Source: Escherichia phage vB_EcoS_MM-1
Sequence record: PV577657
Length of the DNA: 64,000 nt
Direction: 5' to 3' (one strand)
The notes under the pieces are model-generated. The model saw nothing but the letters and a program-made list of their open reading frames with translations. It was not told the origin of the DNA and did no database searches. The translations under genes were made by a program, and so were the position numbers. How positions within the stretch are numbered: the first letter of the stretch is position 1; every line of letters starts with the position of its first letter. Of the stretch, positions 1 to 64,000 are shown one piece after another.

Positions 1-98
1 CTTCGCCTAAGCCATTCAGCCAACGGTCGATTTATCTTGTTCTGTCATGTTGCTTCTCCAGTTCAATTTATGTAATTATTATACAGAACTTTTGGAAA

Positions 99-386
99 CT
101 AAGCAACTACATTTTTTAAAAATTTGATGCCTTTCTTTTTCTTCTTATATTTCCACGTTAAGGGATTCTGTCGATTATGAACGCTTGAGATCTTTGTCTC
201 GTCAAAGTTCTTCAATATCATGTAATCACAGGATAATTGTTCTAATGGAATGTGATCACCGTCAAAAGCGTATACATAAGGCTGTTGACTAGCACGATAA
301 TGATAGACTTTGTTAATTCTACGTTTCAGCAACTTATCCGCGCAGTAAATAAAGAAGTTTTCAGGATGCATCAGCAGCTCCCTCAA
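99..386 (-). CDS. hypothetical early protein
   Basis: 95-aa ORF; GGAG-type RBS before internal Met suggests alternative start near 371; no recognisable motif. Confidence 0.55.
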   Translation of the reverse strand: MRELLMHPENFFIYCADKLLKRRINKVYHYRASQQPYVYAFDGDHIPLEQLSCDYMILKNFDETKISSVHNRQNPLTWKYKKKKKGIKFLKNVVA

Positions 387-469
387 TTTGGTGCACCCTG
401 TTCGTATCGAACGAACCTCTCAAGCTCTTCAGGCAAGCGCTAATCCATCTCAGCTAAAGGTGCAAATTT

Positions 470-546
470 TGGCAAACCTACTAGGACTTGAACCTAGACC
501 GTACGGTTTTGGAGACCGACATGCTGTCCAGTAACACTCTAGGAAT
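470..546 (-). tRNA. tRNA-like gene, possibly anticodon CCA (Trp); degenerate acceptor stem
   Basis: Encoded CCA (TGG on + strand), perfect T-arm CTAGG/TTCAAGT/CCTAG, anticodon-like loop CTCCAAA; acceptor stem has 2 mismatches. Confidence 0.4.
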
Positions 547-553
547 GCAGGAT

Positions 554-630
554 TGGCGTCCTGTGCGGGGATCGAACCCACAAATCCTACCTTGAAAGGG
601 TAGTGACTTTACCAGTTTGTCTAACAGGAC
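554..630 (-). tRNA. tRNA-Glu (anticodon UUC)
   Basis: 7-bp acceptor GTCCTGT/ACAGGAC, T-loop TTCGATC, anticodon stem CTACC/GGTAG with loop CUUUCAA, encoded CCA. Confidence 0.7.
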
Positions 631-637
631 TTAAATT

Positions 638-728
638 TGGTGTTGGATGATGGAGTCGAACCACCCGAGACCCTTCCGAGTCGGCAGATTTACAGTCTGC
701 TTCGCTACCTCTACGATACTAATCCAAC
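638..728 (-). tRNA. tRNA-Tyr (anticodon GUA), long variable arm
   Basis: Acceptor GTTGGAT/ATCCAAC, anticodon arm GCAGA-CUGUAAA-UCUGC (same as the E. coli tRNA-Tyr anticodon arm as I recall it), 88 nt class II, encoded CCA. Confidence 0.7.
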
Positions 729-856
729 ATATTTAAAAGTATTCAAATACTAGTTTAAACACTTTTAGATATGTTTCCAAATTAGATAACTATTATATCA
801 AGTTTTATGGCACTGAGCAAGTCAAATTTTAAAGAACTTGCTCAGTGCTGTATTAG

Positions 857-1132
857 TTAGTCGAACTTAGGAGCGACAGTTAAGGAGAATGGAAGTTCGA
901 AAACTTCTTCGCCCTCATCACTAACAGTAATTACACGACCTTTAAGTTCAGACATTGAAATATCAATATCAGCTTTTGCATCTGGAGCCATGCCAGCTTC
1001 AATACATTTAGCTTTAACTTCCGGCAGAAGTTCTACATCGTAGAAATAAAGCCATTCAATCTCACCTTCCCAGCCTTCCCAGGATTTACAGATTGCACTT
1101 TCAATACCAGTTGCTATAACACGATTTTGCAT
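857..1132 (-). CDS. hypothetical early protein
   Basis: 91-aa ORF with AAGGAG RBS and upstream T5-type promoter. Confidence 0.65.
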   Translation of the reverse strand: MQNRVIATGIESAICKSWEGWEGEIEWLYFYDVELLPEVKAKCIEAGMAPDAKADIDISMSELKGRVITVSDEGEEVFELPFSLTVAPKFD

Positions 1133-1139
1133 TCGTTAA

Positions 1140-1200
1140 CTCCTTCATCAATTTATATAACTATTATACCAGAAATTTAAAGCAAAAGGCAAGTACATTT
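1140..1200 (-). promoter_or_regulatory. T5-type early sigma70 promoter
   Basis: Minus-strand TATAAT followed by conserved ATAAATTGATGAAGGAG initial transcribed region/RBS. Confidence 0.5.
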
Positions 1201-1222
1201 TTAAAAATTCTGTTTGGAGGAG

Positions 1223-1429
1223 CTAAACTCCAGATTCTTCAGCTAAGTCTAGGCTAATAAGAGATATAGCCATAATTGCTGCTCCGTGTTCTCTTTCTCC
1301 TGTCTCTTTAGCTAGGGTTATAATATCAAGAAATTGCTTATGAAAGTCTGCAACCTCTTGAGTCATACCTGCCTCAGCAATCATGCCTTTAAGCATGAAA
1401 CGTTGTGCGGTAATTTCGGGATTAGCCAT
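1223..1429 (-). CDS. hypothetical protein
   Basis: 68-aa ORF, GGAGAAA RBS. Confidence 0.6.
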   Translation of the reverse strand: MANPEITAQRFMLKGMIAEAGMTQEVADFHKQFLDIITLAKETGEREHGAAIMAISLISLDLAEESGV

Positions 1430-1589
1430 GTTGTTTCTCCAGTTTCATGTTTAATAGTCTACAAATAAAATCAATGTCTTCATCTGTGCCTAGATCTCTA
1501 TCTTCAAGAGTTGCCTTGAAGTTTTTCGTCAATTCCATGAGGATAACTTCTCTAGAACGACGTGTTGGCGGAGGTGGATGTCTATACAT
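1422..1589 (-). CDS. small hypothetical protein (55 aa, PPPP motif)
   Basis: Hand-translated ORF MYRHPPPPTRRS... with AAGGA RBS; stop overlaps next start (ATGGCTAA); below ORF-track cutoff. Confidence 0.35.
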   Translation of the reverse strand: MYRHPPPPTRRSREVILMELTKNFKATLEDRDLGTDEDIDFICRLLNMKLEKQHG

Positions 1590-1604
1590 CTTATTTCCTT
1601 AAGT

Positions 1605-1681
1605 TGGTAGGGGTGGTGGGATTCGAACCCACAAAACCTGAATTTTAAGTCCAGTACCTATGCCAATTCGATTACACCCCC
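1605..1681 (-). tRNA. tRNA, anticodon tentatively UAA (Leu-like) but class I length
   Basis: Perfect T-arm GTGGG/TTCGAAT/CCCAC, G1-U72 acceptor, anticodon loop CUUAAAA; D-arm does not fold cleanly by hand. Confidence 0.5.
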
Positions 1682-1782
1682 ATGTAATCAGTTTATTAGT
1701 TGATACATATTATAGCCTAGTGAAAATCCTACTACTAGTCCCACAAACCAACCAATATAATAATCTTTTAGTTTCACAGGTA

Positions 1783-1968
1783 TTATCCTCGTTCAATATC
1801 TAGGGAAACACCGCAGTTAGGATTAATACCTGTACCGTTGCAATTTGAACAAATCCAGATATTGCAAAAAGTATCTCCTGCTTCTGCATCAGAACTTTCA
1901 CCAATTCCCCTACACTCAGGGCAGGCACATTCTTCTAGCTCTTGCTTGAGTTCTTGAAACTTGGACAT
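1783..1968 (-). CDS. small Cys-rich protein, putative zinc ribbon
   Basis: 61 aa with CxCPxC...CxxxxCxxC...C spacing. Confidence 0.6.
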   Translation of the reverse strand: MSKFQELKQELEECACPECRGIGESSDAEAGDTFCNIWICSNCNGTGINPNCGVSLDIERG

Positions 1969-2186
1969 ATAGTCTCCTTAGTCAATTACTTTTGAGGCTT
2001 CAAGGGAGTCGATATAGTATACGTTTTCTACCATAATCATATAATCTGCCACTTTATCCATAGCTTGGGCCTCAGAGGTAGCTCTGGCTAACCTATATCC
2101 TTTTTTATATTCATCCGGGTATTCTCTATCTTGAATAAATACAACATAAACTATGTATAATTCCACTTGTAATCCCCTAATTAAGT

Positions 2187-2264
2187 TGGTGGCTCCCCGA
2201 GGATTCGAACCTACGTACCTTCCGGTTATGAGCCGGGTGCTCATACCATATGAGCTTGAGAACC
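2187..2264 (-). tRNA. tRNA with CAU anticodon (Met or Ile2)
   Basis: D-arm GCTC-ATATGGTAT-GAGC, anticodon arm CCGG-CUCAUAA-CCGG, T-loop TTCGAAT, acceptor with two G-U pairs, encoded CCA. Confidence 0.6.
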
Positions 2265-2270
2265 AGAATT

Positions 2271-2359
2271 TGGCGGAAGAAGTGGGAATCGAACCCACAA
2301 GGCTATATTTCAAACCGACAGATTAGCAATCTGCTGCAATACCGTTATGCTATTCTTCC
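2271..2359 (-). tRNA. tRNA-Ser (anticodon GCU), class II
   Basis: Acceptor GGAAGAA/TTCTTCC, anticodon arm GCAGA-UUGCUAA-UCUGU, long variable arm, T-arm GTGGG/TTCGATT/CCCAC. Confidence 0.6.
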
Positions 2360-2380
2360 GAATTTATAAGATATATTATA

Positions 2381-2902
2381 TTAGAAATTTAGCTTCATAG
2401 CAAGAAAATTTTTCAAGTTTTCGGTAGACATCTCATCCACATCTACGGGAGAAACAAAGCCGTTTAATTTTCTAGCAAATTTTTCACCCGCAGGATCGTT
2501 GTCTCCGACAGCTACCAATTTAAAAGGTAATAATTTCAGTTGCTTTAATAACGCTTTTCCTGGAGAAGAACCTAACATTGCCAGGGCTGGATAACCAGCG
2601 TTATGTAGCGCAACTGCCTTAAATACAGATTCAGCGATCAATACTACTTTTTCATCTCCATTGAGAGTTTCTAGTCCCCATACACACTGGGTAGTAGAAT
2701 AAGTAAAATATTTAGCTTCAAAGGGACACTTACCATGACCTTTTGGAGCAGAAGGATTATACGTCTGATAGCCTCGCAACATCCCGGAGAAGTCATACAA
2801 CGGGACTGTTAGCCATCCTTCCGGACTTAACCAGCAATGATATTTATCTGTATCAAATCCTCTGGATAAGAGGTGCTGTGTTAGCTCATCAACATTCATA
2901 TT
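2381..2902 (-). CDS. Toprim-domain protein (stand-alone primase-like/nuclease-like fold)
   Basis: Conserved Glu (IAES) and GDNDPAG DxD motif; likely start MNVDELTQ after GAGAGGAA RBS. Confidence 0.6.
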   Translation of the reverse strand, partial: NMNVDELTQHLLSRGFDTDKYHCWLSPEGWLTVPLYDFSGMLRGYQTYNPSAPKGHGKCPFEAKYFTYSTTQCVWGLETLNGDEKVVLIAESVFKAVALHNAGYPALAMLGSSPGKALLKQLKLLPFKLVAVGDNDPAGEKFARKLNGFVSPVDVDEMSTENLKNFLAMKLNF

Positions 2903-2904
2903 TG

Positions 2905-2990
2905 GTTCCTCTCTCAAATTTATAGATATATTATACAGAGAATTTAGCATTCAAGCAATCAAATTTTTTAACTTTTTAGAGGAAAATCAT
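2905..2990 (-). promoter_or_regulatory. T5-type early promoter
   Basis: Minus-strand TTGCTT -17- TATAAT, then conserved ATCTATAAATTTGAGAGAGGAA. Confidence 0.6.
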
Positions 2991-3069
2991 AGGGCACTTA
3001 AGGGTAGCAGATAAGTGGGGAGGACCAAAATTTGTGACCCCACTAAAAATCCGGGGGCAATTTTTAAAG

Positions 3070-3110
3070 ACCCCTTGACATTTTCGCTGGGGTAGTGTAA
3101 AGTATATGTT
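3070..3110 (+). promoter_or_regulatory. sigma70-like promoter of counter-oriented island
   Basis: TTGACA at 3075-3080; AT-rich -10 candidates 17-23 bp downstream. Confidence 0.4.
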
Positions 3111-3165
3111 ATGGATGAGTGATCAAAGAGACACACATTTTCTATATACTAGGAGGTGTCAAAAT

Positions 3166-4155
3166 ATGACAGAAGAAGTAGCTAAGAGTCCTGAGACCGT
3201 CGCTAGCGTTGCAGCAGAACTGCACCGTCACGAGGAATCAGATAAGAAAAAGTGGGAGAAGGTCAGAGCCTACGAAGAAAAACATCGTGAACACGATGAT
3301 GAAGAAGAAGATGACGATGATGAACATTGTCATAAATATGGAAAACATAAAATGCAAGAACCAGTAAACGTATTCACTAGTGGCTTCCCTGGCCTACTGG
3401 GTGGTTACCCAGCAAACGCAGGTGCTTTCGGTGGTGAAGGTATGGGACTATTCGGAGCTATCCTAATCGGTGCTCTATTAACCGGCGGATTCGGTGGTTT
3501 CGGTGGATTCGGTGGACGTGGTGTAGTTGGTGAAGGTACCGCAGTTGATGCAGTACTTCAGAACCAAGATACCGCTAGTATTCTAGCAGCTATCAACACT
3601 ACTCGTACAGAGGCTAACCAGGGTACTGGAGCTGTTTTAAGCGCAGTTAACAATGGTTTTAGCCAGACAACCCAAAACCAGAGCCGTGATACTCAGTCTG
3701 TACTAACTACGATCTACGGTACAGATGCTAATCTGTCTAATCAGATCTGCCAGGAAACTCGCAACGTTATTCAGGGTCAGTTCGATCTTTCTCGCCAGAT
3801 TGATCAATCTTTCGCAGCTAACCAGATAGCTCGTGCACAAGATAAGTTTGATTCTGCACAGATCGCTTTCCAGCAGACTTTACAAACTAATAACCAGTTT
3901 GCCGCTGTTCAGGCTCAGATGTGTGCTAACCAGAACTCTCTGGAACGTCAGATCGCTGAATGTTGCTGTGAACTTCAGACTGCGATCGCTGGTGTAACTA
4001 CTGCGCGTATCCAGGATGAGTTAGACGCATGTCGCCTACGTGAAGCAATCGCTGCGGGTAGCGGTGCTAACGGTCAGGTAATTAATCAAATCGCTTTAAG
4101 TCTTGGTGCTATCACTCAGACTCTGGCTGGTCTGCAGGCTAAACTGCCGGCTTAA
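3166..4155 (+). CDS. acidic N-terminus / Gly-zipper hydrophobic segment / Q,N,T-rich coiled-coil protein
   Basis: AGGAGG RBS before MTEEV; D/E-rich N-terminus with HCH motif; GGFGGFGGFGG segment; host-optimal codons. Confidence 0.7.
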   Translation: MTEEVAKSPETVASVAAELHRHEESDKKKWEKVRAYEEKHREHDDEEEDDDDEHCHKYGKHKMQEPVNVFTSGFPGLLGGYPANAGAFGGEGMGLFGAILIGALLTGGFGGFGGFGGRGVVGEGTAVDAVLQNQDTASILAAINTTRTEANQGTGAVLSAVNNGFSQTTQNQSRDTQSVLTTIYGTDANLSNQICQETRNVIQGQFDLSRQIDQSFAANQIARAQDKFDSAQIAFQQTLQTNNQFAAVQAQMCANQNSLERQIAECCCELQTAIAGVTTARIQDELDACRLREAIAAGSGANGQVINQIALSLGAITQTLAGLQAKLPA

Positions 4156-4176
4156 TATTAAGGGGAGGAGCCCATT

Positions 4177-4593
4177 ATGAGTAAATATGGTTTTGTAAAT
4201 AACGGACTTAATCAAAGTATGGGCTCCCAGCAGCCCATTCCGGGTCTGGATAACCCCTACTTACAACAGTTGCAACAGCGTTTAGCAGAAGCGCAACAGA
4301 TGCAGCAACAACTCCAGCAAAACCCTGGAAGTGTGAGTCCTATGCAAATGATGCAGCAAATGAGCGGGCAGTCGCAAATGCCTCAACAAATGCAGCAACA
4401 GGTGCCTCAGCAGCAAGTTCAGCAACAAACCCAACAACCGCAGGTTTCTGCGGAAGGACAGGCAGTACTAGCCCTTTTCGAAGACTTCGCAAAGACAGAG
4501 GATGGGAAACAGCTTGTATCACTTATGGGTAAGTTTAATAGCTTCTGCCAAAGCCAAGTTGCAAAAGCTCAAAATGGGGGTAGTAACTCCTAA
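4177..4593 (+). CDS. glutamine-rich low-complexity protein
   Basis: 138 aa, long Q-rich tracts (QQMQQQLQQ..., QQVPQQQVQQQTQQPQ); strong RBS GGGGAGGAG. Confidence 0.7.
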   Translation: MSKYGFVNNGLNQSMGSQQPIPGLDNPYLQQLQQRLAEAQQMQQQLQQNPGSVSPMQMMQQMSGQSQMPQQMQQQVPQQQVQQQTQQPQVSAEGQAVLALFEDFAKTEDGKQLVSLMGKFNSFCQSQVAKAQNGGSNS

Positions 4594-4602
4594 GGAGGAA
4601 AT

Positions 4603-4797
4603 ATGTGTTGCAGAAAATCTGTTTCGTGCTGCCCAGTGCCTGTAGCACGTTGTTGCTCTCCAGCAATGTTTACGCAAATACCGGCGTTCAATCCCTTTGC
4701 CTTTAAGCCTACTCTTATCCTGCCCCCTAGAGTAGATTTTCAGTCAAGATTGGCCTCCCGTATGGGTGGTTGCTGTACACCGAGAGTATGGTTCTAA
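4603..4797 (+). CDS. small Cys-doublet-rich protein
   Basis: 64 aa with four CC doublets; RBS TAAGGAGG; directly precedes terminator. Confidence 0.55.
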   Translation: MCCRKSVSCCPVPVARCCSPAMFTQIPAFNPFAFKPTLILPPRVDFQSRLASRMGGCCTPRVWF

Positions 4798-4810
4798 ACC
4801 AAAAACAAAA

Positions 4811-4843
4811 GCCCCTGCCGAAAGGTAAGGGGCTTTTTCTTTT
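4811..4843 (+). terminator. rho-independent terminator
   Basis: GCCCCTGCC..GGTAAGGGGC hairpin followed by TTTTTCTTTT. Confidence 0.7.
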
Positions 4844-4850
4844 GCCTTAA

Positions 4851-4888
4851 ATACAGAAAAGCCCGCGCTCTCGTAGGAAACGCGGGCT
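4851..4888 (-). terminator. rho-independent terminator for SPFH gene
   Basis: GCCCGCG...CGCGGGC hairpin; T-run on minus strand. Confidence 0.65.
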
Positions 4889-4912
4889 TGGTTCGAAGAT
4901 TACGTGTAACTA

Positions 4913-5860
4913 TTACTTGTTACGCATATCCATGATCATTTGACCATCGTAGCCAGTACCTACCACAGTCTGAGGTACACCACCTTGATACTTCTGAGCA
5001 CGGATCATTTCAACTTCCAGTTGTTTCCAACGAATCATTTCAGGAGTAATGGTACGTTGCAATGCGGCGTTAGCTTCAGCTTCTTTCTTAGCTGCGTACA
5101 GTTTAGCATCTGCGTCACGTTCATTAGCAATAGCTTGGTTGTTACGAGCTTCACGATCTGCTTCTGCTTGTTTAACTTTTTGCTGTGCTTCCTGTTCAAC
5201 GCGAGCAAGTTCAGCTTTCGCAGCATTAACTTGCTCTTCACGAACTTTGGTATTCTGTACCTGTTCCATGATTACTGGCGGCAAGGTAATATCCTGAAGG
5301 AATACCTGCTTAACTGTGTAACCATATGGGCGCGCATACTCTTCAACTTCCTGTTGAATTGCAGTTTGCAATTGAGCCTGAATTTTAGCATCAAATAAAT
5401 CTTGTGCTTTAGGTACAGACTTACCAAACTCACGAATAGTAGACAGTAATTTTTCAGTTACATACTTGTCTAGTGCCTGATCCTGAGTACCTGCGTTAAT
5501 ACGGTTAATCGGTGCTTTAGAACCATCAAACTGCAACATAACAGTCAGGTCAACAGTGGATTTAAACTTATCCTGGCTAGGAACCTGAAGTTTATCTAAT
5601 TTTACAGCAATATCTTTTGTACTAAAAGTATCGAAAGATGCAAACGGGTTTACAAGATGGAAGCCCGGCAATACTGGATTAGGGTCTACTTTACCCAGGA
5701 ATGTTTGGGTTTTAACCGTACCATCAGAAACAATAGTATATGAATTAAAAGCTAGGATTAAACCTGCTAAACCAACTACAGCACCAATACCCCAACGTTT
5801 AATAGTACGAATTACTTTCTGCTCAGAAGTCAGTTCTTTCATATTTTTAGTAGCAAACAT
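4913..5860 (-). CDS. SPFH/band-7 (prohibitin/HflC-like) membrane protein
   Basis: N-terminal TM segment (WGIGAVVGLAGLILAF), SPFH-like core, C-terminal A/E/K/Q-rich coiled coil. Confidence 0.75.
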   Translation of the reverse strand: MFATKNMKELTSEQKVIRTIKRWGIGAVVGLAGLILAFNSYTIVSDGTVKTQTFLGKVDPNPVLPGFHLVNPFASFDTFSTKDIAVKLDKLQVPSQDKFKSTVDLTVMLQFDGSKAPINRINAGTQDQALDKYVTEKLLSTIREFGKSVPKAQDLFDAKIQAQLQTAIQQEVEEYARPYGYTVKQVFLQDITLPPVIMEQVQNTKVREEQVNAAKAELARVEQEAQQKVKQAEADREARNNQAIANERDADAKLYAAKKEAEANAALQRTITPEMIRWKQLEVEMIRAQKYQGGVPQTVVGTGYDGQMIMDMRNK

Positions 5861-5894
5861 ATATTTCCTTTGTTTTAGTTACAGTTAATAAAAT

Positions 5895-5969
5895 TGGCCG
5901 AGGTGACAGGATTCGAACCTGCATAAAGGAATTTAGAAGACTCCTGCCTCTCCCTTAGACTACACCCCG
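5895..5969 (-). tRNA. tRNA-Arg (anticodon UCU)
   Basis: Acceptor CGGGGTG/CACCTCG (1 mismatch), anticodon arm GGAGU-CUUCUAA-AUUCC, T-loop TTCGAAT, encoded CCA. Confidence 0.55.
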
Positions 5970-6472
5970 TTTAAGTATTTTTAAGAACTCTCGTAAAAAC
6001 TCTTAAAAATACAGACGATACCGGGAGAGTCATAAGTCTCACTCATTAAGTATTTCAAGACAAAATACAGTAACGTCTATTATTTTCCAGTTTAAGTCAG
6101 GGTGACTTAGTGGTTATGTCCTGCGGTATATTGAGGACTCGGTTAGGCTTGGGGTCATGACTTCCCACCTTTTGCTGCTACTCAACAGGAGTTATCGCGA
6201 ATTACCTGTGCTATTGTGCACCATTAGTGACATCTCTCATGTCAGCATTTCCCACTTTGTGGATAGCTTGAAAAACTACTCCGATATGGAGAAAGAACTT
6301 CACTATCCTAGAATACCTTCTAAAGTTCTTCTTTAGCCTGGACATAGTTAAATCGTAATAAAACTATTCAGCAGACTGGTTGGTTAGTCTGGAACCAACT
6401 ACCGCGTGGTTTAGGCAGTGCGCAACTAACCTCGGAAGCTTTTATGTTAAAAGCATCAGTTATCCAGTTCTT

Positions 6473-6545
6473 ACCGACCGTAGGATTCGAACCTACATCT
6501 TCCACCAGTTACGGCTTGATAATACCAATTATACTAGGACGGCAG
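6473..6545 (-). tRNA. tRNA-like element (perfect T-arm, no clean anticodon arm)
   Basis: GTAGG/TTCGAAT/CCTAC T-arm with partial acceptor pairing; possibly degenerate. Confidence 0.35.
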
Positions 6546-6744
6546 TGTTACTACATAAGTGATTTCCACACCCCACTATTTATAAATCAGAGAAGAGTTT
6601 AGGGGAGAGGTTTCAGACGCCTCATTTTACACGTTCTAGCCACTAACCGGGATTGCCGCCCCCTGTGTACTAGTTTTACAACTAACCCACCGACTCTATT
6701 CAATGCGCTCCGGTTGGGATTCTGCACTCAGCGTAATCGGCTCG

Positions 6745-6800
6745 CTGTTCCCTAATTTATGAATATATTATACAGAATTTATAAGCATTTAGCAAATGAA
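6745..6800 (-). promoter_or_regulatory. T5-type early promoter driving leftward transcript into noncoding/tRNA region
   Basis: Minus strand TTGCTA -17- TATAAT then ATATTCATAAATTAG. Confidence 0.55.
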
Positions 6801-6803
6801 TTT

Positions 6804-7238
6804 TTAGAAAAATTCACTAGCAATCAAAGCAGTTGTTTTACCGTCATAACGTCCGGGAAATTCTGCCTTAATAGTTTTCATTAATAGAGCTTTGGTAATA
6901 CCTGGGTTTAATTTAACCAGTTCTGCAAAATACTCACGAATCTGAACCTCAGTCAGTTGACTTGGCTGATACTCTTGCAGCATGGAATAAAGCAGTTGCT
7001 CATAGTCTACATCAGTAGGAACTTCCATACCAACTTTAATAGCGCGTTGTTTTGCATTTTCTAGAGCCTTAATCTGAGCTTTCAGATAGGCTACGAACTC
7101 GGTTCGAGTAACAATGTCTTTATCAATACGTTGCAGATCACCAATCATGGTCTGAAGATTAAGTGCCCGTTCCTTATCACCGTGAGTACGTGCTAGACTA
7201 AGTAGTGCACGAAGGGTCATTAGAATATTTTCACCCAT
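6804..7238 (-). CDS. hypothetical protein
   Basis: 144-aa ORF, no recognised motif. Confidence 0.7.
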   Translation of the reverse strand: MGENILMTLRALLSLARTHGDKERALNLQTMIGDLQRIDKDIVTRTEFVAYLKAQIKALENAKQRAIKVGMEVPTDVDYEQLLYSMLQEYQPSQLTEVQIREYFAELVKLNPGITKALLMKTIKAEFPGRYDGKTTALIASEFF

Positions 7239-7408
7239 TATTTCATCCCCAATGCTTGGTTAAAAGATTGTTCTGTCATAACTGCTGAGACTTTGGCGAA
7301 ATCAAACTTTTTAGGGTTCGTAGTTATTTCAGCAACGTTAGAAGTTTTAACAGTTTTCGTAGTACGAATACCGCGAGTGTTAACACCAATAATTACAACT
7401 GATTTCAT
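7238..7408 (-). CDS. small hypothetical protein (56 aa)
   Basis: Hand-translated MKSVVIIGVNTRG...; GAGAGGAAG RBS; stop overlaps downstream start. Confidence 0.4.
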   Translation of the reverse strand: MKSVVIIGVNTRGIRTTKTVKTSNVAEITTNPKKFDFAKVSAVMTEQSFNQALGMK

Positions 7409-7419
7409 ATTTCGCTTCC

Positions 7420-7476
7420 TCTCATTAATTTATGAAAGTATTATACAGAAATTTAAGTAGCTAAGCAAGTAAATTT
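7420..7476 (-). promoter_or_regulatory. T5-type early promoter
   Basis: Shared motif TTGCTTAGCTACTTAAATTTCTGTATAATACTTTCATAAATTAATGAGAGG (minus strand). Confidence 0.55.
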
Positions 7477-7944
7477 TTAAGTTTTAGTGACAACAGGTTT
7501 ATAGAATGTATGTCCCTTAATCTTAGTTGTTTTCTTAAACTTCTTTGTCCAGTAAGGTTTATCTTTACCACTATGGAAGTATAGTGCTCCATATGTAGGA
7601 TCTTGTGGTAAATCAACGTAGTATATCACTCTAGCTAAATTCTTAGCGGTTTGCCAAGCCTCATCAGTTTTATCAACTTTTGGTCTCTTAGATACCCAAG
7701 AGAACTGGTTAGACTGATATACTACTTTACAGTAGGAATCTGGGAATTTACCGGAGTTTACACGGTTTTTAGTAACATGTGCAATCGCCGTCATTCCCTT
7801 TATGCCCTCACCACGACTTTCGAAATAGATATTTTTAGCAATGCAATCTATTTCTTTTGCATCGTGCGATGCCTGACTACTAAAGCTGAAGGTAAGGGCA
7901 GCTACTAAAAGCAAAGCTGCCTTCATTCTTTTTACTCCTGCCAA
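7477..7944 (-). CDS. secreted SleB/CwlJ-like cell-wall hydrolase
   Basis: Signal peptide MKAALLLVAALTFSFSSQA; SleB-like motifs (NIYFES, VTKNRV, QFSW). Confidence 0.7.
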   Translation of the reverse strand: MAGVKRMKAALLLVAALTFSFSSQASHDAKEIDCIAKNIYFESRGEGIKGMTAIAHVTKNRVNSGKFPDSYCKVVYQSNQFSWVSKRPKVDKTDEAWQTAKNLARVIYYVDLPQDPTYGALYFHSGKDKPYWTKKFKKTTKIKGHTFYKPVVTKT

Positions 7945-8249
7945 TCATATTCAACACGATTGGGATTTTCTTTATACCCTAAGTCAAGCAAATCATTACG
8001 CATATTTTGCTTAGCTACTGGGTTCGAGGTTACTAGTACCACTTTCTTTGGTCTCTGCCCAAATTCTAAGAGTAAACGAAGAATTTGATAACCTTCCATA
8101 CCATCTACAGCCAAGTCATTATCCATATAAACGAAATGGCCGGTGGTATCAGTTTTATTCAGAAACTCTACAGCGGCTTCTGGGGTTCGAATGATAATGT
8201 CCATTCCGTGAAGATTACGCACATCATCAATCAAAATATGAAAAGTCAT
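7932..8249 (-). CDS. receiver (REC/CheY-like) domain protein
   Basis: ILIDDV acidic pocket, central MDNDL Asp, VVLVTSNP; CheY-fold spacing. Confidence 0.55.
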   Translation of the reverse strand: MTFHILIDDVRNLHGMDIIIRTPEAAVEFLNKTDTTGHFVYMDNDLAVDGMEGYQILRLLLEFGQRPKKVVLVTSNPVAKQNMRNDLLDLGYKENPNRVEYDWQE

Positions 8250-8320
8250 AATAGCCTCGTTTCATCAATTTAAAAATATATTATACAGATAACTTAGTAA
8301 ATTAGCAAATACATTTTTAA
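8250..8320 (-). promoter_or_regulatory. T5-type early promoter
   Basis: Minus strand TTGCTAATTTACTAAGTTATCTGTATAATATATTTTTAAATTGATGAAACGAGG. Confidence 0.55.
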
Positions 8321-8691
8321 ATTGTGAAACTAGTAAACCGATAAACAGCCTAGAGGCGCCACAGGCCATATCTTATGAGCCATGTACCTTTGATCTAGGG
8401 TTTGAATCATCAACGAATACTTTGCATCTTTTAGCTTTAGAAGTTTAGAAGTTTGAGTTCTTTAAACTTTTCAGCTTTCATACTTAAATGTTGATCTTTG
8501 AAGTTGTGTCGGTAATATCAACGACGCTTTGTTCTTACGTGTCAGCTTAAAAGGCTGGTGTAATAAACATAATCTCCAATAGATTATACTTTATAGTATG
8601 GTCAGCGGTCTTATTTAACCTCGTATTTCAACCGCTGCTGCGAGGTAAGATGCTTGGGCTTTCGTCTACCGATTTACTAGCTTTTAAATTA

Positions 8692-9330
8692 TTACTCTAC
8701 TTCAATGAAGGTAGAGGCGTTAGACTCGGACAGAACAAAATCAACATTTGTTGCAAAGTCCTGGTATTCCTCGTCATGCTGCTTAATCAGCTTCTCCAGT
8801 TCCAGCGGATCAATCAAGAATGGAGTATTCTTGAGTTCCAGCAGGTTGAGCTGCATTTTAACTTCATCTTCGGAAGTTTTCTTATCGCGGGTAGCCATGC
8901 TATCCTGCAAACGCTCATATTTAGCATCAAACTGTGCTTTCTGCGTATTAAACTTAACCGTGGCGGCATGGAACTGCTTACGCATGTTAGCCAGCAGTTG
9001 GGCTTTAAGTTCCATAGAACGCTTAGCTTCAATTGCTTCCGCAACAGTCATTTTACGAGAGCCTATCTCAACGATCGTTTCTGCATTGCTCTTAATCAGA
9101 GCAGCTTTGATACGATCACGCTGGGACATCATATCCAGCAGGGACTGGAAATCTGTCTTAATACGCTCAGATAAATCATCTACTTCGATTGCAGCGCCAA
9201 CTACAACCTTATTTTTATCCTTACCTTCACCAACAGCGATCAGAAGCTGTTGTTCAGTAGCTTTACGGATTTTAGCTTCCAGAGATTTGATAGTTGCCAG
9301 AGCGCGAGTTTTAGAGATACGAGTAGTCAT
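8692..9330 (-). CDS. hypothetical coiled-coil protein
   Basis: 212-aa ORF with AAGGAAG RBS; antisense shadow ORFs overlap. Confidence 0.7.
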   Translation of the reverse strand: MTTRISKTRALATIKSLEAKIRKATEQQLLIAVGEGKDKNKVVVGAAIEVDDLSERIKTDFQSLLDMMSQRDRIKAALIKSNAETIVEIGSRKMTVAEAIEAKRSMELKAQLLANMRKQFHAATVKFNTQKAQFDAKYERLQDSMATRDKKTSEDEVKMQLNLLELKNTPFLIDPLELEKLIKQHDEEYQDFATNVDFVLSESNASTFIEVE

Positions 9331-9383
9331 TATTTGCTTCCTTATATGAAGTTTGAGATTTGAATTTGTTTAAAGTTGGTCTA

Positions 9384-9566
9384 TTACAGACCAATTGCCA
9401 GCAGAGTGCGCAGAACAGTATCGTTACTGTTATCAATTTTAGGATTAGCACGATTTAGCAGATCAAAGATTTTCTGGATACCTGATTGACGTTCAGCCAT
9501 ACGACGGATACCCAGATTACGAGTAGCTTTCTTACCATTTTTACGAACATTTTTAGATACTGGCAT
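9384..9566 (-). CDS. small basic protein
   Basis: 60 aa, K/R-rich N-terminus. Confidence 0.5.
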   Translation of the reverse strand: MPVSKNVRKNGKKATRNLGIRRMAERQSGIQKIFDLLNRANPKIDNSNDTVLRTLLAIGL

Positions 9567-9574
9567 ATTTGTTT

Positions 9575-9636
9575 TCCTTTTATTGTTTTCTCAAATTTAT
9601 GAATATATTATACAGAATTTTGGAGCCGGAAGCAAA
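9575..9636 (-). promoter_or_regulatory. T5-type early promoter
   Basis: Shared motif with TATAAT and CATAAATTTGAG (minus strand). Confidence 0.55.
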
Positions 9637-10338
9637 TCAAATTTTCATTTTTTCGATCATAGCTGCAACACAATAGCTCTCAACTAAGGCATCAAATGCT
9701 GGGTCGTGCTTAACCGGATAGATCCCATAACGAATGGTGTCCATCTTCTCCATTTTAGCTATTGCCCAGCTAATACCTTCGGTCTCTAGAGCTTTATAAC
9801 TGTATCCAGCTTGCATCCAGAGGTTACGAAGAGATCGAACATTACCCAAATTCCAGAATTTCCACGGAACTACCTCTTCATTGGTTCCAGCATGGAACGT
9901 GTTTGCAGAGTAGATAGTCATATCAAACTCTGGACCGTTTCCATAATACAAAGCATTTTCGCCTAAAGCCAACTCCATAATATTTTTAGCCATAGAGTAG
10001 GCAGCATAGTTAGAGCCGAGTTTATTAGTGCAATGATGTTTACCATTTTGGAAGGCAATCAGTTTTGGATTACGTTCCTTCATAGCTTCCATAATGTGGA
10101 TAGCAGACGGGCTATTTTTAGCTTGATCCATCCAGAATGCTAGAGTAGATGCTGTAACTTTGGCACCAGAATTAAGTTGATCTTGTACATCCAAAGTAAC
10201 AAATATTAGATCAGGGTCTTTATCAATTCCATGCATAGCCACAAAAGCGAAAGAAGGCATTGCGATATGAGTAGTACCACAATCTCCTGGAGTTCCCAGA
10301 GATTCAATATCTAGCATACCAAATGGTTTTACTTTCAT
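9637..10338 (-). CDS. DEDDh-family 3'-5' exonuclease (DexA-like)
   Basis: Exo I LDIESLG, Exo II NGPEFD, Exo III HDPAFD motifs. Confidence 0.65.
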   Translation of the reverse strand: MKVKPFGMLDIESLGTPGDCGTTHIAMPSFAFVAMHGIDKDPDLIFVTLDVQDQLNSGAKVTASTLAFWMDQAKNSPSAIHIMEAMKERNPKLIAFQNGKHHCTNKLGSNYAAYSMAKNIMELALGENALYYGNGPEFDMTIYSANTFHAGTNEEVVPWKFWNLGNVRSLRNLWMQAGYSYKALETEGISWAIAKMEKMDTIRYGIYPVKHDPAFDALVESYCVAAMIEKMKI

Positions 10339-10366
10339 AACTTATCCTTTATTGTGTAGAAAACTA

Positions 10367-10603
10367 TTAAAGAGACAGCTCTTTAATAGACTCCCACTTC
10401 TTGGGGTCTTTAAAACCAGGAAGCATATCCTCACTGACATCCCAGTTCTCTTCCATAGAGAAGTCGGGCCACTCATTCCAGCTACCTTCCAGCTCTTCAT
10501 AACAGGTATCCATTACCTCATGACTAGAAAGTCGTGTATAATCTCTAGCGGACTTATGAGTGCTAGCACGGTTAAAATCATTCTTTGCTACAAAATTACG
10601 CAT
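10367..10603 (-). CDS. small acidic Trp-rich protein
   Basis: 78 aa; D/E- and W-rich C-terminal half. Confidence 0.55.
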   Translation of the reverse strand: MRNFVAKNDFNRASTHKSARDYTRLSSHEVMDTCYEELEGSWNEWPDFSMEENWDVSEDMLPGFKDPKKWESIKELSL

Positions 10604-10617
10604 AGTTTCTCCAAATA

Positions 10618-10642
10618 AGAGGGGCTTTCGCCCCCTGATTTA
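10618..10642 (-). terminator. stem-loop terminator
   Basis: AGGGGC-TTTC-GCCCCT hairpin. Confidence 0.5.
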
Positions 10643-10644
10643 AA

Positions 10645-10860
10645 TCATTTGCCCAGCAGTTTAAGGATATTTTCCATAATAGTTTGGGCAGATTTTTCAC
10701 TCTTGTTGGTTTCAGTCAACTTTAAAGCGAGTTCTTCCTGCTGTTTCTGAATATCAGCAGCGATTTTTTGATCAGCCTCAATACGAGCTTGAAGCTCATC
10801 AGTGATAGTGGTAAAGGAAGCAACGATTTCAGTAACGGAACGTGGTTTCTTAGAGAACAT
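10645..10860 (-). CDS. hypothetical coiled-coil protein
   Basis: 71-aa ORF. Confidence 0.55.
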   Translation of the reverse strand: MFSKKPRSVTEIVASFTTITDELQARIEADQKIAADIQKQQEELALKLTETNKSEKSAQTIMENILKLLGK

Positions 10861-10894
10861 AAAAGTATCCTTGATTAGTTAGAGAATCAGTAGA

Positions 10895-10920
10895 TTGTAG
10901 GGGCTTCTGCCCCTATTTAT
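10895..10920 (-). terminator. stem-loop terminator
   Basis: AGGGGC-TTCT-GCCCCT hairpin after stop of 10924..11439. Confidence 0.5.
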
Positions 10921-10923
10921 CTA

Positions 10924-11439
10924 TTACTTCGCTTTACGTTTGCGAGCTGGTTTAGCAGATTTACGAGCGGAATCACCCGTGAACTTAATGCCTACGCCGT
11001 AACACAGAGCACGAACATTATCTTTACTATACTCTACGCCAAAGATATTTGGCTTAACAGAACCAAACTGTCCACGAGTATCACGCAATACATCTGCTGT
11101 TGGTTTACGCTTCTGGTTAACTGCCTTCTCATAGTCTTTCATAGACATACCATTACGAGAGAACAATTCAGCCCCAGCGTTGAAGCTCAGGGAAACTGGG
11201 ACAGATTTGTGGCCGTAATTTTCTACATACATAACCATTTTGTAGGATTTACGGGTGGCATTTTTAGCTTTAGGCTTCTGACGAATCGGAGCCGGATTAT
11301 TCAGTGCTTGCGCAGCCTGAGCATCAGTAGGATGCTTACGCAGGTGACGTTCCAGACGAGCTTTGCGATTAGCCTCAGTCTTCGGGAAAGTTTTAACTGC
11401 CGGAGCTGCTTGAGTTTTTGCGTTTTTCTGCTTAGCCAT
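10924..11439 (-). CDS. basic (K/R-rich termini) protein, possible nucleic-acid binding
   Basis: 171-aa ORF with Lys/Arg-rich N- and C-termini. Confidence 0.65.
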   Translation of the reverse strand: MAKQKNAKTQAAPAVKTFPKTEANRKARLERHLRKHPTDAQAAQALNNPAPIRQKPKAKNATRKSYKMVMYVENYGHKSVPVSLSFNAGAELFSRNGMSMKDYEKAVNQKRKPTADVLRDTRGQFGSVKPNIFGVEYSKDNVRALCYGVGIKFTGDSARKSAKPARKRKAK

Positions 11440-11444
11440 TATTT

Positions 11445-11514
11445 GTTTTCCTTTTTGTTTATCAATTTATGAAGTATATTATACGAGAATTTGAAGCGTT
11501 TAGCAAATGAATTT
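11445..11514 (-). promoter_or_regulatory. T5-type early promoter
   Basis: Minus strand TTGCTAAACGCTTCAAATTCTCGTATAATATACTTCATAAATTGAT. Confidence 0.55.
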
Positions 11515-11964
11515 TTAATTTATTAACTGTAAGCTTCTTTTAATTTCAGACCTTACTTGCATCAAAAGGACTCCTAAAGTATTATCCCCGATGCCTCGGC
11601 AAACACCCCAATATGTATCTCCCCAGGTATTTCCTTCGATCAAAGTTGCATTTTCTGTTGCTAACAGTTTATCTCTTAAATCAGGAATTGCAAACTTTAA
11701 TCGTAAAAGCTCTAGCATTACATCATCTTTTACTTTATCCCAGTCAGAGCGTAGGGTTAATTTACGTCCTATACGTTTAGCAACTCCTGCATTTAGGGAG
11801 CGAAGTACATGAGCTACATCATCTTTTTGGTCGGATTTCATAGCCTGAAAAGCATGTTCTACAGTATCAGCATGCCATATCTCATTTAGATATTCGAAAG
11901 TAATTGGTGATAAATAAAAGTTAGATAAGAAACTATAAGTACCTTTAAATTCAGTAATCTTCAT
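11515..11964 (-). CDS. NADAR (YbiA-like) domain protein
   Basis: Collinear YbiA/NADAR family motifs: FLSNFY, EHAFQAMK, DTYWG, LGVLLMQVR. Confidence 0.7.
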   Translation of the reverse strand: MKITEFKGTYSFLSNFYLSPITFEYLNEIWHADTVEHAFQAMKSDQKDDVAHVLRSLNAGVAKRIGRKLTLRSDWDKVKDDVMLELLRLKFAIPDLRDKLLATENATLIEGNTWGDTYWGVCRGIGDNTLGVLLMQVRSEIKRSLQLIN

Positions 11965-12245
11965 TTTTTACGCCCCGCATCTTTAGCCTCCTCGGCTGTA
12001 TAGATATACTGATAAGCCCCTTTGGAGTAGGCTGGAGCAGTACACATTTTCTTACGCTCAATCTCTTCTTGAGCTTTTCTTTCGCGTTCCGCTAATTCTT
12101 CGTCCAAATAAACTAAACGTTGTTCTGGAGGAGGTGGAAGACGTGTTTCTGGCTCGCCAATATTAGCCTTTCTTATTTGACGAGGTGATTGTGCACGTTT
12201 TCTCAATGGTTTAAATCCTAATGAATTTGAGTTATAGATCCGCAT
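11961..12245 (-). CDS. hypothetical protein
   Basis: 94-aa ORF, start overlaps upstream stop. Confidence 0.55.
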   Translation of the reverse strand: MRIYNSNSLGFKPLRKRAQSPRQIRKANIGEPETRLPPPPEQRLVYLDEELAERERKAQEEIERKKMCTAPAYSKGAYQYIYTAEEAKDAGRKK

Positions 12246-12322
12246 AAAGCCCTCCTCACTTTCAATACGAATATTATACTAAATTATAGGGCTTTAAGCA
12301 AGAGAATTTTTTAATTTATTTA

Positions 12323-12811
12323 TCACATCTCAGCCATTTCAGCTTCAGTAATAACTGTATTACATAAGGCGTCTACAGCTTCATTACCACTAATACCAGA
12401 GTGCCCTTTAACCTTAATAAAGGTAGGATTAGTATTATGAAAGTTGATATACTGTTGTGTTAATTTAAATGCTTCCTGCCAAAGTTCTAGATTAAGAGGA
12501 ACTTCACCATCTGCTTTCTTCCAGCCTTTCCTTTGCCAAGAAAACATCCAACTTTCCATGCCATTTTTGCAATAAGCAGAGTCAGTATAGATAGCAATTG
12601 GTCTATTATCTTTTTTAACAGACCAACGTAGAGCTTCTACAATAGCTGTGAGTTCCATCTCATTATTTGTAGTTTTAGGATTATAACCAGATTTAGAACC
12701 TAAACGATCGTCGTTATCATCATAGACAATAAAACCCCAAGCACCCGGACCTGGGTTAGACTTACAAGCACCATCTGTATAAATGTGGAAAACCGACATT
12801 ATACCTCCCAA
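12323..12811 (-). CDS. rnhA: RNase H (RNase HI-like)
   Basis: HIYTDGAC...GAWGF motif, conserved acidic residues; alternative start at MSVFHIY (about 12799). Confidence 0.8.
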   Translation of the reverse strand: MGGIMSVFHIYTDGACKSNPGPGAWGFIVYDDNDDRLGSKSGYNPKTTNNEMELTAIVEALRWSVKKDNRPIAIYTDSAYCKNGMESWMFSWQRKGWKKADGEVPLNLELWQEAFKLTQQYINFHNTNPTFIKVKGHSGISGNEAVDALCNTVITEAEMAEM

Positions 12812-13080
12812 CTAATTTTAAGACCCATGTCTACAAAGGCGGCTTCTCGGTAGTATTGTGAGAGATGATACCCCTTATCCGATAAGGTTTTTAGTACTGA
12901 TTTAGCTGCTCCTGGCATTTCTCTAGGATTATATAGCCACCTAGCGTAAGGATTATCTCGAATAATTACTTCTGTATTTCCAGACTTAGCAGCTTCTACA
13001 ATCTTTTCTTCTATAAACTTTAGAAATGCGGGTACTTCTGTTAATCCTGCAAGTTCTTGGGCTTCTTTGGCTGAAATCAT
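12799..13080 (-). CDS. hypothetical protein
   Basis: 93-aa ORF. Confidence 0.55.
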   Translation of the reverse strand: MISAKEAQELAGLTEVPAFLKFIEEKIVEAAKSGNTEVIIRDNPYARWLYNPREMPGAAKSVLKTLSDKGYHLSQYYREAAFVDMGLKISWEV

Positions 13081-13280
13081 GGCTTTTCACCTTCTGCTAC
13101 ACTTCTGGTTTTTGGTGGGATGGGAGGGTTAGGTTTTATAGCCGCTAATTCCCTATCTAAGAATTCCTCTATTGCTCTATCTACAAAGTAGTCATAGGGT
13201 AAATGATAATGTTCTGATAGAGTAAGAAGTTTGTGCTCTTGGCTTTCTGTTAAATAAACTTTCTTTCTAAAGAGTCCCAT
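13077..13280 (-). CDS. hypothetical protein
   Basis: 67-aa ORF. Confidence 0.5.
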   Translation of the reverse strand: MGLFRKKVYLTESQEHKLLTLSEHYHLPYDYFVDRAIEEFLDRELAAIKPNPPIPPKTRSVAEGEKP

Positions 13281-13349
13281 ATGTGTATCTCCAATTTATA
13301 AAATATATTATATTTAAATTTCACTAAATAAGCAAATGAAATTTAAATA

Positions 13350-13372
13350 TAATAGCCCCGAAGGGCTATTTA
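13350..13372 (-). terminator. stem-loop terminator after thyA
   Basis: TAGCCC-CGAA-GGGCTA hairpin. Confidence 0.5.
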
Positions 13373-13374
13373 AA

Positions 13375-14229
13375 TTACACAGTGAATGGATATGCAATAG
13401 CAGGATGGTGTTCGTAACCACGAACAGTAAAATCATCCTTATTTACCCAGGTCAATACATCCTCCAGAGTTCGGATATTTGGATTGATTTCTAGAGTAGG
13501 AGGTGCAAAGGGTTCACGATCAAATTGCTTATGCTCCATCAAAACATTATACTGATCCTCATAGATATGAAGATTGATAATCTTCTGGCGTGCAATCCCT
13601 GGTTTAAGGCCTGTAATCTGTGCCATTAATGCTAGAAGCGTATAGCACTGAACCATGTTAAATACTTGGCCTAACAGGAAGTCATTAGATCTCTGGAAAG
13701 AGTTCAGATATAATGTATCTCCCAAAATAGAGAACTGATGAGTATGCATACATGGACGTAAGCAACCCTTTGAGAACTCCCCCGGATTCCAGAAGGTTAG
13801 AATTTCCCCACGATCATCAATGCCCTTTTTCAGATTATGATAAATCTTGGCTAGTTGGTCAAACATAAGACCATCGGAATTAGTCCACTGACGTCCTTGA
13901 ACACCATAGACTCGTCCCATATCATCCTCACCTTTACGGTATGGATTGTCTAGCCAAGCTAAGTTTTCATTTGCATTAGCATTCCATGTGTTAACACCAA
14001 TAGCGCGGAATTGTGCTGCTGAATCATACCCACGTAGATACCCAATCATTTCCATTATTGCTTGTTTTGCAAACGCCTTACGAGTAGTAATAAGTGGGAA
14101 TTCACCTGCACCTACGTTAAAAGTAAAATCTGCATCAATAATGGTGAGGCAACGAACCCCTGTTCTGGGATTCGTTACCCACTGACCTTCTGATAGAATA
14201 CGTTTTCCAACTTCTATATACTGATCCAT
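13375..14229 (-). CDS. thyA: thymidylate synthase
   Basis: Active-site [10 protein letters not shown] motif; 284 aa. Confidence 0.9.
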
Positions 14230-14762
14230 TAATAAGTAACCAATTCCTGTACAAATCGCAGGCTGTTATCACTGTTTGCGCCAGTTGCGTAAACTAAACG
14301 AGTAGATTCATAGTTGTAATCTAGAATCGTATTATCCAGATATACATCTGCCTCTAGTTTTTGATTACTAAAGATTGTGGATACAAAAGCACTTTCAATA
14401 TGACCATATTGATACATTTCTAGAAGAAGGTTAGCACCACCTAGAACTACTGTCTGCTGATCTTTCAGAAATGTAGGTAAAGCATCCCCAATCTTAGAAA
14501 TTGGGGTGTAAATATCATGTGTAATATCATCTGGCAGTGGACGATCAGCACGAATAAATAGGTCAGAAGCTCCAATCATACGTTCTCTAACGGCGTATGG
14601 AAGAGCTAAATAAGTACCCGCACCAATGATGATGTTATCTGGATTCAACACGTCCAGTTGAGAATAGAAAGCATCTAGTTCTTCTTTGAAGGAACCCCAT
14701 GGAAGTTTACCGCGGAGGCCGAACTCCCCATTCGGCCCAACTGCATACATTGCTGTAATCAT
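14229..14762 (-). CDS. dihydrofolate reductase
   Basis: 177 aa, DHFR N-terminal signature (GKLPW). Confidence 0.8.
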
Positions 14763-15904
14763 AAGAAATCTCCAAATTCATTACCCAGATCTTTCAGAGT
14801 ATCAGTAGAGGTCTCAGTTACCTGACCTACACGGTAGGCTGCACCAATCTGGATTTCTTGTGGAGCAGGCTGTAGAGAAGTAGTATCCAACCAGTTCATA
14901 ATCCACGGAATAGGGTTTTTGGTGATTACTGGTAAATGACTAGGCCATTCTACACCGATGTGCATAAATGCATTACGTCCCACAAAATACAGATATTCTT
15001 CTAGAAGTTCTGCATTCAAGCCAATCAGACTACGACCTTTGAAAATGAAATGACCCCATTCAATTTCAGTTTTCAGAGTTTTCAGGAGCTGTGCTGGTGC
15101 TTTAGCCACTGCTTCATCTACCAGATCTTTGTCAAATTGCTGAAACATAATCTGGATGATTGCTTTGGACATCTGAGTGTGCAGAGCTTCATCTTTAGCG
15201 ATTAATTGCAGATTTTTAGCAATACCTTGCAGAATATCGTTCTCTGCTAATGCAAAGGTACATGCAAAGGATGCGTAAAACTGCATTGCTTCCAGACCAT
15301 AGATCGCAAAGTAAGCGTCTAATAGTTTAGCCTGAGTTTCACGTTTAACTTCAGGGAACTCAGTTTCTGGATATGTATTGTCGCCACGATGATCGCGTAC
15401 TGCGATGAAATACTGACCTAACTGGTACAGTTCATCGAATAGTTCAACAGAATCAGCGATGCGCGCGAATGCTTCTTGGTTTTTGGTTACAGAATCAATA
15501 AATTCTGCTGGATCAGTCAGCACATTACGAATAATATTGCTATAAGCACGACTATGCAGGTCTTCAAAATAGCTCCACTGTTTGAGCATACCTTCCAATT
15601 CTGGACGACTTACAAGCGGCATAATAGCTGCTTCAGGGGCACGACTGATAAAGGAATCAGTTTGAGTTTGCCATGCTAAGTTCAGGAGTGTAATTTCCTG
15701 AATTTCTCGTGGGAGATTAGGCCATTGTTTCTTATCTGCTTCCAGACTGATTTCAGTTTCAGTCCAAAATTGAGAGCGCTGCAGAAGTGCCAGACGTTCT
15801 AGTTCTGGATGTGCTACACGTACATAATCTGCGATACCGAGAGAATCTCCCAGGAAAAGGTCGGCGTTAGTATGATCCCAATTCAGGTTTAGTAAAGTAG
15901 TCAT
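14759..15904 (-). CDS. nrdB: ribonucleotide reductase class Ia beta subunit
   Basis: 381 aa, ferritin-like di-iron ligand pattern (EALHT); overlaps DHFR start. Confidence 0.85.
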   Translation of the reverse strand: MTTLLNLNWDHTNADLFLGDSLGIADYVRVAHPELERLALLQRSQFWTETEISLEADKKQWPNLPREIQEITLLNLAWQTQTDSFISRAPEAAIMPLVSRPELEGMLKQWSYFEDLHSRAYSNIIRNVLTDPAEFIDSVTKNQEAFARIADSVELFDELYQLGQYFIAVRDHRGDNTYPETEFPEVKRETQAKLLDAYFAIYGLEAMQFYASFACTFALAENDILQGIAKNLQLIAKDEALHTQMSKAIIQIMFQQFDKDLVDEAVAKAPAQLLKTLKTEIEWGHFIFKGRSLIGLNAELLEEYLYFVGRNAFMHIGVEWPSHLPVITKNPIPWIMNWLDTTSLQPAPQEIQIGAAYRVGQVTETSTDTLKDLGNEFGDFL

Positions 15905-16010
15905 TGATTTTCCTCTTTCTCACTATTTCAGGAATATTATAGCAAATCTGGTAGCGATTAGCAAGTAAAATTTCAAAGAAAAAGGAGACCCGAAGATCTC
16001 CTTGTTTTTA

Positions 16011-18341
16011 TTAAATAGTACAACCGCCTGATGCACAACCAGCTGCTTCTTCTCCAGCACCACCACCATTTGCGGTGTTGAAGTTAGCATAATACCAAGT
16101 TTTCCACCCGTATTTAACAGCAGTCATGAAATCACGAACTACTACTGGGCCAGGAATAATTTCATTCTCAAACTTGGTGTAGTCGTAGTACATATTAGTA
16201 CTAACAGACTGGCTGAAGAATTTCTGCATAGTTGCTACCCATTTGATCCACTCGATACGATCTACATCATAAGCCAATTTATAGCTCATTAACGTTTCCC
16301 AATCGGTTGCACCTGGAGCAATTGCAATTACTTTATTTACTGCACTACCCTTGATAGATACAATCTTACGAGGTGGTTCGATAGAGTTAGTAACACCTAA
16401 CAGAACAGAAGAACTTTCTCCCGGCATCTGAGCAGTCAGAACAGAGTTACGCATACCATATTTCAGAATATCTGCACGCAGAGACTCCCAGTCCATTTCT
16501 AGACCTACGGATACCAGCTCATCAACAGTTTTCTTGTACGTGTCGATTACCAGAATTCCTTTAGATGGTTTAGTACGATCAAACCACTCACATGCACCCT
16601 GTTCCTTAGCCAGGCGTACAGAGGCTTTATGCAGGAAGTAAGACAGTTTTTCAGCCTCACGGTGGATCCAGTTACGAGCTTCAATACCTTCGTAAGCCAG
16701 ACCTTCTGCTGCCATTGCACCTGCTGCGTTCATTAGGCCAATACCGACATTACGACGTTTCTTGGCCGTATATTCCATAGTTGGGAACGGATAATCCTGA
16801 ATTTCAATAATTGTATCAACAAACTTCAGAAGGATGTAGCAAGTTTTTTCCCACTCAGCCAGAGATTCCATGCGTCCAAGTACAACACCACCTAAGTTAC
16901 ACAGAGATACTTCACCAATATCCTCCGGCTTCATTTGATCAAGCTGCTCTTTTGTCTTATACAGCTCTGTGATATGATGGAACGGGCGAGTAGGCTGAGT
17001 AATTTCAACACAAAGGTTTGTCATACGGATCGGATCAAGGAAATTACCGTGACGATTAGATTCCCCGATGTGATGAGCATACATACGTCCTGTTTCCATT
17101 CGGATACGTAGCCAAGTATCTAGAATTTCTTTTGCAGAGACTTTAGGAGCTGCTGGAACTGTTTTTCCTTCATGGTCGATCTTTGTAAGAGATGCCACAC
17201 GTTTCTCCGCTGCCACGTAGATTTCTTCAAATTTAGCCTCGTCATCACTATAAAACGCTTCATGAACTTCTGGAGCATAGAAGTATGACATTAGCGTAAT
17301 ATCTTCATTTTTCAGATAACGTTTTAACAAAAGATTGTTGAAGCTCAGAGAATAATCCATCTTATCGATTTTATTCTCATCTGTAGCACGTTGTTGCTTA
17401 ACCTGCATCAATTGAATGATTTCAGGATCGAAATACGGATAAGACACTGTAGCAGAACCACCACGAGTTTGCTGAGTATTGGCCTTTACTGAGCGGTCAA
17501 TGTGTCGATAATATGGCAGTTTTCCGGAATGCGGGAATGCCCCATTTCGCACCGGATCAGCAATTGATCGGCTTTCAAGATGATACCCGATTCCCGCTCT
17601 GGCTGCGACCATTTTGAAGACGATGTGCTCGGCGGTGTCGATTGAATCCAACGTGTCAGTGGAATCCACGAGGCAGCAACTAGCAAATCCACGGTCACTA
17701 GAGCGCAGGCCAACCAGTGGCGGCGTAGGAACGTTGATTTTGTGGAGCGACATTGCGTTGTAGAGGTCGATTGCATCTAAAATTGTCCAATTAGGTTGAG
17801 ATAACATCGCCATTGCCATACCCATGTAGGCAAACTGCGGGGTTTCATAAATTTCACCAGTGGCTATATTACGACGGGAATACTTATCAAAGAACTGCTT
17901 CAGCCCACCACTAGTAAAAAGACGGTCACGATCATGGTCGATAACCTGATTCAGAGCTTCAAATTGCTCATCGGTAATCCATGCACTCATATCTTCCCAT
18001 GCACCTACACTAACCATGTGGTCATGGAAGAAGCGTAGAGAAGGTGGTTCGAAAGAATCATAAAGACGTTTACGCATTTGCGCAAGACGTAATTCCTTTG
18101 CTGGCACATCGTATGCTGGGTTATCTTTGATAAGACTTTCAGCAGCTTTAATTAATGCGTCCATCAGAGTGTCGGAATCTACAACCCCTTTAGGTAGAGT
18201 TTTTTGAGCAGCCATAGTAATGGCTGACCAGCTTACATCAACTGTTTTGCAACCATACTCTGCCCAACCATTGAGTTTTTCAGGAGCAAAGTCTTCTACA
18301 GTACCGTCACGTTTAATTACTTTTTCAATGCGATGGCTCAT
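16011..18341 (-). CDS. nrdA: ribonucleotide reductase class Ia alpha subunit
   Basis: Long ORF with C-terminal GCASGGC redox cysteines; start placed at MSHRIEK after AAAGGAAAG RBS (ORF-track start 18446 is probably upstream read-through). Confidence 0.9.
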   Translation of the reverse strand: MSHRIEKVIKRDGTVEDFAPEKLNGWAEYGCKTVDVSWSAITMAAQKTLPKGVVDSDTLMDALIKAAESLIKDNPAYDVPAKELRLAQMRKRLYDSFEPPSLRFFHDHMVSVGAWEDMSAWITDEQFEALNQVIDHDRDRLFTSGGLKQFFDKYSRRNIATGEIYETPQFAYMGMAMAMLSQPNWTILDAIDLYNAMSLHKINVPTPPLVGLRSSDRGFASCCLVDSTDTLDSIDTAEHIVFKMVAARAGIGYHLESRSIADPVRNGAFPHSGKLPYYRHIDRSVKANTQQTRGGSATVSYPYFDPEIIQLMQVKQQRATDENKIDKMDYSLSFNNLLLKRYLKNEDITLMSYFYAPEVHEAFYSDDEAKFEEIYVAAEKRVASLTKIDHEGKTVPAAPKVSAKEILDTWLRIRMETGRMYAHHIGESNRHGNFLDPIRMTNLCVEITQPTRPFHHITELYKTKEQLDQMKPEDIGEVSLCNLGGVVLGRMESLAEWEKTCYILLKFVDTIIEIQDYPFPTMEYTAKKRRNVGIGLMNAAGAMAAEGLAYEGIEARNWIHREAEKLSYFLHKASVRLAKEQGACEWFDRTKPSKGILVIDTYKKTVDELVSVGLEMDWESLRADILKYGMRNSVLTAQMPGESSSVLLGVTNSIEPPRKIVSIKGSAVNKVIAIAPGATDWETLMSYKLAYDVDRIEWIKWVATMQKFFSQSVSTNMYYDYTKFENEIIPGPVVVRDFMTAVKYGWKTWYYANFNTANGGGAGEEAAGCASGGCTI

Positions 18342-18344
18342 TTG

Positions 18345-18440
18345 GCTTTCCTTTTTATAGTTATCAGGATTTAAGGAATATTCTACTTTATTATCGGTCA
18401 TTAGGCAAATAAAATTTTCTGATAGAAAAGGCCCGAGTAT
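18345..18440 (-). promoter_or_regulatory. T5-type early promoter for nrdA
   Basis: Minus strand TTGCCT ... GATAAT ... then RBS. Confidence 0.5.
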
Positions 18441-18482
18441 TTTCATACCCAGGCCTGTATATTACCAGTCTAGCTTTTTAGC

Positions 18483-18704
18483 TTATTCAATTACTTTAGC
18501 TCTAGCTACTTCTTTTAATAGAATATCTATGGAGGTGCTCAGCTCGTTATAATTGAATGGTTTATTTGGATTTGAGGTTACAATTTTCCACGCTAGGGTT
18601 GTCTTAGGACTTTCTTCCCCTTCCTTACGTGTAATCATATTAGCAGCACTCAGTGAAGTACGATGTATTTTAGTTTTACGGCTCAGATGAACGACGTTTC
18701 CCAT
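18483..18704 (-). CDS. hypothetical protein
   Basis: 73-aa ORF from MGNVVHLSRK directly after phoH stop; ORF-track N-terminal extension overlaps phoH. Confidence 0.45.
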   Translation of the reverse strand: MGNVVHLSRKTKIHRTSLSAANMITRKEGEESPKTTLAWKIVTSNPNKPFNYNELSTSIDILLKEVARAKVIE

Positions 18705-18705
18705 A

Positions 18706-19467
18706 TTACACCTTCCCCATGTCTTTAAAAATATCATAGAATGCTTTAGACTCAACAGAACGAACGTTATCAATCAATTCGATCATTGAGAATGGGGCAT
18801 TTTCGTATCTCTCATAGACTTCCATAAGGAGTGCTAGACCTGAGTCACCTTTAATGTCTTTCTGAGCTATATCTCCGCAGATAATTAAACGGCAGTCTTG
18901 TCCTACACGAGTTAGGAGACAAATCATTGCCTCAACGGAAATATTCTGAGCTTCATCGACAATTACATAGGAGTTGTTGAAAGTTCTGCCACGAGCATGT
19001 TCGATAGCCAAAAATTTAATTTTCTGACGTTCGACATATCCCTTATAGGCATGTTCGCCGATGGCCCATTTCATACCATCAGCTATTGGCTCCAACCAAG
19101 GCTCTAGCTTTTCTGCTAGATCACCAGGAAGCATACCAAGAGACTTACCTAGAGGTTCATTAGGACGTACGAGAATCACTTGCTCAATATCTGAGTGAAT
19201 GTCTACGAGTTCCTGAGCTGCAAGAACGGACGGAATAAAGGTTTTACCAGTACCTGGCTCACCGATACCCACAGTCACTGTGTTGTTCTTGATCATATTG
19301 ATATATGATTTTTGCTCGCGGTTTTTACCTACTAGGGATTTAGCAACTGGGTTAGCGTAATCATTAGAAAAATCAGCCTGAATTACGTTATTCTCATATT
19401 TGTTGCCACGCTTTCTTGAACCATTGCGGTTCTCTCTTTTTTGACGTGCTTTTCCCATAAATAACAC
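18706..19467 (-). CDS. phoH: PhoH-like ATPase
   Basis: Walker A GEPGTGKTF, Walker B VIVDEAQN. Confidence 0.85.
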   Translation of the reverse strand: MLFMGKARQKRENRNGSRKRGNKYENNVIQADFSNDYANPVAKSLVGKNREQKSYINMIKNNTVTVGIGEPGTGKTFIPSVLAAQELVDIHSDIEQVILVRPNEPLGKSLGMLPGDLAEKLEPWLEPIADGMKWAIGEHAYKGYVERQKIKFLAIEHARGRTFNNSYVIVDEAQNISVEAMICLLTRVGQDCRLIICGDIAQKDIKGDSGLALLMEVYERYENAPFSMIELIDNVRSVESKAFYDIFKDMGKV

Positions 19468-19752
19468 TCCTATAGTGTACTTCGCTAACAGAGGATCAAC
19501 AAAAAGATCTTGTTTATCAACTTACAAATATATTATACCAATATATACAGTAAAAAGCAACTACAATTTTAAATAAGCCTATGATATTGCATTTAAATAA
19601 AAAATTTGCTTGCTTTTAACGTGAGATGTGTGATACTAGATAATCATTTTATATCGCGTGTACGAGTGCGTGATTATACAATTTTTAATAGAGATTGGCA
19701 AATAAAATTTTTTGACTCAGATCATGTTACAGAACTTTATAGTAAAATATTG

Positions 19753-19790
19753 TTGACATCCGCCCTCGAATGAGTTATAATAGTAGTCTT
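19753..19790 (+). promoter_or_regulatory. consensus sigma70 promoter upstream of nrdD
   Basis: TTGACA -17 bp- TATAAT exact; inside 300-bp divergent AT-rich promoter region 19500-19810. Confidence 0.7.
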
Positions 19791-19810
19791 AGTTAGAGAA
19801 GGAGAGTATA

Positions 19811-21685
19811 ATGAATCGCAATGAAGAACTAAAGTATAAAGAAATGCAGGCGTTAATTAGAAACTGCAAAGAGATTATCGAAGGGTCAGCAGATGAAGAG
19901 CTGCTGTTTAATAATGCCAATAAACCCTCAGAACGTTTCCCTACTCAGAGGGATATGCTTGCAGGTGAATTGAGTAAGTATCTGATTCTAGAAGAAATGC
20001 CAATTCAGATTCGAAATGCTCATATGATTGGGGATATTCATTTCCATGATGCTGATTATGCTGCATTAGGCATGACTAATTGTTGTCTGGTAGCTCTGGA
20101 AGATATGTTGAAGAATGGTATGAAGGTTGGTAATGCTGAAATTAGCCCTCCAAACTCTATCACTACTGCAGCGGCTATTACTGCTCAGATTATCACTCAA
20201 GTTAGCTCCCATCAGTATGGTGGCACTTCCGTGGATCGCCTTGATGAAGTATTAGCTCCTTATGTTCGTAAATCCTATGACAAAAATCATGCGTTTGCAA
20301 AACGTTGGACTAAGGATGAGGCCAAAGCATCAGTAATGGCTACGGAGATGACTGAAAAAGAAGTCTATGATGCTTGTCAGGGTCTAGAGTATGAAATCAA
20401 TACGATGTTCAACTCTAATGGTCAGAGTCCATTTATTACCTTTGGTTTTGGTCTAGGAACTTCTTGGGAAGCACGTCTAGTACAGAAAGCAATACTGAAA
20501 GTACGCATGGATGGTTTAGGTATCAATAAACGTACAGCTATCTTCCCGAAACTGGTATTTGTACTTCGTGATGGCGTAAATATGAAACCAGGAGATGTTA
20601 ATTATGACATCAAGAAGTTAGCTATGAAATGTACTGCTGAACGTATGTATCCAGATTATATCAGCTATGACAAGGTTGTAGAAGTTACTGGAGACTATAA
20701 AGTTTCTATGGGCTGTCGTTCATTCCTAGCTGCTACAGAAGATGGTGAAACTGCCGGTCGTAATAACTTAGGTGTTGTTTCTGTAAACTTGCCTAGAATT
20801 GCTATCGAAGCTGAAGGAAATATTGATCTATTCTTTGATTTGCTTGAGCTACGTGTGGATACAGCGTTAAAAGCATTGGAGTGGAGAGTTGATCGCTTAA
20901 AATACATCCAAGCTAAAGCTGCACCTATCCTCTATATGTCAGGAGCCTTTGGTTTACGCTTGGAGCCTGATGAATATGTATTCGATCATTTCTATAACCG
21001 TGCTTCTGTATCTCTAGGGTATATTGGTTGTCATGAAATGCTACAGTTCATGTTTGGCAAAGATGTAGACACAATGTCCGAGACCTGCATCAAGTTTGTT
21101 CAGCGTGTATTGCAGTATATGCGAGATAGAGTCGATCAAAAGAAGGAAGAGACTAAGTTAGGTTATAGCCTATATGCTACACCATCAGAATCCCTATGTG
21201 ACCGGTTTTGTCGTCTAGACCGTGAATATTTTCCAGAGCATGAAGATATTCTGTCCAAAGGATACTATACTAACTCTCACCACCTTGATGTGGAACGTAA
21301 AGTTGCTCCTAACGTGAAATTTGATTATGAATCTAACTTTACTCCGATTGCTTCTGGTGGGTGTATTTCCTATGTAGAACTACCGGATATGAAACGATTC
21401 CCAGATGCACTGGAATGGGTTATTAATTATGCTGCTAGTAAGGTTCACTACTTCGGTATTAATACTCCAGTAGATTCTTGTGGTAAATGTGGATTCTTAG
21501 GTGAAACAATAGCATCCGAAGATGGATTTAAGTGCCCTATCTGTGGCAACCATGACCCCGAAACTCTTGAAGTGACTCGTCGAGTTTGTGGGTATCTTGG
21601 AAATCCAGGTGCTCGTCCATTTAACCCAGGCAAACAGCATGAGGTTATGAGCAGGGTGAAACATCAGGATATTCGAGCTAAATAA
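19811..21685 (+). CDS. nrdD: anaerobic ribonucleoside-triphosphate reductase
   Basis: C-terminal Zn-ribbon CGKCG...CPICG and glycyl-radical motif RVCGYLG; 624 aa. Confidence 0.9.
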   Translation: MNRNEELKYKEMQALIRNCKEIIEGSADEELLFNNANKPSERFPTQRDMLAGELSKYLILEEMPIQIRNAHMIGDIHFHDADYAALGMTNCCLVALEDMLKNGMKVGNAEISPPNSITTAAAITAQIITQVSSHQYGGTSVDRLDEVLAPYVRKSYDKNHAFAKRWTKDEAKASVMATEMTEKEVYDACQGLEYEINTMFNSNGQSPFITFGFGLGTSWEARLVQKAILKVRMDGLGINKRTAIFPKLVFVLRDGVNMKPGDVNYDIKKLAMKCTAERMYPDYISYDKVVEVTGDYKVSMGCRSFLAATEDGETAGRNNLGVVSVNLPRIAIEAEGNIDLFFDLLELRVDTALKALEWRVDRLKYIQAKAAPILYMSGAFGLRLEPDEYVFDHFYNRASVSLGYIGCHEMLQFMFGKDVDTMSETCIKFVQRVLQYMRDRVDQKKEETKLGYSLYATPSESLCDRFCRLDREYFPEHEDILSKGYYTNSHHLDVERKVAPNVKFDYESNFTPIASGGCISYVELPDMKRFPDALEWVINYAASKVHYFGINTPVDSCGKCGFLGETIASEDGFKCPICGNHDPETLEVTRRVCGYLGNPGARPFNPGKQHEVMSRVKHQDIRAK

Positions 21686-21686
21686 G

Positions 21687-21722
21687 CTAATCAGCCGGGT
21701 TGCTAGTCGACCTGGCTTTTAT
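21687..21722 (+). terminator. putative terminator
   Basis: Imperfect hairpin AGCCGGGT...ACCTGGCT followed by TTTTATTTTATTT. Confidence 0.45.
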
Positions 21723-21727
21723 TTTAT

Positions 21728-21784
21728 TTGCTTTCAGCCAAAAATTTATATATAATAGATTTATAAATTTGAGAGGAGAAAGAT
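21728..21784 (+). promoter_or_regulatory. T5-type early promoter
   Basis: TTGCTT -17- TATAAT then AGATTTATAAATTTGAGAGGAG. Confidence 0.7.
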
Positions 21785-22165
21785 ATGGAATTAAAGCCCT
21801 ATATAGTTGAATCTACATGTGGTAGTTTCCATCTGGGTGTAGATGATATTGCTGAGGCTGTCTTTGCTGCCACAGGTGATTACTCGCATATAGAGGGTGT
21901 TGCATATCCTACTATTATTGGCGATTGGGTGGGAACAAATCTAGATGTATCACCTTATAATCCATATTGCTTGTTTGATGAAGACAGAGATGAAGTAAAA
22001 TGTAATCTTGAATTTGTGTATAATAGAGTGCTAAAAGTATACCAACGTAGCCCCCATGGGTACGAAGATATTACTTGGAGTATTAAACAATATCTTAAAG
22101 ATGTATACTCTAGTTTTTCTGATGAAGACCTAGAAACAGTTGCAGTGGAGTTTAATAATGACTAA
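21785..22165 (+). CDS. hypothetical acidic protein
   Basis: 126-aa ORF behind strong promoter/RBS. Confidence 0.7.
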   Translation: MELKPYIVESTCGSFHLGVDDIAEAVFAATGDYSHIEGVAYPTIIGDWVGTNLDVSPYNPYCLFDEDRDEVKCNLEFVYNRVLKVYQRSPHGYEDITWSIKQYLKDVYSSFSDEDLETVAVEFNND

Positions 22166-22364
22166 GAATGTGAAACACCTTAAATATCGCTTAATTTACA
22201 ACGGACGTATGGAAACGGAAGACCTGGCCAAATTAGCTATTAACTCTAATGAGGTTACAGTGCGTGCGCTGGCAATTGAAAAGTTGCGTGCCTCTTATGA
22301 AAATCGTGTTATGGAACTAGAGGAGAAACTTTATGGCATTCTCGAAGCCGATGCTACCAGATAA
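22158..22364 (+). CDS. hypothetical protein
   Basis: ORF-track 22140..22364; start ambiguous (MTKNVKHL). Confidence 0.5.
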   Translation: MTKNVKHLKYRLIYNGRMETEDLAKLAINSNEVTVRALAIEKLRASYENRVMELEEKLYGILEADATR

Positions 22365-22554
22365 GGGTTTAAACGCCGCTTTGGAAAACGCATTAATGCA
22401 GCACTGGGAAACTGGCTATAAGGATGGTGTTGAATCCTGCGCTACTATGCTAGAAGTTATTGCTAATACCTTAATGGAGAAAGGCAATAAAGAATTAGCT
22501 GAGCTATTAGACAGTATTGGGCAAAACTTCAGAGAACAGGTGAAAAATGCGTAG
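22333..22554 (+). CDS. hypothetical protein
   Basis: 73-aa ORF. Confidence 0.5.
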   Translation: MAFSKPMLPDKGLNAALENALMQHWETGYKDGVESCATMLEVIANTLMEKGNKELAELLDSIGQNFREQVKNA

Positions 22555-23383
22555 ATTAATTATTATTAGCGGTGCAGGTTTGAGTGTTGAAAGTGGTGTA
22601 CGAGCTTTTCGTACTGATACTGCTAGTGGTAAAGCATTGTGGGATGACTATGATCTAGAAGAAGTATGTAATATTCATGCCTTTCGTGGTAATTTTTATC
22701 ATAAAACCCACATGTTTTACAACAAGCGTCGTGAAGAGCTAAAAACTGTTGAACCCAATCTTGCGCATTTGCGTATTGGTGAATGGTATAAACAATATCC
22801 AGGTCAAGTAGTAAACTTGACTACCAACGTTGATGACCTTATTGAGCGTGCTGGCGTCCCACATAGTGACATTCTGCACATTCACGGATATTTAAAAGAG
22901 GTTGTTGTAGCTGATAGCTACAATAGTAGCAATAAACGGATTATTGATGTAGGATACAATTCTATTGATCCAGATGATTATAAATGGGTTAAACCTAATG
23001 TAATCTTCTTTGGAGAGCATGCTCCTGCATACGCAGAAATGTATAATGTTTTTGATGGTATTACCAGTCAAGATATGATCATTGTGGTTGGTTGCTCTAA
23101 CCAAGTAATTAACTTCTACTGGGAATTATTTCCTGTTCTTAATTTGACTGCTGCGAAACTTATGGTTGTTAACTACTATGATAGTGCCCTCGCAGCGGAA
23201 CCGGTCTATCAAGGTATGACTCGTAGTGAGATGTACCAGCTGGAGGAACGCGGTATCCCTTACTGGAGTAAAGGTGCGGTAGATGCTTTCAGTGACCCTG
23301 ATTTTATTGCTCGTGTAGAAGCTCATTTAGAGGGTAGACCTTATGTGTCGAGAAGCAAGAGAAACAGGTATGTCCATAGTTAA
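22547..23383 (+). CDS. Sir2-family (sirtuin-like) NAD-dependent protein
   Basis: GAGLSVESGVRAFR NAD-binding motif, NVDDLIERAG, HIHG catalytic His; no obvious Zn-Cys module. Confidence 0.75.
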   Translation: MRRLIIISGAGLSVESGVRAFRTDTASGKALWDDYDLEEVCNIHAFRGNFYHKTHMFYNKRREELKTVEPNLAHLRIGEWYKQYPGQVVNLTTNVDDLIERAGVPHSDILHIHGYLKEVVVADSYNSSNKRIIDVGYNSIDPDDYKWVKPNVIFFGEHAPAYAEMYNVFDGITSQDMIIVVGCSNQVINFYWELFPVLNLTAAKLMVVNYYDSALAAEPVYQGMTRSEMYQLEERGIPYWSKGAVDAFSDPDFIARVEAHLEGRPYVSRSKRNRYVHS

Positions 23384-23552
23384 ATCTGTATATACACATC
23401 CCGACGATATATTTGTATGGGCAGATGGTAGTTGGTGCTATCGCTGTGAGCTGTGGGAGATGGACTATAAATCCGATGACTATGGTGTTATATATGTTGA
23501 TACGGTTGAGTATGATACGTTCTTAGAAAGGAACAAAAATGGAAATAAGTAA
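23370..23552 (+). CDS. small hypothetical protein
   Basis: ORF-track 23343..23552; probable start MSIVKSVY. Confidence 0.45.
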   Translation: MSIVKSVYTHPDDIFVWADGSWCYRCELWEMDYKSDDYGVIYVDTVEYDTFLERNKNGNK

Positions 23553-24045
23553 TACTCCAATTATTTTTCTAGATATTGATGGGGTGCTCAATTCGAGCAT
23601 CTCCCACCATCATGCACCTGATGACGAAAAGATTTTCTTTGGAAGTGACTGGGTTTTCAAGCCGCTTCTCAAGGCTTTTCAGGACTTTATTCGTCCTTCT
23701 CCAATAATGATTGTTGGAGTATCATCTTGGTTCTCTGTCAGAAATGAGATGGAGAACGTTCAGATTATGACCGGATTAGGTCTTATCGATCGTTTTCTTG
23801 GTACAACGGATTTTACTGGGGGTGGGTTATCTAGGGGTAATTCTGTCCTTCGCTTCGTTGAAAAGCATAAGCTCAAACATTGGTGTGTTCTGGATGACGC
23901 TGGTGCTATGATGTATCAGTATCCAACGGTTATAGTCAACGGTAGAACTGGAATAAATCTTCAAGATTTAATGGCTGTTAGCTATATGTTAGAGTTTAGT
24001 CCAGATCTTGAAATGTGTAAATCCTTACAACAATTTAAGGTGTAA
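23539..24045 (+). CDS. HAD-superfamily hydrolase-like protein
   Basis: N-terminal FLDIDGVLN motif (HAD motif I); 168 aa. Confidence 0.65.
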   Translation: MEISNTPIIFLDIDGVLNSSISHHHAPDDEKIFFGSDWVFKPLLKAFQDFIRPSPIMIVGVSSWFSVRNEMENVQIMTGLGLIDRFLGTTDFTGGGLSRGNSVLRFVEKHKLKHWCVLDDAGAMMYQYPTVIVNGRTGINLQDLMAVSYMLEFSPDLEMCKSLQQFKV

Positions 24046-24047
24046 AT

Positions 24048-24476
24048 ATGTTCAATAATGTATTCTCTAAAGAAGCTAACCCAATTTTGGTTAACTTTTG
24101 GCGTACTCTCCCAGCTAGCCTGTATAATGAGGCTATTAACTCCTTGAAAATATGGTGTGAGAATAACGAAATCTCCTTTGCTTTTAAAGATGATATTGAT
24201 GAGGCCCCCTGTATTGGTTTAATTGTGCAGGTAGAGGATGGTCTTGAAGAGATTGTCGGCTGGAAAGAGTTAGATGAAATGGGCTTAATTTTTGCGTTAA
24301 ACTATAAGCTGTTTATGCCTGCTAAGCATCGCCTAGTTGTTAACTATAAAACTAGTGAATCTCCTGGTTTTCAGGTTAATGAACGTTATGGTTGGTCTTA
24401 CTCACCGGAAGAAGTAAATGAGGGGATTCAGAAACTTCGACGTTTCGGGTATATGATCCCAGGTTTAACTGCTTAA
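24048..24476 (+). CDS. hypothetical protein (paralog 1 of tandem pair)
   Basis: 142 aa; clear similarity to the disrupted downstream copy. Confidence 0.7.
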   Translation: MFNNVFSKEANPILVNFWRTLPASLYNEAINSLKIWCENNEISFAFKDDIDEAPCIGLIVQVEDGLEEIVGWKELDEMGLIFALNYKLFMPAKHRLVVNYKTSESPGFQVNERYGWSYSPEEVNEGIQKLRRFGYMIPGLTA

Positions 24477-24485
24477 GGAGGCAGA

Positions 24486-24877
24486 ATGGAACAAGTATAT
24501 TGGCGTCAGATTGACCCTAGTTTGGTGAAACGTGCGGAGAAGCTGCTACAACGTTGGTTGTGGGTAAGACAAGCCTCCTTCACTTTTCCGAGCAGCAAAC
24601 AGATGATCCCTGTATTGGTGTTTTCCTATCCGGCTACGCCGGGGAATGGGAATTGGATTGGAATGAATTGTCTGCTATGGGTTTAATTGTTGCCCTAAAT
24701 TTCTCTTTGTTCCATCCACGTGGGTTGGCCATACGTCGTGTGCCGGGTGATGGTTGTTCGCCCCATTTTTTACAGGTGGAAGATGATATTTGGGAGTACA
24801 CTCCAGATATTCTCGCAGAAGCTAAAGAACAATTAAATCGTGTTGGGATTTATGTTCCAGGCCTAAATGATGAATGA
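24486..24877 (+). pseudogene. frameshifted paralog 2 (or -1 frameshift gene)
   Basis: N-terminal homology to paralog 1 in frame of 24486, C-terminal homology in frame of 24554; frames join at CTTTTC run near 24584-24587. Confidence 0.55.
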
Positions 24878-25016
24878 TTTTTATTAGCTGAAATTTGTAA
24901 TCCGGGCTATTAGTGCTCGGATTATTACATAATCTTTTCAGTCGATTGACAGTCAAAATAAATTGTCGTTGACAATTTGGATGGATTATGTAATAATATA
25001 TGTATTGGAGGTGAGG

Positions 25017-25469
25017 ATGTCATTCACACAGCAAGAACTTTTAGATAACTTCCGATATGAAGATGGTAAGTTATTTAGAACTACAGGAAGAAATGCAGGG
25101 AAAGAATGTTGTGTTTCTACAGGTAACGGATATTATCGTATATCTCTAGGGAATAGGACTATGCTTCGGCATAGAGCAATATTTTTAATGCATCATGGAT
25201 ACTTACCTGATTTAGTAGATCATGTGAATACTATAAAAGGTGATGATCGTATTGAAAATCTTAGAGAGCAGACAGTATCCGGTAATCTAAGAAATATCAA
25301 ATATAAGAAAGGAATGCATGTTTACCCTTCTGGTAGTAAGAACTGGCAAGTGGTATTTACTATTAACCGTAAACGTATAGTTAAAGGAACATATGACAAC
25401 TATGAGGTTGCATGTTCTATGGCCAAGATGTTTAGAGGTCAATTATACGGTAGGGAATCAATCCAGTAA
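25017..25469 (+). CDS. HNH homing endonuclease (HNH + AP2-like DNA-binding)
   Basis: VDHVNTIKGDDRIENLR HNH motif; GGAGGTGAGG RBS before MSFTQQ. Confidence 0.8.
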   Translation: MSFTQQELLDNFRYEDGKLFRTTGRNAGKECCVSTGNGYYRISLGNRTMLRHRAIFLMHHGYLPDLVDHVNTIKGDDRIENLREQTVSGNLRNIKYKKGMHVYPSGSKNWQVVFTINRKRIVKGTYDNYEVACSMAKMFRGQLYGRESIQ

Positions 25470-25481
25470 AATTTCATTTGC

Positions 25482-25520
25482 AAGGGAGTATTATTTTATA
25501 GTATAATATTCCCATAAATG
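25482..25520 (+). promoter_or_regulatory. T5-type early promoter reading into untranslated leader
   Basis: TTGCAA -18- TATAAT then ATTCCCATAAATGAGAG; no start codon follows. Confidence 0.6.
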
Positions 25521-26004
25521 AGAGACATTAGTAAAAATTGATTTTGCTAATTTTTCTTGTTTACAATCCGCGATACGGAACAGTTAGGCTGCCCCATTAA
25601 GGGTTGTTTTAACTGTTACGTGTTAGTTTTTAAACAAATAGTTAATAGAATACTTAGCGATCTACATCCCGTAGGAACCCTGGTAAGGCCTCGAAGCAAC
25701 CTAGTGTGAGGTGGTTGTGAAGTGAGACGGGAAGAGTGAAAAACTCTGAGAAGTGATGACGTAAGGTATACTGCATCTAGTATGAGCTAGTACATGAAGC
25801 ATTAGGTGAGCAAATCTGGCTTAGCGGCCATCCTCAAGGATTTGTGCGGTATAGTGAAGCGGCAGTGTAGCGTGAAAGGGGAAGTTGCCACCCCCCTTCA
25901 GTATTTGCGATTAATTTGTTGAGAAATTGACAGTAACAGTTGTTCTATTCTTTCTGAATAGTCCTAAAGAAAACTTATTTCATTTCCAACACAGGAGTAT
26001 TGTT

Positions 26005-28791
26005 GTGTTCTCAATCCTACAAGGTCATGCAGGATTTCATCGCGATTTAGCCACAGGCATTTGGCGAGAAGTTAAAGCAGAAGACTATCTTTTTGCTAAA
26101 AGATTTTCCTCAAAGCATCCTGAAGGTAAACCAGCTTCAATGCCCTTCAAGTTTGATGTAATTGATGAAGTTGATCCTCAAACCCTAGTAGAAATGCTCC
26201 CTCTTATGAGACGTTTAACGTCTGACCCTCATATCGTTGCGGTACGAGGTCGATGTCTTGCACCCAAAAATAATGTGCGGCGTAAGAAGGGCAACTTTAA
26301 TGTATCTAACCCAAGTCATATAATTGCAATGGACGTGGATGGTATTGTAGATACAGGTGGTTGTAACAAGTTTGATCTTGTTGGCATGGCTCGACATATT
26401 ATTAGAATGTTAAATAGTATTAGTGAGGATATGTTTCCTCTTGATGCAGGGTTTATTGCTCATGCATCGTCTTCGGCTGGGCTAAAACCAGGTATCCGAA
26501 TGCACTTAATACTAGAATCTAATGTTAAAGTAACTCAGGGTCAAATCAAATTCTTATTTACATCTATCAATGAAAGTAGTAGACAAAAGTATGGCTTTGA
26601 TATTGCCGACTTAGCTTATTACTCTTCCGTACAGCTCCATTATTTTGCAGATCCGTTATTTACCGATGGTATAGTAGATCCGTTTAAGGCGGAGGGTGCT
26701 TCACGTCTGGTATTTGTTAAGGGTTCTAAAGTAAACTTACCTAATAATCTGGTTGACTATGAAACAACTAGAGGTGAGTTTAAGGAGGAGTTTTACTCTT
26801 TACTCGATCAAATTAAAGGTAAAAAAGCTGCCTCCGATAAAGTAGAGGAAACTATCAGCGAACTAGAAGAAGCTGAGGATGGAGTGTATCTACGTATCAT
26901 ACCTAAACTCTATCACAGAGCTTTAGAGGATGGTGTTGATTTTGCATGGCTAGAAAAAGAAATCCGTCCAGCCTTATCAGAATATATTGCAACCAAAGAT
27001 AATAGTCGTAATATTCAAGATTACTTTAATAACGGTCGTAAACAGGCTCTGAAAGCATTTGTTAATAATTCTAAACGCGATATACCTGATGTTTTAAAAG
27101 GTATTCCACTTAAAAAGCTAGAAACTAACTCTCTAGAAACTGATAACTTCTTGAAATTAAATACTGTACCACCAGAAGGTTATATGACTTTTGTAAAAGC
27201 AAGTCTAGGTACAGGTAAAACTACGGCGGTTGTGCGTTGGTTAGATTCAGGAGTTATTAAAGGTAATTTCTTAGCAATTACCAATACTCGAGCACTGGTA
27301 TCTTCAAATGCTAAGAAATTTAGTGCAGGACAATATGATAAGTCTGTAGATATGCTTAATTTTAAGCGTGGTGCTATTGACCGTATGTCCACAACTATTC
27401 ACTCTTTGCATAAGTTCAAGAGTTTTATTGGTCAAATCGATGCAATCTTTATAGATGAATGTGATGCTGTAATGAATGACCTATTATTCGCCCCGGTTGT
27501 TAAACAACGTCGTGAATGTATTCAGGTTCTTCGGGATATTCTTGCAACTGCAAAAATCATTATATTATCTGATGGGGATATTAGTGCAGAAACAATTGAA
27601 GCATATGGTTCTTTAATTGAGTTTGATAAACCGGTTGCATTTTATAATCATCACCGAAAAATGCTATCAAAAGCTCATGCCTACGAGTTCCCTGATGAAT
27701 CCAGTATTTGGGTTGCACTTCAGACTTCTCTAGAGATGGGTGAGAAATCTATCCTAGTATCTGACTGTGGGCCGGATGAACTGAATGAGAAGGGCATGGC
27801 GTTGCGTCGTAATACGGGTGCGTTAGTTAAGGAAATCCACTCAAACTCTACGTCTGATGTAGATATTCGACGTATTCTGGATTACACAACTAATGAGTTA
27901 ATTGACCAACAAATTGATTGCTTATTATGTAGTCCATCCGTAACGAGTGGTGTTGACTTCAACTATTTTGATAACGTATTCGTTATTACTAGAACCAGTA
28001 ACCAAGCGCCAAACATGCGTTTTCAAGCAATCAGGCGCGACCGTGGTGCTCAGAACATTTATTATTTTATTGATAAATCTACGAGTGGATTCTCCGCAGG
28101 CTCTGAACAATATAATATTGATGAAGGTTGGCTGGAGTTAGCACAGCAATTATACGCACGTCGTAGGGAGCTGGAGTCTAGGAACTATACTAGTACTTTA
28201 CGTTATTACTTGCTTGATCAGGGTGCAACTATTGATATTTTCAGTGAAAGCTGGGGAACTATCGAAGGTGCAGGTAAAGAGTATACAGAAGAGCGAATCA
28301 AAGCCATTTTGTATTCAACTCCTGATTATTGTGCTCCACGCCATGCAGATGCATATGAAGCTAAACTACTTCTTGTTCGCTATTATCATCTTGAGTCTAT
28401 TAAAGATGTAACAGTTGAGCATGTTGAGCAATACATTAAGGATAAACCGAATGATCGAGCGGCATTCTTCCATAAAATGCACGAGATGTTCTGGGAAGAT
28501 ATTAAGAAGTGTTCAAATGTCACTATCAAACCATTCATAGAAGCTCTGAAAGGCAAGAAGAAAGATTTCTTCCTTAAAACAGGTCAGAGTGCTAACCCAA
28601 AATATGCCAGAATGTATCTTGGTATGATGGGTATTGGCAAGGATATGAACACGGAGAATATTGTAGACTGGTACAGAACTTATTGTAAAATCGAGTGTAT
28701 GCCAATTCCTTTCAAATTCATGACAGAGGAAGAGAAGGCTATGGCAGAAGAAGTACTGTCCGAACTTGGAGCAACTAATGAAGACGCATAA
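26005..28791 (+). CDS. putative replication initiator: AEP/PrimPol-like N-terminal domain fused to P-loop NTPase (helicase-like)
   Basis: N-terminal IAMDVDG and GIRMHLIL (AEP motifs I/II-like); C-terminal Walker A SLGTGKTT and Walker B FIDECD; start at GTG 26005 after AGGAG (ORF-track 25927). Confidence 0.6.
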   Translation: MFSILQGHAGFHRDLATGIWREVKAEDYLFAKRFSSKHPEGKPASMPFKFDVIDEVDPQTLVEMLPLMRRLTSDPHIVAVRGRCLAPKNNVRRKKGNFNVSNPSHIIAMDVDGIVDTGGCNKFDLVGMARHIIRMLNSISEDMFPLDAGFIAHASSSAGLKPGIRMHLILESNVKVTQGQIKFLFTSINESSRQKYGFDIADLAYYSSVQLHYFADPLFTDGIVDPFKAEGASRLVFVKGSKVNLPNNLVDYETTRGEFKEEFYSLLDQIKGKKAASDKVEETISELEEAEDGVYLRIIPKLYHRALEDGVDFAWLEKEIRPALSEYIATKDNSRNIQDYFNNGRKQALKAFVNNSKRDIPDVLKGIPLKKLETNSLETDNFLKLNTVPPEGYMTFVKASLGTGKTTAVVRWLDSGVIKGNFLAITNTRALVSSNAKKFSAGQYDKSVDMLNFKRGAIDRMSTTIHSLHKFKSFIGQIDAIFIDECDAVMNDLLFAPVVKQRRECIQVLRDILATAKIIILSDGDISAETIEAYGSLIEFDKPVAFYNHHRKMLSKAHAYEFPDESSIWVALQTSLEMGEKSILVSDCGPDELNEKGMALRRNTGALVKEIHSNSTSDVDIRRILDYTTNELIDQQIDCLLCSPSVTSGVDFNYFDNVFVITRTSNQAPNMRFQAIRRDRGAQNIYYFIDKSTSGFSAGSEQYNIDEGWLELAQQLYARRRELESRNYTSTLRYYLLDQGATIDIFSESWGTIEGAGKEYTEERIKAILYSTPDYCAPRHADAYEAKLLLVRYYHLESIKDVTVEHVEQYIKDKPNDRAAFFHKMHEMFWEDIKKCSNVTIKPFIEALKGKKKDFFLKTGQSANPKYARMYLGMMGIGKDMNTENIVDWYRTYCKIECMPIPFKFMTEEEKAMAEEVLSELGATNEDA

Positions 28792-29296
28792 ACCAATGCC
28801 TCCTATGGCATTTATCCTAGAAAAGCTTAGGTATGACGAAAGTACTGGGGACTTAATTTGGTTATCTGGCCCAAGGAAGGGAAAGGTAGCGGGCTCCAAA
28901 ATGAAAACTGGGAGACAGCTAGAGTTTATGATAAATGGGGGGCGGACAGCTTACTTAGCCCATAGAATAATCTGGTTTATAAAGACAGGTGAAGATCCTG
29001 GAGATAAAACTATTGACCATAAAGACGGTGATAGTTTAAACAACTTGTGGGATAATTTACGTAAGGCTACCTATTCCGAAAATGGAAAGAATAAGAAGTG
29101 TTCTACTAATTCTACCGGATTCACTGGAGTTGTAAAACGAGGTAATAGGTATATGGCCTACGCTTACTGCGATGGAAAGCAACATATTTTTGGTAGACGA
29201 GATACCCCGGAAGAAGCCCATCAGCTATACCTTAGGGGAGTTAAAGAGCTGTTTGGTGAATTTAATCCCTCGGAGAGATATGACAGTGAAGAATAA
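28778..29296 (+). CDS. HNH homing endonuclease
   Basis: IDHKDGDSLNNLWDNLR HNH motif; overlaps 3' end of upstream gene. Confidence 0.8.
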   Translation: MKTHKPMPPMAFILEKLRYDESTGDLIWLSGPRKGKVAGSKMKTGRQLEFMINGGRTAYLAHRIIWFIKTGEDPGDKTIDHKDGDSLNNLWDNLRKATYSENGKNKKCSTNSTGFTGVVKRGNRYMAYAYCDGKQHIFGRRDTPEEAHQLYLRGVKELFGEFNPSERYDSEE

Positions 29297-29513
29297 AAAA
29301 TGGGAAACAAGGAAGTTTCCAGTAAAAGAACGTAAAGTTCCTGTTTATGATACTTCGGAGAAGCTATGTAGGGTGGTACCGCACAGATTAGCTGGCATCC
29401 CTAACATATCCGAGTGGTTACTTAAACAACGGAGGACTAGCGTATCCCTTCGCATAGGGTTTGAGTTAGATAAAGTATATGCTGAACTTTCTTCTTTGCT
29501 CAAGGAATCGTAA
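29280..29513 (+). CDS. small hypothetical protein
   Basis: ORF-track 29172..29513; probable start MTVKNKKW after GGAGAG. Confidence 0.4.
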   Translation: MTVKNKKWETRKFPVKERKVPVYDTSEKLCRVVPHRLAGIPNISEWLLKQRRTSVSLRIGFELDKVYAELSSLLKES

Positions 29514-29580
29514 AAATTTATTTGCATAGTGCAAAAAATTTCTGTATAATAGATTCATAAATTTGAGAGAGGAGTTTAAA
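29511..29580 (+). promoter_or_regulatory. PN25-like T5 early promoter
   Basis: AAAAATTTATTTGCAT...TTCTGTATAATAGATTCATAAATTTGAGAGAGGAG; near copy of classical T5 PN25 promoter as recalled. Confidence 0.8.
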
Positions 29581-29581
29581 T

Positions 29582-30286
29582 ATGGCTGGTTCTCGTAGAA
29601 AGAAACATATCCATGAAATCCCGGATGAAGTCTTTAAAAAGGTTATAGAGCATCTGGAGAACGGTGGTACTAAGAAAGCAGCATGTGAAATGCTCGGCGT
29701 ATCATCCAATCCAACTATGGAAAGGATGATTGAAGAATGGCAAGACCGCCAGATTCAAGTTGCCGAAATGAAGAAAAAGAAACGTGGCACACTCATTGAA
29801 GGCATTGAGTTAGCTAACGTTATTGAGCAGTATTTATCTGGTGATTCTTTTGAAGAAATTGCCGATCGTAATTACCGCTCTGTAGCAATGGTTAAATCTG
29901 TTCTGGAACGATATGGTGCTCTACTTCGTTTGAACGATATTGTAGATCCATTGAATCCTCCAATTATTCCTGATGATGCTGTAGCAGAAGAATTTGCAGT
30001 TGGTGAGCTTGTTTGGGTTCCTGGATACCAGTGTATCGGTGAAATCAAAAAAGCAATGGATAATCCTGTTGGTTGCTACCGTGTATGGCTTCTATCCGAA
30101 GGCAAACAACAGAACGTTCATTATATGAATTACGAGCTGGCTTCTGTTAAACATCTGGAAAAGTTAGGGGTAGACGTAAAATCTCTAGGGTATAAGTGGA
30201 CTCGTGAAGAAATTATTACGTTGATTAACGAAGCTGTTAAGGCTGCTCTGAAACTTGATAAAGAAAAAGGAAAACGCCGTGAGTAA
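29582..30286 (+). CDS. hypothetical early protein with N-terminal HTH-like segment
   Basis: 234-aa ORF immediately after PN25-like promoter. Confidence 0.75.
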   Translation: MAGSRRKKHIHEIPDEVFKKVIEHLENGGTKKAACEMLGVSSNPTMERMIEEWQDRQIQVAEMKKKKRGTLIEGIELANVIEQYLSGDSFEEIADRNYRSVAMVKSVLERYGALLRLNDIVDPLNPPIIPDDAVAEEFAVGELVWVPGYQCIGEIKKAMDNPVGCYRVWLLSEGKQQNVHYMNYELASVKHLEKLGVDVKSLGYKWTREEIITLINEAVKAALKLDKEKGKRRE

Positions 30287-30530
30287 GCTAACAGATTTGC
30301 TTAAGGATGGTGAAACAAAAACCGTGTATCGTAGAAGCTGGGATAATGACAATAATGGCTTAGTGTTACTAACTTTAGACGCTGACTCAGATGTAGCTAC
30401 CCAACATACCTGGGTAGCTGGTAATTATCCCTATAGTGAGGTTGTTACGTTAACAGTATGCGAAGCTATTGCCGACGATTGGGAGATTGCCAGCATTGAT
30501 GATATGCTTGCTGTTGGCCTGGTGGAGTAA
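30276..30530 (+). CDS. hypothetical protein
   Basis: ORF-track 30255..30530; GTG start after AAAGGAAAA plausible. Confidence 0.5.
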   Translation, partial: AVSKLTDLLKDGETKTVYRRSWDNDNNGLVLLTLDADSDVATQHTWVAGNYPYSEVVTLTVCEAIADDWEIASIDDMLAVGLVE

Positions 30531-30547
30531 CTACTGAAAAATTTCAG

Positions 30548-30592
30548 TTGCTTAATCCTATAATTCTTGATATAATATTCTCATAGTTTGAA
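30548..30592 (+). promoter_or_regulatory. T5-type early promoter
   Basis: TTGCTT -17- TATAAT; preceded by hairpin CTGAAAAATTTCAG. Confidence 0.55.
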
Positions 30593-30633
30593 AGAACTAT
30601 TCTGTTTAATTCTTAATTAAGGAAATATAAAAT

Positions 30634-31044
30634 ATGACTACTCCAACTCAGTGGACTGATGAACTGTTCGAAAAAATGTCTTCCGAATACGTTGCTCGTA
30701 TGGAGCAATTCCCAGAGGATGAACGTCCGGGTGTTAGCATGGAAATTGTTAGCGAAATTGCCCAGGAAAATGGTGTAACTCCGAACGGTTTTCGTATGAA
30801 GCTGACTAAAGCAGGTTTGTATATCAAGAAAGCTGCTGGCTCTGCTTCTAAATCTAGCGCATCTACTGGAGAAAAGGCTTCTGGTGGTTCTCGTACCTCC
30901 AAAGCTCAAGCTCATGCCGATCTTCGTTCAGCATTCTCTGATGCTGGCTTAGCACCGGATTTTCTGGATGATGCAATTATCGATAAACTGACCGGTAAAG
31001 CGGCTGCTCATCTGGCAGAAGCAATCCGAGCTATCACTAAGTAA
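30634..31044 (+). CDS. hypothetical protein, host-optimal codon usage
   Basis: 136-aa ORF; AAGGA RBS. Confidence 0.7.
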   Translation: MTTPTQWTDELFEKMSSEYVARMEQFPEDERPGVSMEIVSEIAQENGVTPNGFRMKLTKAGLYIKKAAGSASKSSASTGEKASGGSRTSKAQAHADLRSAFSDAGLAPDFLDDAIIDKLTGKAAAHLAEAIRAITK

Positions 31045-31080
31045 TTTTTAGATAAATCCACCAACAAAAGGAACACAGTT

Positions 31081-31377
31081 ATGACCAAAGCTGAAATTAT
31101 CGCACAATGTGAAAAATTTGGTGAGTTTTATCTTCATTACGAGAAACTTCGTCAGAAAGGAACCACGTATCTTCAGGGTACGATGGAATTTGATCCAGCC
31201 CAAGATAAATATCTAGCTGAGCGTATTAAACGTGAACGTATTCGTAAAGCGAAAGATGATGAGATCCTTGTCTTCTCTCGTACTAATGATAGCTTCCGTT
31301 TTATTCCTGTCGAAAAAGTCCGTCGTGTGACTAGCCTCCAATCAGAGTTAGATCGTGCTTCTCCAGTAGGCCGATAA
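31081..31377 (+). CDS. hypothetical protein
   Basis: 98-aa ORF followed by terminator. Confidence 0.65.
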   Translation: MTKAEIIAQCEKFGEFYLHYEKLRQKGTTYLQGTMEFDPAQDKYLAERIKRERIRKAKDDEILVFSRTNDSFRFIPVEKVRRVTSLQSELDRASPVGR

Positions 31378-31387
31378 GAAACCAATT

Positions 31388-31412
31388 AGCCCCTATATGG
31401 GGCTTTTTGTGT
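31388..31412 (+). terminator. rho-independent terminator
   Basis: AGCCCC-TATAT-GGGGCT + TTTTTG. Confidence 0.7.
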
Positions 31413-31427
31413 ATTTGGGATATGTAA

Positions 31428-31736
31428 ATGAGCGAACAGGTAAATCAAAACTATGAAGGACACGTTGATGACCAGTCCATCATACTTTGGGAGAAGGAGG
31501 GAGAACAAGTAAGATTAACAGTATCTGAATTTCGTGGGAATCTATACATGGGTATTCGTTACTGGCTTCTTGATATTAATGATGAGTGGTTTCCAACGAA
31601 ATCTGGCTTCTCTTTTCCTTACACCCTAGAAACAACATCACAGCTTTTCTATGCGTTTACACAGATTCTTAGCGAATCTGAGGTTTTACATGAAGTACAG
31701 AAACGAGCTGAAGAACTCAAAGCCAAGAATGCCTAG
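31428..31736 (+). CDS. hypothetical protein
   Basis: 102-aa ORF. Confidence 0.65.
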   Translation: MSEQVNQNYEGHVDDQSIILWEKEGEQVRLTVSEFRGNLYMGIRYWLLDINDEWFPTKSGFSFPYTLETTSQLFYAFTQILSESEVLHEVQKRAEELKAKNA

Positions 31737-31745
31737 TTCTTGGCT
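31711..31745 (+). terminator. rho-independent terminator overlapping stop codon
   Basis: AGCCAAGAA-TGCCTAG-TTCTTGGCT + TTTTTC. Confidence 0.6.
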
Positions 31746-31763
31746 TTTTCTTTATAAATGTAC

Positions 31764-31810
31764 TTGCTTTCAACTCAGTTTTGTTATATAATATTTATAT
31801 AAATTAATGA
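31764..31810 (+). promoter_or_regulatory. T5-type early promoter
   Basis: TTGCTT -17- TATAAT then TTTATATAAATTAATGAGAGGG. Confidence 0.65.
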
Positions 31811-31822
31811 GAGGGTTGCAAA

Positions 31823-32095
31823 GTGAAAAAGATAAGTATAAGTACACTTAAACCTTTCCCGTACATCGGACAGCCTCTTATACTTATGTGGGAGGAGAAG
31901 ATTAATGGGGAAAAGTATACTAAAACTAGAAGTGGGTATAAGCTGACTTCACTTCATTACGAAAAAGAAGTATTAGTAGCTGAAATATACTCTCCGTTGT
32001 CAGATAGGCTAGTAAAAACTACATATTTGCATCGTTGCAAAAATTATACATGGCACGGATCCACTAGACAACCCTCATACTGTGAGGCAGAATAA
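31823..32095 (+). CDS. hypothetical protein
   Basis: 90-aa ORF, GTG start after GAGGG. Confidence 0.6.
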   Translation: MKKISISTLKPFPYIGQPLILMWEEKINGEKYTKTRSGYKLTSLHYEKEVLVAEIYSPLSDRLVKTTYLHRCKNYTWHGSTRQPSYCEAE

Positions 32096-33067
32096 ATGAC
32101 CAATGTAAAAGACTTTATTAAACGCTGTCAAGAAGCATATTATCAAGGTATGTCTTTAATCTCTGACGAAGAATATGATCGTCTGATTAAAAGATTTCCG
32201 TTAGAAGAAGAGATCGGGCCTAAGGGCGATATTCCACATCTGTATCGTATGTATTCTTTACAGAAAGTTTATTATAATCGTGGAGATAAACCCCCGTTTA
32301 ACCCATTAGGTCAGGTAGAAACTGATAAGTTAGATGGTTGTGCAATTTCTCTGTTATATATTAATGGCGAATTTGTTCAAGCACTAACTCGTGGTAACGG
32401 TATTCTAGGGAATGATGTCACAAGCAACGTAAGATTGCTGAACATCCCTAAAAAGATTTCCCAAAAAGTACCTACTCAAATCACTGGTGAAGTTCTAATT
32501 ACAAAAGAAGTAGAAAATAAACGTAACTTTGCCTCTGGTGCTATTAACCTCAAAGATAGTGATGATTTTGTACAACGTATCGGAGAAGGTGGTTTAATCT
32601 TCGTTGCATATGGTATCCAGTGTTCTGCTGAATCTGTAGGTATTACAGAAGCATATTTAAAAGATATGCTTTGGCTGGAGAATGAGAACTTCTTAACAGT
32701 TGTTAATGTGCGTTCTTTCTTTAAATGGATTCCGACGGACGGTAAAGTTGTTCGTATTAATGATAACAACAAATTCTTCCGTGAAGGCTGGACTAATAAA
32801 TTCCCTCGTGGAGCATTCGCTATTAAAGAGGATGAAGAAGGCGAGATTACAACTCTTACTAAAGTTGAATGGCAGGTAGGAGCTTCTGGTAAAGTAACTC
32901 CAGTTGGTTATTTCGAACCGGTAATTATTGATGATGCTACAATTGTTAAAGCGACTCTTAATAACGTTGATTATATTAACTCTCTTGATCTAGAGATCGG
33001 TTGCCAGATTCGAGTGATTCGTGCTGGTGGTGTAATCCCGTGCATAGTAGAGCGAGTATATGATTAA
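32096..33067 (+). CDS. NAD-dependent DNA ligase, N-terminal fragment (adenylation + OB domains)
   Basis: KxDG adenylation motif (DKLDGCAISLLY); ends after OB-fold region; 323 aa. Confidence 0.85.
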   Translation: MTNVKDFIKRCQEAYYQGMSLISDEEYDRLIKRFPLEEEIGPKGDIPHLYRMYSLQKVYYNRGDKPPFNPLGQVETDKLDGCAISLLYINGEFVQALTRGNGILGNDVTSNVRLLNIPKKISQKVPTQITGEVLITKEVENKRNFASGAINLKDSDDFVQRIGEGGLIFVAYGIQCSAESVGITEAYLKDMLWLENENFLTVVNVRSFFKWIPTDGKVVRINDNNKFFREGWTNKFPRGAFAIKEDEEGEITTLTKVEWQVGASGKVTPVGYFEPVIIDDATIVKATLNNVDYINSLDLEIGCQIRVIRAGGVIPCIVERVYD

Positions 33068-33210
33068 TACATAGCCCTTTGCTACCCATCTACCATATCG
33101 GAATTATAAAGTGGTTATTGACATTTTCGCCGCTTAGGTATATACTATTATCATTCAGTTGAGGGATAGAAAGTTATGGCGAGGGTAAGCAAAGTTAGTT
33201 AAAATTGTAG

Positions 33211-33266
33211 TTGCTAAATGCTTAAATACTTGTTATAATATTTATATAAATTGATAAGGAAGAAAT
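33211..33266 (+). promoter_or_regulatory. T5-type promoter inside ligase split
   Basis: TTGCTA -17- TATAAT then ATTTATATAAATTGATAAGGAAG; second TTGACA-17-TATACT at 33116-33145. Confidence 0.6.
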
Positions 33267-34049
33267 TTGATGAAAATCGAAATTCCAACACAATGTCCCT
33301 CTTGTGGTTCTAAGCTAGATCTTGTCAACGGACAATTATTTTGTCGGAATAAGTCCAACTGTCCAGCGCAATCAAGTAAGTTAATTGAGAACTTCTGTAC
33401 AAAAATGAAGTTAAAGGGCTTTGGTCCAAAAACTATTGAAAAGCTGGAGCTGACGAAGATCTCAGAACTATTTTACCTAACCGAAGAAGATTTGGTTAGA
33501 GCCGTGGGTAGCAAGGTTGCCGCTAAGTTAATTAGCGAATTAAATACTAAAGTTCGCGGAGACATTGACTTTGGTTCAGTTCTCGGTTCTTTAGGAATCC
33601 CTCTAATTGGAGAGGTTGCAGCAAAGAAATTATCCCAAAATTGCACTAGCTTCCACGATGTGAAGGCTGACGGCAAGGCTGGAGAAAACTACAAAGCCTG
33701 GCTAAATTCCCCGCAAGGCAAGGATGTTATCGAACTACCGTGGAAATTCTCAACTGGTATTAAGGGCACTAAAGCTGACGTCATCATTACAGATGAATTA
33801 GTTGCCCAGCCAAATGGAATCGCGGTATGTATTACCGGATCTTTGCAAGATTTTGCAAATCGAACGGATGCAACAAACTATTTAGAAAGTCTAGGGTATA
33901 CGGTTAAGAAATCCGTTACCAAAGACGTAAAATACCTGATCTGTGAGGATGAATCAAAACGTTCTTCCTCATCTTATAAGAAAGCCGAAACGAATGGGAT
34001 AGAAATCCTGTCGATTAAAGAACTATTGGAGAAAAATAATAATGTCTAA
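33267..34049 (+). CDS. NAD-dependent DNA ligase, C-terminal fragment (Zn-finger, HhH, BRCT)
   Basis: Starts at LigA-type Zn finger CPSCGS...C..C; HhH-like GIPLIGEVAAKKL; 260 aa. Confidence 0.85.
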   Translation: MMKIEIPTQCPSCGSKLDLVNGQLFCRNKSNCPAQSSKLIENFCTKMKLKGFGPKTIEKLELTKISELFYLTEEDLVRAVGSKVAAKLISELNTKVRGDIDFGSVLGSLGIPLIGEVAAKKLSQNCTSFHDVKADGKAGENYKAWLNSPQGKDVIELPWKFSTGIKGTKADVIITDELVAQPNGIAVCITGSLQDFANRTDATNYLESLGYTVKKSVTKDVKYLICEDESKRSSSSYKKAETNGIEILSIKELLEKNNNV

Positions 34050-34809
34050 ACTGAACTGGAACGTAGAAGGTGTAACCGAGTCTCTGAAAGCAAAAGCCAC
34101 TGCTCTGGGTGTTTCTGTAATCTCTCAAGAACAAGTAGCTGCTATCGCTGCTGAACTGGCTGCTGAAACTGGCAAAGATGTTACTGCTCGCTCTGTTGGC
34201 TCTAAACTGCGTAAAGAAGGTTTTGAAGTACAGAAAGCTAACGAAGTACAGAAATCCCCGTGGACTCCTGAGCAGGAAGCTGAACTGGTTGATTTCCTGA
34301 ACGCTCATGCTGGTCAGTATACCTATGCTGAAATCGCTGCTGCTGTAGCTGGTGGTCAGTTCGGTGCTAAACAGGTACAGGGTAAGATCCTGAGTCTGGA
34401 AATGACCGCTTCTGTTAAACCAACTGAAAAAGCTGCTGCTGTTCGTTCCTTTACTCCGGATGAAGAAACTGATTTTGTTAATCAGGTTGTTGCTGGTGCT
34501 ACTATTGAAGCTATCGCTGCTCACTTCGGTCGTAATATCAAGCAGATCCGTGGTAAAGCTCTGAGCCTGCTTCGTGAAGGTCGTATCGCTGCTATGCCGG
34601 TACAGGAAACTTCCAGTGCTAAAACTCGTGAAGATCTGTTAGAAGGTCTGGATCTGGTTAACATGACTGTTGCTGAGATCGCTGAGAAAACTGGTAAGTC
34701 TGAGCGCGGTGTTAAATCTATGCTGTCTCGTCGTGGTCTGGTTGCTAAGGACTATGATGGTGCCGCTAAGCGTGCTAAACTGGATGCAAAAGCTGCGGCT
34801 GCTGAATAA
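34042..34809 (+). CDS. DNA-binding protein with four tandem HTH-like repeats (D5-like)
   Basis: Four internal repeats of about 40 aa; Ala-rich; host-optimal codons. Confidence 0.65.
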   Translation: MSKLNWNVEGVTESLKAKATALGVSVISQEQVAAIAAELAAETGKDVTARSVGSKLRKEGFEVQKANEVQKSPWTPEQEAELVDFLNAHAGQYTYAEIAAAVAGGQFGAKQVQGKILSLEMTASVKPTEKAAAVRSFTPDEETDFVNQVVAGATIEAIAAHFGRNIKQIRGKALSLLREGRIAAMPVQETSSAKTREDLLEGLDLVNMTVAEIAEKTGKSERGVKSMLSRRGLVAKDYDGAAKRAKLDAKAAAAE

Positions 34810-34825
34810 TCTGGTAAATTAAACC

Positions 34826-34860
34826 TAAGGGGAGGGGGCTATGCTCCTTCCCCTTTTTGC
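34826..34860 (+). terminator. rho-independent terminator
   Basis: AAGGGGAGGGGG...CTCCTTCCCCTT hairpin + TTTT. Confidence 0.65.
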
Positions 34861-34891
34861 ATTTAGAAGGCACGAAAGCGTGCAAAGGAGA

Positions 34892-36364
34892 ATGACCTTG
34901 TTTAACGTGCAAGCTGTAGTGTTGAAGATGCTTCTAGCTTCTGAACAGAAGCAAATAGCATTGGAAACATTCTCAAAACTGCATAAAGATCATTTTAATG
35001 ACGCTTTCTCCTCAATTTACCAAGCCGTCCAGAATTATTATAAAAAATATAACACAATGCCGTCCATTGACGCACTGATGCTTGAGGCTAATAGGAACGC
35101 CCGCCTTTCTCAAGCTCTAGTCGTTTTAGCTAACACTCAAATTCCAGAAGTGAGCATGGAACAGGCACTTGAAGTCCTAGAGGCCGAATATACACAGGAT
35201 TTATTCCTAAAGCTTCTAGAAACAGACGTGCTTCAAGATTTAACAATGCTGGATCAGGGAGAAATTCTCAACCGAGTTGCCTCCCTTCACTTAAAATTAG
35301 AAGAGAAAGTAACGAATACTGGAAAAGTATTCAACGCAGATAACATGCGTATTTTCCAGAGAGAAGAAGATACCAAACTGAACCTAATCGCTCTTGGTAT
35401 TTGTAATGAGTTCGACGCTCAAATTGGTTTAGCTCGCACAGAAACGTTACTGCTTGGTGGTTGGCGTGGTACTGGTAAATCCATTATCTGTTCAAACATA
35501 CAGGTTCAGCAATATTTGAATGGAGATATTGCTCCATACTTCTCAATTGAGATGAAAGAACATGAAGTATTTAGACGTAATCTAGCCATGCTAGCTGGTG
35601 TATCAGCACTAGCAATGCGTAATAATACTCTAGAAGGTGCAGCTCTGTTGAGACTAGCCAGAACTAGAGCTAGGATGTTCAACGGTGGTGAAGAGCTTTT
35701 CGATAACTTCGTTAAACAGTATACAATGGCTAAGATGAGTGATTTCTACGATATGGAGAGTAAGCTAATAGAAGGGTATGAGCTACATACTCCTATGATT
35801 ATTGTTTATGACCCTGAGTTGTCTATTACAACAGTTGACGTAGAATTAAATAAATTAGTTGCTAGATATGGTGATAAAGTTACAGTAGCTCTACTTGACT
35901 ATATTAACCAAACCCGACTTCCAGACTCTAAAACCATTGATATGTATGACTGGAAAGAACAGATGGTTGTTAGCTCGTCTTTCAAATCTATCTGCCAGAA
36001 ACATAACGTGGCTGGCGTAGCTCCTTACCAGATCGATCAAGACGGTAGAACACGTATGTCAAAGGGGATTCTTGATTCCGCAGACATGGCTGCTAATCTT
36101 AATGCTGCAAAAGCTGATAATGGTCAAGGTGCTATTATGTTTGACTTCGTTAAGACTCGTTCTTCTGATAGCGTGAAGTTTATGCCTAAAATGAACTGGG
36201 AAACTCTGCGAATGGATAACACTACCAACCTAGCAATGGAAGATATATCTCAAATGGAAGCTGAGTTCGTTATCCCTATTGAGAAGGATAAGCCGGCTCA
36301 ACCTAAACGTGCTAAGAAAGACAAAGCTGAAAATTCAACAGGTGAACAGGCCAGCGATATATGA
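34892..36364 (+). CDS. replicative helicase (DnaB/RecA-fold ATPase-like)
   Basis: Walker A GGWRGTGKS; start at MTLFNV after AAAGGAG (ORF-track 34841 overlaps terminator). Confidence 0.65.
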   Translation: MTLFNVQAVVLKMLLASEQKQIALETFSKLHKDHFNDAFSSIYQAVQNYYKKYNTMPSIDALMLEANRNARLSQALVVLANTQIPEVSMEQALEVLEAEYTQDLFLKLLETDVLQDLTMLDQGEILNRVASLHLKLEEKVTNTGKVFNADNMRIFQREEDTKLNLIALGICNEFDAQIGLARTETLLLGGWRGTGKSIICSNIQVQQYLNGDIAPYFSIEMKEHEVFRRNLAMLAGVSALAMRNNTLEGAALLRLARTRARMFNGGEELFDNFVKQYTMAKMSDFYDMESKLIEGYELHTPMIIVYDPELSITTVDVELNKLVARYGDKVTVALLDYINQTRLPDSKTIDMYDWKEQMVVSSSFKSICQKHNVAGVAPYQIDQDGRTRMSKGILDSADMAANLNAAKADNGQGAIMFDFVKTRSSDSVKFMPKMNWETLRMDNTTNLAMEDISQMEAEFVIPIEKDKPAQPKRAKKDKAENSTGEQASDI

Positions 36365-36894
36365 TAACACAGGAAAGGCTAAAAGAGTTATTTGATTACT
36401 CCCCAGGAACTGGGGAGTTTACTAGAAAAGTATCTAGAGGTAATCAGAAAGCTGGTAGTATAGCTGGTTCTTTAAGAAAAGATGATTATATATGTATATG
36501 GGTAGATGGAAAGCCTTACTATGCGCATCAACTAGCTTTTCTCTATATGGAAGGTTATTTACCTGAAGAAGTAGACCATATAAACCGTATACGAAGTGAT
36601 AATCGTTGGGTTAACCTTAAAGATTCTTCTCACCAAGAGAATAGCAGGAATAAAGCAGCTAAAAGTAAATCAGGGTATATAGGAGTTAGTTGGAATAAAC
36701 AAAGGCAAAAATGGCAAGTTCAACTAAGAGATACCAATAAAAAGAAAATATTCGGTGGATATTTTGAGTACCAGAATTTAGAATCAGCAGTAGATAAGAT
36801 TAATAATCTACGATTACAATTTCATGGGGAAAATGCTATTCAAGAAATATTCGACCCGTCTAATTATCCTGCATTAGAGGAGATAAATTCATGA
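36361..36894 (+). CDS. HNH homing endonuclease
   Basis: VDHINRIRSDNRWVNL HNH motif; overlaps helicase stop and primase start. Confidence 0.8.
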   Translation: MITQERLKELFDYSPGTGEFTRKVSRGNQKAGSIAGSLRKDDYICIWVDGKPYYAHQLAFLYMEGYLPEEVDHINRIRSDNRWVNLKDSSHQENSRNKAAKSKSGYIGVSWNKQRQKWQVQLRDTNKKKIFGGYFEYQNLESAVDKINNLRLQFHGENAIQEIFDPSNYPALEEINS

Positions 36895-37781
36895 GTAGAA
36901 TAACAGAATTACTTGATCTTAAGGGAATTGAGTATAAAGATACTGGTGGAGATATTTTAATCTGTTGCTTAAATCCATATCATGATGATAAACACCCAAG
37001 TTTGCGTATTGATCCTGAAACCGGGATTATGCACTGCTTGAGTTGCGGTTTTGGCAAAGGTATACCTAGTATTTATCATTATTTTAATGAGACTCAATAT
37101 AGACAATCTCCAAGACTATCCCAAGTACGTAAAAAGATTTCAGAGATTAGAAATGGATCTACGAATCTTGCAATCCCAGAATCTGCCTGCCTTTTCGAAG
37201 GTGATTTCCGAGGTATAAGTTCTAAGACCTTGAAGAAATATTTTGCTTTCCAACACCAAGAGAACTGGGAAGGCAGAATTGTATTCCCAATCACAGATGC
37301 TGTTGGACGCAATATCCTATTTTTGGGTCGTTCTATAAACAGTTCTGCCCCTCCTAAATACTTAGTAAAACCAAAACAGGTTTCACCACCAATTTTCCCT
37401 GTACGATATAATACTCCAGTTCTTATTCTAGTTGAAGGTATCTTTGATATGCTGAACCTAGAGGATAGTGGTATAGACTATGCTTCTTGCTGCTTTGGTA
37501 CACATCAGTTTACTTCAGACAACATTGCAGATAAGTTCAGTCCGTACATTATTGCTGGTGTTAAAGTTGTTGTTATCTTACTAGATAATGATGCTTCTGG
37601 TAATAAAGCTGCACAAGCACTGGCCAAGCTAATTCGTACAAAAACGCGTTTAACACCTGTAGTTGCTAACTTTCTTCTGCCTGAAGGTAAAGACCCAGGT
37701 GACTTAAATAAAGAAGAAATTGATATGTTAGCAAAACGTATTGAAATTTTAGTTGCTGAATCGCTTAAAGATTTGGTATAA
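36891..37781 (+). CDS. DnaG-type DNA primase (CHC2 Zn finger + Toprim)
   Basis: C-x2-H...C-x2-C zinc finger; Toprim EGIFD and LLDNDASG. Confidence 0.85.
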   Translation: MSRITELLDLKGIEYKDTGGDILICCLNPYHDDKHPSLRIDPETGIMHCLSCGFGKGIPSIYHYFNETQYRQSPRLSQVRKKISEIRNGSTNLAIPESACLFEGDFRGISSKTLKKYFAFQHQENWEGRIVFPITDAVGRNILFLGRSINSSAPPKYLVKPKQVSPPIFPVRYNTPVLILVEGIFDMLNLEDSGIDYASCCFGTHQFTSDNIADKFSPYIIAGVKVVVILLDNDASGNKAAQALAKLIRTKTRLTPVVANFLLPEGKDPGDLNKEEIDMLAKRIEILVAESLKDLV

Positions 37782-37807
37782 TAGTCCTAAATAACTGAGG
37801 AGTTACT

Positions 37808-38137
37808 ATGGAATATGTATATATTTATGCGGATGTTCCAGTGTATGATAGTATAACACACAAAGAGGTTAAACTAGAGCGGTTTACAACACTGGAGTCC
37901 CTTAACAAACGAAAGAATTTCCATTTATTTGGTGATCCTAAATTACCTGCATCTTATATTTACTTTAAAGTAAAAGATACAGGTCAAGAGGTATACCTAA
38001 CATATGATTGGGCTGTTGTAGAAAATACTGAGCAATCTATGAAAGCGCTAGATGCTTTTCTGCGCATAGATGAAGAATTTCGGGTACTAGAAAAGCAGCG
38101 CAATGAAATGCGTAAATTACTTCACACATATAAATAG
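37808..38137 (+). CDS. hypothetical protein
   Basis: 109-aa ORF. Confidence 0.6.
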   Translation: MEYVYIYADVPVYDSITHKEVKLERFTTLESLNKRKNFHLFGDPKLPASYIYFKVKDTGQEVYLTYDWAVVENTEQSMKALDAFLRIDEEFRVLEKQRNEMRKLLHTYK

Positions 38138-38140
38138 TAT

Positions 38141-38200
38141 TTGCTATTATCCCAATATTTTGATATAATATATTGGTAAGTTAGAGAAGAAACACTGAAG
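38141..38200 (+). promoter_or_regulatory. T5-type promoter upstream of DNA polymerase
   Basis: TTGCTA -17- TATAAT. Confidence 0.6.
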
Positions 38201-38230
38201 TTATACTTACTTACCAAGAGGAGATTAAAT

Positions 38231-40798
38231 TTGAAAATCGCAGTAGTTGATAAAGCTCTAAATAACACTCGTTACGATAAACATTTCCAGCTATATGGCG
38301 AGGAAGTTGATGTATTTCATATGTGTAACGAGAAGTTATCTGGTCGTTTGCTTAAAAAGCACATTACTATTGGAACACCAGAAAACCCATTTGATCCGAA
38401 TGATTACGATTTTGTTATACTAGTAGGTGCTGAACCTTTCCTGTATTTCGCAGGTAAGAAAGGCATTGGTGACTATACTGGTAAACGTGTAGAGTATAAT
38501 GGATATGCTAACTGGATTGCGAGTATCAGCCCAGCCCAGTTACACTTTAAACCTGAAATGAAACCAGTTTTCGATGCAACAGTAGAAAATATCCACGATA
38601 TTATCAATGGTCGTGAGAAGGTTGCAAAAGCTGGTGATTACCGTCCTATTACTGACCCTGACGAGGCGGAAGAATATATCAAGATGGTGTATAATATGGT
38701 TATCGGACCTGTCGCATTCGACTCCGAAACCTCAGCACTATACTGTCGAGATGGTTATCTGCTTGGTGTTTCTATGTCTCACCAAGAGTATCAGGGTGTA
38801 TATATCGATTCTGATTGTCTCACCGAGGTTGCAGTATATTATCTCCAGAAAATTCTGGATAGTGAAAACCACACTATTGTTTTTCACAACCTGAAGTTTG
38901 ATATGCACTTTTATAAGTACCATCTGGGACTTACTTTTGATAAAGCGCATAAAGAACGCAGGCTCCATGATACTATGTTGCAGCATTATGTTCTAGATGA
39001 ACGTCGTGGTACTCATGGCTTGAAATCTCTAGCAATGAAGTATACCGATATGGGTGACTATGACTTCGAACTAGATAAGTTCAAAGAGGATTACTGCAAA
39101 GCACATAAAATCAAGAAAGAAGATTTCACCTATGATTTAATTCCGTTTGATATTATGTGGCCTTACGCTGCGAAAGATACCGATGCTACCATACGTTTGC
39201 ACAACTTCTTCTTACCAAAAATTGAGAAGAATGAAAAACTTTGTAGTCTGTATTATGATGTCCTAATGCCTGGTTGTGTATTTCTCCAGCGTGTTGAGGA
39301 TCGTGGTGTACCTATTTCTATTGATCGTTTAAAAGAAGCTCAGTACCAGTTAACCCATAATCTGAATAAAGCTCGTGAAAAACTGTATACTTATCCAGAA
39401 GTCGTTCAGCTAGAGAAAGATCAGAACGAAGCGTTTAACCCAAACTCTGTTAAACAACTCCGTGTTCTTCTGTTTGATTATGTTGGCTTAACTCCAACAG
39501 GTAAATTGACGGATACTGGAGCAGATTCTACAGATGCAGAAGCTCTGAACGAATTGTCTACGCAGCATCCAATTGCTAAGACTCTACTAGAGATTCGTAA
39601 GCTAACTAAGCTGATCTCTACTTATGTTGAGAAGATTCTTCTGAGTATTGATGCAGATGGTTGCATTCGTACTGGTTTCCACGAACATATGACTACTTCT
39701 GGTCGTCTGAGTTCTTCCGGTAAACTGAACTTGCAACAGTTACCTCGTGATGAATCTATTATCAAGGGTTGTGTAGTAGCTCCTCCTGGGTATCGTGTAA
39801 TCGCATGGGACTTAACAACTGCGGAAGTTTATTATGCTGCTGTTCTATCTGGTGATAGAAATATGCAACAAGTATTTATCAACATGAGAAATGAACCAGA
39901 TAAATACCCCGACTTCCACTCTAACATCGCACACATGGTATTTAAGCTCCAATGCGAGCCTCGTGATGTTAAAAAGTTATTCCCAGCTCTGCGTCAAGCA
40001 GCTAAAGCAATCACCTTTGGTATTCTGTATGGTTCTGGCCCAGCTAAAGTAGCTCATTCTGTTAACGAAGCTCTTCTGGAACAGGCTGCTAAGACAGGCG
40101 AACCGTTTGTAGAGTGTACGGTTGCAGATGCTAAAGAGTATATAGAAACTTACTTCGGTCAGTTCCCGCAGCTTAAGCGTTGGATTGATAAGTGCCATGA
40201 TCAGATCAAGAATCATGGATTTATCTATAGTCACTTTGGTCGTAAACGTCGTCTGCATAATATCCACTCCGAAGACCGTGGTGTTCAAGGTGAAGAAATC
40301 CGTTCTGGATTTAACGCAATCATTCAGTCTGCTTCTTCTGATAGTCTCCTTTTAGGTGCTGTAGATGCAGATAATGAGATCATTTCTCTTGGCCTAGAAC
40401 AAGAGATGAAGATTGTTATGCTGGTTCACGACTCCGTAGTTGCTATTGTTCGTGAGGATTTGATCGACCAATACAATGAAATCCTAATTCGTAATATTCA
40501 GAAAGACCGCGGTATTAGTATTCCTGGCTGTCCGATTGGTATTGATTCAGATTCTGAAGCTGGAGGTTCTCGCGACTACTCTTGTGGTAAGATGAAGAAA
40601 CAGCACCCATCAATCGCTTGTATTGATGATGATGAATATACTCGTTATGTCAAGGGTGTATTACTTGATGCAGAATTCGAGTATAAGAAACTAGCTGCAA
40701 TGGATAAAGAGCATCCAGATCATAGCAAATACAAGGATGATAAGTTTATTGCTGTATGTAAAGATTTGGATAACGTGAGAAGGATTCTCGGTGCTTGA
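38231..40798 (+). CDS. family A DNA polymerase with 3'-5' exonuclease domain
   Basis: TTG start after AAGAGGAGA; exo and Pol A motifs; 855 aa, matching my recollection of T5 DNA polymerase. Confidence 0.9.
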   Translation: MKIAVVDKALNNTRYDKHFQLYGEEVDVFHMCNEKLSGRLLKKHITIGTPENPFDPNDYDFVILVGAEPFLYFAGKKGIGDYTGKRVEYNGYANWIASISPAQLHFKPEMKPVFDATVENIHDIINGREKVAKAGDYRPITDPDEAEEYIKMVYNMVIGPVAFDSETSALYCRDGYLLGVSMSHQEYQGVYIDSDCLTEVAVYYLQKILDSENHTIVFHNLKFDMHFYKYHLGLTFDKAHKERRLHDTMLQHYVLDERRGTHGLKSLAMKYTDMGDYDFELDKFKEDYCKAHKIKKEDFTYDLIPFDIMWPYAAKDTDATIRLHNFFLPKIEKNEKLCSLYYDVLMPGCVFLQRVEDRGVPISIDRLKEAQYQLTHNLNKAREKLYTYPEVVQLEKDQNEAFNPNSVKQLRVLLFDYVGLTPTGKLTDTGADSTDAEALNELSTQHPIAKTLLEIRKLTKLISTYVEKILLSIDADGCIRTGFHEHMTTSGRLSSSGKLNLQQLPRDESIIKGCVVAPPGYRVIAWDLTTAEVYYAAVLSGDRNMQQVFINMRNEPDKYPDFHSNIAHMVFKLQCEPRDVKKLFPALRQAAKAITFGILYGSGPAKVAHSVNEALLEQAAKTGEPFVECTVADAKEYIETYFGQFPQLKRWIDKCHDQIKNHGFIYSHFGRKRRLHNIHSEDRGVQGEEIRSGFNAIIQSASSDSLLLGAVDADNEIISLGLEQEMKIVMLVHDSVVAIVREDLIDQYNEILIRNIQKDRGISIPGCPIGIDSDSEAGGSRDYSCGKMKKQHPSIACIDDDEYTRYVKGVLLDAEFEYKKLAAMDKEHPDHSKYKDDKFIAVCKDLDNVRRILGA

Positions 40799-41288
40799 TT
40801 TCAAATTGCCCGTATATGCTTTACGGGCTTTTGTATCAATTGAGCAAGAAGGTGATTATTCCGTAATTACAACAAGATATAATAAATATGTACTAGATAA
40901 CAGGAAGTTGCCTGGCACTTTTTCTCAACGTAGGCTTATTCTATTTGAGAAACGGAAAGAATTACCATATAAGCTCTATCCTATTAGGGGCAGAATATCC
41001 ATGTTGTCTCAATTAGTTGGGTCAAAGCGTAGCCAATTTATAGATTCTGATGGAAATCTTATTAACTGGAAGAAAACTACGTTTTATGATGTTGTCACCT
41101 CTAAAGTTTTGCATTCAGCTAGAATTTACAACGGAAAATACCAATGCTATGTAGCTAAAGTTCCATATCCATTTGTATTATCCTATGTTCCAGCTTATAT
41201 AAGCTATATTCTGGTAAATAATAGCCCTGTTATTTACCAAGTCCATCAAGAGGAGCCTGAAATTCCTAGACTTAGAATAAAATTATGA
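40791..41288 (+). CDS. hypothetical protein
   Basis: 165-aa ORF between polymerase and helicase. Confidence 0.65.
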   Translation: MLDFKLPVYALRAFVSIEQEGDYSVITTRYNKYVLDNRKLPGTFSQRRLILFEKRKELPYKLYPIRGRISMLSQLVGSKRSQFIDSDGNLINWKKTTFYDVVTSKVLHSARIYNGKYQCYVAKVPYPFVLSYVPAYISYILVNNSPVIYQVHQEEPEIPRLRIKL

Positions 41289-42637
41289 AGGTTGTTATAT
41301 CTAATAAAGCCTATTTCAAGCCCGATGATGAACTTTGGGATTATTGTAGTAAACAAACCACTTATCACATTGAGACAATGACTAGTAAATACCCTATTAT
41401 GTATAAGAATAGTGGTGTTGTTGCCAAAGAGATTAAGTGGATTCCTATCACGCGTCTGGATTTACTAGATGCTAAAGGAGTAAAATACGAATTAGTCGAT
41501 AAACGCACATTAGCTCCAGTAGATATACCAAGACCTAAGTTCAAGCTGCGTGAAGAAGACCAGCTCCCAATATATGAAGAGTGCGATGATACCTGTATTA
41601 TTAATGGTAAGCCTGGATTTGGCAAAACTATCCTAGCCCTGGCACTTGCGTATAAATTTGGCCAGAAAACTTTGGTAATTTGTACCAACACATCTATTCG
41701 TGAAATGTGGGCGGCAGAAGTTCGTAAATGGTTTGGGTTTGAACCAGGTATCATAGGTTCTGGAAAATACAATATTGATCCACCAATTGTGGTCAGTAAT
41801 ATTCAAACAGTGAATAAACATGCGAATAATCTTTCTAAAGTATTCGGTACTGTTATAGTTGATGAAGTTCACCATTGTGTGGCTACAACTTTCACTAACT
41901 TCCTAGAAATATCATGTGCTCGCTATAAGATTGGGCTATCTGGAACATTAAAACGTAAAGATGGTCTACAAGTTATGTTCAAAGATTTCTTTGGATATAA
42001 GATCTTTAGCCCACCGGTTAATAATACTGTTGCACCTACAATCCATAGGTATTCCGTACCTGTTGAGTTATCAGGAAATCAGAATGTGCCATGGGCATTA
42101 CGTGCTAACGATGTATACAACCATCCTGAGTATCGAGAGACTATTATAAATCTAGCACATTTATACGTGAATATGGGACATAAAGTACTCATTGTAAGTG
42201 ATAGAACAGAGCTAATCCAAACAGTACTAGAAGCTCTTACACAACGTGGTGTTACAACGTATGAAATTATAGGGGCAACCCACTTGGATGACCGATTAAA
42301 AATTCAGGAAGATATAGCAAAAGGTGGACCTTGTGTACTTGCAGCCGCTCAAAGTATCTTCTCTGAAGGTATTTCTCTTAATGAGTTGTCTTGTTTAATA
42401 ATGGGAAGTCTTATTAATAATGAGTCTCTCATTGAACAGCTTGCAGGTCGTGTTCAACGTATTGTTGATGGTAAACTCGACCCGATTGTTGTAGATCTAA
42501 TTATGAAAGGTGGCACTGGGCTAAGGCAGGCTTCTGGACGTATGGCAGTATATCGTAACAACGGGTGGAAAACTATTACTATGACTCCAGAGAAAGCAGT
42601 TCAATTAGCTAAAATTGCATTTGGCAACAGCTCATAA
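41285..42637 (+). CDS. SF2 DEAD/DEAH-box helicase
   Basis: Walker A GKPGFGKT, DExH box VIVDEVHH. Confidence 0.85.
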   Translation: MKVVISNKAYFKPDDELWDYCSKQTTYHIETMTSKYPIMYKNSGVVAKEIKWIPITRLDLLDAKGVKYELVDKRTLAPVDIPRPKFKLREEDQLPIYEECDDTCIINGKPGFGKTILALALAYKFGQKTLVICTNTSIREMWAAEVRKWFGFEPGIIGSGKYNIDPPIVVSNIQTVNKHANNLSKVFGTVIVDEVHHCVATTFTNFLEISCARYKIGLSGTLKRKDGLQVMFKDFFGYKIFSPPVNNTVAPTIHRYSVPVELSGNQNVPWALRANDVYNHPEYRETIINLAHLYVNMGHKVLIVSDRTELIQTVLEALTQRGVTTYEIIGATHLDDRLKIQEDIAKGGPCVLAAAQSIFSEGISLNELSCLIMGSLINNESLIEQLAGRVQRIVDGKLDPIVVDLIMKGGTGLRQASGRMAVYRNNGWKTITMTPEKAVQLAKIAFGNSS

Positions 42638-42660
42638 ATGATGTATAATATATACATAAA
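42621..42660 (+). promoter_or_regulatory. T5-type promoter (first of tandem pair)
   Basis: TTGGCA -17- TATAAT then ATATACATAAATTTGAGAGAG. Confidence 0.55.
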
Positions 42661-42720
42661 TTTGAGAGAGAAAGTTTCGGATTGATAAGAAAGTCCGAAG
42701 CAGAAAAATAAAAATTTTAG

Positions 42721-42770
42721 TTGCTAAATTCTCTCGAAATCTAGTATAATATATACATAAATTCGAGGAG
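42721..42770 (+). promoter_or_regulatory. T5-type promoter (second of tandem pair)
   Basis: TTGCTA -18- TATAAT then ATATACATAAATTCGAGGAG. Confidence 0.55.
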
Positions 42771-42857
42771 AAAACAAAAATTAAATTCTTCGATTATGAA
42801 AAGCTATACTTACTAGCTAGAGGAAATTCCGACCTAATTATTAAGTTATTCAAAAGA

Positions 42858-43142
42858 ATGCTTACAGAGCCTGATGCTCACCAATTGTTGGTCGGTTCCT
42901 CATTCATTTTGAATGAATCAACTATTGTTGATAATCCAAATAAATTGTCTAATAGACAACTGGCAGAATATCTAGGAATTTTAAGTCTACGAAATTATGC
43001 CGAATACAAGTTTACAAACGATCCTAGTTTGGACATGCAATATGTTCCAGTATGGATACCACGTTTAGTAATCGACACTAACCCATTAATCGCAATTAAC
43101 AAATCAAAATTAATCTTTAAAGAGGAAATAAAATATGGCTAA
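42858..43142 (+). CDS. hypothetical protein
   Basis: 94-aa ORF. Confidence 0.55.
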   Translation: MLTEPDAHQLLVGSSFILNESTIVDNPNKLSNRQLAEYLGILSLRNYAEYKFTNDPSLDMQYVPVWIPRLVIDTNPLIAINKSKLIFKEEIKYG

Positions 43143-43908
43143 GTCTTGGGGCGAAACTACTGGCGGTTCTAACGATAAAATCGAATTCCTGAAGTTCAAC
43201 AACGGTATCACTCGTGTTCGTATCGTTTCTGGTGTTCTTCCACGTTATGTCTATTGGCTGACTAATAAAGAGGGTAACGTAGCTCCTTTCGAATGTCTCC
43301 GTTTTAATCGTGACAAAGAGAGCTTCGTTCGCGGTAAAGCTGATCCGGTTCATGAGATGGGCTTCTTCGAGAAAGAGCTGGATAAAGATGGTAATCGTGT
43401 TCCGCTGAAACCGAAGAAAAACTATATCGCTTTTGTTATCGATCGCTCTGATAACAAACTGAAAGTAATGGAAGTCAAGGCTACTATTCTGAAAGGCATC
43501 CAGTCTATCATGAAGCAGTTGAGTCTGGCAACTCCGTTTGATATTGATATTTCTATCGAGAAAAAAGGTAAAGGTTTCGATACTGAGTATGATGTACAGC
43601 AGATTGCTGCTATGCAGTTCCAGATTAAGCTGCAAGATCCTAACAGTGCAGAATCTAAGCAATATGCTGCAGATGTAGATCTGATCGGTGAAGCTATGTG
43701 TGATGAAGATGGCGACATCATTAAGTTCGAAAAAGTTCCTTCTCTGGAACAAACCTATCCGGTTCCTACCTATGAAGAGCAGAAAGAAGCAATTCTAGCC
43801 TTCATGGAGGGTCGTGAGAATAAAGATGATGATGCCAAATCTGGTAATAGCAATGCAGGCTCCCAGAAAGGTATTGACACAGAAGCTGCAAGCGATCTGG
43901 ACGACTAA
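43135..43908 (+). CDS. abundant early protein, possible ssDNA/DNA-binding
   Basis: 257 aa, host-optimal codons, acidic C-terminal tail (SSB-like feature). Confidence 0.6.
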   Translation: MAKSWGETTGGSNDKIEFLKFNNGITRVRIVSGVLPRYVYWLTNKEGNVAPFECLRFNRDKESFVRGKADPVHEMGFFEKELDKDGNRVPLKPKKNYIAFVIDRSDNKLKVMEVKATILKGIQSIMKQLSLATPFDIDISIEKKGKGFDTEYDVQQIAAMQFQIKLQDPNSAESKQYAADVDLIGEAMCDEDGDIIKFEKVPSLEQTYPVPTYEEQKEAILAFMEGRENKDDDAKSGNSNAGSQKGIDTEAASDLDD

Positions 43909-43915
43909 TAAATAG

Positions 43916-43942
43916 AGGGGCTTCGGCCCCTTTCTTTTTAAC
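43916..43942 (+). terminator. rho-independent terminator
   Basis: AGGGGC-TTCG-GCCCCT + TTCTTTTT. Confidence 0.75.
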
Positions 43943-43944
43943 CA

Positions 43945-44922
43945 ATGAGAATATTATTTAGTGCTGATCATCATATCAAACTAGGACAAGATAAAGTTCC
44001 AAAGGAATGGCAGAAGCGTCGCTTCCTGATGCTAGGAGAACGGTTAAATGATATATTCCATAATCATAACTGTGATCTTCATATTGCTGGTGGTGATATA
44101 CTTGATGTTGCCGACCCGTCATCAGAAGAAGTAGAACTGCTTGAACAGTTCATGTCAAGACTTGACCATCCAGGCAAAATCTTTACTGGAAATCATGAAA
44201 TGTTAACGAAAACCATTTCATGCCTATATCATTATGCAGGAGTTATTAATAAAGTAACGAGTGGTAAGTGGGAAGTAATTACCAAACCATATCGTTCCCC
44301 TGAATTTGATATTGTTCCGTATGACGAAATCCATAAATCTAAGTGGAAACCATCTGAATCAAAACTATGTTTCACGCATGTTCGCGGTGAAATCCCTCCG
44401 CATGTAAAACCAGAAATTAATCTAACTAAGTACAACTGTTATGATACTGTAATTGCTGGTGATTTACATTCTTATACTAATAGCCAGACTATCGGGTCTA
44501 CTAGACTCCTCTACCCAGGGTCTCCATTAACTACATCGTTCCATAGAGAACGCACAAAAGGTACAAATGGTTGCTTTATAGTTGATACCGACACATTAAA
44601 AGTAGAATGGATTGAACTCGGTGATTTACCACAACTGATTCGTAAAACAATCGGAGCTGGTGAAGAGATGGAACCTAGTGATTATGATCGTGTAGTCTAT
44701 GAAGTTACTGGTGACGTTGTTCAATTAAAGTCTATCAAAGACTCTGATTTATTAGATAAGAAGATTAACCATCGAGTTACTAAAGACGCTAAGTTAAATC
44801 TTGTTGATCTTGATATGTTAGGCGAACTTGAACTTTACTTCCGTGAAGTTGAGAAGCTATCTCAAGGTGACATTGATAGAATCTTGGCTAGAGCTGCGAA
44901 ATATGTCAAAGATTACAATTAA
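43945..44922 (+). CDS. SbcD/Mre11-like nuclease
   Basis: Calcineurin-like phosphoesterase motifs DHH and GNHE; 325 aa. Confidence 0.8.
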   Translation: MRILFSADHHIKLGQDKVPKEWQKRRFLMLGERLNDIFHNHNCDLHIAGGDILDVADPSSEEVELLEQFMSRLDHPGKIFTGNHEMLTKTISCLYHYAGVINKVTSGKWEVITKPYRSPEFDIVPYDEIHKSKWKPSESKLCFTHVRGEIPPHVKPEINLTKYNCYDTVIAGDLHSYTNSQTIGSTRLLYPGSPLTTSFHRERTKGTNGCFIVDTDTLKVEWIELGDLPQLIRKTIGAGEEMEPSDYDRVVYEVTGDVVQLKSIKDSDLLDKKINHRVTKDAKLNLVDLDMLGELELYFREVEKLSQGDIDRILARAAKYVKDYN

Positions 44923-46741
44923 GACACTAAAATTTAGTAACGTTATGTCTTACGGTAAGGACATCGTAATTCATTTCGACAAGAATCCAGTTACTCAACT
45001 AATTGGTGGCAATGGGCTAGGGAAATCCACCATCGCTACGGTTATCGAGGAATTGTTTTATAACAAGAACTCACGGGGTATTAAGAAGGATGCTCTGTTC
45101 TCTTGGTCTTCTCCGAAAAAAGAGTATGATATGCACGCTTACTTCTCAAAAGATGAAGATGAGTATGAATTGCATAAAGTAGTTAAATCAACTGCTAAAG
45201 TAACCCTTATTAAGAATGGAGAAGATATTAGTGGACACACGGCGACCCAAACATACAAGATGATTGAAGAAATTATGGGTGGTGACTTCCAAACATTCAC
45301 CAAACTTATTTATCAATCAGTGGGTTCTAATCTAGACTTTCTAAAAGCAACAGATGCAACACGTAAGGCTTTTCTTGTCAACTTGTTCAATCAAGAACAG
45401 TACAAAGAAATGTCAGAAACTATTAAGGCTGACCGTAAAGAAATAGCAAATACCTTAAATAATTTGCAGGGCCAAATGGCTGTAATTACGAAAATTCTTA
45501 ATGGAAAGAATAACTTGGGAACTTTGCAGGAACCTGTAGAAGTACCGGAGTTTGATGAAGAGCCGTTAGCACAAGAACTTACTGAATCGAAAATTAAGGC
45601 GGCATTAGCCAAGTCTCAAGAGGCTAATATTACTAAATTGCGTAATTTGGACAAAGCTGTACAAGTTGCCGAACAATCTTTCGAGCCTTTCAAAAATTTA
45701 CCCGCGCCCACTGACCAAAATGAAGAGATCTCGAGTGTTACGCGTGACCTAACGATTGTGACCTCACGTGCGAGCGAAGTTAAGAAACGTTATCAGAAGT
45801 TCAAGCAAGAGGCTTCAAATACTGAATGTCCTACCTGTGGTACTCATCTGGATACAACTGCTGCGCAAAAAGCAATGGATATGGCTAGAACAGAATATGA
45901 TCCTCTGTTCAAAGAGAAGCAATCTCTTGAAGCTAAGCTAGAACAGTTGAAGAAGGAACAACTTGAGTACGTTGCGTATACTAGAGCAAAGGATGCTTTG
46001 GATAAGGCAGTGGTAGCTAGAGACGAGTTCAAAAATTCAATGAGTGATGCTTCTTTTGAAGAACTCAATGTGCAAATCCTACAGGTGCAAATCCGACAAT
46101 TAGAACAGGAAATAGCTGATGGACGTTCTAAGGTTGCAATTGCTAAAGAACATAATGCAAATATTGAGTTAGCCAATGCAAAATATAAGGCGAAACTAGA
46201 ACAGATTGAGAAAGCTGAGGCAGAAATGTCTGAGATTACATCCAAACTGGATGGAGTATCAGAAGCTGTTGCTGATCTCGATATTCTGATTGCTGCATTA
46301 AAGAATCTAGTAGGATATAAGCTAGAGCATAGTGTGAAAGTATTTGAAGAACTTATCAATAAATACCTTTCTATTATGACTGGCGGTAAGTTCGCACTTG
46401 GATTTGAACTTGATGAAACGAAATTGCAAGTAGTAATCTTCAATGATGGAAACCGTACCAGTATGGAGAATTGCTCTACTGGTCAGCAAAGTCGAATCAA
46501 CCTAGCAACTCTGTTAGCTATTCGAATGCTACTAACATCTATTAGTAAAGTTAATATTAATCTTCTATTCCTTGATGAAGTAATTAGCTTTATTGATACT
46601 AAAGGACTTGACACCCTTGTTGAATTATTAAATGAGGAAGAAAGTCTAAATTCTATCATTGTTTCTCATGGGCATACGCATCCATTAGCCCATAAGATTA
46701 CTGTCAAAAAAGATGCAGAAGGATTTTCCTACTTAGAATAA
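44903..46741 (+). CDS. SbcC/Rad50-like ATPase
   Basis: N-terminal Walker A GGNGLGKST, long coiled coil, C-terminal signature region; start MSKITIK overlaps SbcD end. Confidence 0.8.
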   Translation: MSKITIKTLKFSNVMSYGKDIVIHFDKNPVTQLIGGNGLGKSTIATVIEELFYNKNSRGIKKDALFSWSSPKKEYDMHAYFSKDEDEYELHKVVKSTAKVTLIKNGEDISGHTATQTYKMIEEIMGGDFQTFTKLIYQSVGSNLDFLKATDATRKAFLVNLFNQEQYKEMSETIKADRKEIANTLNNLQGQMAVITKILNGKNNLGTLQEPVEVPEFDEEPLAQELTESKIKAALAKSQEANITKLRNLDKAVQVAEQSFEPFKNLPAPTDQNEEISSVTRDLTIVTSRASEVKKRYQKFKQEASNTECPTCGTHLDTTAAQKAMDMARTEYDPLFKEKQSLEAKLEQLKKEQLEYVAYTRAKDALDKAVVARDEFKNSMSDASFEELNVQILQVQIRQLEQEIADGRSKVAIAKEHNANIELANAKYKAKLEQIEKAEAEMSEITSKLDGVSEAVADLDILIAALKNLVGYKLEHSVKVFEELINKYLSIMTGGKFALGFELDETKLQVVIFNDGNRTSMENCSTGQQSRINLATLLAIRMLLTSISKVNINLLFLDEVISFIDTKGLDTLVELLNEEESLNSIIVSHGHTHPLAHKITVKKDAEGFSYLE

Positions 46742-46744
46742 AAC

Positions 46745-47227
46745 ATGGCTGTAGATAGTAGAGAGAAAGGTAAACGTGGTGAATATCAGGTAAGAGATAT
46801 TCTACGTGAGCGTACAGGTCTTGAGTGGGAACGTGTTCCTGGCTCTGGTGCTTTTGGCCAGAGCCACGGACTGAAGGGTGACATCTACCTTCCACCACAA
46901 AGTGGACACATTAGTAAATACTGCTTCGAAGTTAAGTGGTATAAAGATGATAATATCTCAAGTAATTTATTTAATGTTGGTGAATCCACTCTAGAGAAGT
47001 GGTGGCAGCAGTGCTCACGTGAAGGTGAGCAGATGAACTCCAAACCTGCATTAATATTCAAAAAAGACAGAGGACAGTGGTTAATAGCTTTGGATAGCTC
47101 AGACCCGATGGTTGACAACTTAATGAGTCGTACCCATATGGTGTTAAATAAAAAAGACATGGAAATCGTAATTGGTTTATTTGAGCCGTGGCTACATCAT
47201 GCATCTGTTGAGGACTTAATTAAATAA
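46745..47227 (+). CDS. Holliday-junction resolvase-like nuclease (Hjc/PD-(D/E)xK fold)
   Basis: GKRGEYQVRDIL...PGSG...D...EVK pattern resembling archaeal Hjc. Confidence 0.55.
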   Translation: MAVDSREKGKRGEYQVRDILRERTGLEWERVPGSGAFGQSHGLKGDIYLPPQSGHISKYCFEVKWYKDDNISSNLFNVGESTLEKWWQQCSREGEQMNSKPALIFKKDRGQWLIALDSSDPMVDNLMSRTHMVLNKKDMEIVIGLFEPWLHHASVEDLIK

Positions 47228-48102
47228 TGAGTAAATCCTGGGGAAAATTTATTGAAGAAGAGGAAGCTGAAATGGCTTCCCGTCGTAACCTAATGATTGT
47301 CGATGGAACTAACTTAGGCTTTCGCTTCAAACATAACAATAGTAAAAAACCATTTGCCTCAAGTTATGTTTCCACTATTCAGTCTCTAGCAAAATCTTAT
47401 TCTGCTAGAACTACAATAGTTTTAGGAGATAAGGGGAAGTCTGCATTCCGCTTAGAGCATTTACCTGAGTATAAGGGTAATCGAGATGAGAAATACTCTC
47501 AGCGTACGGAAGAGGAGAAAGCGTTAGATGAGCAGTTCTTCGAGTATTTGAAAGATGCTTTCGAGTTATGTGAAACTACATTCCCAACTTTCACTATTCG
47601 GGGTGTAGAAGCAGATGATATGGCAGCTTATATTGTTAAACTGATCGGGCATCTATATGATCACGTTTGGCTGATTTCTACTGACGGTGACTGGGATACT
47701 TTATTAACTGATAAAGTATCTCGCTTCTCTTTCACAACACGTCGTGAATACCATCTTCGTGATATGTATGAGCATCATAATGTTGACGATGTAGAGCAGT
47801 TTATCTCCCTGAAAGCAATTATGGGTGATTTAGGGGATAATATCCGAGGTGTTGAAGGTATTGGGGCAAAGCGCGGGTATAATATTATTCGTGAATTTGG
47901 TAACGTTCTGGATATTATTGATCAGCTTCCACTGCCTGGAAAACAGAAATATATACAGAATTTAAATGCTTCGGAAGAATTGCTTTATCGAAACCTAATT
48001 CTGGTTGATTTACCTACCTACTGTGTGGATGCTATTGCTGCTGTAGGTCAAGATGTATTAGATAAATTTACAAAAGATATTTTGGAGATTGCAGAACAAT
48101 GA
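47227..48102 (+). CDS. 5'-3' flap endonuclease/exonuclease
   Basis: FEN/5'-nuclease fold; 291 aa; N-terminus matches my recollection of T5 D15 exonuclease. Confidence 0.9.
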   Translation: MSKSWGKFIEEEEAEMASRRNLMIVDGTNLGFRFKHNNSKKPFASSYVSTIQSLAKSYSARTTIVLGDKGKSAFRLEHLPEYKGNRDEKYSQRTEEEKALDEQFFEYLKDAFELCETTFPTFTIRGVEADDMAAYIVKLIGHLYDHVWLISTDGDWDTLLTDKVSRFSFTTRREYHLRDMYEHHNVDDVEQFISLKAIMGDLGDNIRGVEGIGAKRGYNIIREFGNVLDIIDQLPLPGKQKYIQNLNASEELLYRNLILVDLPTYCVDAIAAVGQDVLDKFTKDILEIAEQ

Positions 48103-48545
48103 TTAAAATTAAATTAACTCATCCAGATTGTATGCCTAAGATTGGTTCCGAAGATGCCGCAGGTATGGATCTGCGAGCATTCTTTGGTACTAATCCTGCC
48201 GCAGACTTACGCGCTATTGCACCAGGCAAATCTCTTATGATTGACACCGGTGTCGCGGTAGAAATTCCGCGAGGTTGGTTCGGTTTGGTAGTTCCGCGTA
48301 GTTCTTTAGGTAAACGCCATTTGATGATTGCAAATACCGCAGGAGTGATTGACTCAGACTATCGTGGAACTATTAAGATGAATCTGTTTAACTACGGTTC
48401 TGAAATTCAAACTCTGGAGAATTTTGAAAGACTTTGTCAGCTAGTAGTAGTACCACACTACTCAACTCATAATTTTGAAATCGTTGACGAACTAGGGGAG
48501 ACTGATCGTGGGGAAGACGGATTTGGAAGTTCAGGAAGCAAATAA
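48099..48545 (+). CDS. dut: dUTPase
   Basis: dUTPase motifs (AAGMDL, DSDYRGTI); 148 aa. Confidence 0.85.
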   Translation: MIKIKLTHPDCMPKIGSEDAAGMDLRAFFGTNPAADLRAIAPGKSLMIDTGVAVEIPRGWFGLVVPRSSLGKRHLMIANTAGVIDSDYRGTIKMNLFNYGSEIQTLENFERLCQLVVVPHYSTHNFEIVDELGETDRGEDGFGSSGSK

Positions 48546-48771
48546 TTTTACTGATCCTAATATGATAGGTATTGATACTAATATGTCAACTTATCAGATT
48601 AAAACTGCTGAACCAGAAACGTTTGTGCTAAAAACAGATAAAGAAGGTAATGTTACTTTCTGGGACCCTGAAGGTTTTGTAGAGCTTTGTACTAATACGG
48701 ATAATGAGCATTTAAAACTACTATTAGCTATTTATAATCTTGGTATTATAGAAGGTTGTAGAAGCAAGTAA
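48508..48771 (+). CDS. hypothetical protein
   Basis: 87-aa ORF; start ambiguous. Confidence 0.45.
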   Translation: MGKTDLEVQEANNFTDPNMIGIDTNMSTYQIKTAEPETFVLKTDKEGNVTFWDPEGFVELCTNTDNEHLKLLLAIYNLGIIEGCRSK

Positions 48772-48779
48772 TAGAAAAA

Positions 48780-48815
48780 CCCCGGTGGATTTTGTCCACC
48801 GGGGTTTCTTTGTAC
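48780..48815. terminator. bidirectional terminator at early/late boundary
   Basis: CCCCGGTGGA-TTTT-GTCCACCGGGG hairpin with T-runs on both strands. Confidence 0.75.
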
Positions 48816-48827
48816 TATGTATATGTA

Positions 48828-51596
48828 CTATGAGTTATCTGGCTTAATAAGCTCGCTAACAAGTTTCTTCAGTTCGGTTAATTCTTGCTCAAGTTTGTTA
48901 ACTTTATCAGCTTGATAACGAAATGCGCAAGCTAGGTCTGCCATAATGACGTTGTTATCAAGCGCTAATGTGTCATCTGCTTTGTCAACAACAATTTGAC
49001 GATCTACATATTCTTCACCTTCATCGTTAACACCTACAACATCTGCAAAAATATCACCTCCCGGGATTAATTTTACGTATTCGGGATCTATTTTTAGCAG
49101 GTCTTGGGCTATTAAGCCGAATCGTTGGATATCGCTACCGTTGTATTTAAACATCGTTGGCAACCACTGCATAACTCGGTCATAGCTTTCTTTTCCATCT
49201 GTATAAATTATATCGTGCTTTAAATCTCTGTCAGAGTTAGCGGCCTTTTGAAAAATGAAATTTCCACTTGATGACCATGTGGTTATATCGTTTGAGGCTG
49301 GCTGAAACTGGAAGTTACAGAAAAAATTACCATCACCACGAAGTCTTAGCGAGCAAAAAGGCCAAGCATTATTTCCCTGTGGGATAAGTCCCCAAGTTGC
49401 GCGAATTGGATAACCACCAGTGGATTGTGTACCCCATGAAAGGCCAGGTGCCCATCCACCATCATTGTTAGCAATAGTCTCACCCCAAACAAGAGCATTA
49501 CCCCAATAGTTAGGAGCATCCCATCCCATTTGTTGGGTTTTGCCAGTGTATTGAGCAGAATGCGTTCTGCCGTCAGGGTAAAACTTGTGCATATAGGACC
49601 GTATCCCTGCTTGATACAACTCTATTCCAAAAGATTCAACGTGTGTGTCGCCTCTTCTGATTAAACCAGCGATAGCGTAATCGTCATACCAGTTGTAACG
49701 ACTTACACCAGTCCATGTGTTTATTGGTGGATTCATGATTGAAAATAGTTGTGACGCATTGCGTTCATTCCCATCTGCATAAATACCAGCCCCAGGAGCT
49801 AAGGAAATACTTTTCGCTCCTGAAAAAGTACCATTTTCATTAAACTGATAATACTGTGATGCCCCATTATGAAATACGCCTATTGTATGCTTTCCTACGC
49901 CTACTTGAGTCTCAAAATAAGACTGAGAAGAACCAATATCTTCGCCTTGTGTATTCTTTAATTTTGAATGATATATACCTGCATTTGCAGTAGTTGCATT
50001 TTCCGTTTCGTTTTCAACATTAAGACTTAGGAACTTTGGTGCATGTTTCTCACCAAGCCCTATATTATTTCTGATACCATTCGCATCCTTAGCACCTGTA
50101 CCACCAAATTGAATACCTAGTGGTAGCCATTGATTGGTTGTAGCATCATAAACGCCCCAATGATCCCCACCATCTGGAATGGTTAGATACTTGTTTTTAT
50201 TTGGAGAATATAAAATTGTTTCACCAGAATTCTGAAACAGCCTATCAACTCCTAAATTATATCTAGCACCTTCAGGAGTATCTGCTCCTGTACCACCAGC
50301 CGCAGTTGATAATGGAAGAGTTTCCCATGATATTCCATCACCTTTTGTATCTCTCTGAAGTACAATAAGACCATCATCTCTAATAACAAATCTATATAAT
50401 CTATTATGTGAATATAGAAAAGTATGAACCCCATCTTGTACAAGTGAGTCTATAAGGAGTGTCTGACGAGAAGCATTGATATTTGACAGATCTGAGAGAT
50501 TATTTTCTTTTAGTAACGATTTACTAATGATACCTTCAGCTTTTCCAGCAGCTACTTCCGCACGCCCAGCGTCTGTAGATGCACTTTGTGCGCTACCAGC
50601 AGCATTGCTAGCTTGTTGTCCTGCTTCGGTAGCGCTATTACTTGCTTGTGCAGCCGAGGCTGCAGCAGCATCTTTTAGCACTGTAGTTTCCGTTACCGCA
50701 CTATCCTTAATACCTTGTGTGTCTGTTTTTAATTGCTCAACATCAGATTTTAAAGCCGTTGTTTCACCTATAGTGCTGTCTTTAATTAGTTGAGTATCTG
50801 TTTTTAATTGCTCAACATCTGATTTTAAGCCTTGAATAGTAGTTACTGATTGGTTAGCTGAGGCTGCGGAATGGGCTGCATTAGTCTCACTAGTTTTTGC
50901 ATTGGTTTCACTAGTTTTTGCATTGGCTTCACTAGCTTTTGCATTAGTTTCCGAGGTTTTTGCAGCGGATGCTGATGCGGCGGCTTGTGCAGAGAATATT
51001 TCTGCCCCATCTCTATAGCCTTTAGAATCCGAAGCAGAAGCAGCAGCATTAGTTTCACTAGCCTTTGCCTTATCTTCACTAGTCTTTGCTGCAATAGCAG
51101 AAGCAGCAGCATTAGTTTCACTAGCCTTTGCCTTATCTTCGCTAGCCTTTGCATTAGTCTCACTAGTTTTTGCGTTAGTCTCACTAGTTTTTGCATTAGT
51201 TTCACTAGCCTTTGCCTTATCTTCGCTAGTTTTAGCATTAGTCTCAGATATTTTAGCTGCAGCTGCTGATTCCTCCGATTTAGTAGCTGATGCAGCAGAT
51301 TGAGTAGCAGATGTAGCGGACTGAGTGGCAGAGGCTTCAGAAGCTCCAGCAGAAATAGCAGCTTCCTGTTCAGAGTTCTTAGCATTAAGCTCCGAAGTTT
51401 TAGCCGCTATCTCAGAATCTTTTGCAGCTGCAGCAGACTTAGCTGCAGCCTCAATAGAAGATACTAACTCACTTGCAGTAATAGAGCTAATAGAATTACC
51501 TAGAGTTACTGTATATCTAGGAAACTTACTAGCAGTAGCTTTAGTATCATCAATATTTAATATTTGTTGTACAATAATTTTAGTAGTTACTGCCAT
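48828..51596 (-). CDS. L-shaped tail fibre protein with phage-fibre repeats and C-terminal chaperone-like domain
   Basis: SETNAKT heptad repeats; C-terminus resembles intramolecular chaperone/S74 auto-cleaving domain; 922 aa. Confidence 0.8.
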   Translation of the reverse strand: MAVTTKIIVQQILNIDDTKATASKFPRYTVTLGNSISSITASELVSSIEAAAKSAAAAKDSEIAAKTSELNAKNSEQEAAISAGASEASATQSATSATQSAASATKSEESAAAAKISETNAKTSEDKAKASETNAKTSETNAKTSETNAKASEDKAKASETNAAASAIAAKTSEDKAKASETNAAASASDSKGYRDGAEIFSAQAAASASAAKTSETNAKASEANAKTSETNAKTSETNAAHSAASANQSVTTIQGLKSDVEQLKTDTQLIKDSTIGETTALKSDVEQLKTDTQGIKDSAVTETTVLKDAAAASAAQASNSATEAGQQASNAAGSAQSASTDAGRAEVAAGKAEGIISKSLLKENNLSDLSNINASRQTLLIDSLVQDGVHTFLYSHNRLYRFVIRDDGLIVLQRDTKGDGISWETLPLSTAAGGTGADTPEGARYNLGVDRLFQNSGETILYSPNKNKYLTIPDGGDHWGVYDATTNQWLPLGIQFGGTGAKDANGIRNNIGLGEKHAPKFLSLNVENETENATTANAGIYHSKLKNTQGEDIGSSQSYFETQVGVGKHTIGVFHNGASQYYQFNENGTFSGAKSISLAPGAGIYADGNERNASQLFSIMNPPINTWTGVSRYNWYDDYAIAGLIRRGDTHVESFGIELYQAGIRSYMHKFYPDGRTHSAQYTGKTQQMGWDAPNYWGNALVWGETIANNDGGWAPGLSWGTQSTGGYPIRATWGLIPQGNNAWPFCSLRLRGDGNFFCNFQFQPASNDITTWSSSGNFIFQKAANSDRDLKHDIIYTDGKESYDRVMQWLPTMFKYNGSDIQRFGLIAQDLLKIDPEYVKLIPGGDIFADVVGVNDEGEEYVDRQIVVDKADDTLALDNNVIMADLACAFRYQADKVNKLEQELTELKKLVSELIKPDNS
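50870..51300 (-). repeat. tandem ~21-bp repeat array inside tail-fibre gene
   Basis: Reiterated TTTTGCATTAGT(C/T)TCACTAG units on + strand. Confidence 0.8.
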
Positions 51597-52018
51597 TATT
51601 TAGTTACCCCATCACTGATAAATACTTTACCCTCCATTATACGAAAGGAGCTAATTGCAGATCCTATAACATCTCTAGTCATAATTATATCATAGTATCC
51701 TGCGAATCGCTGACGAGGGTTATATTTATCTCTATCTTTAGATGCTCTAGCCCCTATATTTTCCACAGATTCTACTGGCAAACTTATAGCTACAGCCCCT
51801 TGAGCAGCATCAATAATATTAGTAGTAAAGGATGCTAATATCTCCGCATTCTCATCTAGGCTATTTTTTATAGTACCCCTTAGAGAATACCCGGTTAAGT
51901 TAACGGGGGTATTTGTAGGTGGATAAGTACTATCATCAACATCTAAGAACCGCATCATTAAACCATATGGTACTTTCTCATCTATTACTAAATCTATAAC
52001 TCTATTTTCAGTACTCAT
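51596..52018 (-). CDS. tail collar-like protein (p132-like)
   Basis: 140-aa ORF between fibre and baseplate genes. Confidence 0.6.
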
Positions 52019-52021
52019 TAT

Positions 52022-54094
52022 TTACCTTATATGGATGTACCCGTTTTGCAGGTCTATCTTCATTCTGTAATAGGCTTCCGGATTATCAGATAATGCAGCG
52101 TTTCTATCATAAATAACGTTAACACCGATCTGAGATAAGAAGGCATTATTTGCTACAATCTTACTGGCGGTTACCGTACCATTAACTATCATATCGCCAT
52201 GCAGTACCATTGCTGGGTTAACCCAACCGGAACCATTCCATTGACGAGTAAATGCAGATTGCGGAGCATTACTATTAAACTCTGTCAATACATCATATCT
52301 AACTGGAGGACTACCAAAGTTATTCTGGAAGAAGGCATTAGCCTGCCCATCATCCCAACCACCAAGACCAGGAATACCTAAGGAATACATTCCAGGACCA
52401 CGTTGTCCATCATGTCCTATAGTACCTTCAGTACCACTCCACTGAACTACATCAGACCAGCTAGTACCTGCAAGTAGCTTATTAGTAACTGGGTCAAGTG
52501 TACCCGTAGTCGCATAGATATTTTGTGTCATATCTGTACGATTAGGTGGAGTTTTTGACCAACCAGGAGGCGGATAATCTTGTTCTAGTGGCTTTGCTGG
52601 AAGTGCAGTTGATATCTTATAAACAAATACTGTTTGCTTGCCCTGTATACCTGTTTGGATATCTACATCGCCATTTGGTGTTCCAATTACTACTCCACTA
52701 GAAATACGTAGTACATCACCATCATAACGAATCCACTGTGTGGCATTACCAATGTCTAACTTAGCTTTGGCAGAGGTATTATCCATGCCCATCCAAATAC
52801 CGGAGTTATTATCCCCCCAAGATTTACCTTGAGTGTAAATTGCTGGATTATCCTTACCGGATAAGTTAGTCATGATAAAATTCGCAGCATTAATATCTCT
52901 AGTAATTACTTTACCATCAACGTTAACAACACGGTTTATAGGATCAAAAGAAATAGGTGCTTTTCCCTCTTCATCTAGCAGACCAATGTTAATAGCACCA
53001 GTAGCTGCATCGATTAAGAATGTCTGTCTCCAGATTTCTCCATCTTTCATGCTGCCCTTAATAAAGGCATAGTTAACATCAATACCAGTCTCATTGACAA
53101 AGCTGTTATCTAGAGGAGTATCTTCATTCAATATAAATGTTACAGGAGCTGATTCTGTTATATCTTGTTTATTTGGTCCCCAGGCAATTGATGATACCTT
53201 AAAGGTATGTTCAACTTTCCATGGGAATGATATAATTGTTGCAGCTCTGGCAGCACCAACGTTTATCTTTTGAGCTTTAGCCCAGCCAGTCTTAGCGTAT
53301 TCTTCAGAATTTATATATGTAACCAAGAACTCACGAACATTAGCACCACCACCGCGTTCCCAATCCCACTCAATTCTAACATCATATCGTTCTTTACCAT
53401 CAGCAATTCGTGCAGCTTTAAAAACAATATTGATAGGTGCAGTAGGAGGAACAAAATTATAAGCTACTGTTAAAATATTAGGGAATTCATAGTACCCAGA
53501 AGAATCAACTGTAACACCATCAGGCATAGTTACTTGACCAGATATTCTGATCTTATAATCTCCGATAGGAACTCCACCAAATTTAATAGTAGAACCTAAA
53601 GCCCCAATGTAATACTTAGTCCAAGGACTGTCTTCAGTAGCTGTACTTTTTAACTCAATAGTACAGTAGCTTGCTTCACCAGTTGTTTCTACGACAACTA
53701 TCGGTGCACCTACCCCAACATCCACAGGTTCTGATTCAGATCTTGCTGCAACAATTATTGGCTTCTCTTTTGTCCTAAAGTTAGTCTCATTAGAGAGATT
53801 GATACCAATCTTAGCCTCTAGCAGTTCAGAATCAATAATAGAGTCGTAGAAAGCCCCTTGAATCTCGTAAGAGGTTGAAGGGGTCAGGTTATTAATCATT
53901 ATGAAGAAAGTATCTATACCAGTATAATCACGTCTATCTATACTTTCTCCTGTCTTTAACCAAAAAGATCTACCAATAACGTCATAGTCAGTATATATAG
54001 AGTGCTGGACATATGCCATTGTATATCCAGTCATTATACTATTTAAAACCATTTTGGCTGGTGCATTATTCGAAATCATTAAATGGATGCCCAC
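52022..54094 (-). CDS. baseplate/tail tip protein (pb4-like)
   Basis: 690-aa ORF; position and size match T5 tail module as recalled. Confidence 0.7.
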   Translation of the reverse strand: MGIHLMISNNAPAKMVLNSIMTGYTMAYVQHSIYTDYDVIGRSFWLKTGESIDRRDYTGIDTFFIMINNLTPSTSYEIQGAFYDSIIDSELLEAKIGINLSNETNFRTKEKPIIVAARSESEPVDVGVGAPIVVVETTGEASYCTIELKSTATEDSPWTKYYIGALGSTIKFGGVPIGDYKIRISGQVTMPDGVTVDSSGYYEFPNILTVAYNFVPPTAPINIVFKAARIADGKERYDVRIEWDWERGGGANVREFLVTYINSEEYAKTGWAKAQKINVGAARAATIISFPWKVEHTFKVSSIAWGPNKQDITESAPVTFILNEDTPLDNSFVNETGIDVNYAFIKGSMKDGEIWRQTFLIDAATGAINIGLLDEEGKAPISFDPINRVVNVDGKVITRDINAANFIMTNLSGKDNPAIYTQGKSWGDNNSGIWMGMDNTSAKAKLDIGNATQWIRYDGDVLRISSGVVIGTPNGDVDIQTGIQGKQTVFVYKISTALPAKPLEQDYPPPGWSKTPPNRTDMTQNIYATTGTLDPVTNKLLAGTSWSDVVQWSGTEGTIGHDGQRGPGMYSLGIPGLGGWDDGQANAFFQNNFGSPPVRYDVLTEFNSNAPQSAFTRQWNGSGWVNPAMVLHGDMIVNGTVTASKIVANNAFLSQIGVNVIYDRNAALSDNPEAYYRMKIDLQNGYIHIR

Positions 54095-56928
54095 TCCACA
54101 GACTGTTCTCCATCATCTCCTTCTGCTCTAATACGAAAATATAGTTTTCTATTTATTCCTAGAGCATCACTGTTATGAAGAGCAAAATCTGCCTTATTAT
54201 ACATTAATAAATAGTCATAAGTATACTGATTTTCAATACGTACACTTCTTAGCATTCTATTCTGGGAGTCATAGATTTCCAGAGTATAGAATATACTTTC
54301 TATTATATCTTCTTCTGGTATCCTATCCCAAGCTAGTTTTACATCTGGGCCTACAAATTCAGTTACATCCCCAGAAGCCGTATTAGTTACCCTAAAATTA
54401 GATACTATACTTAGGTTTTTAGCAGAGTTAAGTTCTATAGATAAGGTTACTGGAGAACTTCTTCTACCATTTATATCCACAGCCCTTATTTCAAATATCG
54501 CTAAGCCTGCAGGCTCTCCAATTATCTCTTGGATCATGCGTTCATTGGGATTTGTTTCTAGTTGCTGCACAATATAAGGCTCAGCATGCCCGGAATGCAC
54601 GATAGAGTAATAAACTACGTTATTAGTTAAGCTTGGAAGCCAAGATAACTCACCATTTTTTCCTATAGAACCAACTAAACCACCGGGTGTAGGAGTATAT
54701 TTAAAATCTCTAGGAGGAAGAACGTTGTTACTAATATCTGGTATATCATTACCACTATTATCTACTTGATCAGAGTTGATAAATACATCTTCCCCATACT
54801 CCTGTAGAGTAACATTTATCTTTCCTTCTCTAGAGTTTTCGACTTCATCTACTAAAAAGTACTTCTTATCCCATCCGTAACGGTCGTATGTAAATGCAAT
54901 AGCATCGTTAGGCTCAATACCAATGAATTGATATGGTAAAGAAAATGAGAGGGTTCTAGAATACCTAGATTTCTTAAGTTCTCTGTCTGCAAAACTTCTA
55001 GCAGTATAGTAGTTAGTTATATTTGCAAAAGATAATTGTAATTTTTTATCTAAATTTTTATCCTGCTCTTTATATTTAGAGTTATAAAAGGTAATAGAGT
55101 TAGTTTTCCAGCTAAGAGCTGGGTCTACTATGGATGCTTGAACTGAGTTGAATTTATTTCTACCAGTAGTATCTGATAGCTCTAAATCACCATAAGTATC
55201 CAGAAAATTAATCTCTAATGGAGTATTAGAATATTTTTCTACAGTAATCCTATATTGACCAGATAAGTTGTTAATAGCCCCACCGTAGGATTCTAGTAAA
55301 CCTTGCACATTTTTAAATACTGATTCAGATGTATCTAGAATAGTATTCATTTGTACTATTTGTCTATTTTCTGCTAATGGATCAGTCCACCCAACATATC
55401 TCCAGTATGGCTGCCAGGATACTTGGTAAGATTCATCTATAATATCTAAGATAGCAGCTTCTTGTACCAATTGTTGTAGGGGGAACTGATCAATAGCAAT
55501 GTTTGCACCATACCTATCTGAAGTTAAGTAGTCAAGTGTTTGCCAAATACCATTTAAACTAGTACTATTAGCAGTTACTCTACCATCAGGATGATAGATT
55601 TTTATCTTCTTACCCTGAATCTCAGCACTAACTTCTGGAATCTCAGTTCTATTTTCATTAATAGTAAAGCGTACTACCGCGTATGCAGTATCTAATAGTT
55701 TATATCTAGCATCCCAGTACTCAGGCCCATTACCGTTCATATTTTGGAGATAGAACCCACGTTCCTTCGCTATATTTACTAATACTTCAGAAGCCGTTTG
55801 ATCAGCTTTTCCATGATAAGTCCAAATCCTTATATCACCATTACCATCATTATATTTATATTCCTGACCGTGCACAGAAGGACTACTAGAAGATATTCCT
55901 GATGCTATTCTTTGCATGGTGTCTCCTGCTACTTTTTTAACACCGAAACAGGTTCTAGCAGAGCTATCATTAGAGTCCATACAAATCATAGGGTTATCCC
56001 CAAAGGAAAAGTCAAGAAAACCGTCTATCTCTCCTTCAGCAAAAGCGTATACTACGTAAACTATATTAGGATTGTGTAATTCCGTATCCGCAAAAATAGG
56101 TATTCCCGGTATTTTCTGTACACCATAAACTACTGGTATATACTTAGCAGCAAGGTTAAAATCTATATCTACTTCTTTAGTAACAGTCTCATAATACTTT
56201 TTAAGACTATAACTTCTAGATAGTCCAAATAGCTTTTTCTTAGACTTTAGCTTGTATCTTTCTTCCTGTACCTGATACTTTGCTAGAATAGAGATACTTT
56301 TATTGGCATGAAAGAACCCATAATCTTCCTGGTACTCAAGTCTTTTAGCCCCGTTAGATGGAACTAATTGTCCTGCTACAACCTCAAGCCCTCTATGAGA
56401 AGCATCATCAGTAAACCTACCGTTAACCCTATCAAAATCATAGAATTGGTTAGAACAATTCCAAGTAATTGTAGAGGTTCCAACCCCAGAAGTACTAATG
56501 TTGTCCTTAATACCTCCACCAGTAATTCTCCCTCTAAAGTATAATAAAGGGCCATTTGTGTCTGGGTCTACAGGTAAAATAGAACCATCCTCTGTAATAA
56601 TTGCTTGATGAATTGATACTAGTCTATCTAAAAAGGACACACCATTCTGCACTAATTTCAGTACTTCATCCTGCGCTGTACCTGTAATAGTAAAGGATAG
56701 GCTGCCAATAGATAAATCTCTATTTTGTTTATGTGTGCTAATAGACTTAACTTTACCGGCCTGGTACAAAATACCATTATATAGTACATCTCTAAAATAG
56801 TCAGTTAAGTAAATAAAAGCAGTACTAGTACCAGTAGAGCCGGGTAATTCTAGAGAAATTAGACTAGCAGTTTTTATTCTGCTATTATTTTTTAAGTAGT
56901 TTCTAGCACTATCTAATATTTTTTTCAT
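54079..56928 (-). CDS. baseplate hub protein (pb3-like)
   Basis: 949-aa ORF downstream of distal tail protein gene. Confidence 0.7.
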   Translation of the reverse strand: MKKILDSARNYLKNNSRIKTASLISLELPGSTGTSTAFIYLTDYFRDVLYNGILYQAGKVKSISTHKQNRDLSIGSLSFTITGTAQDEVLKLVQNGVSFLDRLVSIHQAIITEDGSILPVDPDTNGPLLYFRGRITGGGIKDNISTSGVGTSTITWNCSNQFYDFDRVNGRFTDDASHRGLEVVAGQLVPSNGAKRLEYQEDYGFFHANKSISILAKYQVQEERYKLKSKKKLFGLSRSYSLKKYYETVTKEVDIDFNLAAKYIPVVYGVQKIPGIPIFADTELHNPNIVYVVYAFAEGEIDGFLDFSFGDNPMICMDSNDSSARTCFGVKKVAGDTMQRIASGISSSSPSVHGQEYKYNDGNGDIRIWTYHGKADQTASEVLVNIAKERGFYLQNMNGNGPEYWDARYKLLDTAYAVVRFTINENRTEIPEVSAEIQGKKIKIYHPDGRVTANSTSLNGIWQTLDYLTSDRYGANIAIDQFPLQQLVQEAAILDIIDESYQVSWQPYWRYVGWTDPLAENRQIVQMNTILDTSESVFKNVQGLLESYGGAINNLSGQYRITVEKYSNTPLEINFLDTYGDLELSDTTGRNKFNSVQASIVDPALSWKTNSITFYNSKYKEQDKNLDKKLQLSFANITNYYTARSFADRELKKSRYSRTLSFSLPYQFIGIEPNDAIAFTYDRYGWDKKYFLVDEVENSREGKINVTLQEYGEDVFINSDQVDNSGNDIPDISNNVLPPRDFKYTPTPGGLVGSIGKNGELSWLPSLTNNVVYYSIVHSGHAEPYIVQQLETNPNERMIQEIIGEPAGLAIFEIRAVDINGRRSSPVTLSIELNSAKNLSIVSNFRVTNTASGDVTEFVGPDVKLAWDRIPEEDIIESIFYTLEIYDSQNRMLRSVRIENQYTYDYLLMYNKADFALHNSDALGINRKLYFRIRAEGDDGEQSVEWASI

Positions 56929-57539
56929 AGACTTTCCCGTAAATTTAATGAGATGTTGGAGTATGTTCCGTTATTATTTAGTGTAGATCCAAAAGCATCA
57001 CCATTCATGAGTTTTGTTCTAAATAGTATTCCATTAAATACTGGCTTCTCCGCTCCAGTAGTAGTTATAAATAAATCAGGGTATAAGTTTATGGACCATG
57101 TATTACCTGATTTGTTAAATGATGTTATTTTATATACTTTTGGGTGGTTAGACAGCTTAAACAGATCTCCCGGTTTTGGAGTACCTGTAAGAAGTCCTTT
57201 TGTATCCATAGTTATATTAGAACCTTTCTGTCCAGCAGGTATATTTACTAGACTAGTATTACCTCTAACTCTAAAAGCTTCGTATTGGGGTAATATAACA
57301 TCTATATAACCACCAGTCCTTTTGTATTCTAGAATAAAAGCATCTAGAACACTATATTCATCTGGAAATAATTCTGGATAAGAAATATTTATACCCCAGT
57401 ATTGAGCAGATACCTTAACTTCGTTAACTTTACCATTTGGTAACTCATCACGAATTACTGGGTCATTATCAATCAGGTTAACACTTTCGAATCCTAAGCC
57501 TGAAAGTTCTGGATTCGTGTATGGGTCTGGTAATCTCAT
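56925..57539 (-). CDS. distal tail protein (Dit, pb9-like)
   Basis: 204-aa ORF immediately downstream of tape measure gene. Confidence 0.7.
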   Translation of the reverse strand: MRLPDPYTNPELSGLGFESVNLIDNDPVIRDELPNGKVNEVKVSAQYWGINISYPELFPDEYSVLDAFILEYKRTGGYIDVILPQYEAFRVRGNTSLVNIPAGQKGSNITMDTKGLLTGTPKPGDLFKLSNHPKVYKITSFNKSGNTWSINLYPDLFITTTGAEKPVFNGILFRTKLMNGDAFGSTLNNNGTYSNISLNLRESL

Positions 57540-57619
57540 AGTTAATTTCTCCTCTTTAATAACAATATTATAATAGTATTAGAAAATTTTATCAAGAAAT
57601 TTTTATTTTTCCATAAAGA

Positions 57620-57645
57620 AAAGGAGGACTCAAAGTCCTCCTCCA
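57620..57645. terminator. stem-loop after tape measure gene
   Basis: AGGAGGACT-CAAAG-AGTCCTCCT hairpin. Confidence 0.55.
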
Positions 57646-57648
57646 GTT

Positions 57649-60600
57649 TTAAGAGTTTCCTAATGTTTTCAGACTAGCACCGTTCTCATTCAGAGCTAAT
57701 TCTACTGCGTCTCTTAGAGCACTACTATTACTAGAAGCAAACTCTCTGAAACTTGCGGCATCCATAGCACTAATATTCAAGATGATAGGTCTTCCTGAAG
57801 TTGAGTTAGATGAGGCTTTTAGCTCATCATTAGGTGTAGCTTTCATAGGAACCATAGGGGTAACTACTTCTGTACCATGTTCACCCATTTGGTAACTAAC
57901 CCCTGGGTACATATTACCACCTTCAGCACGAGGAACGAAAGAGTTGGCACTACCTATACCTTGATCGCCACGAATATAAGATAGTTCACCTGCATTAGCA
58001 GACATGGACACATCTATATTCTTTTGACGCTCTCCTAAGGTTAAGTAACTAGTTGTATCAGCTCCCGAATCAGCAATACTCGACATACTCGATGCAGAGG
58101 ATGCTTGGGCGAGGGCCAGAGCACCTGCCAAACCTGCCGCTACCATCAGAGGGATAGAGAACGGGTATGGAACAGCTGTTGCCGCCTGCATTACAGCTAC
58201 TGCAGTTTGGATGATAATCTGCTTCTTAGCTGCGTCTTGTTGAATCTTCAGCTTTTCAGCTTCTAACTTTTTCAGTTTAGCTTTAGATGCCTCAGATTTA
58301 CCATCTCGTTTCTGCTCTGCTGCAATAGCCTGATCAATTGCACTAACCTGTTGACTAGTACTATATTGAATCATAGAGGCCACAGTCTGCATACCTGAAG
58401 CAATCATAGATGTAGTATCTAAAGATCCCTGGGAGAATTGAATCATAGCATTGGTTAGGTTACCCATGCTTTGAGCTACAGCGGTTGCTTCAGAGTTTAG
58501 CTCAGATAGTTTAGAGATTGCCTGATCATAAGAAGCCATTCTATTTTGCATATCAGCAAAATCTTTATCTTCTCCAGATAATCCAGTTGTAGGGGTATAC
58601 ACAGCACCTACAGAAGACCCTACCTGTTGCTGCATCTGGCTATCTCTCTGTTTTCTAAGCTGTTCTAAGGCTGCTGAAGTTTTATAAATCTCATTACGAT
58701 ATTTAATTTCTTCTTCAGTATTACCTTTAGACAGCTCCAGCTGCTGCTGCAGAATAGATAACCTTTCAGTGAGAATCTGGGACTGACCAGTGACATTTCT
58801 CTGCGTTTGGCTAACCTCTAAGGCATCCATAAGGGCGGATACATGAGTAGCAGTAGCTTGTTTCTCTGCTTCCCATAACTCTCTACTTATCTGTGCTTGA
58901 GCACGTCTAGACTGTTCTGCCTCTTTTTGTTTATCCGCTTGTTTTAAGTACCACTCATATTTTTCTTCCTCTATAGTTAGTTCTAGCTTTAACTGTGCTA
59001 ATCTATACTGAGTGCTAGTCATAGTACGGTCATTCAGAAGAGCTATCTCACGATCTACACCCAGAATTTTATCTGTGTAATCCTTGACCTTTTTCTGGGC
59101 TTCCATACCCTGATTAGTAAGCTTAAGTTTCTCCAGCTGAATTTTTTCAATTTCTTTCTCAACAGCTTTATTTCCCTGGTTTGTTTGAAGAACACGGCGT
59201 AAAGCAGCTTCTTGCTCTTCTAACTGTTGGAGTTCTAAATGCCTACCAGCTTCCTGTGCTTTTTCTTTATCCTTAGTTTGGTTATATACATCAGCTATCT
59301 TCTGTTGAACTGCTAACTGATTTTTAGTTTCATTACCAGTTAGTTTAACATACTCAGATAGAGCCTGAGATGCAGTTTTCATTTCAGATAGGGTGTTAAA
59401 CCCTAAGTTGAGACTTTTAACGTACTCATCAGCACTCTTACCAGTTCCTGCGGATAGAGACGATACGTTTTTAATTACTTCTTCAAAAGTTGCACTGGTT
59501 TTAGCGGCAGTATCTGTGCTAGTAGCTATATTTTGAAAGTCATTAGCTAAATCACTAGACGTTTTCTTAGTTTGGTTATATGCTTTTTGTTGCTCTGTCA
59601 GACCCTTTAGAGCAGCAGAATTAAAGTCATATACAGCATCTGGGTCATATACATCTTTCTGTAGATTAATCTGTTTCTGGAACTCCGGATTAGCCTTTGC
59701 AGCAGCAGCTCCTGCAGTTTGGAAGGCCGATTTCCAAGCAGTAAGGTTTTCAGTAGAATCTTCTACTTCTTTATCTAACCTACTTACTTGTAGACCCATA
59801 GCGGCGGTTTCTGCTACAAATTGCTTATTGGCCTCCGAAGCACCTGCTGCTGCAAGACCAACAGGAATACCTTCACCAACTTGACGTATAGCTAGTTTTG
59901 TATAGAAATCTGCTTGTTCCATTCGTTTATCGAACTCAGATTTTAGCTTATTACGCTTATCAAGAGATTCCTTATACATATCTAGAGCTTTATTATAGCC
60001 TTCTTCAGAAGCAGCTAAACTTAAAGCAACAGCACCAACGTTGGTAGGGTCTATCTGTCTATTAGTTTTTTCTTGGGCCCTAGCTGCCTCAGCAGATATA
60101 GAAGCCTGAGATGTATAAAATACTGTGTTGATAGCATCAATTACTGGCCCTAAATACTTAGCAGCAGCTTGTTGTATTTTTCTTAGTGCAGCATCTGCAT
60201 TAGCAGCAAATTGCTCCCATGGGGTTGCACGTAGTACTTCATCTAGGTAGCCAAACCGCTTAGTAGATTCAGCAATTACCGCGTTAGCATATGCTTGTTG
60301 TTTCTGGAAAGTGGTAAGACTATTAACATTATATGTTATACCTGTGTTTGCAGCATTTAACTGTTTAACATAATCAGCGTATGCGTCATTAAGACGGATG
60401 GTGACACCAAGTTCATCCAGAAGTTCAATTTCTTGTTTAGATACGCCCTTAATTACACGGTTAAGTGCATCAGTCATATCAACGCCAAGAACAGCAGCAG
60501 CACGACGAGCTACTAAACCAAATTTATTAAGTTGTTCAGCATCAAATCCATAAGCAGATGCTGAAGATGCCTGTCTCATTGCTTCCTCAAAAGAAATAGC

Positions 60601-61329
60601 ATATCCAGCAGCTTCTTGTAGTGATCTAGCAAGGGTCTGAACAGGAGTACCTGTCTGAGTACCTACTATAACACCAAATTTTTCTAGACGATTTAGCTGA
60701 TCACCTAGTTTAAGTTGTTCAAATGCTGATTGCAAAACGAAGATGTTGGAAGCAAGAGCTGCGTACATAATAGGTAAACTACCACCTATCTTAGCCATTG
60801 CCGCAAAATCACGAGTTGCACCACGTGCTGAACCAGAAGTATTACCAATAGCTCTAGAAGCTCTACCAGCGGCACCAGCAGTGTCGTTAAAACCTCTAGC
60901 TGTACCACCTAATGCTCTATTAGTATCGTATAATCTATCCTGGACTTTTTCTGTTGCAGCTGCAACATCATTACCCATTGTTTTAACAGATCTAGAAACT
61001 CCATCAAATCCGACTTCTAATTTATCTGCTACTTCAATCATTGTAATAGCGAGGTCGTCTAACTTAGCCCCTATATCATTAATAGATTTAGTAACACTAA
61101 GCATACCCCTACTAGCTTGCATTTTAGTAAGACTTTTCGCTGCTCTGTCTGCTGCCCTCTCAATGGAATAAAGAGTTCTGGGCATTTTACCTAACTGCTC
61201 ATTTGTCAGTTCGGAAGCAGCAGCAGCATTTTCCAACGCATCAGATACGTTTTCAATAGACTTTGCAGTACGAGTTGCCCCCTTCTGTTTAACGTCTATT
61301 AGTAATTCTCGTATTAGCTTATCAGTCAT
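57649..61329 (-). CDS. tail tape measure protein
   Basis: 1226 aa, long coiled coil, hydrophobic C-terminal region. Confidence 0.85.
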   Translation of the reverse strand: MTDKLIRELLIDVKQKGATRTAKSIENVSDALENAAAASELTNEQLGKMPRTLYSIERAADRAAKSLTKMQASRGMLSVTKSINDIGAKLDDLAITMIEVADKLEVGFDGVSRSVKTMGNDVAAATEKVQDRLYDTNRALGGTARGFNDTAGAAGRASRAIGNTSGSARGATRDFAAMAKIGGSLPIMYAALASNIFVLQSAFEQLKLGDQLNRLEKFGVIVGTQTGTPVQTLARSLQEAAGYAISFEEAMRQASSASAYGFDAEQLNKFGLVARRAAAVLGVDMTDALNRVIKGVSKQEIELLDELGVTIRLNDAYADYVKQLNAANTGITYNVNSLTTFQKQQAYANAVIAESTKRFGYLDEVLRATPWEQFAANADAALRKIQQAAAKYLGPVIDAINTVFYTSQASISAEAARAQEKTNRQIDPTNVGAVALSLAASEEGYNKALDMYKESLDKRNKLKSEFDKRMEQADFYTKLAIRQVGEGIPVGLAAAGASEANKQFVAETAAMGLQVSRLDKEVEDSTENLTAWKSAFQTAGAAAAKANPEFQKQINLQKDVYDPDAVYDFNSAALKGLTEQQKAYNQTKKTSSDLANDFQNIATSTDTAAKTSATFEEVIKNVSSLSAGTGKSADEYVKSLNLGFNTLSEMKTASQALSEYVKLTGNETKNQLAVQQKIADVYNQTKDKEKAQEAGRHLELQQLEEQEAALRRVLQTNQGNKAVEKEIEKIQLEKLKLTNQGMEAQKKVKDYTDKILGVDREIALLNDRTMTSTQYRLAQLKLELTIEEEKYEWYLKQADKQKEAEQSRRAQAQISRELWEAEKQATATHVSALMDALEVSQTQRNVTGQSQILTERLSILQQQLELSKGNTEEEIKYRNEIYKTSAALEQLRKQRDSQMQQQVGSSVGAVYTPTTGLSGEDKDFADMQNRMASYDQAISKLSELNSEATAVAQSMGNLTNAMIQFSQGSLDTTSMIASGMQTVASMIQYSTSQQVSAIDQAIAAEQKRDGKSEASKAKLKKLEAEKLKIQQDAAKKQIIIQTAVAVMQAATAVPYPFSIPLMVAAGLAGALALAQASSASSMSSIADSGADTTSYLTLGERQKNIDVSMSANAGELSYIRGDQGIGSANSFVPRAEGGNMYPGVSYQMGEHGTEVVTPMVPMKATPNDELKASSNSTSGRPIILNISAMDAASFREFASSNSSALRDAVELALNENGASLKTLGNS

Positions 61330-61339
61330 GTTTTATTTT

Positions 61340-61380
61340 TCCCAATAAAAAAGGCTCTGGGCAAATCACCCAGAGCCAAG
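61340..61380 (-). terminator. intra-operon stem-loop upstream of tape measure gene
   Basis: GGCTCTGGG-CAAATCAC-CCAGAGCC hairpin, T-run on minus strand. Confidence 0.55.
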
Positions 61381-61412
61381 CCTCATCGTGGAACGCCCAT
61401 TGGAGGAAACTT

Positions 61413-61781
61413 TTACCGTGCACGAGATCTAGCATGTGGCTTAACGTTAGGAATCCTTCCGTTTTGCGGTTTATGCTTCTCAGCACGTTTACGTGCAGCA
61501 TCTACAGCTTTAGCATCAAATATATTGATAATGTGTAGAACAAATTCTTTTTCTATAGGATCAGTAATCCCATAAATATCAAATAAAACACCTAGTGCAG
61601 CCTTATCCTTACCTATAAAAATAGGAAAGTCACCCGGTATGAAACAGTCAATCAGACTGTTATAAATATTCATACTAATAGATACAATAGGTGGAAAATC
61701 TTCGAGTTCAACGGGCATAGCCTTAGGATCAGGCTCTATACCCATTGACTCGCAAAGTATTAAATATTGTTGTTTAGTCAT
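61413..61781 (-). CDS. tail assembly chaperone-like protein (distal)
   Basis: 122-aa ORF with basic C-terminus, directly upstream of tape measure gene. Confidence 0.55.
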   Translation of the reverse strand: MTKQQYLILCESMGIEPDPKAMPVELEDFPPIVSISMNIYNSLIDCFIPGDFPIFIGKDKAALGVLFDIYGITDPIEKEFVLHIINIFDAKAVDAARKRAEKHKPQNGRIPNVKPHARSRAR

Positions 61782-61842
61782 TTTAGATGCTGAGCTTTTA
61801 ATACATTTGTCTGCAAAATCAGCAACAGCATCTAGAAGTTCT

Positions 61843-62247
61843 TTACGCTTTTGAGCTACGAAAAGTGTCTAAGTGGAACACTGTCTGGTTGATCCAAGAA
61901 TCAAACGCAGCAGAGTTCTGCATGAGCATTACAGCATTATCGCGGCTAAAAGGAACTTCAGTAGCAGGATCAGCATCTGTTTCAATCAGCATCAGTTTTT
62001 CAACGTCACCTACAGTCAAACCAGTCCAACCTTTAATAGCTGCGTCAACAAAGGCTTCAATGAACTTATCATCATCCTGTACCTGAACCAAAGTACCATT
62101 AACCCATTCATCGCGTTTAGCAGAAGAAATAACACGTTTAGAGGTAGCACGAGACATATAGTTAAGTTCTAGTTTAAAGTTCGGCATACCTGGGTAGGAA
62201 AGAGTAATAGTACGAGTATCAAGAGTAATATCTTTTAAATTAATCAT
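61843..62247 (-). CDS. tail assembly chaperone-like protein (proximal)
   Basis: 134-aa ORF between tail tube-side genes and tape measure. Confidence 0.55.
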   Translation of the reverse strand: MINLKDITLDTRTITLSYPGMPNFKLELNYMSRATSKRVISSAKRDEWVNGTLVQVQDDDKFIEAFVDAAIKGWTGLTVGDVEKLMLIETDADPATEVPFSRDNAVMLMQNSAAFDSWINQTVFHLDTFRSSKA

Positions 62248-63143
62248 TTTTTAATTTCTCCAAAGAAATCTATTCTCACTGGGTCTGAAGAAGCAGTAGG
62301 TATAATGTCCCACTCAACTCTATACACATCTGAGAACTCTAGGCGTTTTGTAATACGTGCTGAAGGAAAATCTATAGAAATATTATTATTTCTTATCGTT
62401 AAAGGTAGATCTGTCTCCGGTTCGATAGTGTAAACCATATCTCCTGCAAAACGTTTTAAGTAATATAGAGAAATGGTTGCCGAAGCATTCATTTCATTTA
62501 CATAAGCTCTTTTATTATTATAAATTTTATTTATATCAAAAACACTCTTATCTTCTCTCCAAGAGCACTGCTGTTGGAAAGATAAAGAGGCAGAAATAAG
62601 ACCGGGTAAGATGCTGCCATTAGTAGAAGCTATTACTGGGCTGTAAGACATTACTTCACCCTGTATAATAGAAGCTGCTTCTCTATACGTAGATACTTCG
62701 GAAAATTTTCCCGATTCAATACCAACATTAAGAATTGGTATGTTCTTATCTAAAGAAAAATCTACCGTAGATACATAACAGTTTTCAAAATATACACAGT
62801 TATTATCTTTATTTACTATATAGATATTGAACATAATAGGTTCAATATTACTACTATATAGTGGGAGTAAGAAAGTATTACCTTTTCTATCAAAACCTAA
62901 CCATTCAAAGAAGTTAGCCTCAGTAAGAGTATTACTGAAATTTACTGCTAGAGAGATAGAAGAGGGGGTTTGAGCATTTATAATAGAGTCTGCATAGTTA
63001 GTTCTACGATGAACAGTCCTACGAAGAGTCTTGAATTCCTCGTAGGAAGTCTGTATATCATAGTTTGATAGGGCATCAAAATGAAATGCCCTACCATCAT
63101 ACTCAACTATAACTTTTGACTCTCTCATTAGAGAGTAGTACAT
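62244..63143 (-). CDS. tail protein (p140-like)
   Basis: 299-aa ORF adjacent to major tail tube gene. Confidence 0.6.
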   Translation of the reverse strand: MYYSLMRESKVIVEYDGRAFHFDALSNYDIQTSYEEFKTLRRTVHRRTNYADSIINAQTPSSISLAVNFSNTLTEANFFEWLGFDRKGNTFLLPLYSSNIEPIMFNIYIVNKDNNCVYFENCYVSTVDFSLDKNIPILNVGIESGKFSEVSTYREAASIIQGEVMSYSPVIASTNGSILPGLISASLSFQQQCSWREDKSVFDINKIYNNKRAYVNEMNASATISLYYLKRFAGDMVYTIEPETDLPLTIRNNNISIDFPSARITKRLEFSDVYRVEWDIIPTASSDPVRIDFFGEIKK

Positions 63144-63147
63144 TTAA

Positions 63148-64000
63148 TTAGCCACCTGCTGTTACAGTAATCTGTTTAGTACCTTTAACTCCAGAACCAT
63201 CTTTAGCAGTAGCTTCTACAGTAACTGCACCAGTTTTACTAGCATCTGCTGTTAACAGTCCGGTCGCACTGATAGTAGCTGCATCGCCGGCAGTGATAGC
63301 CCAAGTAACTTCCTTATTCTTTGCGGAAGAAGGAGTAACTTCAACACTCATTTGAAGAGTAGCCGAGTTGTTTACTGTAGTAGCATCACCAGCAGATTTA
63401 ACAGTAATTGCGGTTACAGCATTAGTAGCACCATCACCATTAACAATCAAGTTATTAATAGTTGTTTTGGTATATTTACTAGAGAAGCCTAAGTAACCTT
63501 CATCACCAGCATCCAGATCAGATGGAATAGCTTTAAACTCTACTGAAGTACCAAGTACATCATCAGTTTCAATAGTAGGAATATTAACGTGTGCTTGTTT
63601 AGCTACCAAAATAGCCGCAGGACGTTCTTCATCGTATTCGCCACCAAGTACTAGAGCAATTTCGAAGCGGTTAACTACCTTCAGAGTTTTGATAAGATCT
63701 TTATACAGCTCCATAGAACCAAGAGATTTATCATTCAGATAAGCAGTTAATGAACCAGTTAGTTCAAATGCGCCAGTAAATGAACCGATCGGAATATTTA
63801 CACGGGACATAATATTTGGGGTTAGATACGTGATATTATTATTAATGGTGAAAGTACCACCAGTAATAGGTATGTCATAAGACTTATTGGTATCCATATC
63901 CTTAATTTTCAAGATAGTCAGTTTGTTCTTAATATAAGAACCCTGGATAGTCATATAAGTTTCATCATCAATACCTACCTCATCTGGATCAAATGGTTGC
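63148..64000 (-). CDS. major tail tube protein, C-terminal part with Ig-like domain (5' end beyond window)
   Basis: C-terminal Big_2-like Ig domain (TAITVKSAGD...VTVEATAKDGSG); ORF open to window edge. Confidence 0.75.
   Translation of the reverse strand, partial: QPFDPDEVGIDDETYMTIQGSYIKNKLTILKIKDMDTNKSYDIPITGGTFTINNNITYLTPNIMSRVNIPIGSFTGAFELTGSLTAYLNDKSLGSMELYKDLIKTLKVVNRFEIALVLGGEYDEERPAAILVAKQAHVNIPTIETDDVLGTSVEFKAIPSDLDAGDEGYLGFSSKYTKTTINNLIVNGDGATNAVTAITVKSAGDATTVNNSATLQMSVEVTPSSAKNKEVTWAITAGDAATISATGLLTADASKTGAVTVEATAKDGSGVKGTKQITVTAGG

Follow-up and report, generated by a model that had tools for sequence, protein, structure and literature searches.

An allele of the phage NADAR protein AdfN^Bas32 in Escherichia phage vB_EcoS_MM-1, a probable counter-defence against DarTG1

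Results and discussion

The genome of Escherichia phage vB_EcoS_MM-1 (sequence record PV577657; the whole stretch of 64,000 nucleotides that was analysed is called the window) encodes a protein of 149 aa that is an allele of AdfN^Bas32 and very probably a minimal ADP-ribosyl-glycohydrolase with a single NADAR domain, acting as an orphan "antitoxin-like" counter-defence against DarTG1. A preliminary description made from the letters of the DNA had proposed an anti-DarT-type counter-defence factor, and this reading is supported: AdfN^Bas32, 147/149 residues identical, neutralises DarT1 and rescues phages on DarTG1 cells. The reading was correct, but it is conceptually nothing new, because the anti-DarTG1 function has already been published (2024-2025) for an essentially identical (99%) protein. 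The case confirms that a genuine anti-defence gene can be spotted from sequence alone.

The open reading frame and its surroundings

The gene and the reading frame directly upstream of it are:

11515..11964, minus strand: NADAR-domain coding sequence, 149 aa, orthologue of AdfN^Bas32 (reading frame, Pfam, homology, structure model)
11961..12245, minus strand: 94-aa ORF, homologue of T5.090, PHROG 4593, function unknown (reading frame, PHROG, alignment with T5)

The reading frame starts with ATG, and its 149 codons fill exactly positions 11515 to 11964 on the minus strand. The preliminary description had placed the frame correctly, naming no strand, and the four motifs it quoted are all present in the product: FLSNFY (residues 12-17), EHAFQAMK (36-43), DTYWG (116-120) and LGVLLMQVR (130-138). 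The gene has a GC content of 35%, versus 39% for the window, and its start is preceded at a distance of 9-12 nt by GGGG, a weak Shine-Dalgarno sequence. The surrounding 2.1 kb were 100% identical to Escherichia phage vB_EcoS_MM-2, and many genomes of T5-like phages (Tequintavirus) of E. coli and Salmonella shared 97-98% identity with them.

NADAR domain, fold and active site

The Pfam profile NADAR (PF08719) aligned residues 9-142 with profile positions 9-163 of 163 (E 1.8e-22). With 80.8 bits the match exceeds the gathering cut-off of 35.1 and is far beyond chance. The alignment to the YbiA/NADAR family, drawn by eye along the full length in the preliminary description, was thus borne out by the profile (E 1.8e-22, 80.8 bits), and the HMM comparison proposed there as a check was passed well above the gathering score. 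PHROG 1017, a family of unknown function, matched as well (E 8.8e-45). An AlphaFold2 model computed with 40 homologues as input (pLDDT 97.3, pTM 0.91) presented the YbiA-like alpha+beta fold, a helical core flanked by two small beta-hairpins. A Foldseek search of the PDB with this model retrieved E. coli YbiA (2B3W; E 1.8e-9, TMq 0.82, 37% identity) and the NADAR protein of Phytophthora nicotianae in complex with ADP-ribose (8BAU; E 1.6e-6, TMq 0.79), and no further significant match. Sequence search of the PDB likewise gave E. coli YbiA as the best match of solved structure (E 2.4e-15, 37% identity).

In the Phytophthora NADAR, ADP-ribose is contacted by E43, K50, R79, D86, W89, R93, E125, D130 and W133 (Schuller et al., PMC11543638). 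The equivalent residues of the window protein are, in the same order, E36, K43, R67, D74, W75, K79, E110, D116 and W119. Eight of the nine are identical, and the ninth is an exchange of R for K (K79). These positions were mapped with a HMMER alignment that was corrected by eye near the (S/T)xEH motif, and an offset of +2 in the PDB chain numbering was verified. E36, K43, E110, D116 and W119 are invariant across the 40 homologues. One position is diagnostic for the subfamilies: glutamate marks the YbiA/NADAR type, aspartate DarG1, and histidine the T4-like phage NADARs (PMC11543638). The window protein has a glutamate there, E110, which all 40 relatives keep. The N-terminal extension of the DarG1 type is lacking, because in the AlphaFold2 model the core begins at residue 2. 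By profile, predicted fold and active-site residues, the 149-aa protein qualifies as a bona fide NADAR-domain protein.

Two defence families were considered and rejected. The match to NCBIfam NF053876 ("DS32_2_antiphage, NADAR family anti-phage protein") scored only 45 bits versus a cut-off of 240, and that to PADLOC PDC-M42C, a candidate-defence NADAR component, was weak (E 1.3e-7). Matches to Drt5 in PADLOC were at noise level. From the weak matches to NF053876 and PDC-M42C, NADAR domains evidently serve the side of bacterial defence, too.

Near-identity to AdfN^Bas32 and comparison with known NADAR proteins

The window protein and bas32_0066 of Escherichia phage IrisVonRoten have equal length and share 147/149 residues. 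IrisVonRoten and HildyBeyeler are, as we take from their locus tags bas32_ and bas33_, the BASEL phages Bas32 and Bas33. The two substitutions, T9 for A and I65 for R in the window protein, fall on positions that vary in the family; residue 65 is L, I or M in 28/40 relatives. The genes occupy the same slot in both phages, which belong to the same genus, Tequintavirus: rnh, 94-aa ORF, NADAR, P-H207, DUF7022. Identity and syntenic position together establish the orthology with AdfN^Bas32. The allele of the window combines T9, as in Bas33, with E104, as in Bas32, and its I65 is unique among five T5-like alleles compared. The NADAR proteins of Bas32 and Bas33 differ in RefSeq at residues 9 (A/T) and 104 (E/K), although they are called identical in PMC11825919.

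The protein bas32_0066 is AdfN^Bas32 in Johannesman et al. (Nat Commun 2025, PMC11825919) and NADAR^Bas32 in the preprint (PMC11257639). Ectopic expression of AdfN^Bas32 from a plasmid neutralised the toxicity of DarT1 in uninfected E. coli and let RB69, T5 and Bas25 form plaques at full titre again on cells with DarTG1; T5 was not rescued on cells with the thymidine-modifying DarTG2 (PMC11825919). In the tree of these authors AdfN^Bas32 is located beside archaeal NADARs, outside the YbiA-like clade (PMC11825919). The published evidence found is from ectopic expression: neither an in vitro assay of purified AdfN^Bas32 nor a deletion of the NADAR gene in a native T5-like phage, such as Bas32 or Bas33, that sensitises it to DarTG1 turned up in the main texts. 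By analogy with the in vivo activity of AdfN^Bas32, the window protein probably hydrolyses guanine-linked ADP-ribose.

AdfN^T4 (gp30.3 of the T-even phages), too, is an orphan NADAR encoded by phages; it takes ADP-ribose off guanine and counteracts DarTG1. It belongs to another NADAR clade, close to DarG1, and carries a histidine at the diagnostic position in place of E110; the window protein thus lacks the T4-type signature. Outside the T-even context AdfN^T4 does not work, and in uninfected cells it fails to neutralise DarT1, which the Bas32-type protein achieves (PMC11825919). BLASTP and PSI-BLAST searches seeded with AdfN^T4 missed the T5-like protein (PMC11825919). The DarG1 antitoxins (BC4488 subfamily; E. 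coli C7, Geobacter lovleyi) are of the same superfamily and catalyse the same hydrolysis of N2-guanine-linked ADP-ribose (PMC11543638). They pair with a DarT1 gene, while the gene in the window has no adjacent DarT1, and they possess an N-terminal beta1-beta2-alpha1 extension and a catalytic aspartate (D171 in E. coli C7), whereas the window protein is without the extension and has a glutamate instead. No DarG1 structure was among the matches of the window protein in the PDB sequence or Foldseek searches. E. coli YbiA (2B3W), the closest solved structure (37% identity, TMq 0.82), has the minimal core and the catalytic glutamate in common with the window protein; unlike the phage gene, it is a chromosomal housekeeping gene in a LexA-controlled operon and gives cells no protection from DarT1 (PMC11125620).

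An accessory gene under purifying selection

Phage T5 is sensitive to DarTG1 (PMC11825919). Its annotation has the order T5.090, P-H207, T5.089, and there is no gene between T5.090 and P-H207. A three-way alignment of the window, Bas32 and T5 revealed at this place:

about 11530..11973, strand not applicable: segment of about 445 bp present in the window and Bas32, absent from T5 (gap columns 428-871)

The divergence from T5 reaches beyond this indel, to about 12031. The last 20 or so codons of the T5.090 homologue (about 11973..12031, minus strand), which abut the indel, diverge sharply from T5 and match Bas32; the inserted or replaced segment seems to take in the C-terminus of the upstream gene.

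The NADAR gene was found in 95 phage records with 94-100% nucleotide identity and an intact reading frame, IrisVonRoten and HildyBeyeler among them. Since 441 records matched the surrounding 2.1 kb, it is an accessory gene of roughly one fifth of the T5-like phage records. Five T5-like alleles had 6-22 synonymous and 0-4 non-synonymous differences; at a dN/dS of 0.03-0.09, the gene is therefore maintained by strong purifying selection. The genes around it encode RNase H, the 94-aa homologue of T5.090 and a DUF7022 protein. No gene for a DarT toxin or another ADP-ribosyltransferase was detected in the neighbourhood by reading frames, Pfam or PHROG, in agreement with the status of an orphan.

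A second NADAR protein is encoded by Salmonella phage vB_SenS_UTK0009 (OQ359889.1). It has 149 aa, is 60% identical to the window protein and sits between rnh and the T5.090 homologue, which is one gene upstream of the slot in the window and Bas32. Two diverged alleles at adjacent insertion points in an early-region hot spot of the Markadamsvirinae suggest that NADAR alleles were captured there repeatedly and independently. The nearest relatives outside the T5-like phages (50-55% identical, 140-143 aa) are on metagenomic contigs of 153 and 134 kb, amid many small same-strand reading frames. Genes for a dUTPase, DUF932, QueH, a nucleoside deoxyribosyltransferase and an IMPDH-like protein are among the neighbours. 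From these contexts, which resemble large phages, this NADAR clade seems to be largely phage-borne. Both relatives examined in the range of 50-60% identity lie on phage-like contigs of 130-155 kb and so do not point to any donor among bacteria or archaea.

Transcription unit and promoters

The minus strand from 12330 to 11430 was scanned for T5-type promoters (TTGCTT, TTGCTA or TTGACA, a spacer of 16-18 nt, TATAAT). Two perfect sites and one weaker site were obtained:

12301..12273, minus strand: T5-type early promoter, TTGCTT-17 nt-TATAAT, AT-rich upstream (custom scan)
11506..11478, minus strand: homologue of T5 P-H207, TTGCTA-17 nt-TATAAT (scan and alignment with T5)
11465..11438, minus strand: weaker T5-type match, TTGATA-16-AATAAT, one mismatch per hexamer, downstream of the NADAR stop codon

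The first site is intergenic, between rnh and the 94-aa ORF, and is the nearest promoter upstream of the pair of 94-aa ORF and NADAR gene. Its counterpart in the alignment with T5 is an annotated promoter (T5 46337..46411) that stands between rnh and T5.090. The P-H207 homologue begins 9 nt past the NADAR stop codon and forms the 3' boundary of the unit. By its sequence position, this site is the promoter of the DUF7022/T5.089 homologue (10924..11439) and not of the NADAR gene. Between 12245 and 11964, neither a generic sigma-70 scan nor the T5-specific scan found a promoter. A T5-type promoter of its own had been ascribed to the NADAR gene in the preliminary description. This claim was not borne out, because no site lies between the start of the upstream reading frame and the NADAR start; sites are present only ahead of the 94-aa ORF or past the NADAR stop codon. 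As the perfect sites coincide with the T5 promoters ahead of T5.090 and T5.089, the promoter adjoining the NADAR gene belongs to the next gene.

The ATG of the NADAR gene overlaps the stop codon of the 94-aa ORF by 4 bp (ATGA, 11961-11964). The 94-aa ORF is therefore a probable co-transcribed and translationally coupled partner, and the simplest view is an early unit of two genes with NADAR as the second cistron.

Proposed function and alternatives

Phage AdfN proteins strip the ADP-ribose mark from phage DNA and so permit replication. DarT1 ADP-ribosylates the N2 of guanine in DNA, and NADARs hydrolyse this N-glycosidic link (PMC11543638). On infection of a DarTG1 host by the phage, the DarT1 toxin would be unleashed and would place ADP-ribose on the guanine N2 amino group of the phage DNA, which would block replication. 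The phage NADAR protein, produced early, would cleave the bond between ribose and guanine, so that unmodified DNA is restored and replication can resume. The enzyme would act on the modification and not on the toxin. E110 and E36 may take part in the chemistry, while K43, D116 and W119 would hold the ADP-ribose. Expression would start early from the promoter at 12301..12273, and the gene sits in the early cluster for replication and nucleotide metabolism, thy, rnh, 94-aa ORF and NADAR. The expected specificity is for guanine-linked, not thymine-linked ADP-ribose; the protein should therefore work against DarTG1 and not against DarTG2. Neutralisation of DarT1 and rescue of phages are attributed to the window protein by analogy with AdfN^Bas32, and anti-DarTG1 activity is probably the main natural role of the gene in this phage. 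Two observations call for caution. The N-terminal extension has been proposed to bind DNA in DarG1-type NADARs (PMC11543638), and the window protein is without it. Although both E. coli YbiA and T4 gp30.3 are able to hydrolyse G-ADPr in vitro, neither protects cells from DarT1 (PMC11125620); activity in vitro alone is therefore no guarantee of a function in vivo. In practice, whether a T5-like phage can plaque on DarTG1 strains should be predictable from its carriage of the NADAR gene, also for candidates in the biocontrol of Salmonella and E. coli.

The role may extend beyond DarTG1. As a tentative addition to the proposed function, the enzyme might also erase cytidine-ADPr and RNA G-ADPr written by other ADP-ribosyltransferases of hosts or competitors, DarTG1 being one of several targets. 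E110 is the glutamate of the YbiA/NADAR type, neither the aspartate of DarG1 nor the histidine of T4. We know of no C-ADPr-writing defence in E. coli or Salmonella, which counts against this extension. NADAR and YbiA proteins of the glutamate type erased C-ADPr on both DNA and RNA, which neither DarG1s nor the T4 NADAR did (PMC12945103), and AdfN^Bas32 is independent of a phage-specific context, unlike AdfN^T4 (PMC11825919). With the catalytic glutamate kept and no phage-specific context needed, T5-like AdfN may therefore be a broad-spectrum eraser, also of cytidine- or RNA-linked ADP-ribose; that it protects against further enterobacterial ADP-ribosyltransferase defences or toxins is, by analogy, conceivable but rather doubtful. 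From the context of phage NADAR and Macro domains, Iyer et al. argued that NADARs of phages generally hydrolyse low-molecular-weight derivatives of ADP-ribose, for example immune signals made of cyclic or variant ADPr, or RNA-repair by-products (PMC9503650). The conserved ADPr-binding pocket would suit such substrates; yet no SLOG, Macro, Nudix or NAD-salvage partner adjoins the gene, and the DNA-linked role is directly evidenced for the near-identical protein (PMC11825919), which makes a small-molecule substrate very improbable here.

A metabolic N-glycosidase like YbiA, which destroys reactive intermediates of the riboflavin pathway or similar small ribosylamines and for which evading defence would not be a primary role, is very improbable. 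That YbiA is the best sequence match of solved structure (E 2.4e-15, 37%), that many records list orthologues under the name "swarming motility protein YbiA", "N-glycosidase" or "GTP cyclohydrolase II", and that TIGR02464 (riboflavin-intermediate N-glycosidase) matched with 69.6 bits would speak for it, but this score is just below the curated equivalog-domain cut-off of 73.7, and there is no riboflavin gene context, neither a RibA/RibD fusion nor such a neighbour, around this gene, which stands alone in an early replication cluster of the phage. Its presence or absence among near-identical phages is the typical pattern of anti-defence accessory genes, and the 99%-identical AdfN^Bas32 counters DarTG1 and was placed outside the YbiA-like clade (PMC11825919). 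Membership in TIGR02464 was rejected on score, context and literature. The absence of an own promoter, the weak Shine-Dalgarno sequence (GGGG) and the GC content of 35% versus 39% might suggest that the gene is a remnant left by horizontal transfer, without function or not expressed. This is hardly credible for a reading frame that is intact in 95 records, has a dN/dS of 0.03-0.09 and keeps every catalytic residue, and genes are coupled in a standard way by an ATGA overlap like the one with the upstream ORF. The function as an orphan anti-DarTG1 NADAR enzyme remains the best explanation.

Annotation in public records and neighbouring genes

The identification corrects many legacy annotations of the NADAR gene in T5-like genomes. 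The labels of orthologues in public phage records are inconsistent: "swarming motility protein YbiA", "GTP cyclohydrolase II", "N-glycosidase", "DUF1768" and "hypothetical protein". A single, recent record, Salmonella phage WP85, has "antitoxin-like enzyme, NADAR superfamily". Some names given to small genes nearby are implausible, for instance "tail length tape-measure protein" or "baseplate wedge subunit".

Between rnh and the thymidylate synthase gene are two overlapping reading frames on the minus strand, of 93 aa (12799..13080) and 67 aa (13077..13280), affiliated to PHROG 5321 and 17630, both of unknown function, and without Pfam match. T5 has only an annotated promoter in this interval, which looks like a second variable accessory slot near the NADAR gene. 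The RNase H frame (12323..12811, minus strand) was predicted with a TTG start and 162 aa, while T5 and Bas32 annotate 158 aa (477 nt). The 158-aa protein would start at the ATG at 12799 with a one-base overlap with the stop codon of the 93-aa ORF, another tightly coupled pair.

Follow-up and report, generated by a model that had tools for sequence, protein, structure and literature searches.

KptA/Tpt1 enzymes remove the 2'-phosphate from RNA in an NAD+-dependent manner, by ADP-ribosylating the phosphate and releasing nicotinamide and ADP-ribose (ADPR) 1''-2'' cyclic phosphate, and clearing this Tpt1 by-product is the native role of Poa1p. RNA ends that carry a 3'-phosphate or a 2',3'-cyclic phosphate are healed by T4 Pnkp in tRNA repair, and macromolecular substrates are the more typical ones for capless HAD phosphatases. 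A phage gene neighbourhood that may combine such activities, in which a Sir2-family gene is accompanied by a HAD gene, was described with phage SP15 as its type by Iyer, Burroughs, Anantharaman and Aravind in 2022 (Viruses 14:1977; PMC9503650, section 3.7.3); the sirtuin was predicted to act like KptA/Tpt1 on RNA 2'-phosphates, and the 'Swiss-army-knife-like' HAD to be a phosphatase processing RNA ends or ADPr>P. A phosphatase is also part of the NAD+-rebuilding system NARP1-AP, which consists of Adps, Adpp and Namat (Osterman et al. 2026, preprint 10.64898/2026.01.28.702374). The NARP1 intermediate decays to ADPR-cyclic-phosphate. Adpp, a Macro-domain homologue of Poa1p, has been shown to possess ADPR-1''-P phosphatase activity (same preprint).

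The locus analysed here, from Escherichia phage vB_EcoS_MM-1, has the same gene pair, phage group and domain calls as the SP15-type neighbourhood and shows no locus-level difference from it. SP15 is 94% identical over positions 21700-25500 of the 64-kb stretch of DNA that we analysed (the window), which is itself 100% identical to the T5-like Escherichia phage vB_EcoS_MM-2. The Sir2-HAD pair is already known as a published and annotated neighbourhood and is present in more than 400 T5-like genomes, and the Sir2 clade to which its first member belongs is found in at least a thousand sequenced phages, the model phage T5 among them. In the literature we found no published assay on any member of this clade.

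Gene organization and conservation

The features of the region are collected in Table 1. The Sir2 gene, the small acidic ORF, the HAD gene and the DUF7415 genes are predicted to be transcribed together, as a block of early genes that T5-like phages can dispense with, and the three small overlapping ORFs head the same tightly packed block. Its upstream boundary is probably the putative hairpin after nrdD, and its downstream boundary a putative, strong sigma-70-like promoter (TTGACA-17-AATAAT, 11/12 matches plus an upstream TG, by consensus match only).

Table 1. Positions of the Sir2-HAD block, its putative boundaries and other NAD+-related genes in the window
Feature	Position	Strand	Basis
Terminator-like hairpin after nrdD	21693..21717	+	10-bp stem, 6 GC pairs, then T-run; consensus match only
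Three small overlapping ORFs	21785-22165, 22158-22364, 22333-22554	+	ORFs, annotation, PHROG matches
Sir2-family protein, 278 aa	22547..23383	+	Pfam PF02146, phrog_2162
Small acidic ORF, 69 aa from 23343	23343..23552	+	phrog_5116
HAD-superfamily phosphatase, 168 aa, capless, HAD_SAK_2	23539..24045	+	Pfam PF18143
DUF7415 copy 1 (T5.106 homologue)	24048..24476	+	PF24187, E=3e-35
DUF7415 copy 2 (T5.107 homologue)	24486..24877	+	PF24187, E=4e-16 on 24554-24877 frame
Sigma-70-like promoter before HNH endonuclease gene	24969..24997	+	Consensus match only
NADAR-domain protein, 149 aa, possibly YbiA-like	11515..11964	-	PF08719
NAD+-dependent DNA ligase, two genes	32096-33067 and 33270-34049	+	Pfam matches and annotation

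As read from the sequence, the stop of the third small ORF overlaps the Sir2 start, and the small acidic ORF overlaps both the Sir2 stop and the HAD start. The acidic ORF more likely begins at the ATG at 23370 (60 aa) than at 23343, and phrog_5116 matches its residues 15-69 (E=1e-29); a homologue is found behind Sir2 in most T5-like loci, in L067 and L068, which lack the HAD, and in the non-T5 loci L047 and L048. DUF7415 copy 1 begins 2 nt past the HAD stop and is kept 3' of the pair in all T5-like loci, HAD-less ones included, and copy 2, intact in relatives at 129-131 aa, is split in MM-1 by a 1-nt deletion near 24590 in the alignment. Median dN/dS values across 28 T5-like loci were 0.105 for Sir2 and 0.044 for the HAD, with 0.018 for the NrdD control; those of the small acidic ORF and DUF7415 copy 1 were 0.036 and 0.091. 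Sir2 and the HAD are real, conserved genes under purifying selection.

The pair stays together across considerable evolutionary distance. In three T5-like loci (L007, L015 and L139) the order is inverted to HAD-x-Sir2 and the HAD is only about 40% identical, and the linkage has outlasted both the reversal of gene order and extensive divergence among T5-like phages. Wherever a T5-like locus examined has an intact HAD, Sir2 is present too, and both genes were lost by a single deletion in DT57C, a viable relative. Three T5-like lineages retain Sir2 without the HAD, and phage ChuuTotoro has a HAD without any Sir2, Rnl1 or kinase; the two are therefore not obligate partners. Within one phage family, the two could also be neighbours because accessory genes accumulate at a hot spot between nrdD and the replication genes.

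A sirtuin without zinc cysteines

The first gene of the pair had been called Sir2-like from its motifs GAGLSVESGVRAFR (residues 9-22), NVDDLIERAG (94-103) and HIHG (111-114), and this is borne out by matches to Pfam PF02146 (E=8.1e-25; 88.2 bits, cut-off 24; positions 1-178 of the 180-position profile) and phrog_2162 (E=1e-121). Among solved sequences, that of E. coli CobB (1S5P, E=2e-17) is closest. CobB is also the top Foldseek match of the AF2 model (pLDDT 87.7), with a target-normalised TM of 0.86, and the top 50 matches are all sirtuins; by sequence and fold together, the best matches are E. coli CobB, Sir2-Af1/Af2 and SIRT5. Among 26 diverse clade members, G9-A10-G11-S13 (the GAGxS loop), F21/R22, N94, D96 and H113 are invariant; the NAD+-binding loop, the nicotinamide-pocket Asn/Asp and the catalytic His align to those of CobB. 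Deacylation requires the FGE loop as well as this His, and both are intact. Y58, R61 and R62, likewise invariant in the 26, align to the FYNARR of CobB, and the Y-x-x-R that binds the anion or acyl-carboxylate in class III sirtuins is kept throughout the clade.

The likeness to CobB and SIRT5, which extends over fold, GAGxS loop, Asn/Asp, catalytic His, FGE loop and Y-x-x-R, ends at the zinc site and the substrate cleft. The lack of a Zn-Cys module seen in the original prediction holds across the clade: no Cys is conserved between H113-G114 and K149-P150 (KPNV 149-152) in the 26 members, whereas CobB carries C...CxCC at the aligned positions. The TQN(I/V)D motif has become TTNVDD, its Gln replaced by a clade-invariant residue, and the peptide-clamp loop G-x-S-x-x-V-x-P-A-A has become an invariant GCSNQ-V-I-N-F-x-W. 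The only NCBIfam matches are the CobB deacylase equivalogs, at 100 bits for NF001753 (cut-off 243) and 90 bits for NF040867 (cut-off 320). No PADLOC family matched at E<=0.01 and no defence-type Sir2 was among the top 50 structural matches, which together with the CobB-like fold rules out assignment to the NAD-depleting defence type.

These comparisons show a complete NAD+-binding and catalytic core in a CobB/SIRT5-like fold from which the zinc cysteines and two substrate-cleft motifs have been lost. The clade to which the protein belongs lacks the zinc site, is almost confined to phages and is related to class III (CobB/SIRT5) sirtuins. Outside phages, a search of 185,579 species genomes gave just two distant matches, both on MAG contigs and one of them phage-like, and these were set aside as a source of informative neighbours.

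A capless HAD phosphatase

The second gene, noted earlier as a HAD hydrolase by its FLDIDGVLN (residues 10-18), matches positions 1-138 of the 139-position Pfam HAD_SAK_2 profile (PF18143) with E=4e-20 and 73 bits (cut-off 27.5). Catalytic motifs I-IV are invariant in 17 diverse homologues (D12/D14, S62/S63, R99 and D119/D120), and the protein has the HAD Rossmannoid fold without a cap, sharing the capless DxDxT-type core of the T4 Pnkp phosphatase domain, MDP-1 and SCP1/FCP1. The motifs show it to be, by prediction, a catalytically intact capless phosphomonoesterase.

Its substrate is indicated neither by the fold search nor by sequence, which gave no match among solved structures. Domain fusions were uninformative as well, since those of the family are tandem HADs and one Metallophos; most members, like the MM-1 protein, stand alone. 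SAK RNA-repair proteins were reportedly first described by Burroughs and Aravind in 2016. The HAD_SAK_2 family is defined from RNA-repair proteins, a defining architecture that we take from its Pfam name and from PMC9503650.

The HAD is also the gene behind a second 'Sir2' annotation in GenBank, a mislabelling that arose through phrog_18062. This profile matches Sir2 residues 169-215, HAD residues 77-168 and the 90-aa remnant of the DT57C deletion, and thus appears to be derived from such chimeras.

Neighbours of related genes in other phages

Among 59 independent viral loci, Sir2 orthologues (57-63% identity) stand last or near-last in Rnl1-(cREC)-kinase-Sir2 operons in 12, and a Prs-like/NAPRTase pair lies less than 10 kb from a Sir2 orthologue in 9. 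Nampt directly adjoins the Sir2-clade gene in two loci where both are contiguous with NADAR (L072 and L140), and in another (L014) Sir2 lies near NARP1-like and NARP3-like genes, the NARP1-like label being given throughout from Pfam composition only. In phage PSa2 a 'nicotinamide mononucleotide transporter' is annotated next to Sir2, but the label is spurious, since the ORF is of 65 aa and soluble.

The HAD has a similar double company. Distant relatives lie 2-3.5 kb from Rnl1/kinase genes (L094, L101, L102 and L138), and in L005, L006 and L138 the leading gene of a Prs-like/NAPRTase operon is one of the nearest non-T5 relatives (about 39-43% identity), in the operon position of the Macro-domain Adpp. 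One of these HAD-headed NARP1-like (Adps–Namat-like) operons is that of ChuuTotoro, which has no sirtuin. The placement of these HAD_SAK_2 relatives resembles that of the phosphatase gene within the Adps/Namat-type operon of NARP1-AP, but Adpp is a Macro domain and the MM-1 protein a HAD, so that the latter would be an analogue at most.

In the MM-1 window itself, no match to the PRS/NAPRT families (Adps, Namat) was found. A NARP3 system (NadR-like plus PnuC) was considered for the plus-strand genes at 3.1-4.8 kb, but these encode Q-rich proteins without NADR/PNUC matches. None of the RNA ligase (Rnl1), polynucleotide kinase and cyclic phosphodiesterase (cREC) genes was found in the 64-kb window or is annotated in the first 96 kb, and an RNA-repair pathway would therefore be incomplete in MM-1.

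Discussion

We tentatively read the Sir2-HAD pair as a possible NAD+-consuming phosphate-removal module, in which the HAD clears an RNA end or a phospho-ADP-ribose by-product. With NAD+ as donor, Sir2 would ADP-ribosylate a phosphate instead of acting on acyl-lysine. This would most likely be the 2'-phosphate left on RNA after cleavage by host ribonucleases, and the reaction would release nicotinamide and ADPR 1''-2'' cyclic phosphate, like that of the unrelated KptA/Tpt1. The phosphomonoester still present would next be taken off by the HAD, either from the RNA 3' end or from ADPR-1''-P to give ADPR, and what is left could be rebuilt into NAD+ by the cell or by a NARP1-type pathway. The expected benefit would be resistance to RNA-cleaving host defences, NAD+-directed ones or both. 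The proposed chemistry, with its phosphatase step to ADPR, is that of the KptA/Tpt1 and Cpd1/Poa1p pathway, and KptA/Tpt1 keeps similar genomic company (RNA ligase, kinase and phosphoesterases). KptA/Tpt1, however, has the ART fold (Pfam PTS_2-RNA), which is unrelated to the sirtuin Rossmann fold, so that the phage Sir2 would be at most a functional analogue and not a member of that family.

We favour phosphate removal because it has been published for SP15-type phages, to which MM-1 is so closely similar; because Sir2 orthologues sit by RNA ligase-kinase genes or by genes for NAD+ salvage and reconstitution; and because the linkage with the HAD survives inversion and divergence, in genes joined by overlapping stop/start codons and under strong purifying selection. 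It is also favoured by the cleft, where the anion-binding Y-x-x-R is invariant and the V-x-P-A-A loop and zinc module are not kept, and by the HAD relatives in the position of Adpp, given that Poa1p clears the Tpt1 by-product and that the NARP1 intermediate decays to ADPR-cyclic-phosphate as well. Against it stand the incomplete RNA-repair gene set of MM-1, the possible hot-spot origin of the adjacency, the substrate-neutral fold search and fusions of the HAD, and the non-obligate pairing.

The closest characterised relatives of Sir2, with the FGE loop and catalytic His intact, are protein deacylases, and this also argues against phosphate removal. There is some chance, albeit a modest one, that Sir2 is a CobB-like NAD+-dependent deacylase (deacetylase or desuccinylase) or a protein ADP-ribosyltransferase for early reprogramming of host or phage proteins, the HAD being unrelated. 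Its best sequence and fold matches, the restriction of its NCBIfam matches to deacylase models, and the retention of all deacylation catalytic residues and of the class III Y-x-x-R would all agree with this. Nicotinamide inhibits sirtuins, and an adjoining Nampt or NARP1 would aid any NAD+-consuming sirtuin by removing it. The CobB equivalog cut-offs are, however, far from reached; the structural zinc site generally needed in deacylase sirtuins is missing clade-wide; clade-invariant residues stand in place of the V-x-P-A-A loop and of the TQN(I/V)D Gln; and esterases or Macro domains, which would process O-acyl-ADPR, are not among its conserved partners, these being phosphoesterases, kinases and ligases. 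A role confined to small molecules appears unlikely: here the HAD would be an Adpp analogue converting phosphorylated ADPR to ADPR, acting on ADPR-1''-P made by RES-type defences, ADPR-2'-P released when NADP is cleaved, or ADPR-cyclic-P after its hydrolysis, and Sir2 would act on a soluble NAD+ or ADPR derivative, the two countering NAD+-directed immunity without RNA. The HAD relatives heading Adps-like/Namat-like operons on three independent contigs, one of them from a phage without Sir2, Rnl1 or kinase, the Adpp precedent (preprint 10.64898/2026.01.28.702374), and the Nampt, NADAR and NARP1-like/NARP3-like neighbours of Sir2 fit it, as does the fact that the MM-1 ligase requires NAD+. But no NARP1 genes lie in the window of the T5-like phages that bear the pair, leaving ADPR without a phage-encoded sink; macromolecular substrates are more typical for a capless HAD; the Pfam family of the HAD is defined from RNA-repair proteins; and the sole sirtuin reaction fitting a soluble substrate is that of an NADase, which would be harmful to an NAD+-dependent phage.

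That last objection also concerns the very improbable idea that Sir2 is an NADase for host shut-off or superinfection exclusion, like the defence-type Sir2 effectors. The Sir2 domains of the ThsA, DSR and HerA systems are NADases (PMC9503650), and the gene is early and, from the DT57C deletion, dispensable. Compared with ThsA, DSR1/2, SIR2-HerA and SPARSA, however, the MM-1 protein gave neither a PADLOC nor a fold match, its fold being of the deacylase type; related phages set Sir2 beside NAD+-rebuilding genes; and MM-1 itself needs NAD+, as predicted from its split ligase (the first gene matches PF01653 and PF03120, and the second carries a BRCT match). The original prediction of a three-enzyme NAD+/ADP-ribose set, in which Sir2, the HAD and the distant NADAR would be one distributed counter-defence or host-modification pathway, is improbable for MM-1. 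The NADAR gene called at 11.5 kb is confirmed (PF08719, E=1.8e-22, 80.8 bits against a cut-off of 35.1; 69.6 bits with the YbiA-type TIGR02464, just below its cut-off of 73.7). All three families do belong to the viral NAD+/ADPr network (PMC9503650), and in 6 Mydovirus-type loci the distance between NADAR and Sir2 is about 6 kb; NADAR is also co-located with Sir2 in L070 and L140, and occurs about 9 kb from the HAD-headed operon of ChuuTotoro. In MM-1, in contrast, it lies 11 kb away on the opposite strand, in another gene block among RNase H and exonuclease genes, so that nothing ties it to Sir2 or the HAD; no T5-like locus examined has it in an operon with either; and YbiA-type/T4 NADARs strip guanine-ADPr from DNA in vitro, an activity unrelated to Sir2/HAD products (PMC11125620). 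The NADAR link therefore finds no support here, while a putative counter-defence role of Sir2 and the HAD themselves is plausible.

Beyond the published account (PMC9503650), the present analysis connects the HAD with NARP1-like operons, shows that the substrate cleft is remodelled and gives the patterns of presence and absence. A further proposal, speculative and unlikely to be right as it stands, is that Sir2 would be the first phosphate-acceptor sirtuin, a Tpt1/KptA analogue acting on the RNA 2'-phosphate, and the HAD a non-homologous analogue of Adpp/Poa1p acting on ADPR-1''-phosphate. In some phages this HAD would add to the action of NARP1 operons against RES-type NAD+ phosphorylase defences; in T5-like ones it would dispose of the by-product of the sirtuin. 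The operon link ties the HAD to current work on how NAD+ is depleted and reconstituted in conflicts between phages and bacteria (NARP1, NARP1-AP and aRES), and the Sir2-HAD block may be part of a phage gene network joining NAD+/ADP-ribose metabolism and RNA repair. If Sir2 works as predicted, it would represent a new class of sirtuin reaction and a second, convergent route of NAD+-dependent RNA repair.

A conserved Sir2–HAD gene block

The window shares 100% identity with the T5-like Tequintavirus Escherichia phage vB_EcoS_MM-2 (PV577658.1); subtracting 31,892 from a position in the record gives that in the window. The sirtuin (Sir2) and HAD ORFs named in the original prediction are present with every motif quoted for them, and the NADAR gene placed at 11.5 kb does encode that domain. 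Sir2 and HAD lie in a closely packed stretch (21785–24877) of three small ORFs, Sir2, a small acidic ORF, HAD and two DUF7415 paralogues. The start of Sir2 overlaps the stop of the preceding ORF, its stop is overlapped by the small ORF, the small ORF in turn overlaps the HAD start (ATGGAAATAAGTAA), and the first DUF7415 copy begins 2 nt past the HAD stop. The second copy, 129–131 aa long in relatives, is split by a 1-nt deletion near 24590 (TTTTCC-GAGC in the window versus TTTTCCGGAGC in T5 and others); MM-2 either carries a pseudogene here or was misread in sequencing.

Window coordinates of the block, its edges and other NAD-related genes
Feature	Position	Strand	Remarks
Sir2	22547-23383	+	Pfam SIR2, E=8e-25, full domain covered
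HAD	23539-24045	+	Pfam HAD_SAK_2 ('HAD domain in Swiss Army Knife RNA repair proteins'), E=4e-20
NADAR-domain ORF	11515-11964	-	E=2e-22
Small acidic ORF (phrog_5116)	23343-23552		60-69 aa; probable start 23370; overlaps Sir2 and HAD
DUF7415 copy 2 (T5.107 homologue)	24486-24877		split into two ORFs
Terminator-like hairpin after nrdD	21693-21717		upstream edge of block; consensus match only
Strong promoter before HNH endonuclease gene	24969-24997		downstream edge of block; consensus match only
NAD+-dependent DNA ligase, two genes	32096-33067 and 33270-34049		

The DNA ligase, whose first gene carries the adenylation and OB domains and whose second, after a gap of ~200 nt, carries the HhH/BRCT domains, is a fourth NAD+-using function of this phage that the original prediction did not list. 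The annotated record also has a dense minus-strand tRNA gene cluster with interspersed small ORFs at window 1–6600, relevant to tRNA-damage or tRNA-repair scenarios. Three plus-strand ORFs of odd composition, given no function in the record, occupy 3106–4797 (349 aa with D/E-rich, Gly-rich and Gln-rich segments; 138 aa, very Gln-rich; 64 aa, Cys-rich).

Intact NAD+ chemistry in a remodelled sirtuin

In sequence, E. coli CobB (E=2e-17, or 1e-27 with a profile of the phage clade), Sir2-Af1/Af2 and SIRT5 are the solved proteins closest to Sir2, and CobB is also the best structural match of its AlphaFold model (pLDDT 87.7; target-normalised TM-score 0.86). Since its scores fall far under the cut-offs of the NCBIfam CobB models, Sir2 is not a CobB equivalog, and the lack of any PADLOC match sets it apart from the defence-type NADases; that the sirtuin acts as an NADase is accordingly very unlikely.

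Alignment of 26 clade members (55–86% identity) showed that the NAD+ loop, F21/R22, N94/D96, H113, the FGE loop and the class III Y58-x-x-R61 pair are all invariant. The missing Zn-Cys module noted earlier extends to the whole clade, with zinc cysteines found in none of the 26 members. Throughout the clade, the canonical TQN(I/V)D motif has become TTNVDD, and the V-x-P-A-A loop that follows G-x-S in canonical deacylases has become V-I-N-F-x-W. In sirtuins, the V-x-P-A-A loop helps to clamp substrate peptides. Because the catalytic residues are invariant but these three deacylase features are missing, the aligned residues point to intact NAD+ chemistry beside a remodelled acceptor-binding cleft. 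The clade is essentially phage-only, as scanning 185,579 species genomes gave two distant matches, both on MAG contigs and one of them clearly phage-like.

In HAD, the catalytic motifs D12xD14, S62/S63, R99 and D119/D120 and the TGGGxxRG loop do not vary even among homologues with as little as 38% identity, and no sequence match to any solved structure was found. With 8,540 representatives at E≤1e-3, this is a large family, most members being standalone proteins of 150–190 aa; the fusions comprise tandem HADs and one Metallophos-HAD.

Selection, linkage and misannotation

Against the window, median dN/dS over the 28 T5-like loci was 0.105 for Sir2, 0.044 for HAD, 0.091 for DUF7415 and 0.018 for NrdD, indicating that Sir2 and HAD are both functional genes. 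The small ORF had the lowest value of the block (0.036), and keeps its place behind Sir2 both in T5-like loci that lack HAD (L067/L068) and outside the T5-like group (L047/L048); it may be a partner or regulator of Sir2. In Epseptimavirus (L054–L057), the Sir2 allele appears to have been replaced through recombination, since HAD (~90% amino acid identity) and NrdD stay close to the window while Sir2 retains only ~52% identity, with a dN of 0.31 and a dS of 1.5, the latter far above that of its flanks (dS ~0.7–0.9 for HAD and NrdD).

Among the T5-like loci examined, none carries an intact HAD without Sir2, whereas three carry Sir2 without HAD. In DT57C (L003, NC_027356.1 46493–46765) and one further locus (L089), a single deletion has removed most of Sir2, the small ORF and the N-terminal half of HAD, fusing Sir2 ~169–215 to the C-terminal half of HAD in a 90-aa remnant. 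As DT57C is viable, the pair is dispensable under laboratory conditions. The 92-aa profile phrog_18062, labelled 'Sir2', matches the very segments kept in this remnant (HAD 77–168 and Sir2 169–215), which suggests that it was derived from such deletion chimeras. Through this profile, HAD (PV577658.1 CDS0139) has been mislabelled as a second Sir2, 'Sir2 NAD-dependent deacetylase', in GenBank and RefSeq records, that of MM-2 among them. A 'nicotinamide mononucleotide transporter' in phage PSa2 (OL770310.1 58683–58877), homologous to window ORF 22333–22554, also looks spurious, since 65 aa fall well short of such a protein and the homologue in the window shows no obvious hydrophobic stretch; Sir2 itself is split over two CDSs in the PSa2 record.

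Genomic neighbourhoods of the sirtuin and of HAD

The pair is already known, both as annotated genes and from a published comparative-genomics prediction. By megablast, 447 phage records match the region; 498 phage records contain the HAD, and for Sir2 the number is at least 1,000. In GenBank, the first gene is labelled 'Sir2-like' and the second, in some records, 'RNA repair protein'. A distinct viral sirtuin clade with three neighbourhood types has been described, including the present one as typified by SP15, a phage 94% identical to the window here. Its sirtuin was proposed to act like the RNA 2'-phosphotransferase KptA in removing RNA 2'-phosphates, while associated phosphoesterases would resolve the cyclic phosphate or deal with the ADPr>P by-product (Iyer, Burroughs, Anantharaman and Aravind, Viruses 2022, PMC9503650, section 3.7.3). 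No experimental test of this proposal was found in the literature searched.

We have surveyed 59 independent viral loci by running profiles, for which Pfam-annotated neighbouring genes served as seeds, against their ORFs. The T5-like order Sir2-(small ORF)-HAD-DUF7415 is found in 28 loci, and three more T5-like loci, two of them Klebsiella-type, keep all but HAD. In 12 of the 59, Sir2 comes directly after an Rnl1 and/or AAA_33 kinase gene and has a gene for an ATP-dependent DNA ligase downstream, as confirmed by precomputed Pfam calls for Raoultella phage Ro1 and a 139-kb contig. Nine have a Prs-like and NAPRTase pair within 10 kb of Sir2, the Pfam composition by which the NAD+ reconstitution pathway NARP1 (Adps + Namat) was first recognised, and seven have NADAR ~6 kb away. 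From these counts, it is clear that the sirtuin recurs beside RNA end-healing and sealing genes and beside NAD+ re-synthesis genes.

One of these loci (L014, 1–9777 of the 139-kb myovirus contig) also carries a NadR-like and PnuC pair, the NARP3 composition, so that NARP1-like genes, NARP3-like genes and a Metallophos-Rnl1-kinase-Sir2 operon all lie within 10 kb, forming an 'NAD+/RNA-repair island'. On a T4-like backbone, L072 (8057–13125) and L140 (4664–11669) show the order NADAR, unknown, Nampt (NAMPT_N + NAPRTase), Sir2 (42–43% identical), endonuclease VII, NrdD and NrdG, with three NAD-related genes contiguous; although assigned to a Bacilli MAG, L140 looks like a phage contig.

HAD has associations of its own. 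Within the subgroup closest to the T5 HAD (38–45% identity), Erwinia KEY-type T5-like phages (L007, L015, L139) reverse the window order, with HAD separated from a following Sir2 by an ORF of 81 to 118 aa. In Vequintavirinae-type myoviruses (L005, L006, L138), a HAD ~39–43% identical to that of T5 comes first among the catalytic genes of a HAD-(99–116 aa)-Prs-like-NAPRTase operon, termed 'NARP1-like' for its domain composition only. Serratia phage ChuuTotoro (L005/L142, ON287369.1, operon 35888–39104) has no Sir2 genome-wide (26 clade queries, tblastn, E≤1e-3) and no Rnl1, kinase or cREC detectable with the seed profiles; its NADAR lies ~9 kb from the operon. In L138, a neighbouring Metallophos-Rnl1-kinase-x-DNA ligase operon lacks the Sir2 that Ro1-type phages have there. 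More distant HAD relatives (22–33% identity) are scattered, three lying 2–3.5 kb from Rnl1/kinase genes and two or three near NAPRTase/Prs genes.

Possible functions of the pair

The explanation that we favour, though only tentatively, is the published KptA-like model extended by the HAD observation. The sirtuin would move ADP-ribose from NAD+ onto a phosphate instead of acyl-lysine, an RNA 2'-phosphate being the likeliest acceptor, and HAD would strip off the phosphomonoester that remains on the RNA end or on phospho-ADP-ribose. What has been observed are the domain assignments, the complete catalytic cores, the altered cleft, the overlapping genes, the purifying selection and the neighbourhood statistics; which group accepts the ADP-ribose, what HAD acts on and how the phage benefits we infer. 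The strongest objection to RNA repair in T5 itself is that no RNA ligase, kinase or cyclic phosphodiesterase gene is detectable in the window, and the annotation of the genome's first 96 kb lists none either, so that repair would need host enzymes.

The main rival, a plain CobB-like protein deacylase, has homology in its favour, but the loss of both the zinc site and the clamp loop, together with the sort of genes that accompany the sirtuin, argues against it, leaving it rather doubtful. A purely small-molecule counter-defence role on NAD+ or ADPR ranks after it as somewhat less probable still. The original prediction of a Sir2, HAD and NADAR pathway for counter-defence or host modification is improbable, finding no support in the window phage, where NADAR lies 11 kb from the pair on the opposite strand among RNase H, exonuclease and DUF7022 genes.

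For the KptA-like model, the operons headed by a HAD are of particular interest. Defence proteins with a RES domain (aRES) turn NAD+ into ADPR-1''-phosphate, a compound that NARP1 is unable to use; ADPR is restored by the Macro-domain phosphatase Adpp, found in 15% of NARP1 operons and homologous to yeast Poa1p, which clears the Tpt1 by-product in tRNA splicing (10.64898/2026.01.28.702374, January 2026 preprint, Sorek laboratory). The NARP1 intermediate ADPR-PP also decays to ADPR-cyclic-phosphate. Given these facts, the HAD phosphatase at the head of ChuuTotoro-type Adps/Namat-like operons is a candidate non-homologous analogue of the Macro-domain protein Adpp. The HAD_SAK_2 gene heading NARP1-like operons is the sole lead of this analysis for which no precedent was found in the literature searched. 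A phospho-ADP-ribose phosphatase would be exactly what a KptA-like sirtuin needs downstream, and with T5 as a tractable model, DT57C offers a natural double mutant of experimental use.

Follow-up and report, generated by a model that had tools for sequence, protein, structure and literature searches.

The T5.106/T5.107 gene pair and its genomic setting

The window (the whole stretch of 64,000 nt that was analysed) contains two closely spaced genes in tandem on the + strand. The first of these, ORF A (24048–24476, 142 aa), is intact and was identified from the ORF call and profile matches as a T5.106 homolog of the DUF7415 / PHROG 2502 family. After a spacing of 9 nt begins the second copy, a T5.107 homolog (locus 24486–24877, +), whose product would have 130 aa once repaired. 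Reading of the sequence places a GGAGG Shine-Dalgarno for the second copy at 24477–24481 (+), 4 nt 5′ of its ATG (24486) and abutting the TAA stop of ORF A (24474–24476). ORF A and the conceptually fused second copy shared 35 % identity over 124 aa (E = 1e-21), and both matched PHROG 2502 (E = 1e-62 for ORF A and 4e-59 for the second copy) and Pfam DUF7415 (PF24187; 120.7 bits for ORF A and 101.3 bits for the repaired second copy, with a cut-off of 27). This homology is far above chance and the two loci are paralogs, as the first-pass annotation had claimed; both are assigned to the family by a profile score above the curated cut-off together with their conserved tandem position.

The 1.1 kb around the locus is 100 % identical to Escherichia phage vB_EcoS_MM-2 (PV577658.1; window position = PV577658.1 position minus 31,892), a Tequintavirus obtained from German sewage with E. 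coli K-12 W3110 as the isolation host, and 90–97 % identical to hundreds of T5-like phages. The locus lies in the early region, among closely spaced + strand genes, after genes for Sir2 and for a HAD_SAK_2 protein. The latter, a T5.105 homolog (23539–24045, +), is the gene immediately upstream in the same cluster and codes for a phosphatase-like protein (73 bits, DxDGVL-type motif). It is labelled “Sir2 NAD-dependent deacetylase” in MM-2 and in the RefSeq record of AKFV33; HAD_SAK_2 is the HAD domain of “Swiss Army Knife” RNA-repair proteins, and the true Sir2 gene is at 22547–23383. A tRNA cluster (Phe-GAA, Trp, Glu, Tyr) is found at 389–728 on the minus strand, with Leu, Ser and Arg further downstream.

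The annotations of AKFV33, ECOP18, JLBYU40, T5_ev212, EC148, IME178 and phiP4 show the same order, with the T5.105 homolog followed by the pair and then by the gene for a replication-origin-binding protein, and these seven phages all carry an intact 393-nt ortholog of the second copy. In the AKFV33 record orf109 is described as similar to T5.106, and the labels of this phage tie the pair to T5.106 and T5.107. The tandem is thus the conserved, already known T5.106/T5.107 pair of T5-like phages (Tequintavirus), whose members are DUF7415 paralogs of ca. 130–142 aa. It agrees with the pair of T5 itself (YP_006934 / YP_006935) in tandem order, in sizes (142 aa, and 130 aa when repaired) and in synteny, and the Tequintavirus orthologs are 90–98 % identical in sequence to the copies in the window; it differs in that the T5.107 homolog lacks here one G and is split over two frames. 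Downstream of the pair, within 24893–25469, there is an HNH endonuclease gene (HNH_3) with its own promoter-like site (24969–24997, 11/12 matches); AKFV33 also has this gene, whereas some relatives do not. About one quarter of the top matches lose alignment at window position ca. 24892 (query position 993), and the HNH gene has the appearance of a homing-endonuclease insertion that some genomes carry and others do not.

An exhaustive profile search gathered 148 representatives of the DUF7415 family. Many of the remote homologs are stand-alone proteins of ca. 70–110 aa, a good number of them near 80 aa, that cover the C-terminal core alone (profile positions ca. 56–120). The 53-aa Pfam DUF7415 model matches twice per T5-type protein (ORF A and the repaired second copy), and the AF2 model of ORF A (pLDDT 87.8) shows two helix-plus-strands halves; within each T5-type protein the domain may therefore be duplicated internally, besides the duplication at the gene level. 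The core is also found fused to a dATP/dGTP pyrophosphohydrolase (PF04447; P0161 and P0165), a thymidylate kinase (PF02223; P0091) and a DUF3850/ASCH domain (P0183). These fusions, together with the neighbouring Sir2 and HAD_SAK_2 “RNA-repair” HAD protein, hint at a role for DUF7415 in nucleotide or nucleic-acid metabolism. A PDB sequence search returned no match for the family, a BFVD search returned other DUF7415 proteins alone, and PADLOC found nothing. DUF7415 genes are called “exonuclease” or “tail tube protein” in several records, names for which the family and fold searches gave no support. A literature search found no paper on MM-2, DUF7415, T5.106 or T5.107.

The frame break in the second copy

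Two reading frames share the second copy. Frame 0 runs from ATG 24486 to TAA 24684–24686 (66 aa), and the −1 frame is open from 24521 to TGA 24875–24877. Over the ancestral N-terminal 35 codons (24486–24590, +; MEQVYWRQ...ASFTFP), the residues read in frame 0 are as in intact orthologs (P0026 and others), the homology running through the Pro codon CCG (24588–24590). Homology in the −1 frame begins at GAG, re-using G24590, and extends over the C-terminal 95 codons (24590–24877, +; EQQTDDPCIG...PGLNDE), which need G24590 to be read twice. The rest of the 66-aa frame-0 product, CDS0141 in MM-2, is an out-of-frame tail (24591–24686, +) of 31 non-homologous residues (SSKQMIPV...LLWV) followed by the TAA. 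Of the −1-frame part, MM-2 annotates only what follows ATG 24677 (window coordinates), as CDS0142.

Alignment with AKFV33 and ECOP18 opens a single gap, the relatives having CTTTTCCGGAGCAG and the window CTTTTCC-GAGCAG. One base is missing at 24590–24591 (+), where the relatives read CC[G/A/T] GAG and the window CCG AG. The alignment places the missing base as a G of CCGG at 24590, directly 3′ of a TTTT run (24584–24587, +) and outside it. A passage from frame 0 to frame −1 in this copy had already been described in the first-pass annotation, and it is confirmed near 24590. The junction had been put at ACT TTT CCG (24582–24590); the sequence of these nine positions is as stated, but the break is at G24590, 3′ of the T-run and not inside it. 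The T-run, proposed as the slip site, is not the lesion site nor its cause, because it is also 4 nt long in all intact relatives, which read TTT CCN GAG (Phe-Pro-Glu). A change in the length of the run is thus out, since TTTT is identical in the intact genes. The homopolymer error suggested for this run was wrong in that detail, the lost base being a G of the GG dinucleotide in CCGGAG, although a consensus error at this G is possible.

All of the 28 IMG/VR loci contain an uninterrupted ORF of 129–136 codons starting from the same ATG. The close relatives among them (24 loci) read TTT CCG/CCA/CCT GAG, with synonymous changes at the third position of the Pro codon. This variation, with the frame maintained, indicates a single reading frame under purifying selection; the window thus carries a frame-breaking indel that is absent from orthologs under purifying selection, as in a pseudogene or private mutation. 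An ancestral ...TTT CCG GAG... (Phe34-Pro35-Glu36) would have lost one G in the second copy. Ribosomes starting at ATG 24486 would then make 66 aa, composed of 35 native and 31 out-of-frame residues and ending at 24686, and the C-terminal 95 codons would be left behind in the −1 frame. On the AF2 model of the paralog (pLDDT 87.8), the cut maps to the first beta-strand, and only the N-terminal helix would remain in the truncated product.

Distribution of the deleted allele and the question of recoding

A 70-nt query against GenBank phages matched 211 records; among the 60 of these listed as a spread, the deleted allele occurred in MM-2 alone and the extra base was present in the other 59 of 59. 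A 44-nt junction query (megablast, 50,697 GenBank phage records) had PV577658.1 as its sole match; the extra-base allele cannot seed across the junction in this search, so a count of intact alleles is not applicable to it. Searches with an IUPAC pattern found no deleted allele and 24 intact ones in IMG/VR, and none and seven, respectively, in metagenome contigs. Every relative read at the site (28 IMG/VR loci, seven metagenome contigs and 59 sampled GenBank records) has an intact, single-frame gene, and no other assembly on record contains an exact copy of the truncated 66-aa product.

When the C-terminal part was used as a protein query, the matches were full-length orthologs of 128–136 aa and one 66-aa fragment (P0043), from Salmonella phage Kenya-K45 (OQ291061.1, L035), an UNVERIFIED record in which the T5.107 homolog is broken at 698–703. 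As in MM-2, a 1-nt indel disrupts the gene and the same internal ATG was taken as the start of a 66-aa C-terminal ORF; in contrast, the Kenya-K45 indel is a +G in a GGGGG run ca. 25 nt upstream of the lesion in the window, and the record is of lower quality. An added G in a G5 run indicates that artefactual breaks of the T5.107 homolog occur in databases. Judged from the sequences compared, the breaks in this gene arose sporadically and independently and do not reflect a conserved design.

Programmed −1 frameshifting, one of the explanations offered in the first-pass annotation, would have tRNA-Phe slip on UUU from 24585–24587 to 24584–24586, yielding a full-length protein of 130 aa with Ser instead of Pro35. 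In the U_UUU_C context a single P-site tRNA could re-pair, no stop interrupts the −1 frame at the site, and the phage has its own tRNA-Phe(GAA) gene (389–463). However, no X_XXY_YYZ heptamer in frame 0 exists in the overlap (24521–24686), which contains single-codon re-pairing sites alone, at 24522, 24585, 24609 and 24642. The fold of the downstream 90 nt (−25.7 kcal/mol, z = −0.82) was not significant, with 45 of 200 shuffled sequences folding as well, and no Shine-Dalgarno-like stimulator upstream of the site was evident in the sequence read. CCG is moreover not a rare codon in E. coli, and all relatives read at the site are single-frame with the same TTTT. The E. coli dnaX and lambda G/GT-type tail-chaperone −1 shifts similarly have overlapping 0 and −1 frames with a U/A-rich site in the overlap, but they use a conserved X_XXY_YYZ heptamer that is missing here; dnaX also has flanking stimulators, whereas no significant structure was found at this locus, and in phage tail-chaperone systems the two-frame layout is conserved across relatives, all of which are here single-frame. 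A productive −1 shift, whose layout is private to one GenBank record, is thus not supported, and we consider it very improbable. Programmed transcriptional slippage, which needs a long A/T run of typically 8–9 nt or more, is also out, the longest homopolymers of the overlap being of 4 nt (two TTTT and GGGG). The comparison with related phages that had been proposed along with these explanations found a single frame and a TTTT of length 4 throughout. The lesion is an ordinary recent mutation or a sequencing error, not recoding, and the locus says nothing new on the latter.

A functional split gene would also make use of both frames, with the C-terminal half being translated from ATG 24677, which overlaps the frame-0 stop (24684–24686), into 66 aa resembling the stand-alone DUF7415 cores. 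Such cores, of ca. 70–110 aa and spanning profile positions ca. 56–120 alone, are indeed common among the remote homologs, exactly this 66-aa ORF was predicted by the gene callers of both MM-2 and Kenya-K45, and the position of the ATG, 5 nt before the upstream stop, is compatible with termination-reinitiation. Nevertheless, there is no good Shine-Dalgarno upstream of 24677, the fragment would lack the W-x-E-L motif, which is invariant in the family and stands before MGL, and the arrangement is found in one record alone, so that we give this possibility next to no chance.

Recent pseudogene or consensus error

With the frame break private to MM-2 and the relatives intact, a recent pseudogene, as contemplated in the first-pass annotation, fits all the data. 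We consider it probable, if only just, that the break is a genuine, very recent deletion, not programmed, that abolishes the function of a dispensable accessory gene and leaves a nascent pseudogene. We infer accordingly for this reading that the base is truly absent from the phage DNA, and not from the consensus alone, and that the phage can do without the gene. A real deletion would suggest that growth on E. coli K-12 does not require the T5.107 homolog; the gene-essentiality papers that were checked do not cover T5-like phages.

The main competing explanation, which we regard as a serious one that falls somewhat short of an even chance, is an assembly or consensus error: the phage would carry CCGGAG and an intact 130-aa T5.107 homolog, the G having been dropped in sequencing or polishing. 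Single-base indels are the commonest type of error in deposited phage genomes, the allele appears in a single database record, and the coding sequence is as well conserved on both sides of the break as in intact relatives; additionally, a different indel affects the T5.107 homolog of the UNVERIFIED Kenya-K45 record. Against an error, the context is a GG dinucleotide without a long homopolymer, and the record was carefully finished, with annotated terminal repeats. The structural genes of MM-2 are of normal size and its assembly looks clean.

The distribution of indels over the genome also bears on the choice. In BLAST comparisons of most of the 64-kb window with AKFV33 and JLBYU40, the one at 24590 was the sole private 1-nt indel inside a conserved CDS; other private indels of the window are non-coding, at 552 (a 1-nt deletion in the Trp-Glu tRNA spacer), at 4864–4883 and 12311 (intergenic) and at 18453 (7 nt upstream of the nrdA start). 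Comparison of the rest of the genome with phage H8 revealed no conserved ORF broken in MM-2. The conserved genes in the comparable sequence (ca. 56 kb of the window plus ca. 27 kb of the arms) thus have no other frame-breaking indel, which argues against an error. A lone indel that lies in a small accessory gene is closer to what one expects of a tolerated real mutation than of an error placed at random, and, because no other conserved gene of MM-2 contains a frame-breaking indel, a real mutation leading to a recent pseudogene is slightly more likely than an error.

Changes private to the second copy were G26W and C84R and, in the comparison with close relatives, L95F; intact relatives have comparable private changes at conserved sites, such as G26V in one locus (L010) and F76L and W103L in another (L003). 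There was no excess of private synonymous, non-synonymous or amino-acid changes in the broken copy with respect to intact relatives, and hence no sign of decay. This indicates that the lesion, if real, is very recent; an error predicts the same pattern.

A genuine deletion could, in principle, have been favoured. The single-G allele would then be both real and selected, with loss of the T5.107 homolog, or its trace expression through rare tRNA-Phe slippage on U_UUU_C, aiding MM-2 on its isolation host. One example would be the removal of a protein sensed by a host defence. We regard a selected loss as very improbable, and nothing in the analysis speaks positively for it; if true, it would provide the first phenotype for the DUF7415 family.

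For either a nascent pseudogene or a consensus error, the main value of the locus is in curation. The “hypothetical proteins” CDS0141 and CDS0142 of MM-2 each represent one half of a single known T5 gene. Their annotation should either mark it as frameshifted or as a pseudogene, or be corrected once the reads have been checked.

Gene-breaking lesions were also observed elsewhere. In one IMG/VR locus (IMGVR_UViG_2974579171_000001, L006), the ORF A homolog carries a private R131* that leaves the T5.106 homolog 12 residues shorter, being another sporadic lesion in the pair. The working draft of H8 (AC171169.12, L073) contains 1-nt indels at ca. 17630, ca. 17877, 4582 and 5373 that break ORFs intact in MM-2, among them one of 239 codons (24398–25114 in the MM-2 record), illustrating how common such lesions are in draft phage records.

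Follow-up and report, generated by a model that had tools for sequence, protein, structure and literature searches.

On sequence evidence, positions 25514-26004 of the window (the whole stretch of 64,000 nt analyzed here) are a large structured RNA, encoded on the + strand upstream of the D2 gene. The element is kept in shape by compensating mutations in enterobacterial T5-like phages and matches no catalogued RNA family. We put the probability that it is a functional, structure-constrained + strand RNA at roughly 0.9. The region acts as RNA and not as protein-coding DNA.

Genomic context and transcription

The window belongs to a T5-like coliphage and is 100% identical at this locus to vB_EcoS_MM-2, in whose 117.8-kb genome the locus is found at 57.3 kb, near the genome middle. 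The initial annotation placed the region between an HNH gene and a replication gene, and this placement is correct. The HNH homing-endonuclease gene (25017-25469, + strand; Pfam HNH_3, PHROG 99) is upstream of the promoter and outside the RNA, with its stop at 25469. The D2 gene (26005-28791, + strand; Pfam, PHROG 3712), likewise outside the RNA, has its Shine-Dalgarno sequence (SD) at 25994 and a GTG start at 26005. Both flanking open reading frames are complete, and the element is intergenic with no split ORF. The HNH gene upstream of the promoter is an optional insertion carried by only some relatives, T5 itself being without it. D2 is flanked by HNH genes.

D2 encodes a 928-aa SF2 “origin-binding” helicase with a Pfam Herpes_ori_bp match at residues 394-533. 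The D2 protein of T5 is a bipolar helicase with Herpes_ori_bp at the same domain position (PMC3632103). Pfam gave Herpes_ori_bp/SF2 helicase only; even at E up to 10, residues 1-390 matched no primase family, and a sequence search of the PDB returned no match to D2. A single-sequence AlphaFold model had a pLDDT of 34 and was useless for the fold. DVD and SxxG...H motifs spotted by eye are a lead only toward a PrimPol/AEP primase, the label under which the initial annotation listed this gene (PrimPol-like).

An early sigma-70 promoter of T5 type is present as initially proposed, four nucleotides away from the position given for it (25482-25511); a consensus scan places TTGCAA-N18-TATAAT at 25478-25507 on the + strand with 10/12 matches, and the transcript is predicted to start near 25514. 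The T5-like initial transcribed sequence described behind the promoter could also be recognized (ATAAATGAGAGA). This promoter is annotated at the equivalent site in AKFV33 and S114, and relatives carry an equivalent promoter at the same distance. A terminator scan found no terminator on either strand between promoter and D2, and a promoter scan found no antisense promoter within the region. No second promoter was found ahead of D2 in Tequintavirus and Epseptimavirus. Since the promoter upstream of the RNA is the only one that D2 has in these phages, their D2 message must include the RNA. The element is thus part of the 5' untranslated region of D2, between the promoter and the start at 26005.

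Behind the RNA is an A/U-rich spacer with SD AGGAG (25994-25998) and the GTG start, together 25962-26007 on the + strand according to the sequence and the GenBank start. In the minimum-energy fold, a local hairpin AACACAG/UUGUGUU holds the D2 start codon in its stem and most of the SD in its loop. AACA...UGUU around the D2 start is kept in all types, and the hairpin also occurs in Proteus, where D2 has its own promoter. In the predicted folds SD and start pair only in this local hairpin, never with the large RNA.

Architecture of the RNA

The 5'-terminal hairpin H0 (25520-25558, + strand; GAGAGA-C-AUUAGUAAAA / UUUUGCUAAU-U-UUUCUU) is predicted in every type, its inner sequences differing in Klebsiella-type (L030) and Pectobacterium-type (L036, L037) phages. 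It is followed by M1 (25572-25610, + strand), a sequence-conserved GAUACGGAACAGUUAGGCUGCCCCAU with a small hairpin just 5' of the rod. An insertion of ~97 nt between H0 and M1 is tolerated (L005, L025, L034). M1 hardly varies among phages of Escherichia, Salmonella, Klebsiella and Pectobacterium, and a small blastn search detected a recognizable copy in Aeromonas phage TS3 (E 0.005). In IMG/VR the M1 pattern ATACNGAACAGTNNGGCTGC is present in one copy per T5-like genome, on 32 contigs that had all been found already via D2. Conservation of M1 covers all three codon positions, with no codon periodicity and no kept frame.

A long-range rod is predicted between a 5' arm (25611-25654, + strand), made up of P1 AACUGUUAC, P1b, P1c and P1e, and a 3' arm (25900-25941, + strand) reading AGUAUU ... 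AUUUGUU, GAGAAAUUGACA, GUAACAGUU. It has 39 bp in the minimum-energy fold of the window and 30-39 bp across all eight types. The arms vary among six unrelated sequence types (49-67% identity) with pairing kept in each. Duplex energies are -25 to -36 kcal/mol for cognate arms versus -6 to -19.5 kcal/mol for cross-type arms, and comparison of the rod with dinucleotide shuffles gave z = -3.2 to -9.1. A stem of AACAGTTA and TAACTGTT had been suggested at about 25590-25625; these sequences are actually located at 25579-25586 and 25610-25617, and their pairing is not conserved. The conserved pairing is instead that of TAACTGTTAC with GTAACAGTT at 25933-25941, since a G-to-A change in T5-type phages is compensated in GTAACAGTT and uncompensated in AACAGTTA.

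The rod closes a three-way junction, the other arms being the head (25656-25874) and the hairpin P10 (25874-25899, + strand). P10 is the AAGGGG...CCCCTT stem of the initial annotation, AAGGGG at 25876-25881 pairing with CCCCUU at 25893-25898 around the loop AAGUUGCCACC, and compensatory AAGTGG/CCACTT in relatives bears it out. It is found in all types with differing stems, including G-C to U-A compensation in L004 and L008-L014. Directly 3' of the rod, the M8 hairpin CUAUUC-UUUCU-GAAUAG (25945-25961, + strand) is predicted in the window, and L030, L036 and L082 have hairpins of other sequence at its position.

The head is an inner domain of ~220 nt on the + strand with about ten helices closed by P3, which we describe by a covariance model, R1, of 225 positions and 53 pairs. 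P3 comprises P3a (25657-59/25871-73) and P3b (25662-66/25866-70). Further helices are P4 (25667-72/25727-32), P4a (25679-81/25686-88), P4b (25690-93/25723-26), P4c (25696-701/25713-18) and P5 (25733-36/25744-47), followed by a conserved joiner GAGAAGUGAU (25748-57) and by P5b (25758-62/25859-63), P6 (25767-75/25845-53), P8 (25811-16/25839-44) and P9 (25818-20/25827-29). Junctions and loops hold conserved unpaired nucleotides.

The P8-P9 module (25811-25844, + strand) consists of a CAAAUC/GAUUUG helix around a GGC-UUAGCG-GCC hairpin, with its invariant loop at 25821-25826 and a 9-nt pyrimidine-rich 3' bulge. The sequence of the P8 helix is different in each type, and CTTAGCGG is invariant in 21/21 distinct inner domains. 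CTTAGCGG occurs once in the region and four times in 128 kb of both strands, where ~2 would be expected. It is also found once each in the Providencia and Proteus regions, in which R1 finds only the P8-P9 module (E 0.006 and 0.027). TTAGCGG is present in three copies in the 1.6-kb gap of Aeromonas phage TS3.

Covariation and coding potential

The initial annotation named a structured 5' leader or riboregulator and a stand-alone noncoding RNA among its candidates, and covariation strongly supports the + strand RNA structure that these have in common. In the window-type clade, 95.7% of 670 cells of the R1 pairs are paired, versus 34-46% when partners are slid by 1-3 columns. Two-sided changes were found in 28 of the 53 pairs, compared with 3-6 in slid and 7.7 +/- 1.9 in shuffled alignments; none of 500 shuffles reached 28. 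Across all 21 distinct sequences, 81% are paired (37-50% slid) and 31 pairs have two-sided changes (9-15 slid). For the pair counts, alignments were fitted to a structure that itself came from the sequence of the window, so the percentages paired are inflated; this is mitigated by the slid and shuffled controls and by an independent count in the T5-type clade. There, 100% are paired, and of ~20 variable columns 12 form 6 compensated pairs versus 0-1 in slid controls. The closing helix P3 is 100% paired with 6/8 pairs covarying. Compensating changes are thus kept in related phages above both kinds of control, and these substitutions indicate purifying selection on base pairs. Among paired cells, G-U (71) outnumbers A-C (10), and the + strand fold beats the - strand fold by 10-40 kcal/mol in all 9 types; for these two reasons we assign the RNA to the + strand.

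The purine- and GC-rich composition noted initially was confirmed for the core (25656-25874), with 48.9% GC versus 39.0% in the whole window. Its purine content of 59.8% corresponds to the 97th percentile of all 219-nt windows, and its G content of 31.5% to the 99.9th percentile. The GC skew of the head is +0.29, compared with -0.01 in Vibrio phage PG07 and 0.08-0.10 in TS3 and D302, so that G-richness of the region is not kept in the distant relatives from Vibrio and Aeromonas.

The earlier statement that no ORF exists on either strand is not literally true, since there are ORFs of 50 and 38 aa on the + strand and 40 and 33 aa on the - strand, but it stands for conserved ORFs: none was found in the ~490 nt among relatives, and no ORF of the region is kept in frame, position or strand. 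Two of these ORFs are annotated as hypothetical proteins in GenBank PV577658, and other records have other small CDS. It is scarcely tenable that the region has no RNA function and consists of small protein genes, or of a decaying mobile-element or intron remnant beside a homing endonuclease, as such CDS and the HNH genes flanking D2 might suggest: from record to record the annotated ORFs change strand, frame and position, and relatives lack them, no intron model matches, the element occurs in phages without an HNH gene, T5 included, and compensatory substitutions indicate purifying selection on pairs.

Distribution and exchange among relatives

The element was found as one copy in the same place in every T5-like genome examined; in all enterobacterial T5-like phages examined it directly precedes D2 and shares its strand. 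The D2 homologs of Vibrio and Aeromonas phages also have gene-free gaps before them, 640-1590 nt long, in which long-range helices are predicted. The size inside the rod ranges from 260 to 600 nt across genera. The part inside helix P1 is swapped as a self-contained cassette between close relatives, with versions of window type, T5 type and Epseptimavirus type; window-type and T5-type heads cannot be aligned beyond a few motifs.

Searches for known RNA families

No family match was found with Rfam 15 (4227 covariance models, E-value mode) in window positions 24500-27000 and 11 related loci. This set covers group I/II introns, riboswitches, T-box, 6S, RNase P, tmRNA, CsrB and GOLLD/ROOL/OLE. 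The only hits, of 16-29 bits, were at chance level and far below thresholds, from eukaryotic snoRNA/miRNA or unrelated sRNA models. The mobile-intron remnant suggested earlier finds no support in these scans, in the intact flanking ORFs or in the presence of the element independently of HNH genes. ARAGORN identified seven tRNAs at 389-5969 and no tRNA or tmRNA near 25.5-26 kb, and no E. coli homolog of the region was found.

Possible roles of the RNA

We tentatively propose as the most likely reading, with less than even confidence in the mechanism as a whole, that the element serves the D2 early transcript as a protein-binding domain for processing and regulation. Positions 25514-26004 would be transcribed rightward as the first ~490 nt of the D2 message; we link the RNA to D2 because of its fixed upstream position, the shared promoter and the absence of an intervening terminator. 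A phage replication protein, with D2 the prime suspect, or a host factor could bind the head, probably contacting the UUAGCG loop and M1. The rod may be where host RNase III or another double-strand-specific RNase enters. A cut in the rod would free the folded RNA, let the D2 message begin at the M8 hairpin and thereby set the amount of D2, while the G-rich, C-poor, tightly folded leader could shield a long untranslated stretch from Rho. Binding, cleavage and regulation by the element are all activities that we infer.

The processing idea comes from the geometry of the rod, a near-continuous duplex of at least 30 bp joining both ends of a folded domain, as known from RNase III stalks in rRNA precursors and T7 early mRNAs. 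With 30-39 predicted bp and co-varying arms, the rod attains the roughly two helical turns or more of an RNase III duplex. The T5 element shares the long flanking duplex with 16S/23S rRNA precursors, T7 early mRNA and the lambda N leader, as well as a place ahead of a gene in a phage early transcript, its cleavage being a candidate event. The T7 and lambda sites are simple hairpins of ~60 nt, whereas the T5 duplex encloses a multi-helix RNA of ~290 nt with conserved loops. Operators of T4 gene 32, gene 43 and regA are likewise leader elements of replication genes, potentially bound by the gene's own product. However, they are hairpins or pseudoknots of ~20-40 nt overlapping the ribosome-binding site, while the T5 element is >10x larger and ends ~50 nt before the SD. 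Against a leader mechanism, the known translational operators that bind proteins are much smaller and simpler than this element. The scan and predicted folds revealed no expression platform, with neither a terminator/antiterminator nor an SD-sequestering helix from the large RNA, and the start-codon hairpin is only local.

Another possibility, which we consider rather unlikely, is a stand-alone trans-acting RNA of ~330-390 nt, transcribed from the early promoter and trimmed at the rod to a stable RNA or ribonucleoprotein. It could, for example, take part in replication, target host machinery or serve as a decoy for a host defence, and it would lie beside D2 through co-expression or partnership and not in order to control D2. 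A terminal rod with a multi-branched head and invariant loops is a typical build of stable functional RNAs, the 260-600 nt inside the rod exceed usual leader needs, and the inside of P1 is exchanged as a cassette. In Proteus phage Stubb one perfect promoter precedes the RNA and another (12/12) separates it from D2, and Pectobacterium phages have a 10/12 promoter-like site within the 3' rod arm; D2 could be expressed there without the RNA, which suits an independent RNA better than a leader. However, no terminator follows the RNA in any lineage examined, the only D2 promoter of T5-type phages is the one upstream of the RNA, and the strict linkage to D2 across genera would be unexplained. GOLLD, ROOL, OLE and raiA are comparable in having several hundred nt, many covariation-backed helices, conserved loops and a function that cannot be deduced from sequence, and GOLLD and ROOL also occur in phages; the T5 element differs in matching none of them in Rfam, in its fixed 5' leader position by one gene and in being found in one phage family only. 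The phi29 pRNA is also a phage-family-specific structured RNA with an early promoter and a secondary structure kept as sequence diverges. Yet it is 120-174 nt long, has a terminator at its end and belongs to the packaging motor, whereas T5-like phages package with terminase and the T5 element is linked to a replication gene.

A cis-acting origin was also among the candidates of the initial annotation; in the form of a transcript-dependent replication origin it seems improbable. Here a G-rich structured RNA would form a persistent RNA-DNA hybrid or mark the site of opening by D2, with the conserved fold controlling hybrid formation. Its models are ColE1/pMB1 RNA II, T4 oriF/oriG and the T7 primary origin, which resemble the T5 element as folded G-rich transcripts of several hundred nt from a strong promoter in a replication region, the fold being kept by covariation among relatives. 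ColE1 RNA II is a structured pre-primer of ~550 nt, similar in length. The strong early promoter, 31.5% G, the skew of the head, the location near the genome middle and the adjoining gene of the presumed initiator helicase fit this idea. On the other hand, the region (25300-26200) contains only chance-level two-copy direct repeats, and an iteron-type origin was rejected on these grounds. The region lacks an RNA I-type antisense promoter, and GC skew does not switch at the locus, as the sign changes at ~19.6 and ~48.5 kb track gene orientation. In addition, G-richness does not extend to PG07, TS3 and D302, intramolecular helices of one strand are clearly under selection, the transcript continues into the initiator helicase gene and not to a DNA start site, and there is no sequence or Rfam similarity to the models. 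A bolder and quite improbable reading is that the RNA is an unrecognized class of large phage RNA acting with the D2 helicase in starting T5 replication, where it could license or position D2 as its cofactor, scaffold or primer; the cassettes would then be D2-matched specificity alleles.

Very unlikely is a large riboswitch-like sensor of a small molecule, ion or tRNA in the D2 leader, as the 5' position and conserved unpaired junction and loop nucleotides would allow, because no riboswitch or T-box matches in Rfam, an expression platform is missing and the head is radically different between close relatives, unlike the evolution of a ligand pocket.

Implications

Biocontrol and screens for defence systems make wide use of relatives of T5, itself a textbook phage. 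An RNA of roughly 400 nt before its presumed replication initiator has been left unannotated or mis-annotated as small “hypothetical proteins”, and the covariance model and coordinates given here may prove useful for correcting annotation in several hundred genomes. RNAs of such size and complexity are uncommon in bacteria and phages, and those that are understood are mostly ribozymes or ribonucleoprotein cores. T5 origins have reportedly been seen only by electron microscopy in the 1970s. If the RNA controls or partners D2, it would provide a direct handle on the start of T5 DNA replication and would account for the exchange of this intergenic block as one unit among phages. If it acts with D2 in initiation, a classical model phage would need a structured RNA to start its replication.

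Genomic context, promoter and coding content

The window and Escherichia phage vB_EcoS_MM-2 (Demerecviridae, Tequintavirus) do not differ in the 571 bases around the element (100% identity), and this segment matches 445 phage records, nearly all of them T5-like phages of Escherichia and Salmonella. Downstream lies the D2 gene (GTG 26005 to 28791, + strand), which encodes a protein of 928 aa with the Pfam domain Herpes_ori_bp at residues 394-533. This is the domain position reported for D2 of T5, a biochemically characterised bipolar SF2 helicase with a proposed role in initiation (PMC3632103). An AlphaFold model of the N-terminal domain of D2, predicted from the single sequence, was uninformative. 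A near-identical T5-like D2 sequence is also present in several short records that carry the names of Listeria, Campylobacter or Klebsiella phages, including OR847565 (Listeria phage LM 4-11-1) and OR844774; mislabelling or contamination probably explains these.

Two free-standing HNH homing endonuclease genes of PHROG 99 flank D2, one upstream of the element (25017-25469) and one at 28766-29296. Only some relatives have the upstream HNH gene, which carries its own promoter version along; one locus (L028) contains both versions of the promoter and the first hairpin of the RNA (H0) in tandem. The HNH-linked promoter region resembles the D2 ribosome-binding region, the two forming a 25-nt direct repeat (25471-25495 and 25977-26001, 76%), which is possibly a footprint of the insertion of the endonuclease gene. 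Elsewhere in the window, seven tRNA genes are clustered on the minus strand (389-5969), and two Sir2-like genes lie upstream of the locus (22547-24045).

A sigma-70/T5-type promoter (TTGCAA, 18 nt, TATAAT) is located at 25478-25507, with the T5-like initial transcribed sequence ATAAATGAGAGA after it. The initial annotation had recognized this promoter but placed it 4 nt too far to the right. Scanning both strands from 24800 to 26300 revealed no intrinsic terminator, and reading the element as a terminator or attenuator was dropped because no such site was found in the window locus or the relatives scanned. Phages without the HNH insertion have a hairpin with a trailing T-run (ACCGAGTCATTTTGGCTCGGTTTTC) upstream of the promoter, which we read as a terminator though it was not flagged by the terminator scan. 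Given this terminator-like sequence ahead of the promoter, the transcription unit appears to consist of the promoter, the RNA, D2 and the genes beyond. A second promoter ahead of D2 was not found in Tequintavirus or Epseptimavirus, and therefore the D2 message of these phages must start with the element RNA.

Other lineages are organized differently. Proteus phage Stubb (L038) has two perfect 12/12 sigma-70 promoters (1705-1733 and 2435-2464) flanking a non-coding region of ~700 nt, the first preceding the RNA and the second located 36 nt upstream of the D2 start. In Pectobacterium phages, a promoter-like site with 10/12 matches lies within the 3' arm of the long helix that we call the rod. 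In the Proteus and Pectobacterium lineages, D2 can be expressed without the RNA. At the D2 start itself, AACACAG (5' of and into the Shine-Dalgarno sequence) pairs with UUGUGUU (the start codon plus the four bases after it) in a hairpin at 25988-26011. The AACA...UGUU complementarity is maintained in every genus, including Proteus with its separate D2 promoter, and this hairpin may act on its own as a brake on translation of D2.

The ~480 nt between ~25514 and the Shine-Dalgarno sequence at 25994 contain only short ORFs, of 50 and 38 aa on the + strand and 40 and 33 aa on the - strand. Record PV577658 annotates two "hypothetical protein" CDS (window 25557-25709 and 25806-25922), and other GenBank records call different small ORFs in the region, some of them on the minus strand. 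None of the ORFs is kept in frame, place or strand among relatives, and a coding reading was rejected on this ground; the small CDS annotated within the RNA are probably all spurious. The core of the element (25656-25874) has a GC content of 48.9% versus 39.0% window-wide, a purine content of 59.8% and a G content of 31.5%, the 99.9th percentile among all windows of this size.

Conserved landmarks and cassette exchange

Regions upstream of D2 homologs were collected from 35 IMG/VR contigs, 10 metagenome contigs and several GenBank phages; the metagenome scan contributed only one new variant (L082). The intergenic ends of close relatives (25502-25624 and 25932-26004) are 88-100% identical to the window. 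The middle (25625-25931) is swapped in T5 and many others for a same-length segment without blastn-detectable similarity, and D2 in the phages with the swapped middle is still 88-93% identical. Comparison of the window with the T5-type loci L015-L029 shows that everything inside P1, the outer helix of the rod, is exchanged as a unit between flanks and D2 genes that are ~90% identical. The two versions are 307 and 303 nt long, with no detectable similarity outside a few motifs. Recombination at the P1 arms, which are conserved, could account for such exchange, as could diversifying selection.

Five short landmarks are common to all Escherichia, Salmonella, Klebsiella-type and Pectobacterium phages, with spacing steady within ~10 nt: RUACRGWWCRGUY (the M1 element, located between H0 and the rod), GAUCUNN, GAGAAGUG, CUUAGCGG and CAGYRYAG. 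In IMG/VR, the M1 pattern is present in a single copy in each T5-like genome; all 32 contigs with the pattern had already been identified via D2. Three loci (L005, L025 and L034, including SP3 and DT571/2) have an insertion of ~97 nt between H0 and M1 (~1958-2054), flanked by an 8-bp duplication of TTTTTCTT; it resembles a small mobile insertion that the leader can accommodate.

Structure of the RNA

We drew up a structure of the head (25656-25874; helices P3a/b, P4, P4a-c, P5, P5b, P6, P8 and P9) on the basis of the window sequence and of compensatory changes that were visible, and a covariance model of it, R1, has 225 positions and 53 pairs. The window-type clade consists of 13 distinct sequences: ten close variants, metagenome L082 and Pectobacterium phages DU_PP_V and My1. 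Standard pairs occupy 95.7% of 670 cells in this clade versus 34-46% with the 3' partners slid by 1-3 columns; the paired percentage, as in the other sets, is inflated by deriving structures from the same sequences and fitting alignments (A3 and A4) to the model. Counts of two-sided changes relative to controls are more telling: 28 of the 53 pairs show them, compared to 3-6 when slid and 7.7 +/- 1.9 when shuffled, and none of 500 shuffles reaches 28. Across all 21 distinct sequences, 81% of cells are paired (37-50% in controls) and 31 pairs have two-sided changes (9-15 in controls); pairing is lower here because the 5' half (P4-P5 region) of T5-type and Klebsiella-type sequences misfits the window-type model. 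A separate structure for the T5 type (P3, P6, P7 hairpin, P8 and P9; n=7 sequences) has 238 of 238 cells paired, and 12 of its ~20 variable columns form six compensated pairs, versus 0-1 in slid controls.

P3, the helix closing the head, is 100% paired in 21/21 sequences with covariation in six of its eight pairs, and takes the form of CUACA/UGUAG in the window, CUGCG/CGCAG in L004, CUGUG/CACAG in T5 and CUAGAA/UUCUAG in L030. A competing CUAC-AUCCC-GUAG hairpin from the minimum-energy fold of the window was rejected, as it is broken in L004-type sequences, which keep the long-range CUGCG/CGCAG. A UGUGAAGUGA / UGAGAAGUGA motif is present twice in the head, 31 nt apart, on the 3' side of P4c/P4b (25716-25725) and in the joiner after P5 (25747-25756). 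Similar pairs were detected in L036 and L082, and these may be two copies of a candidate binding site.

The rod was folded in nine sequences with the head replaced by a tetraloop. In all nine, the segment 3' of M1 pairs with the segment 5' of the M8 hairpin (25611-25654 with 25900-25941 in the window) over 30-39 bp with one or two small bulges, and the rod ends where P3 and hairpin P10 join it in a three-way junction. The arms belong to six sequence types with 49-67% identity; cognate arms have duplex energies of -25 to -36 kcal/mol versus -6 to -19.5 for arms from different types. Relative to dinucleotide shuffles of the 3' arm, z-scores are -3.2 to -9.1 for arms delimited from their own folds, which favours pairing. 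One of the two stems in the initial annotation, AACAGTTA/TAACTGTT, has real complementarity, but this pairing is not conserved and its 3' half pairs with 25933-25941. Here TAACTGTTAC (25610-25619) pairs with GTAACAGTT (25933-25941): a T5-type G-to-A change in TAACTGTTAC is matched by C-to-T in GTAACAGTT, with a G-U intermediate in T5 itself, while AACAGTTA in M1 is unchanged. The other stem corresponds to P10 (25876-81/25893-98) and is confirmed by AAGUGG/CCACUU in relatives. With coordinates corrected and the AACAGTTA/TAACTGTT stem re-assigned, the original observation of a purine-rich untranslated region stands overall.

A-C cells would be G-U pairs if the other strand were read, so that the ratio of the two bears on the strand; paired cells of the window-type clade include 71 G-U and 10 A-C. 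The + strand RNA fold is 10-40 kcal/mol more stable than that of the - strand in 9/9 types, and this strand agrees with the promoter direction. We conclude that the locus encodes a + strand RNA with a fold under selection and a position tied to D2.

Distant relatives

T5-like phages of Providencia (PR1, PSTCR5) and Proteus (Stubb) contain CUUAGCGG once in the equivalent region, enclosed by predicted long-range rods of 27-30 bp (single-sequence folds). With filters off, R1 matches only the P8-P9 module of the Providencia and Proteus regions (E 0.006 and 0.027). D2 homologs of Vibrio phages PG07, Morian and D302 and of Aeromonas phage TS3 are 25-34% identical, and are preceded by gene-free gaps of 636 (PG07, L085 1224-1859), 712 (Morian, L041 1660-2371), about 730 (D302, L084 1273-2000) and 1590 nt (TS3, L086 219-1808). 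R1 has no match in these Vibrio and Aeromonas gaps; long-range helices are predicted in the three Vibrio gaps. The first ~160 nt of the gap are conserved in the Morian group and the remainder is replaced in some relatives, which echoes the cassette pattern of coliphages.

In the TS3 gap, nucleotides 949-978 resemble M1 (E 0.005 by blastn against a small set), TTAGCGG occurs three times (699, 943 and 1518, versus ~0.1 expected), and 1014-1054 can pair with 1639-1663 in a helix of 15 plus 10 perfect base pairs that bridges 620 nt. Tandem duplication was not detected in this gap, which may be an expanded version of the element RNA. These distant cases come from single-sequence predictions, and we consider them leads rather than proof of homology.

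Relation to known RNAs and possible function

Rfam 15 in E-value mode gave only chance-level matches for the window and 11 related loci, and ARAGORN found neither tRNA nor tmRNA at the locus. Host origin was rejected since no similarity was found in 5,426 complete E. coli genomes. The GGA-rich sequence suggested a CsrB-like sponge, yet there is no array of repeated GGA-loop hairpins and no Rfam Csr/Rsm match. Similarly, GGCUUAGCGG resembles the GGCUUAUCGG of M1 RNA (the RNase P RNA, distinct from the M1 element here), but no RNase P model scores. In its build the element is similar to the large ornate RNAs GOLLD, ROOL and OLE, and its proposed way of working is most like that of processed structured leaders such as RNase III stalks and the lambda N leader, with a likeness to ColE1 RNA II as well. 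It was not assigned to any of these families, the sequence-based membership tests for known RNA families being negative. A published account of an RNA at this locus was not found in the full-text literature searched, where older T5 papers are thinly covered and an older report is possible. The structural evidence is strong, and we regard the element as representing a new family of large, structured RNAs in phages.

Our tentative interpretation, at a probability of roughly 0.4, is that the element is a domain of the D2 transcript that binds protein and serves in processing and regulation. The rod shares the geometry of RNase III processing stalks; its cleavage would free the folded RNA, and the D2 message would then start at the M8 hairpin. 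Obvious contact points for a protein, with D2 as the first suspect, would be M1 and the UUAGCG loop of the P8-P9 module, which is invariant. Rho prefers C-rich unstructured RNA, and a leader that is C-poor and folded would thus be a poor Rho substrate.

A somewhat less probable alternative is that the RNA, or a ribonucleoprotein, is released and acts in trans; the internal promoters of Proteus and Pectobacterium phages, the cassette-like exchange and the sheer complexity of the element all point this way. A transcript-dependent replication origin is unlikely: the promoter with its G-rich transcript, the adjoining initiator gene and the mid-genome position favor it, but direct repeats or iterons at the locus do not exceed chance, an antisense promoter is missing and G-richness is not conserved. 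A GC-skew origin signal was also rejected, as the sign changes in the window at ~19.6 and 48.5 kb track transcription direction and not the locus. A riboswitch, small genes and an intron remnant are each very improbable. T5 is a classic phage, and this RNA lies close to the question of how its replication starts.
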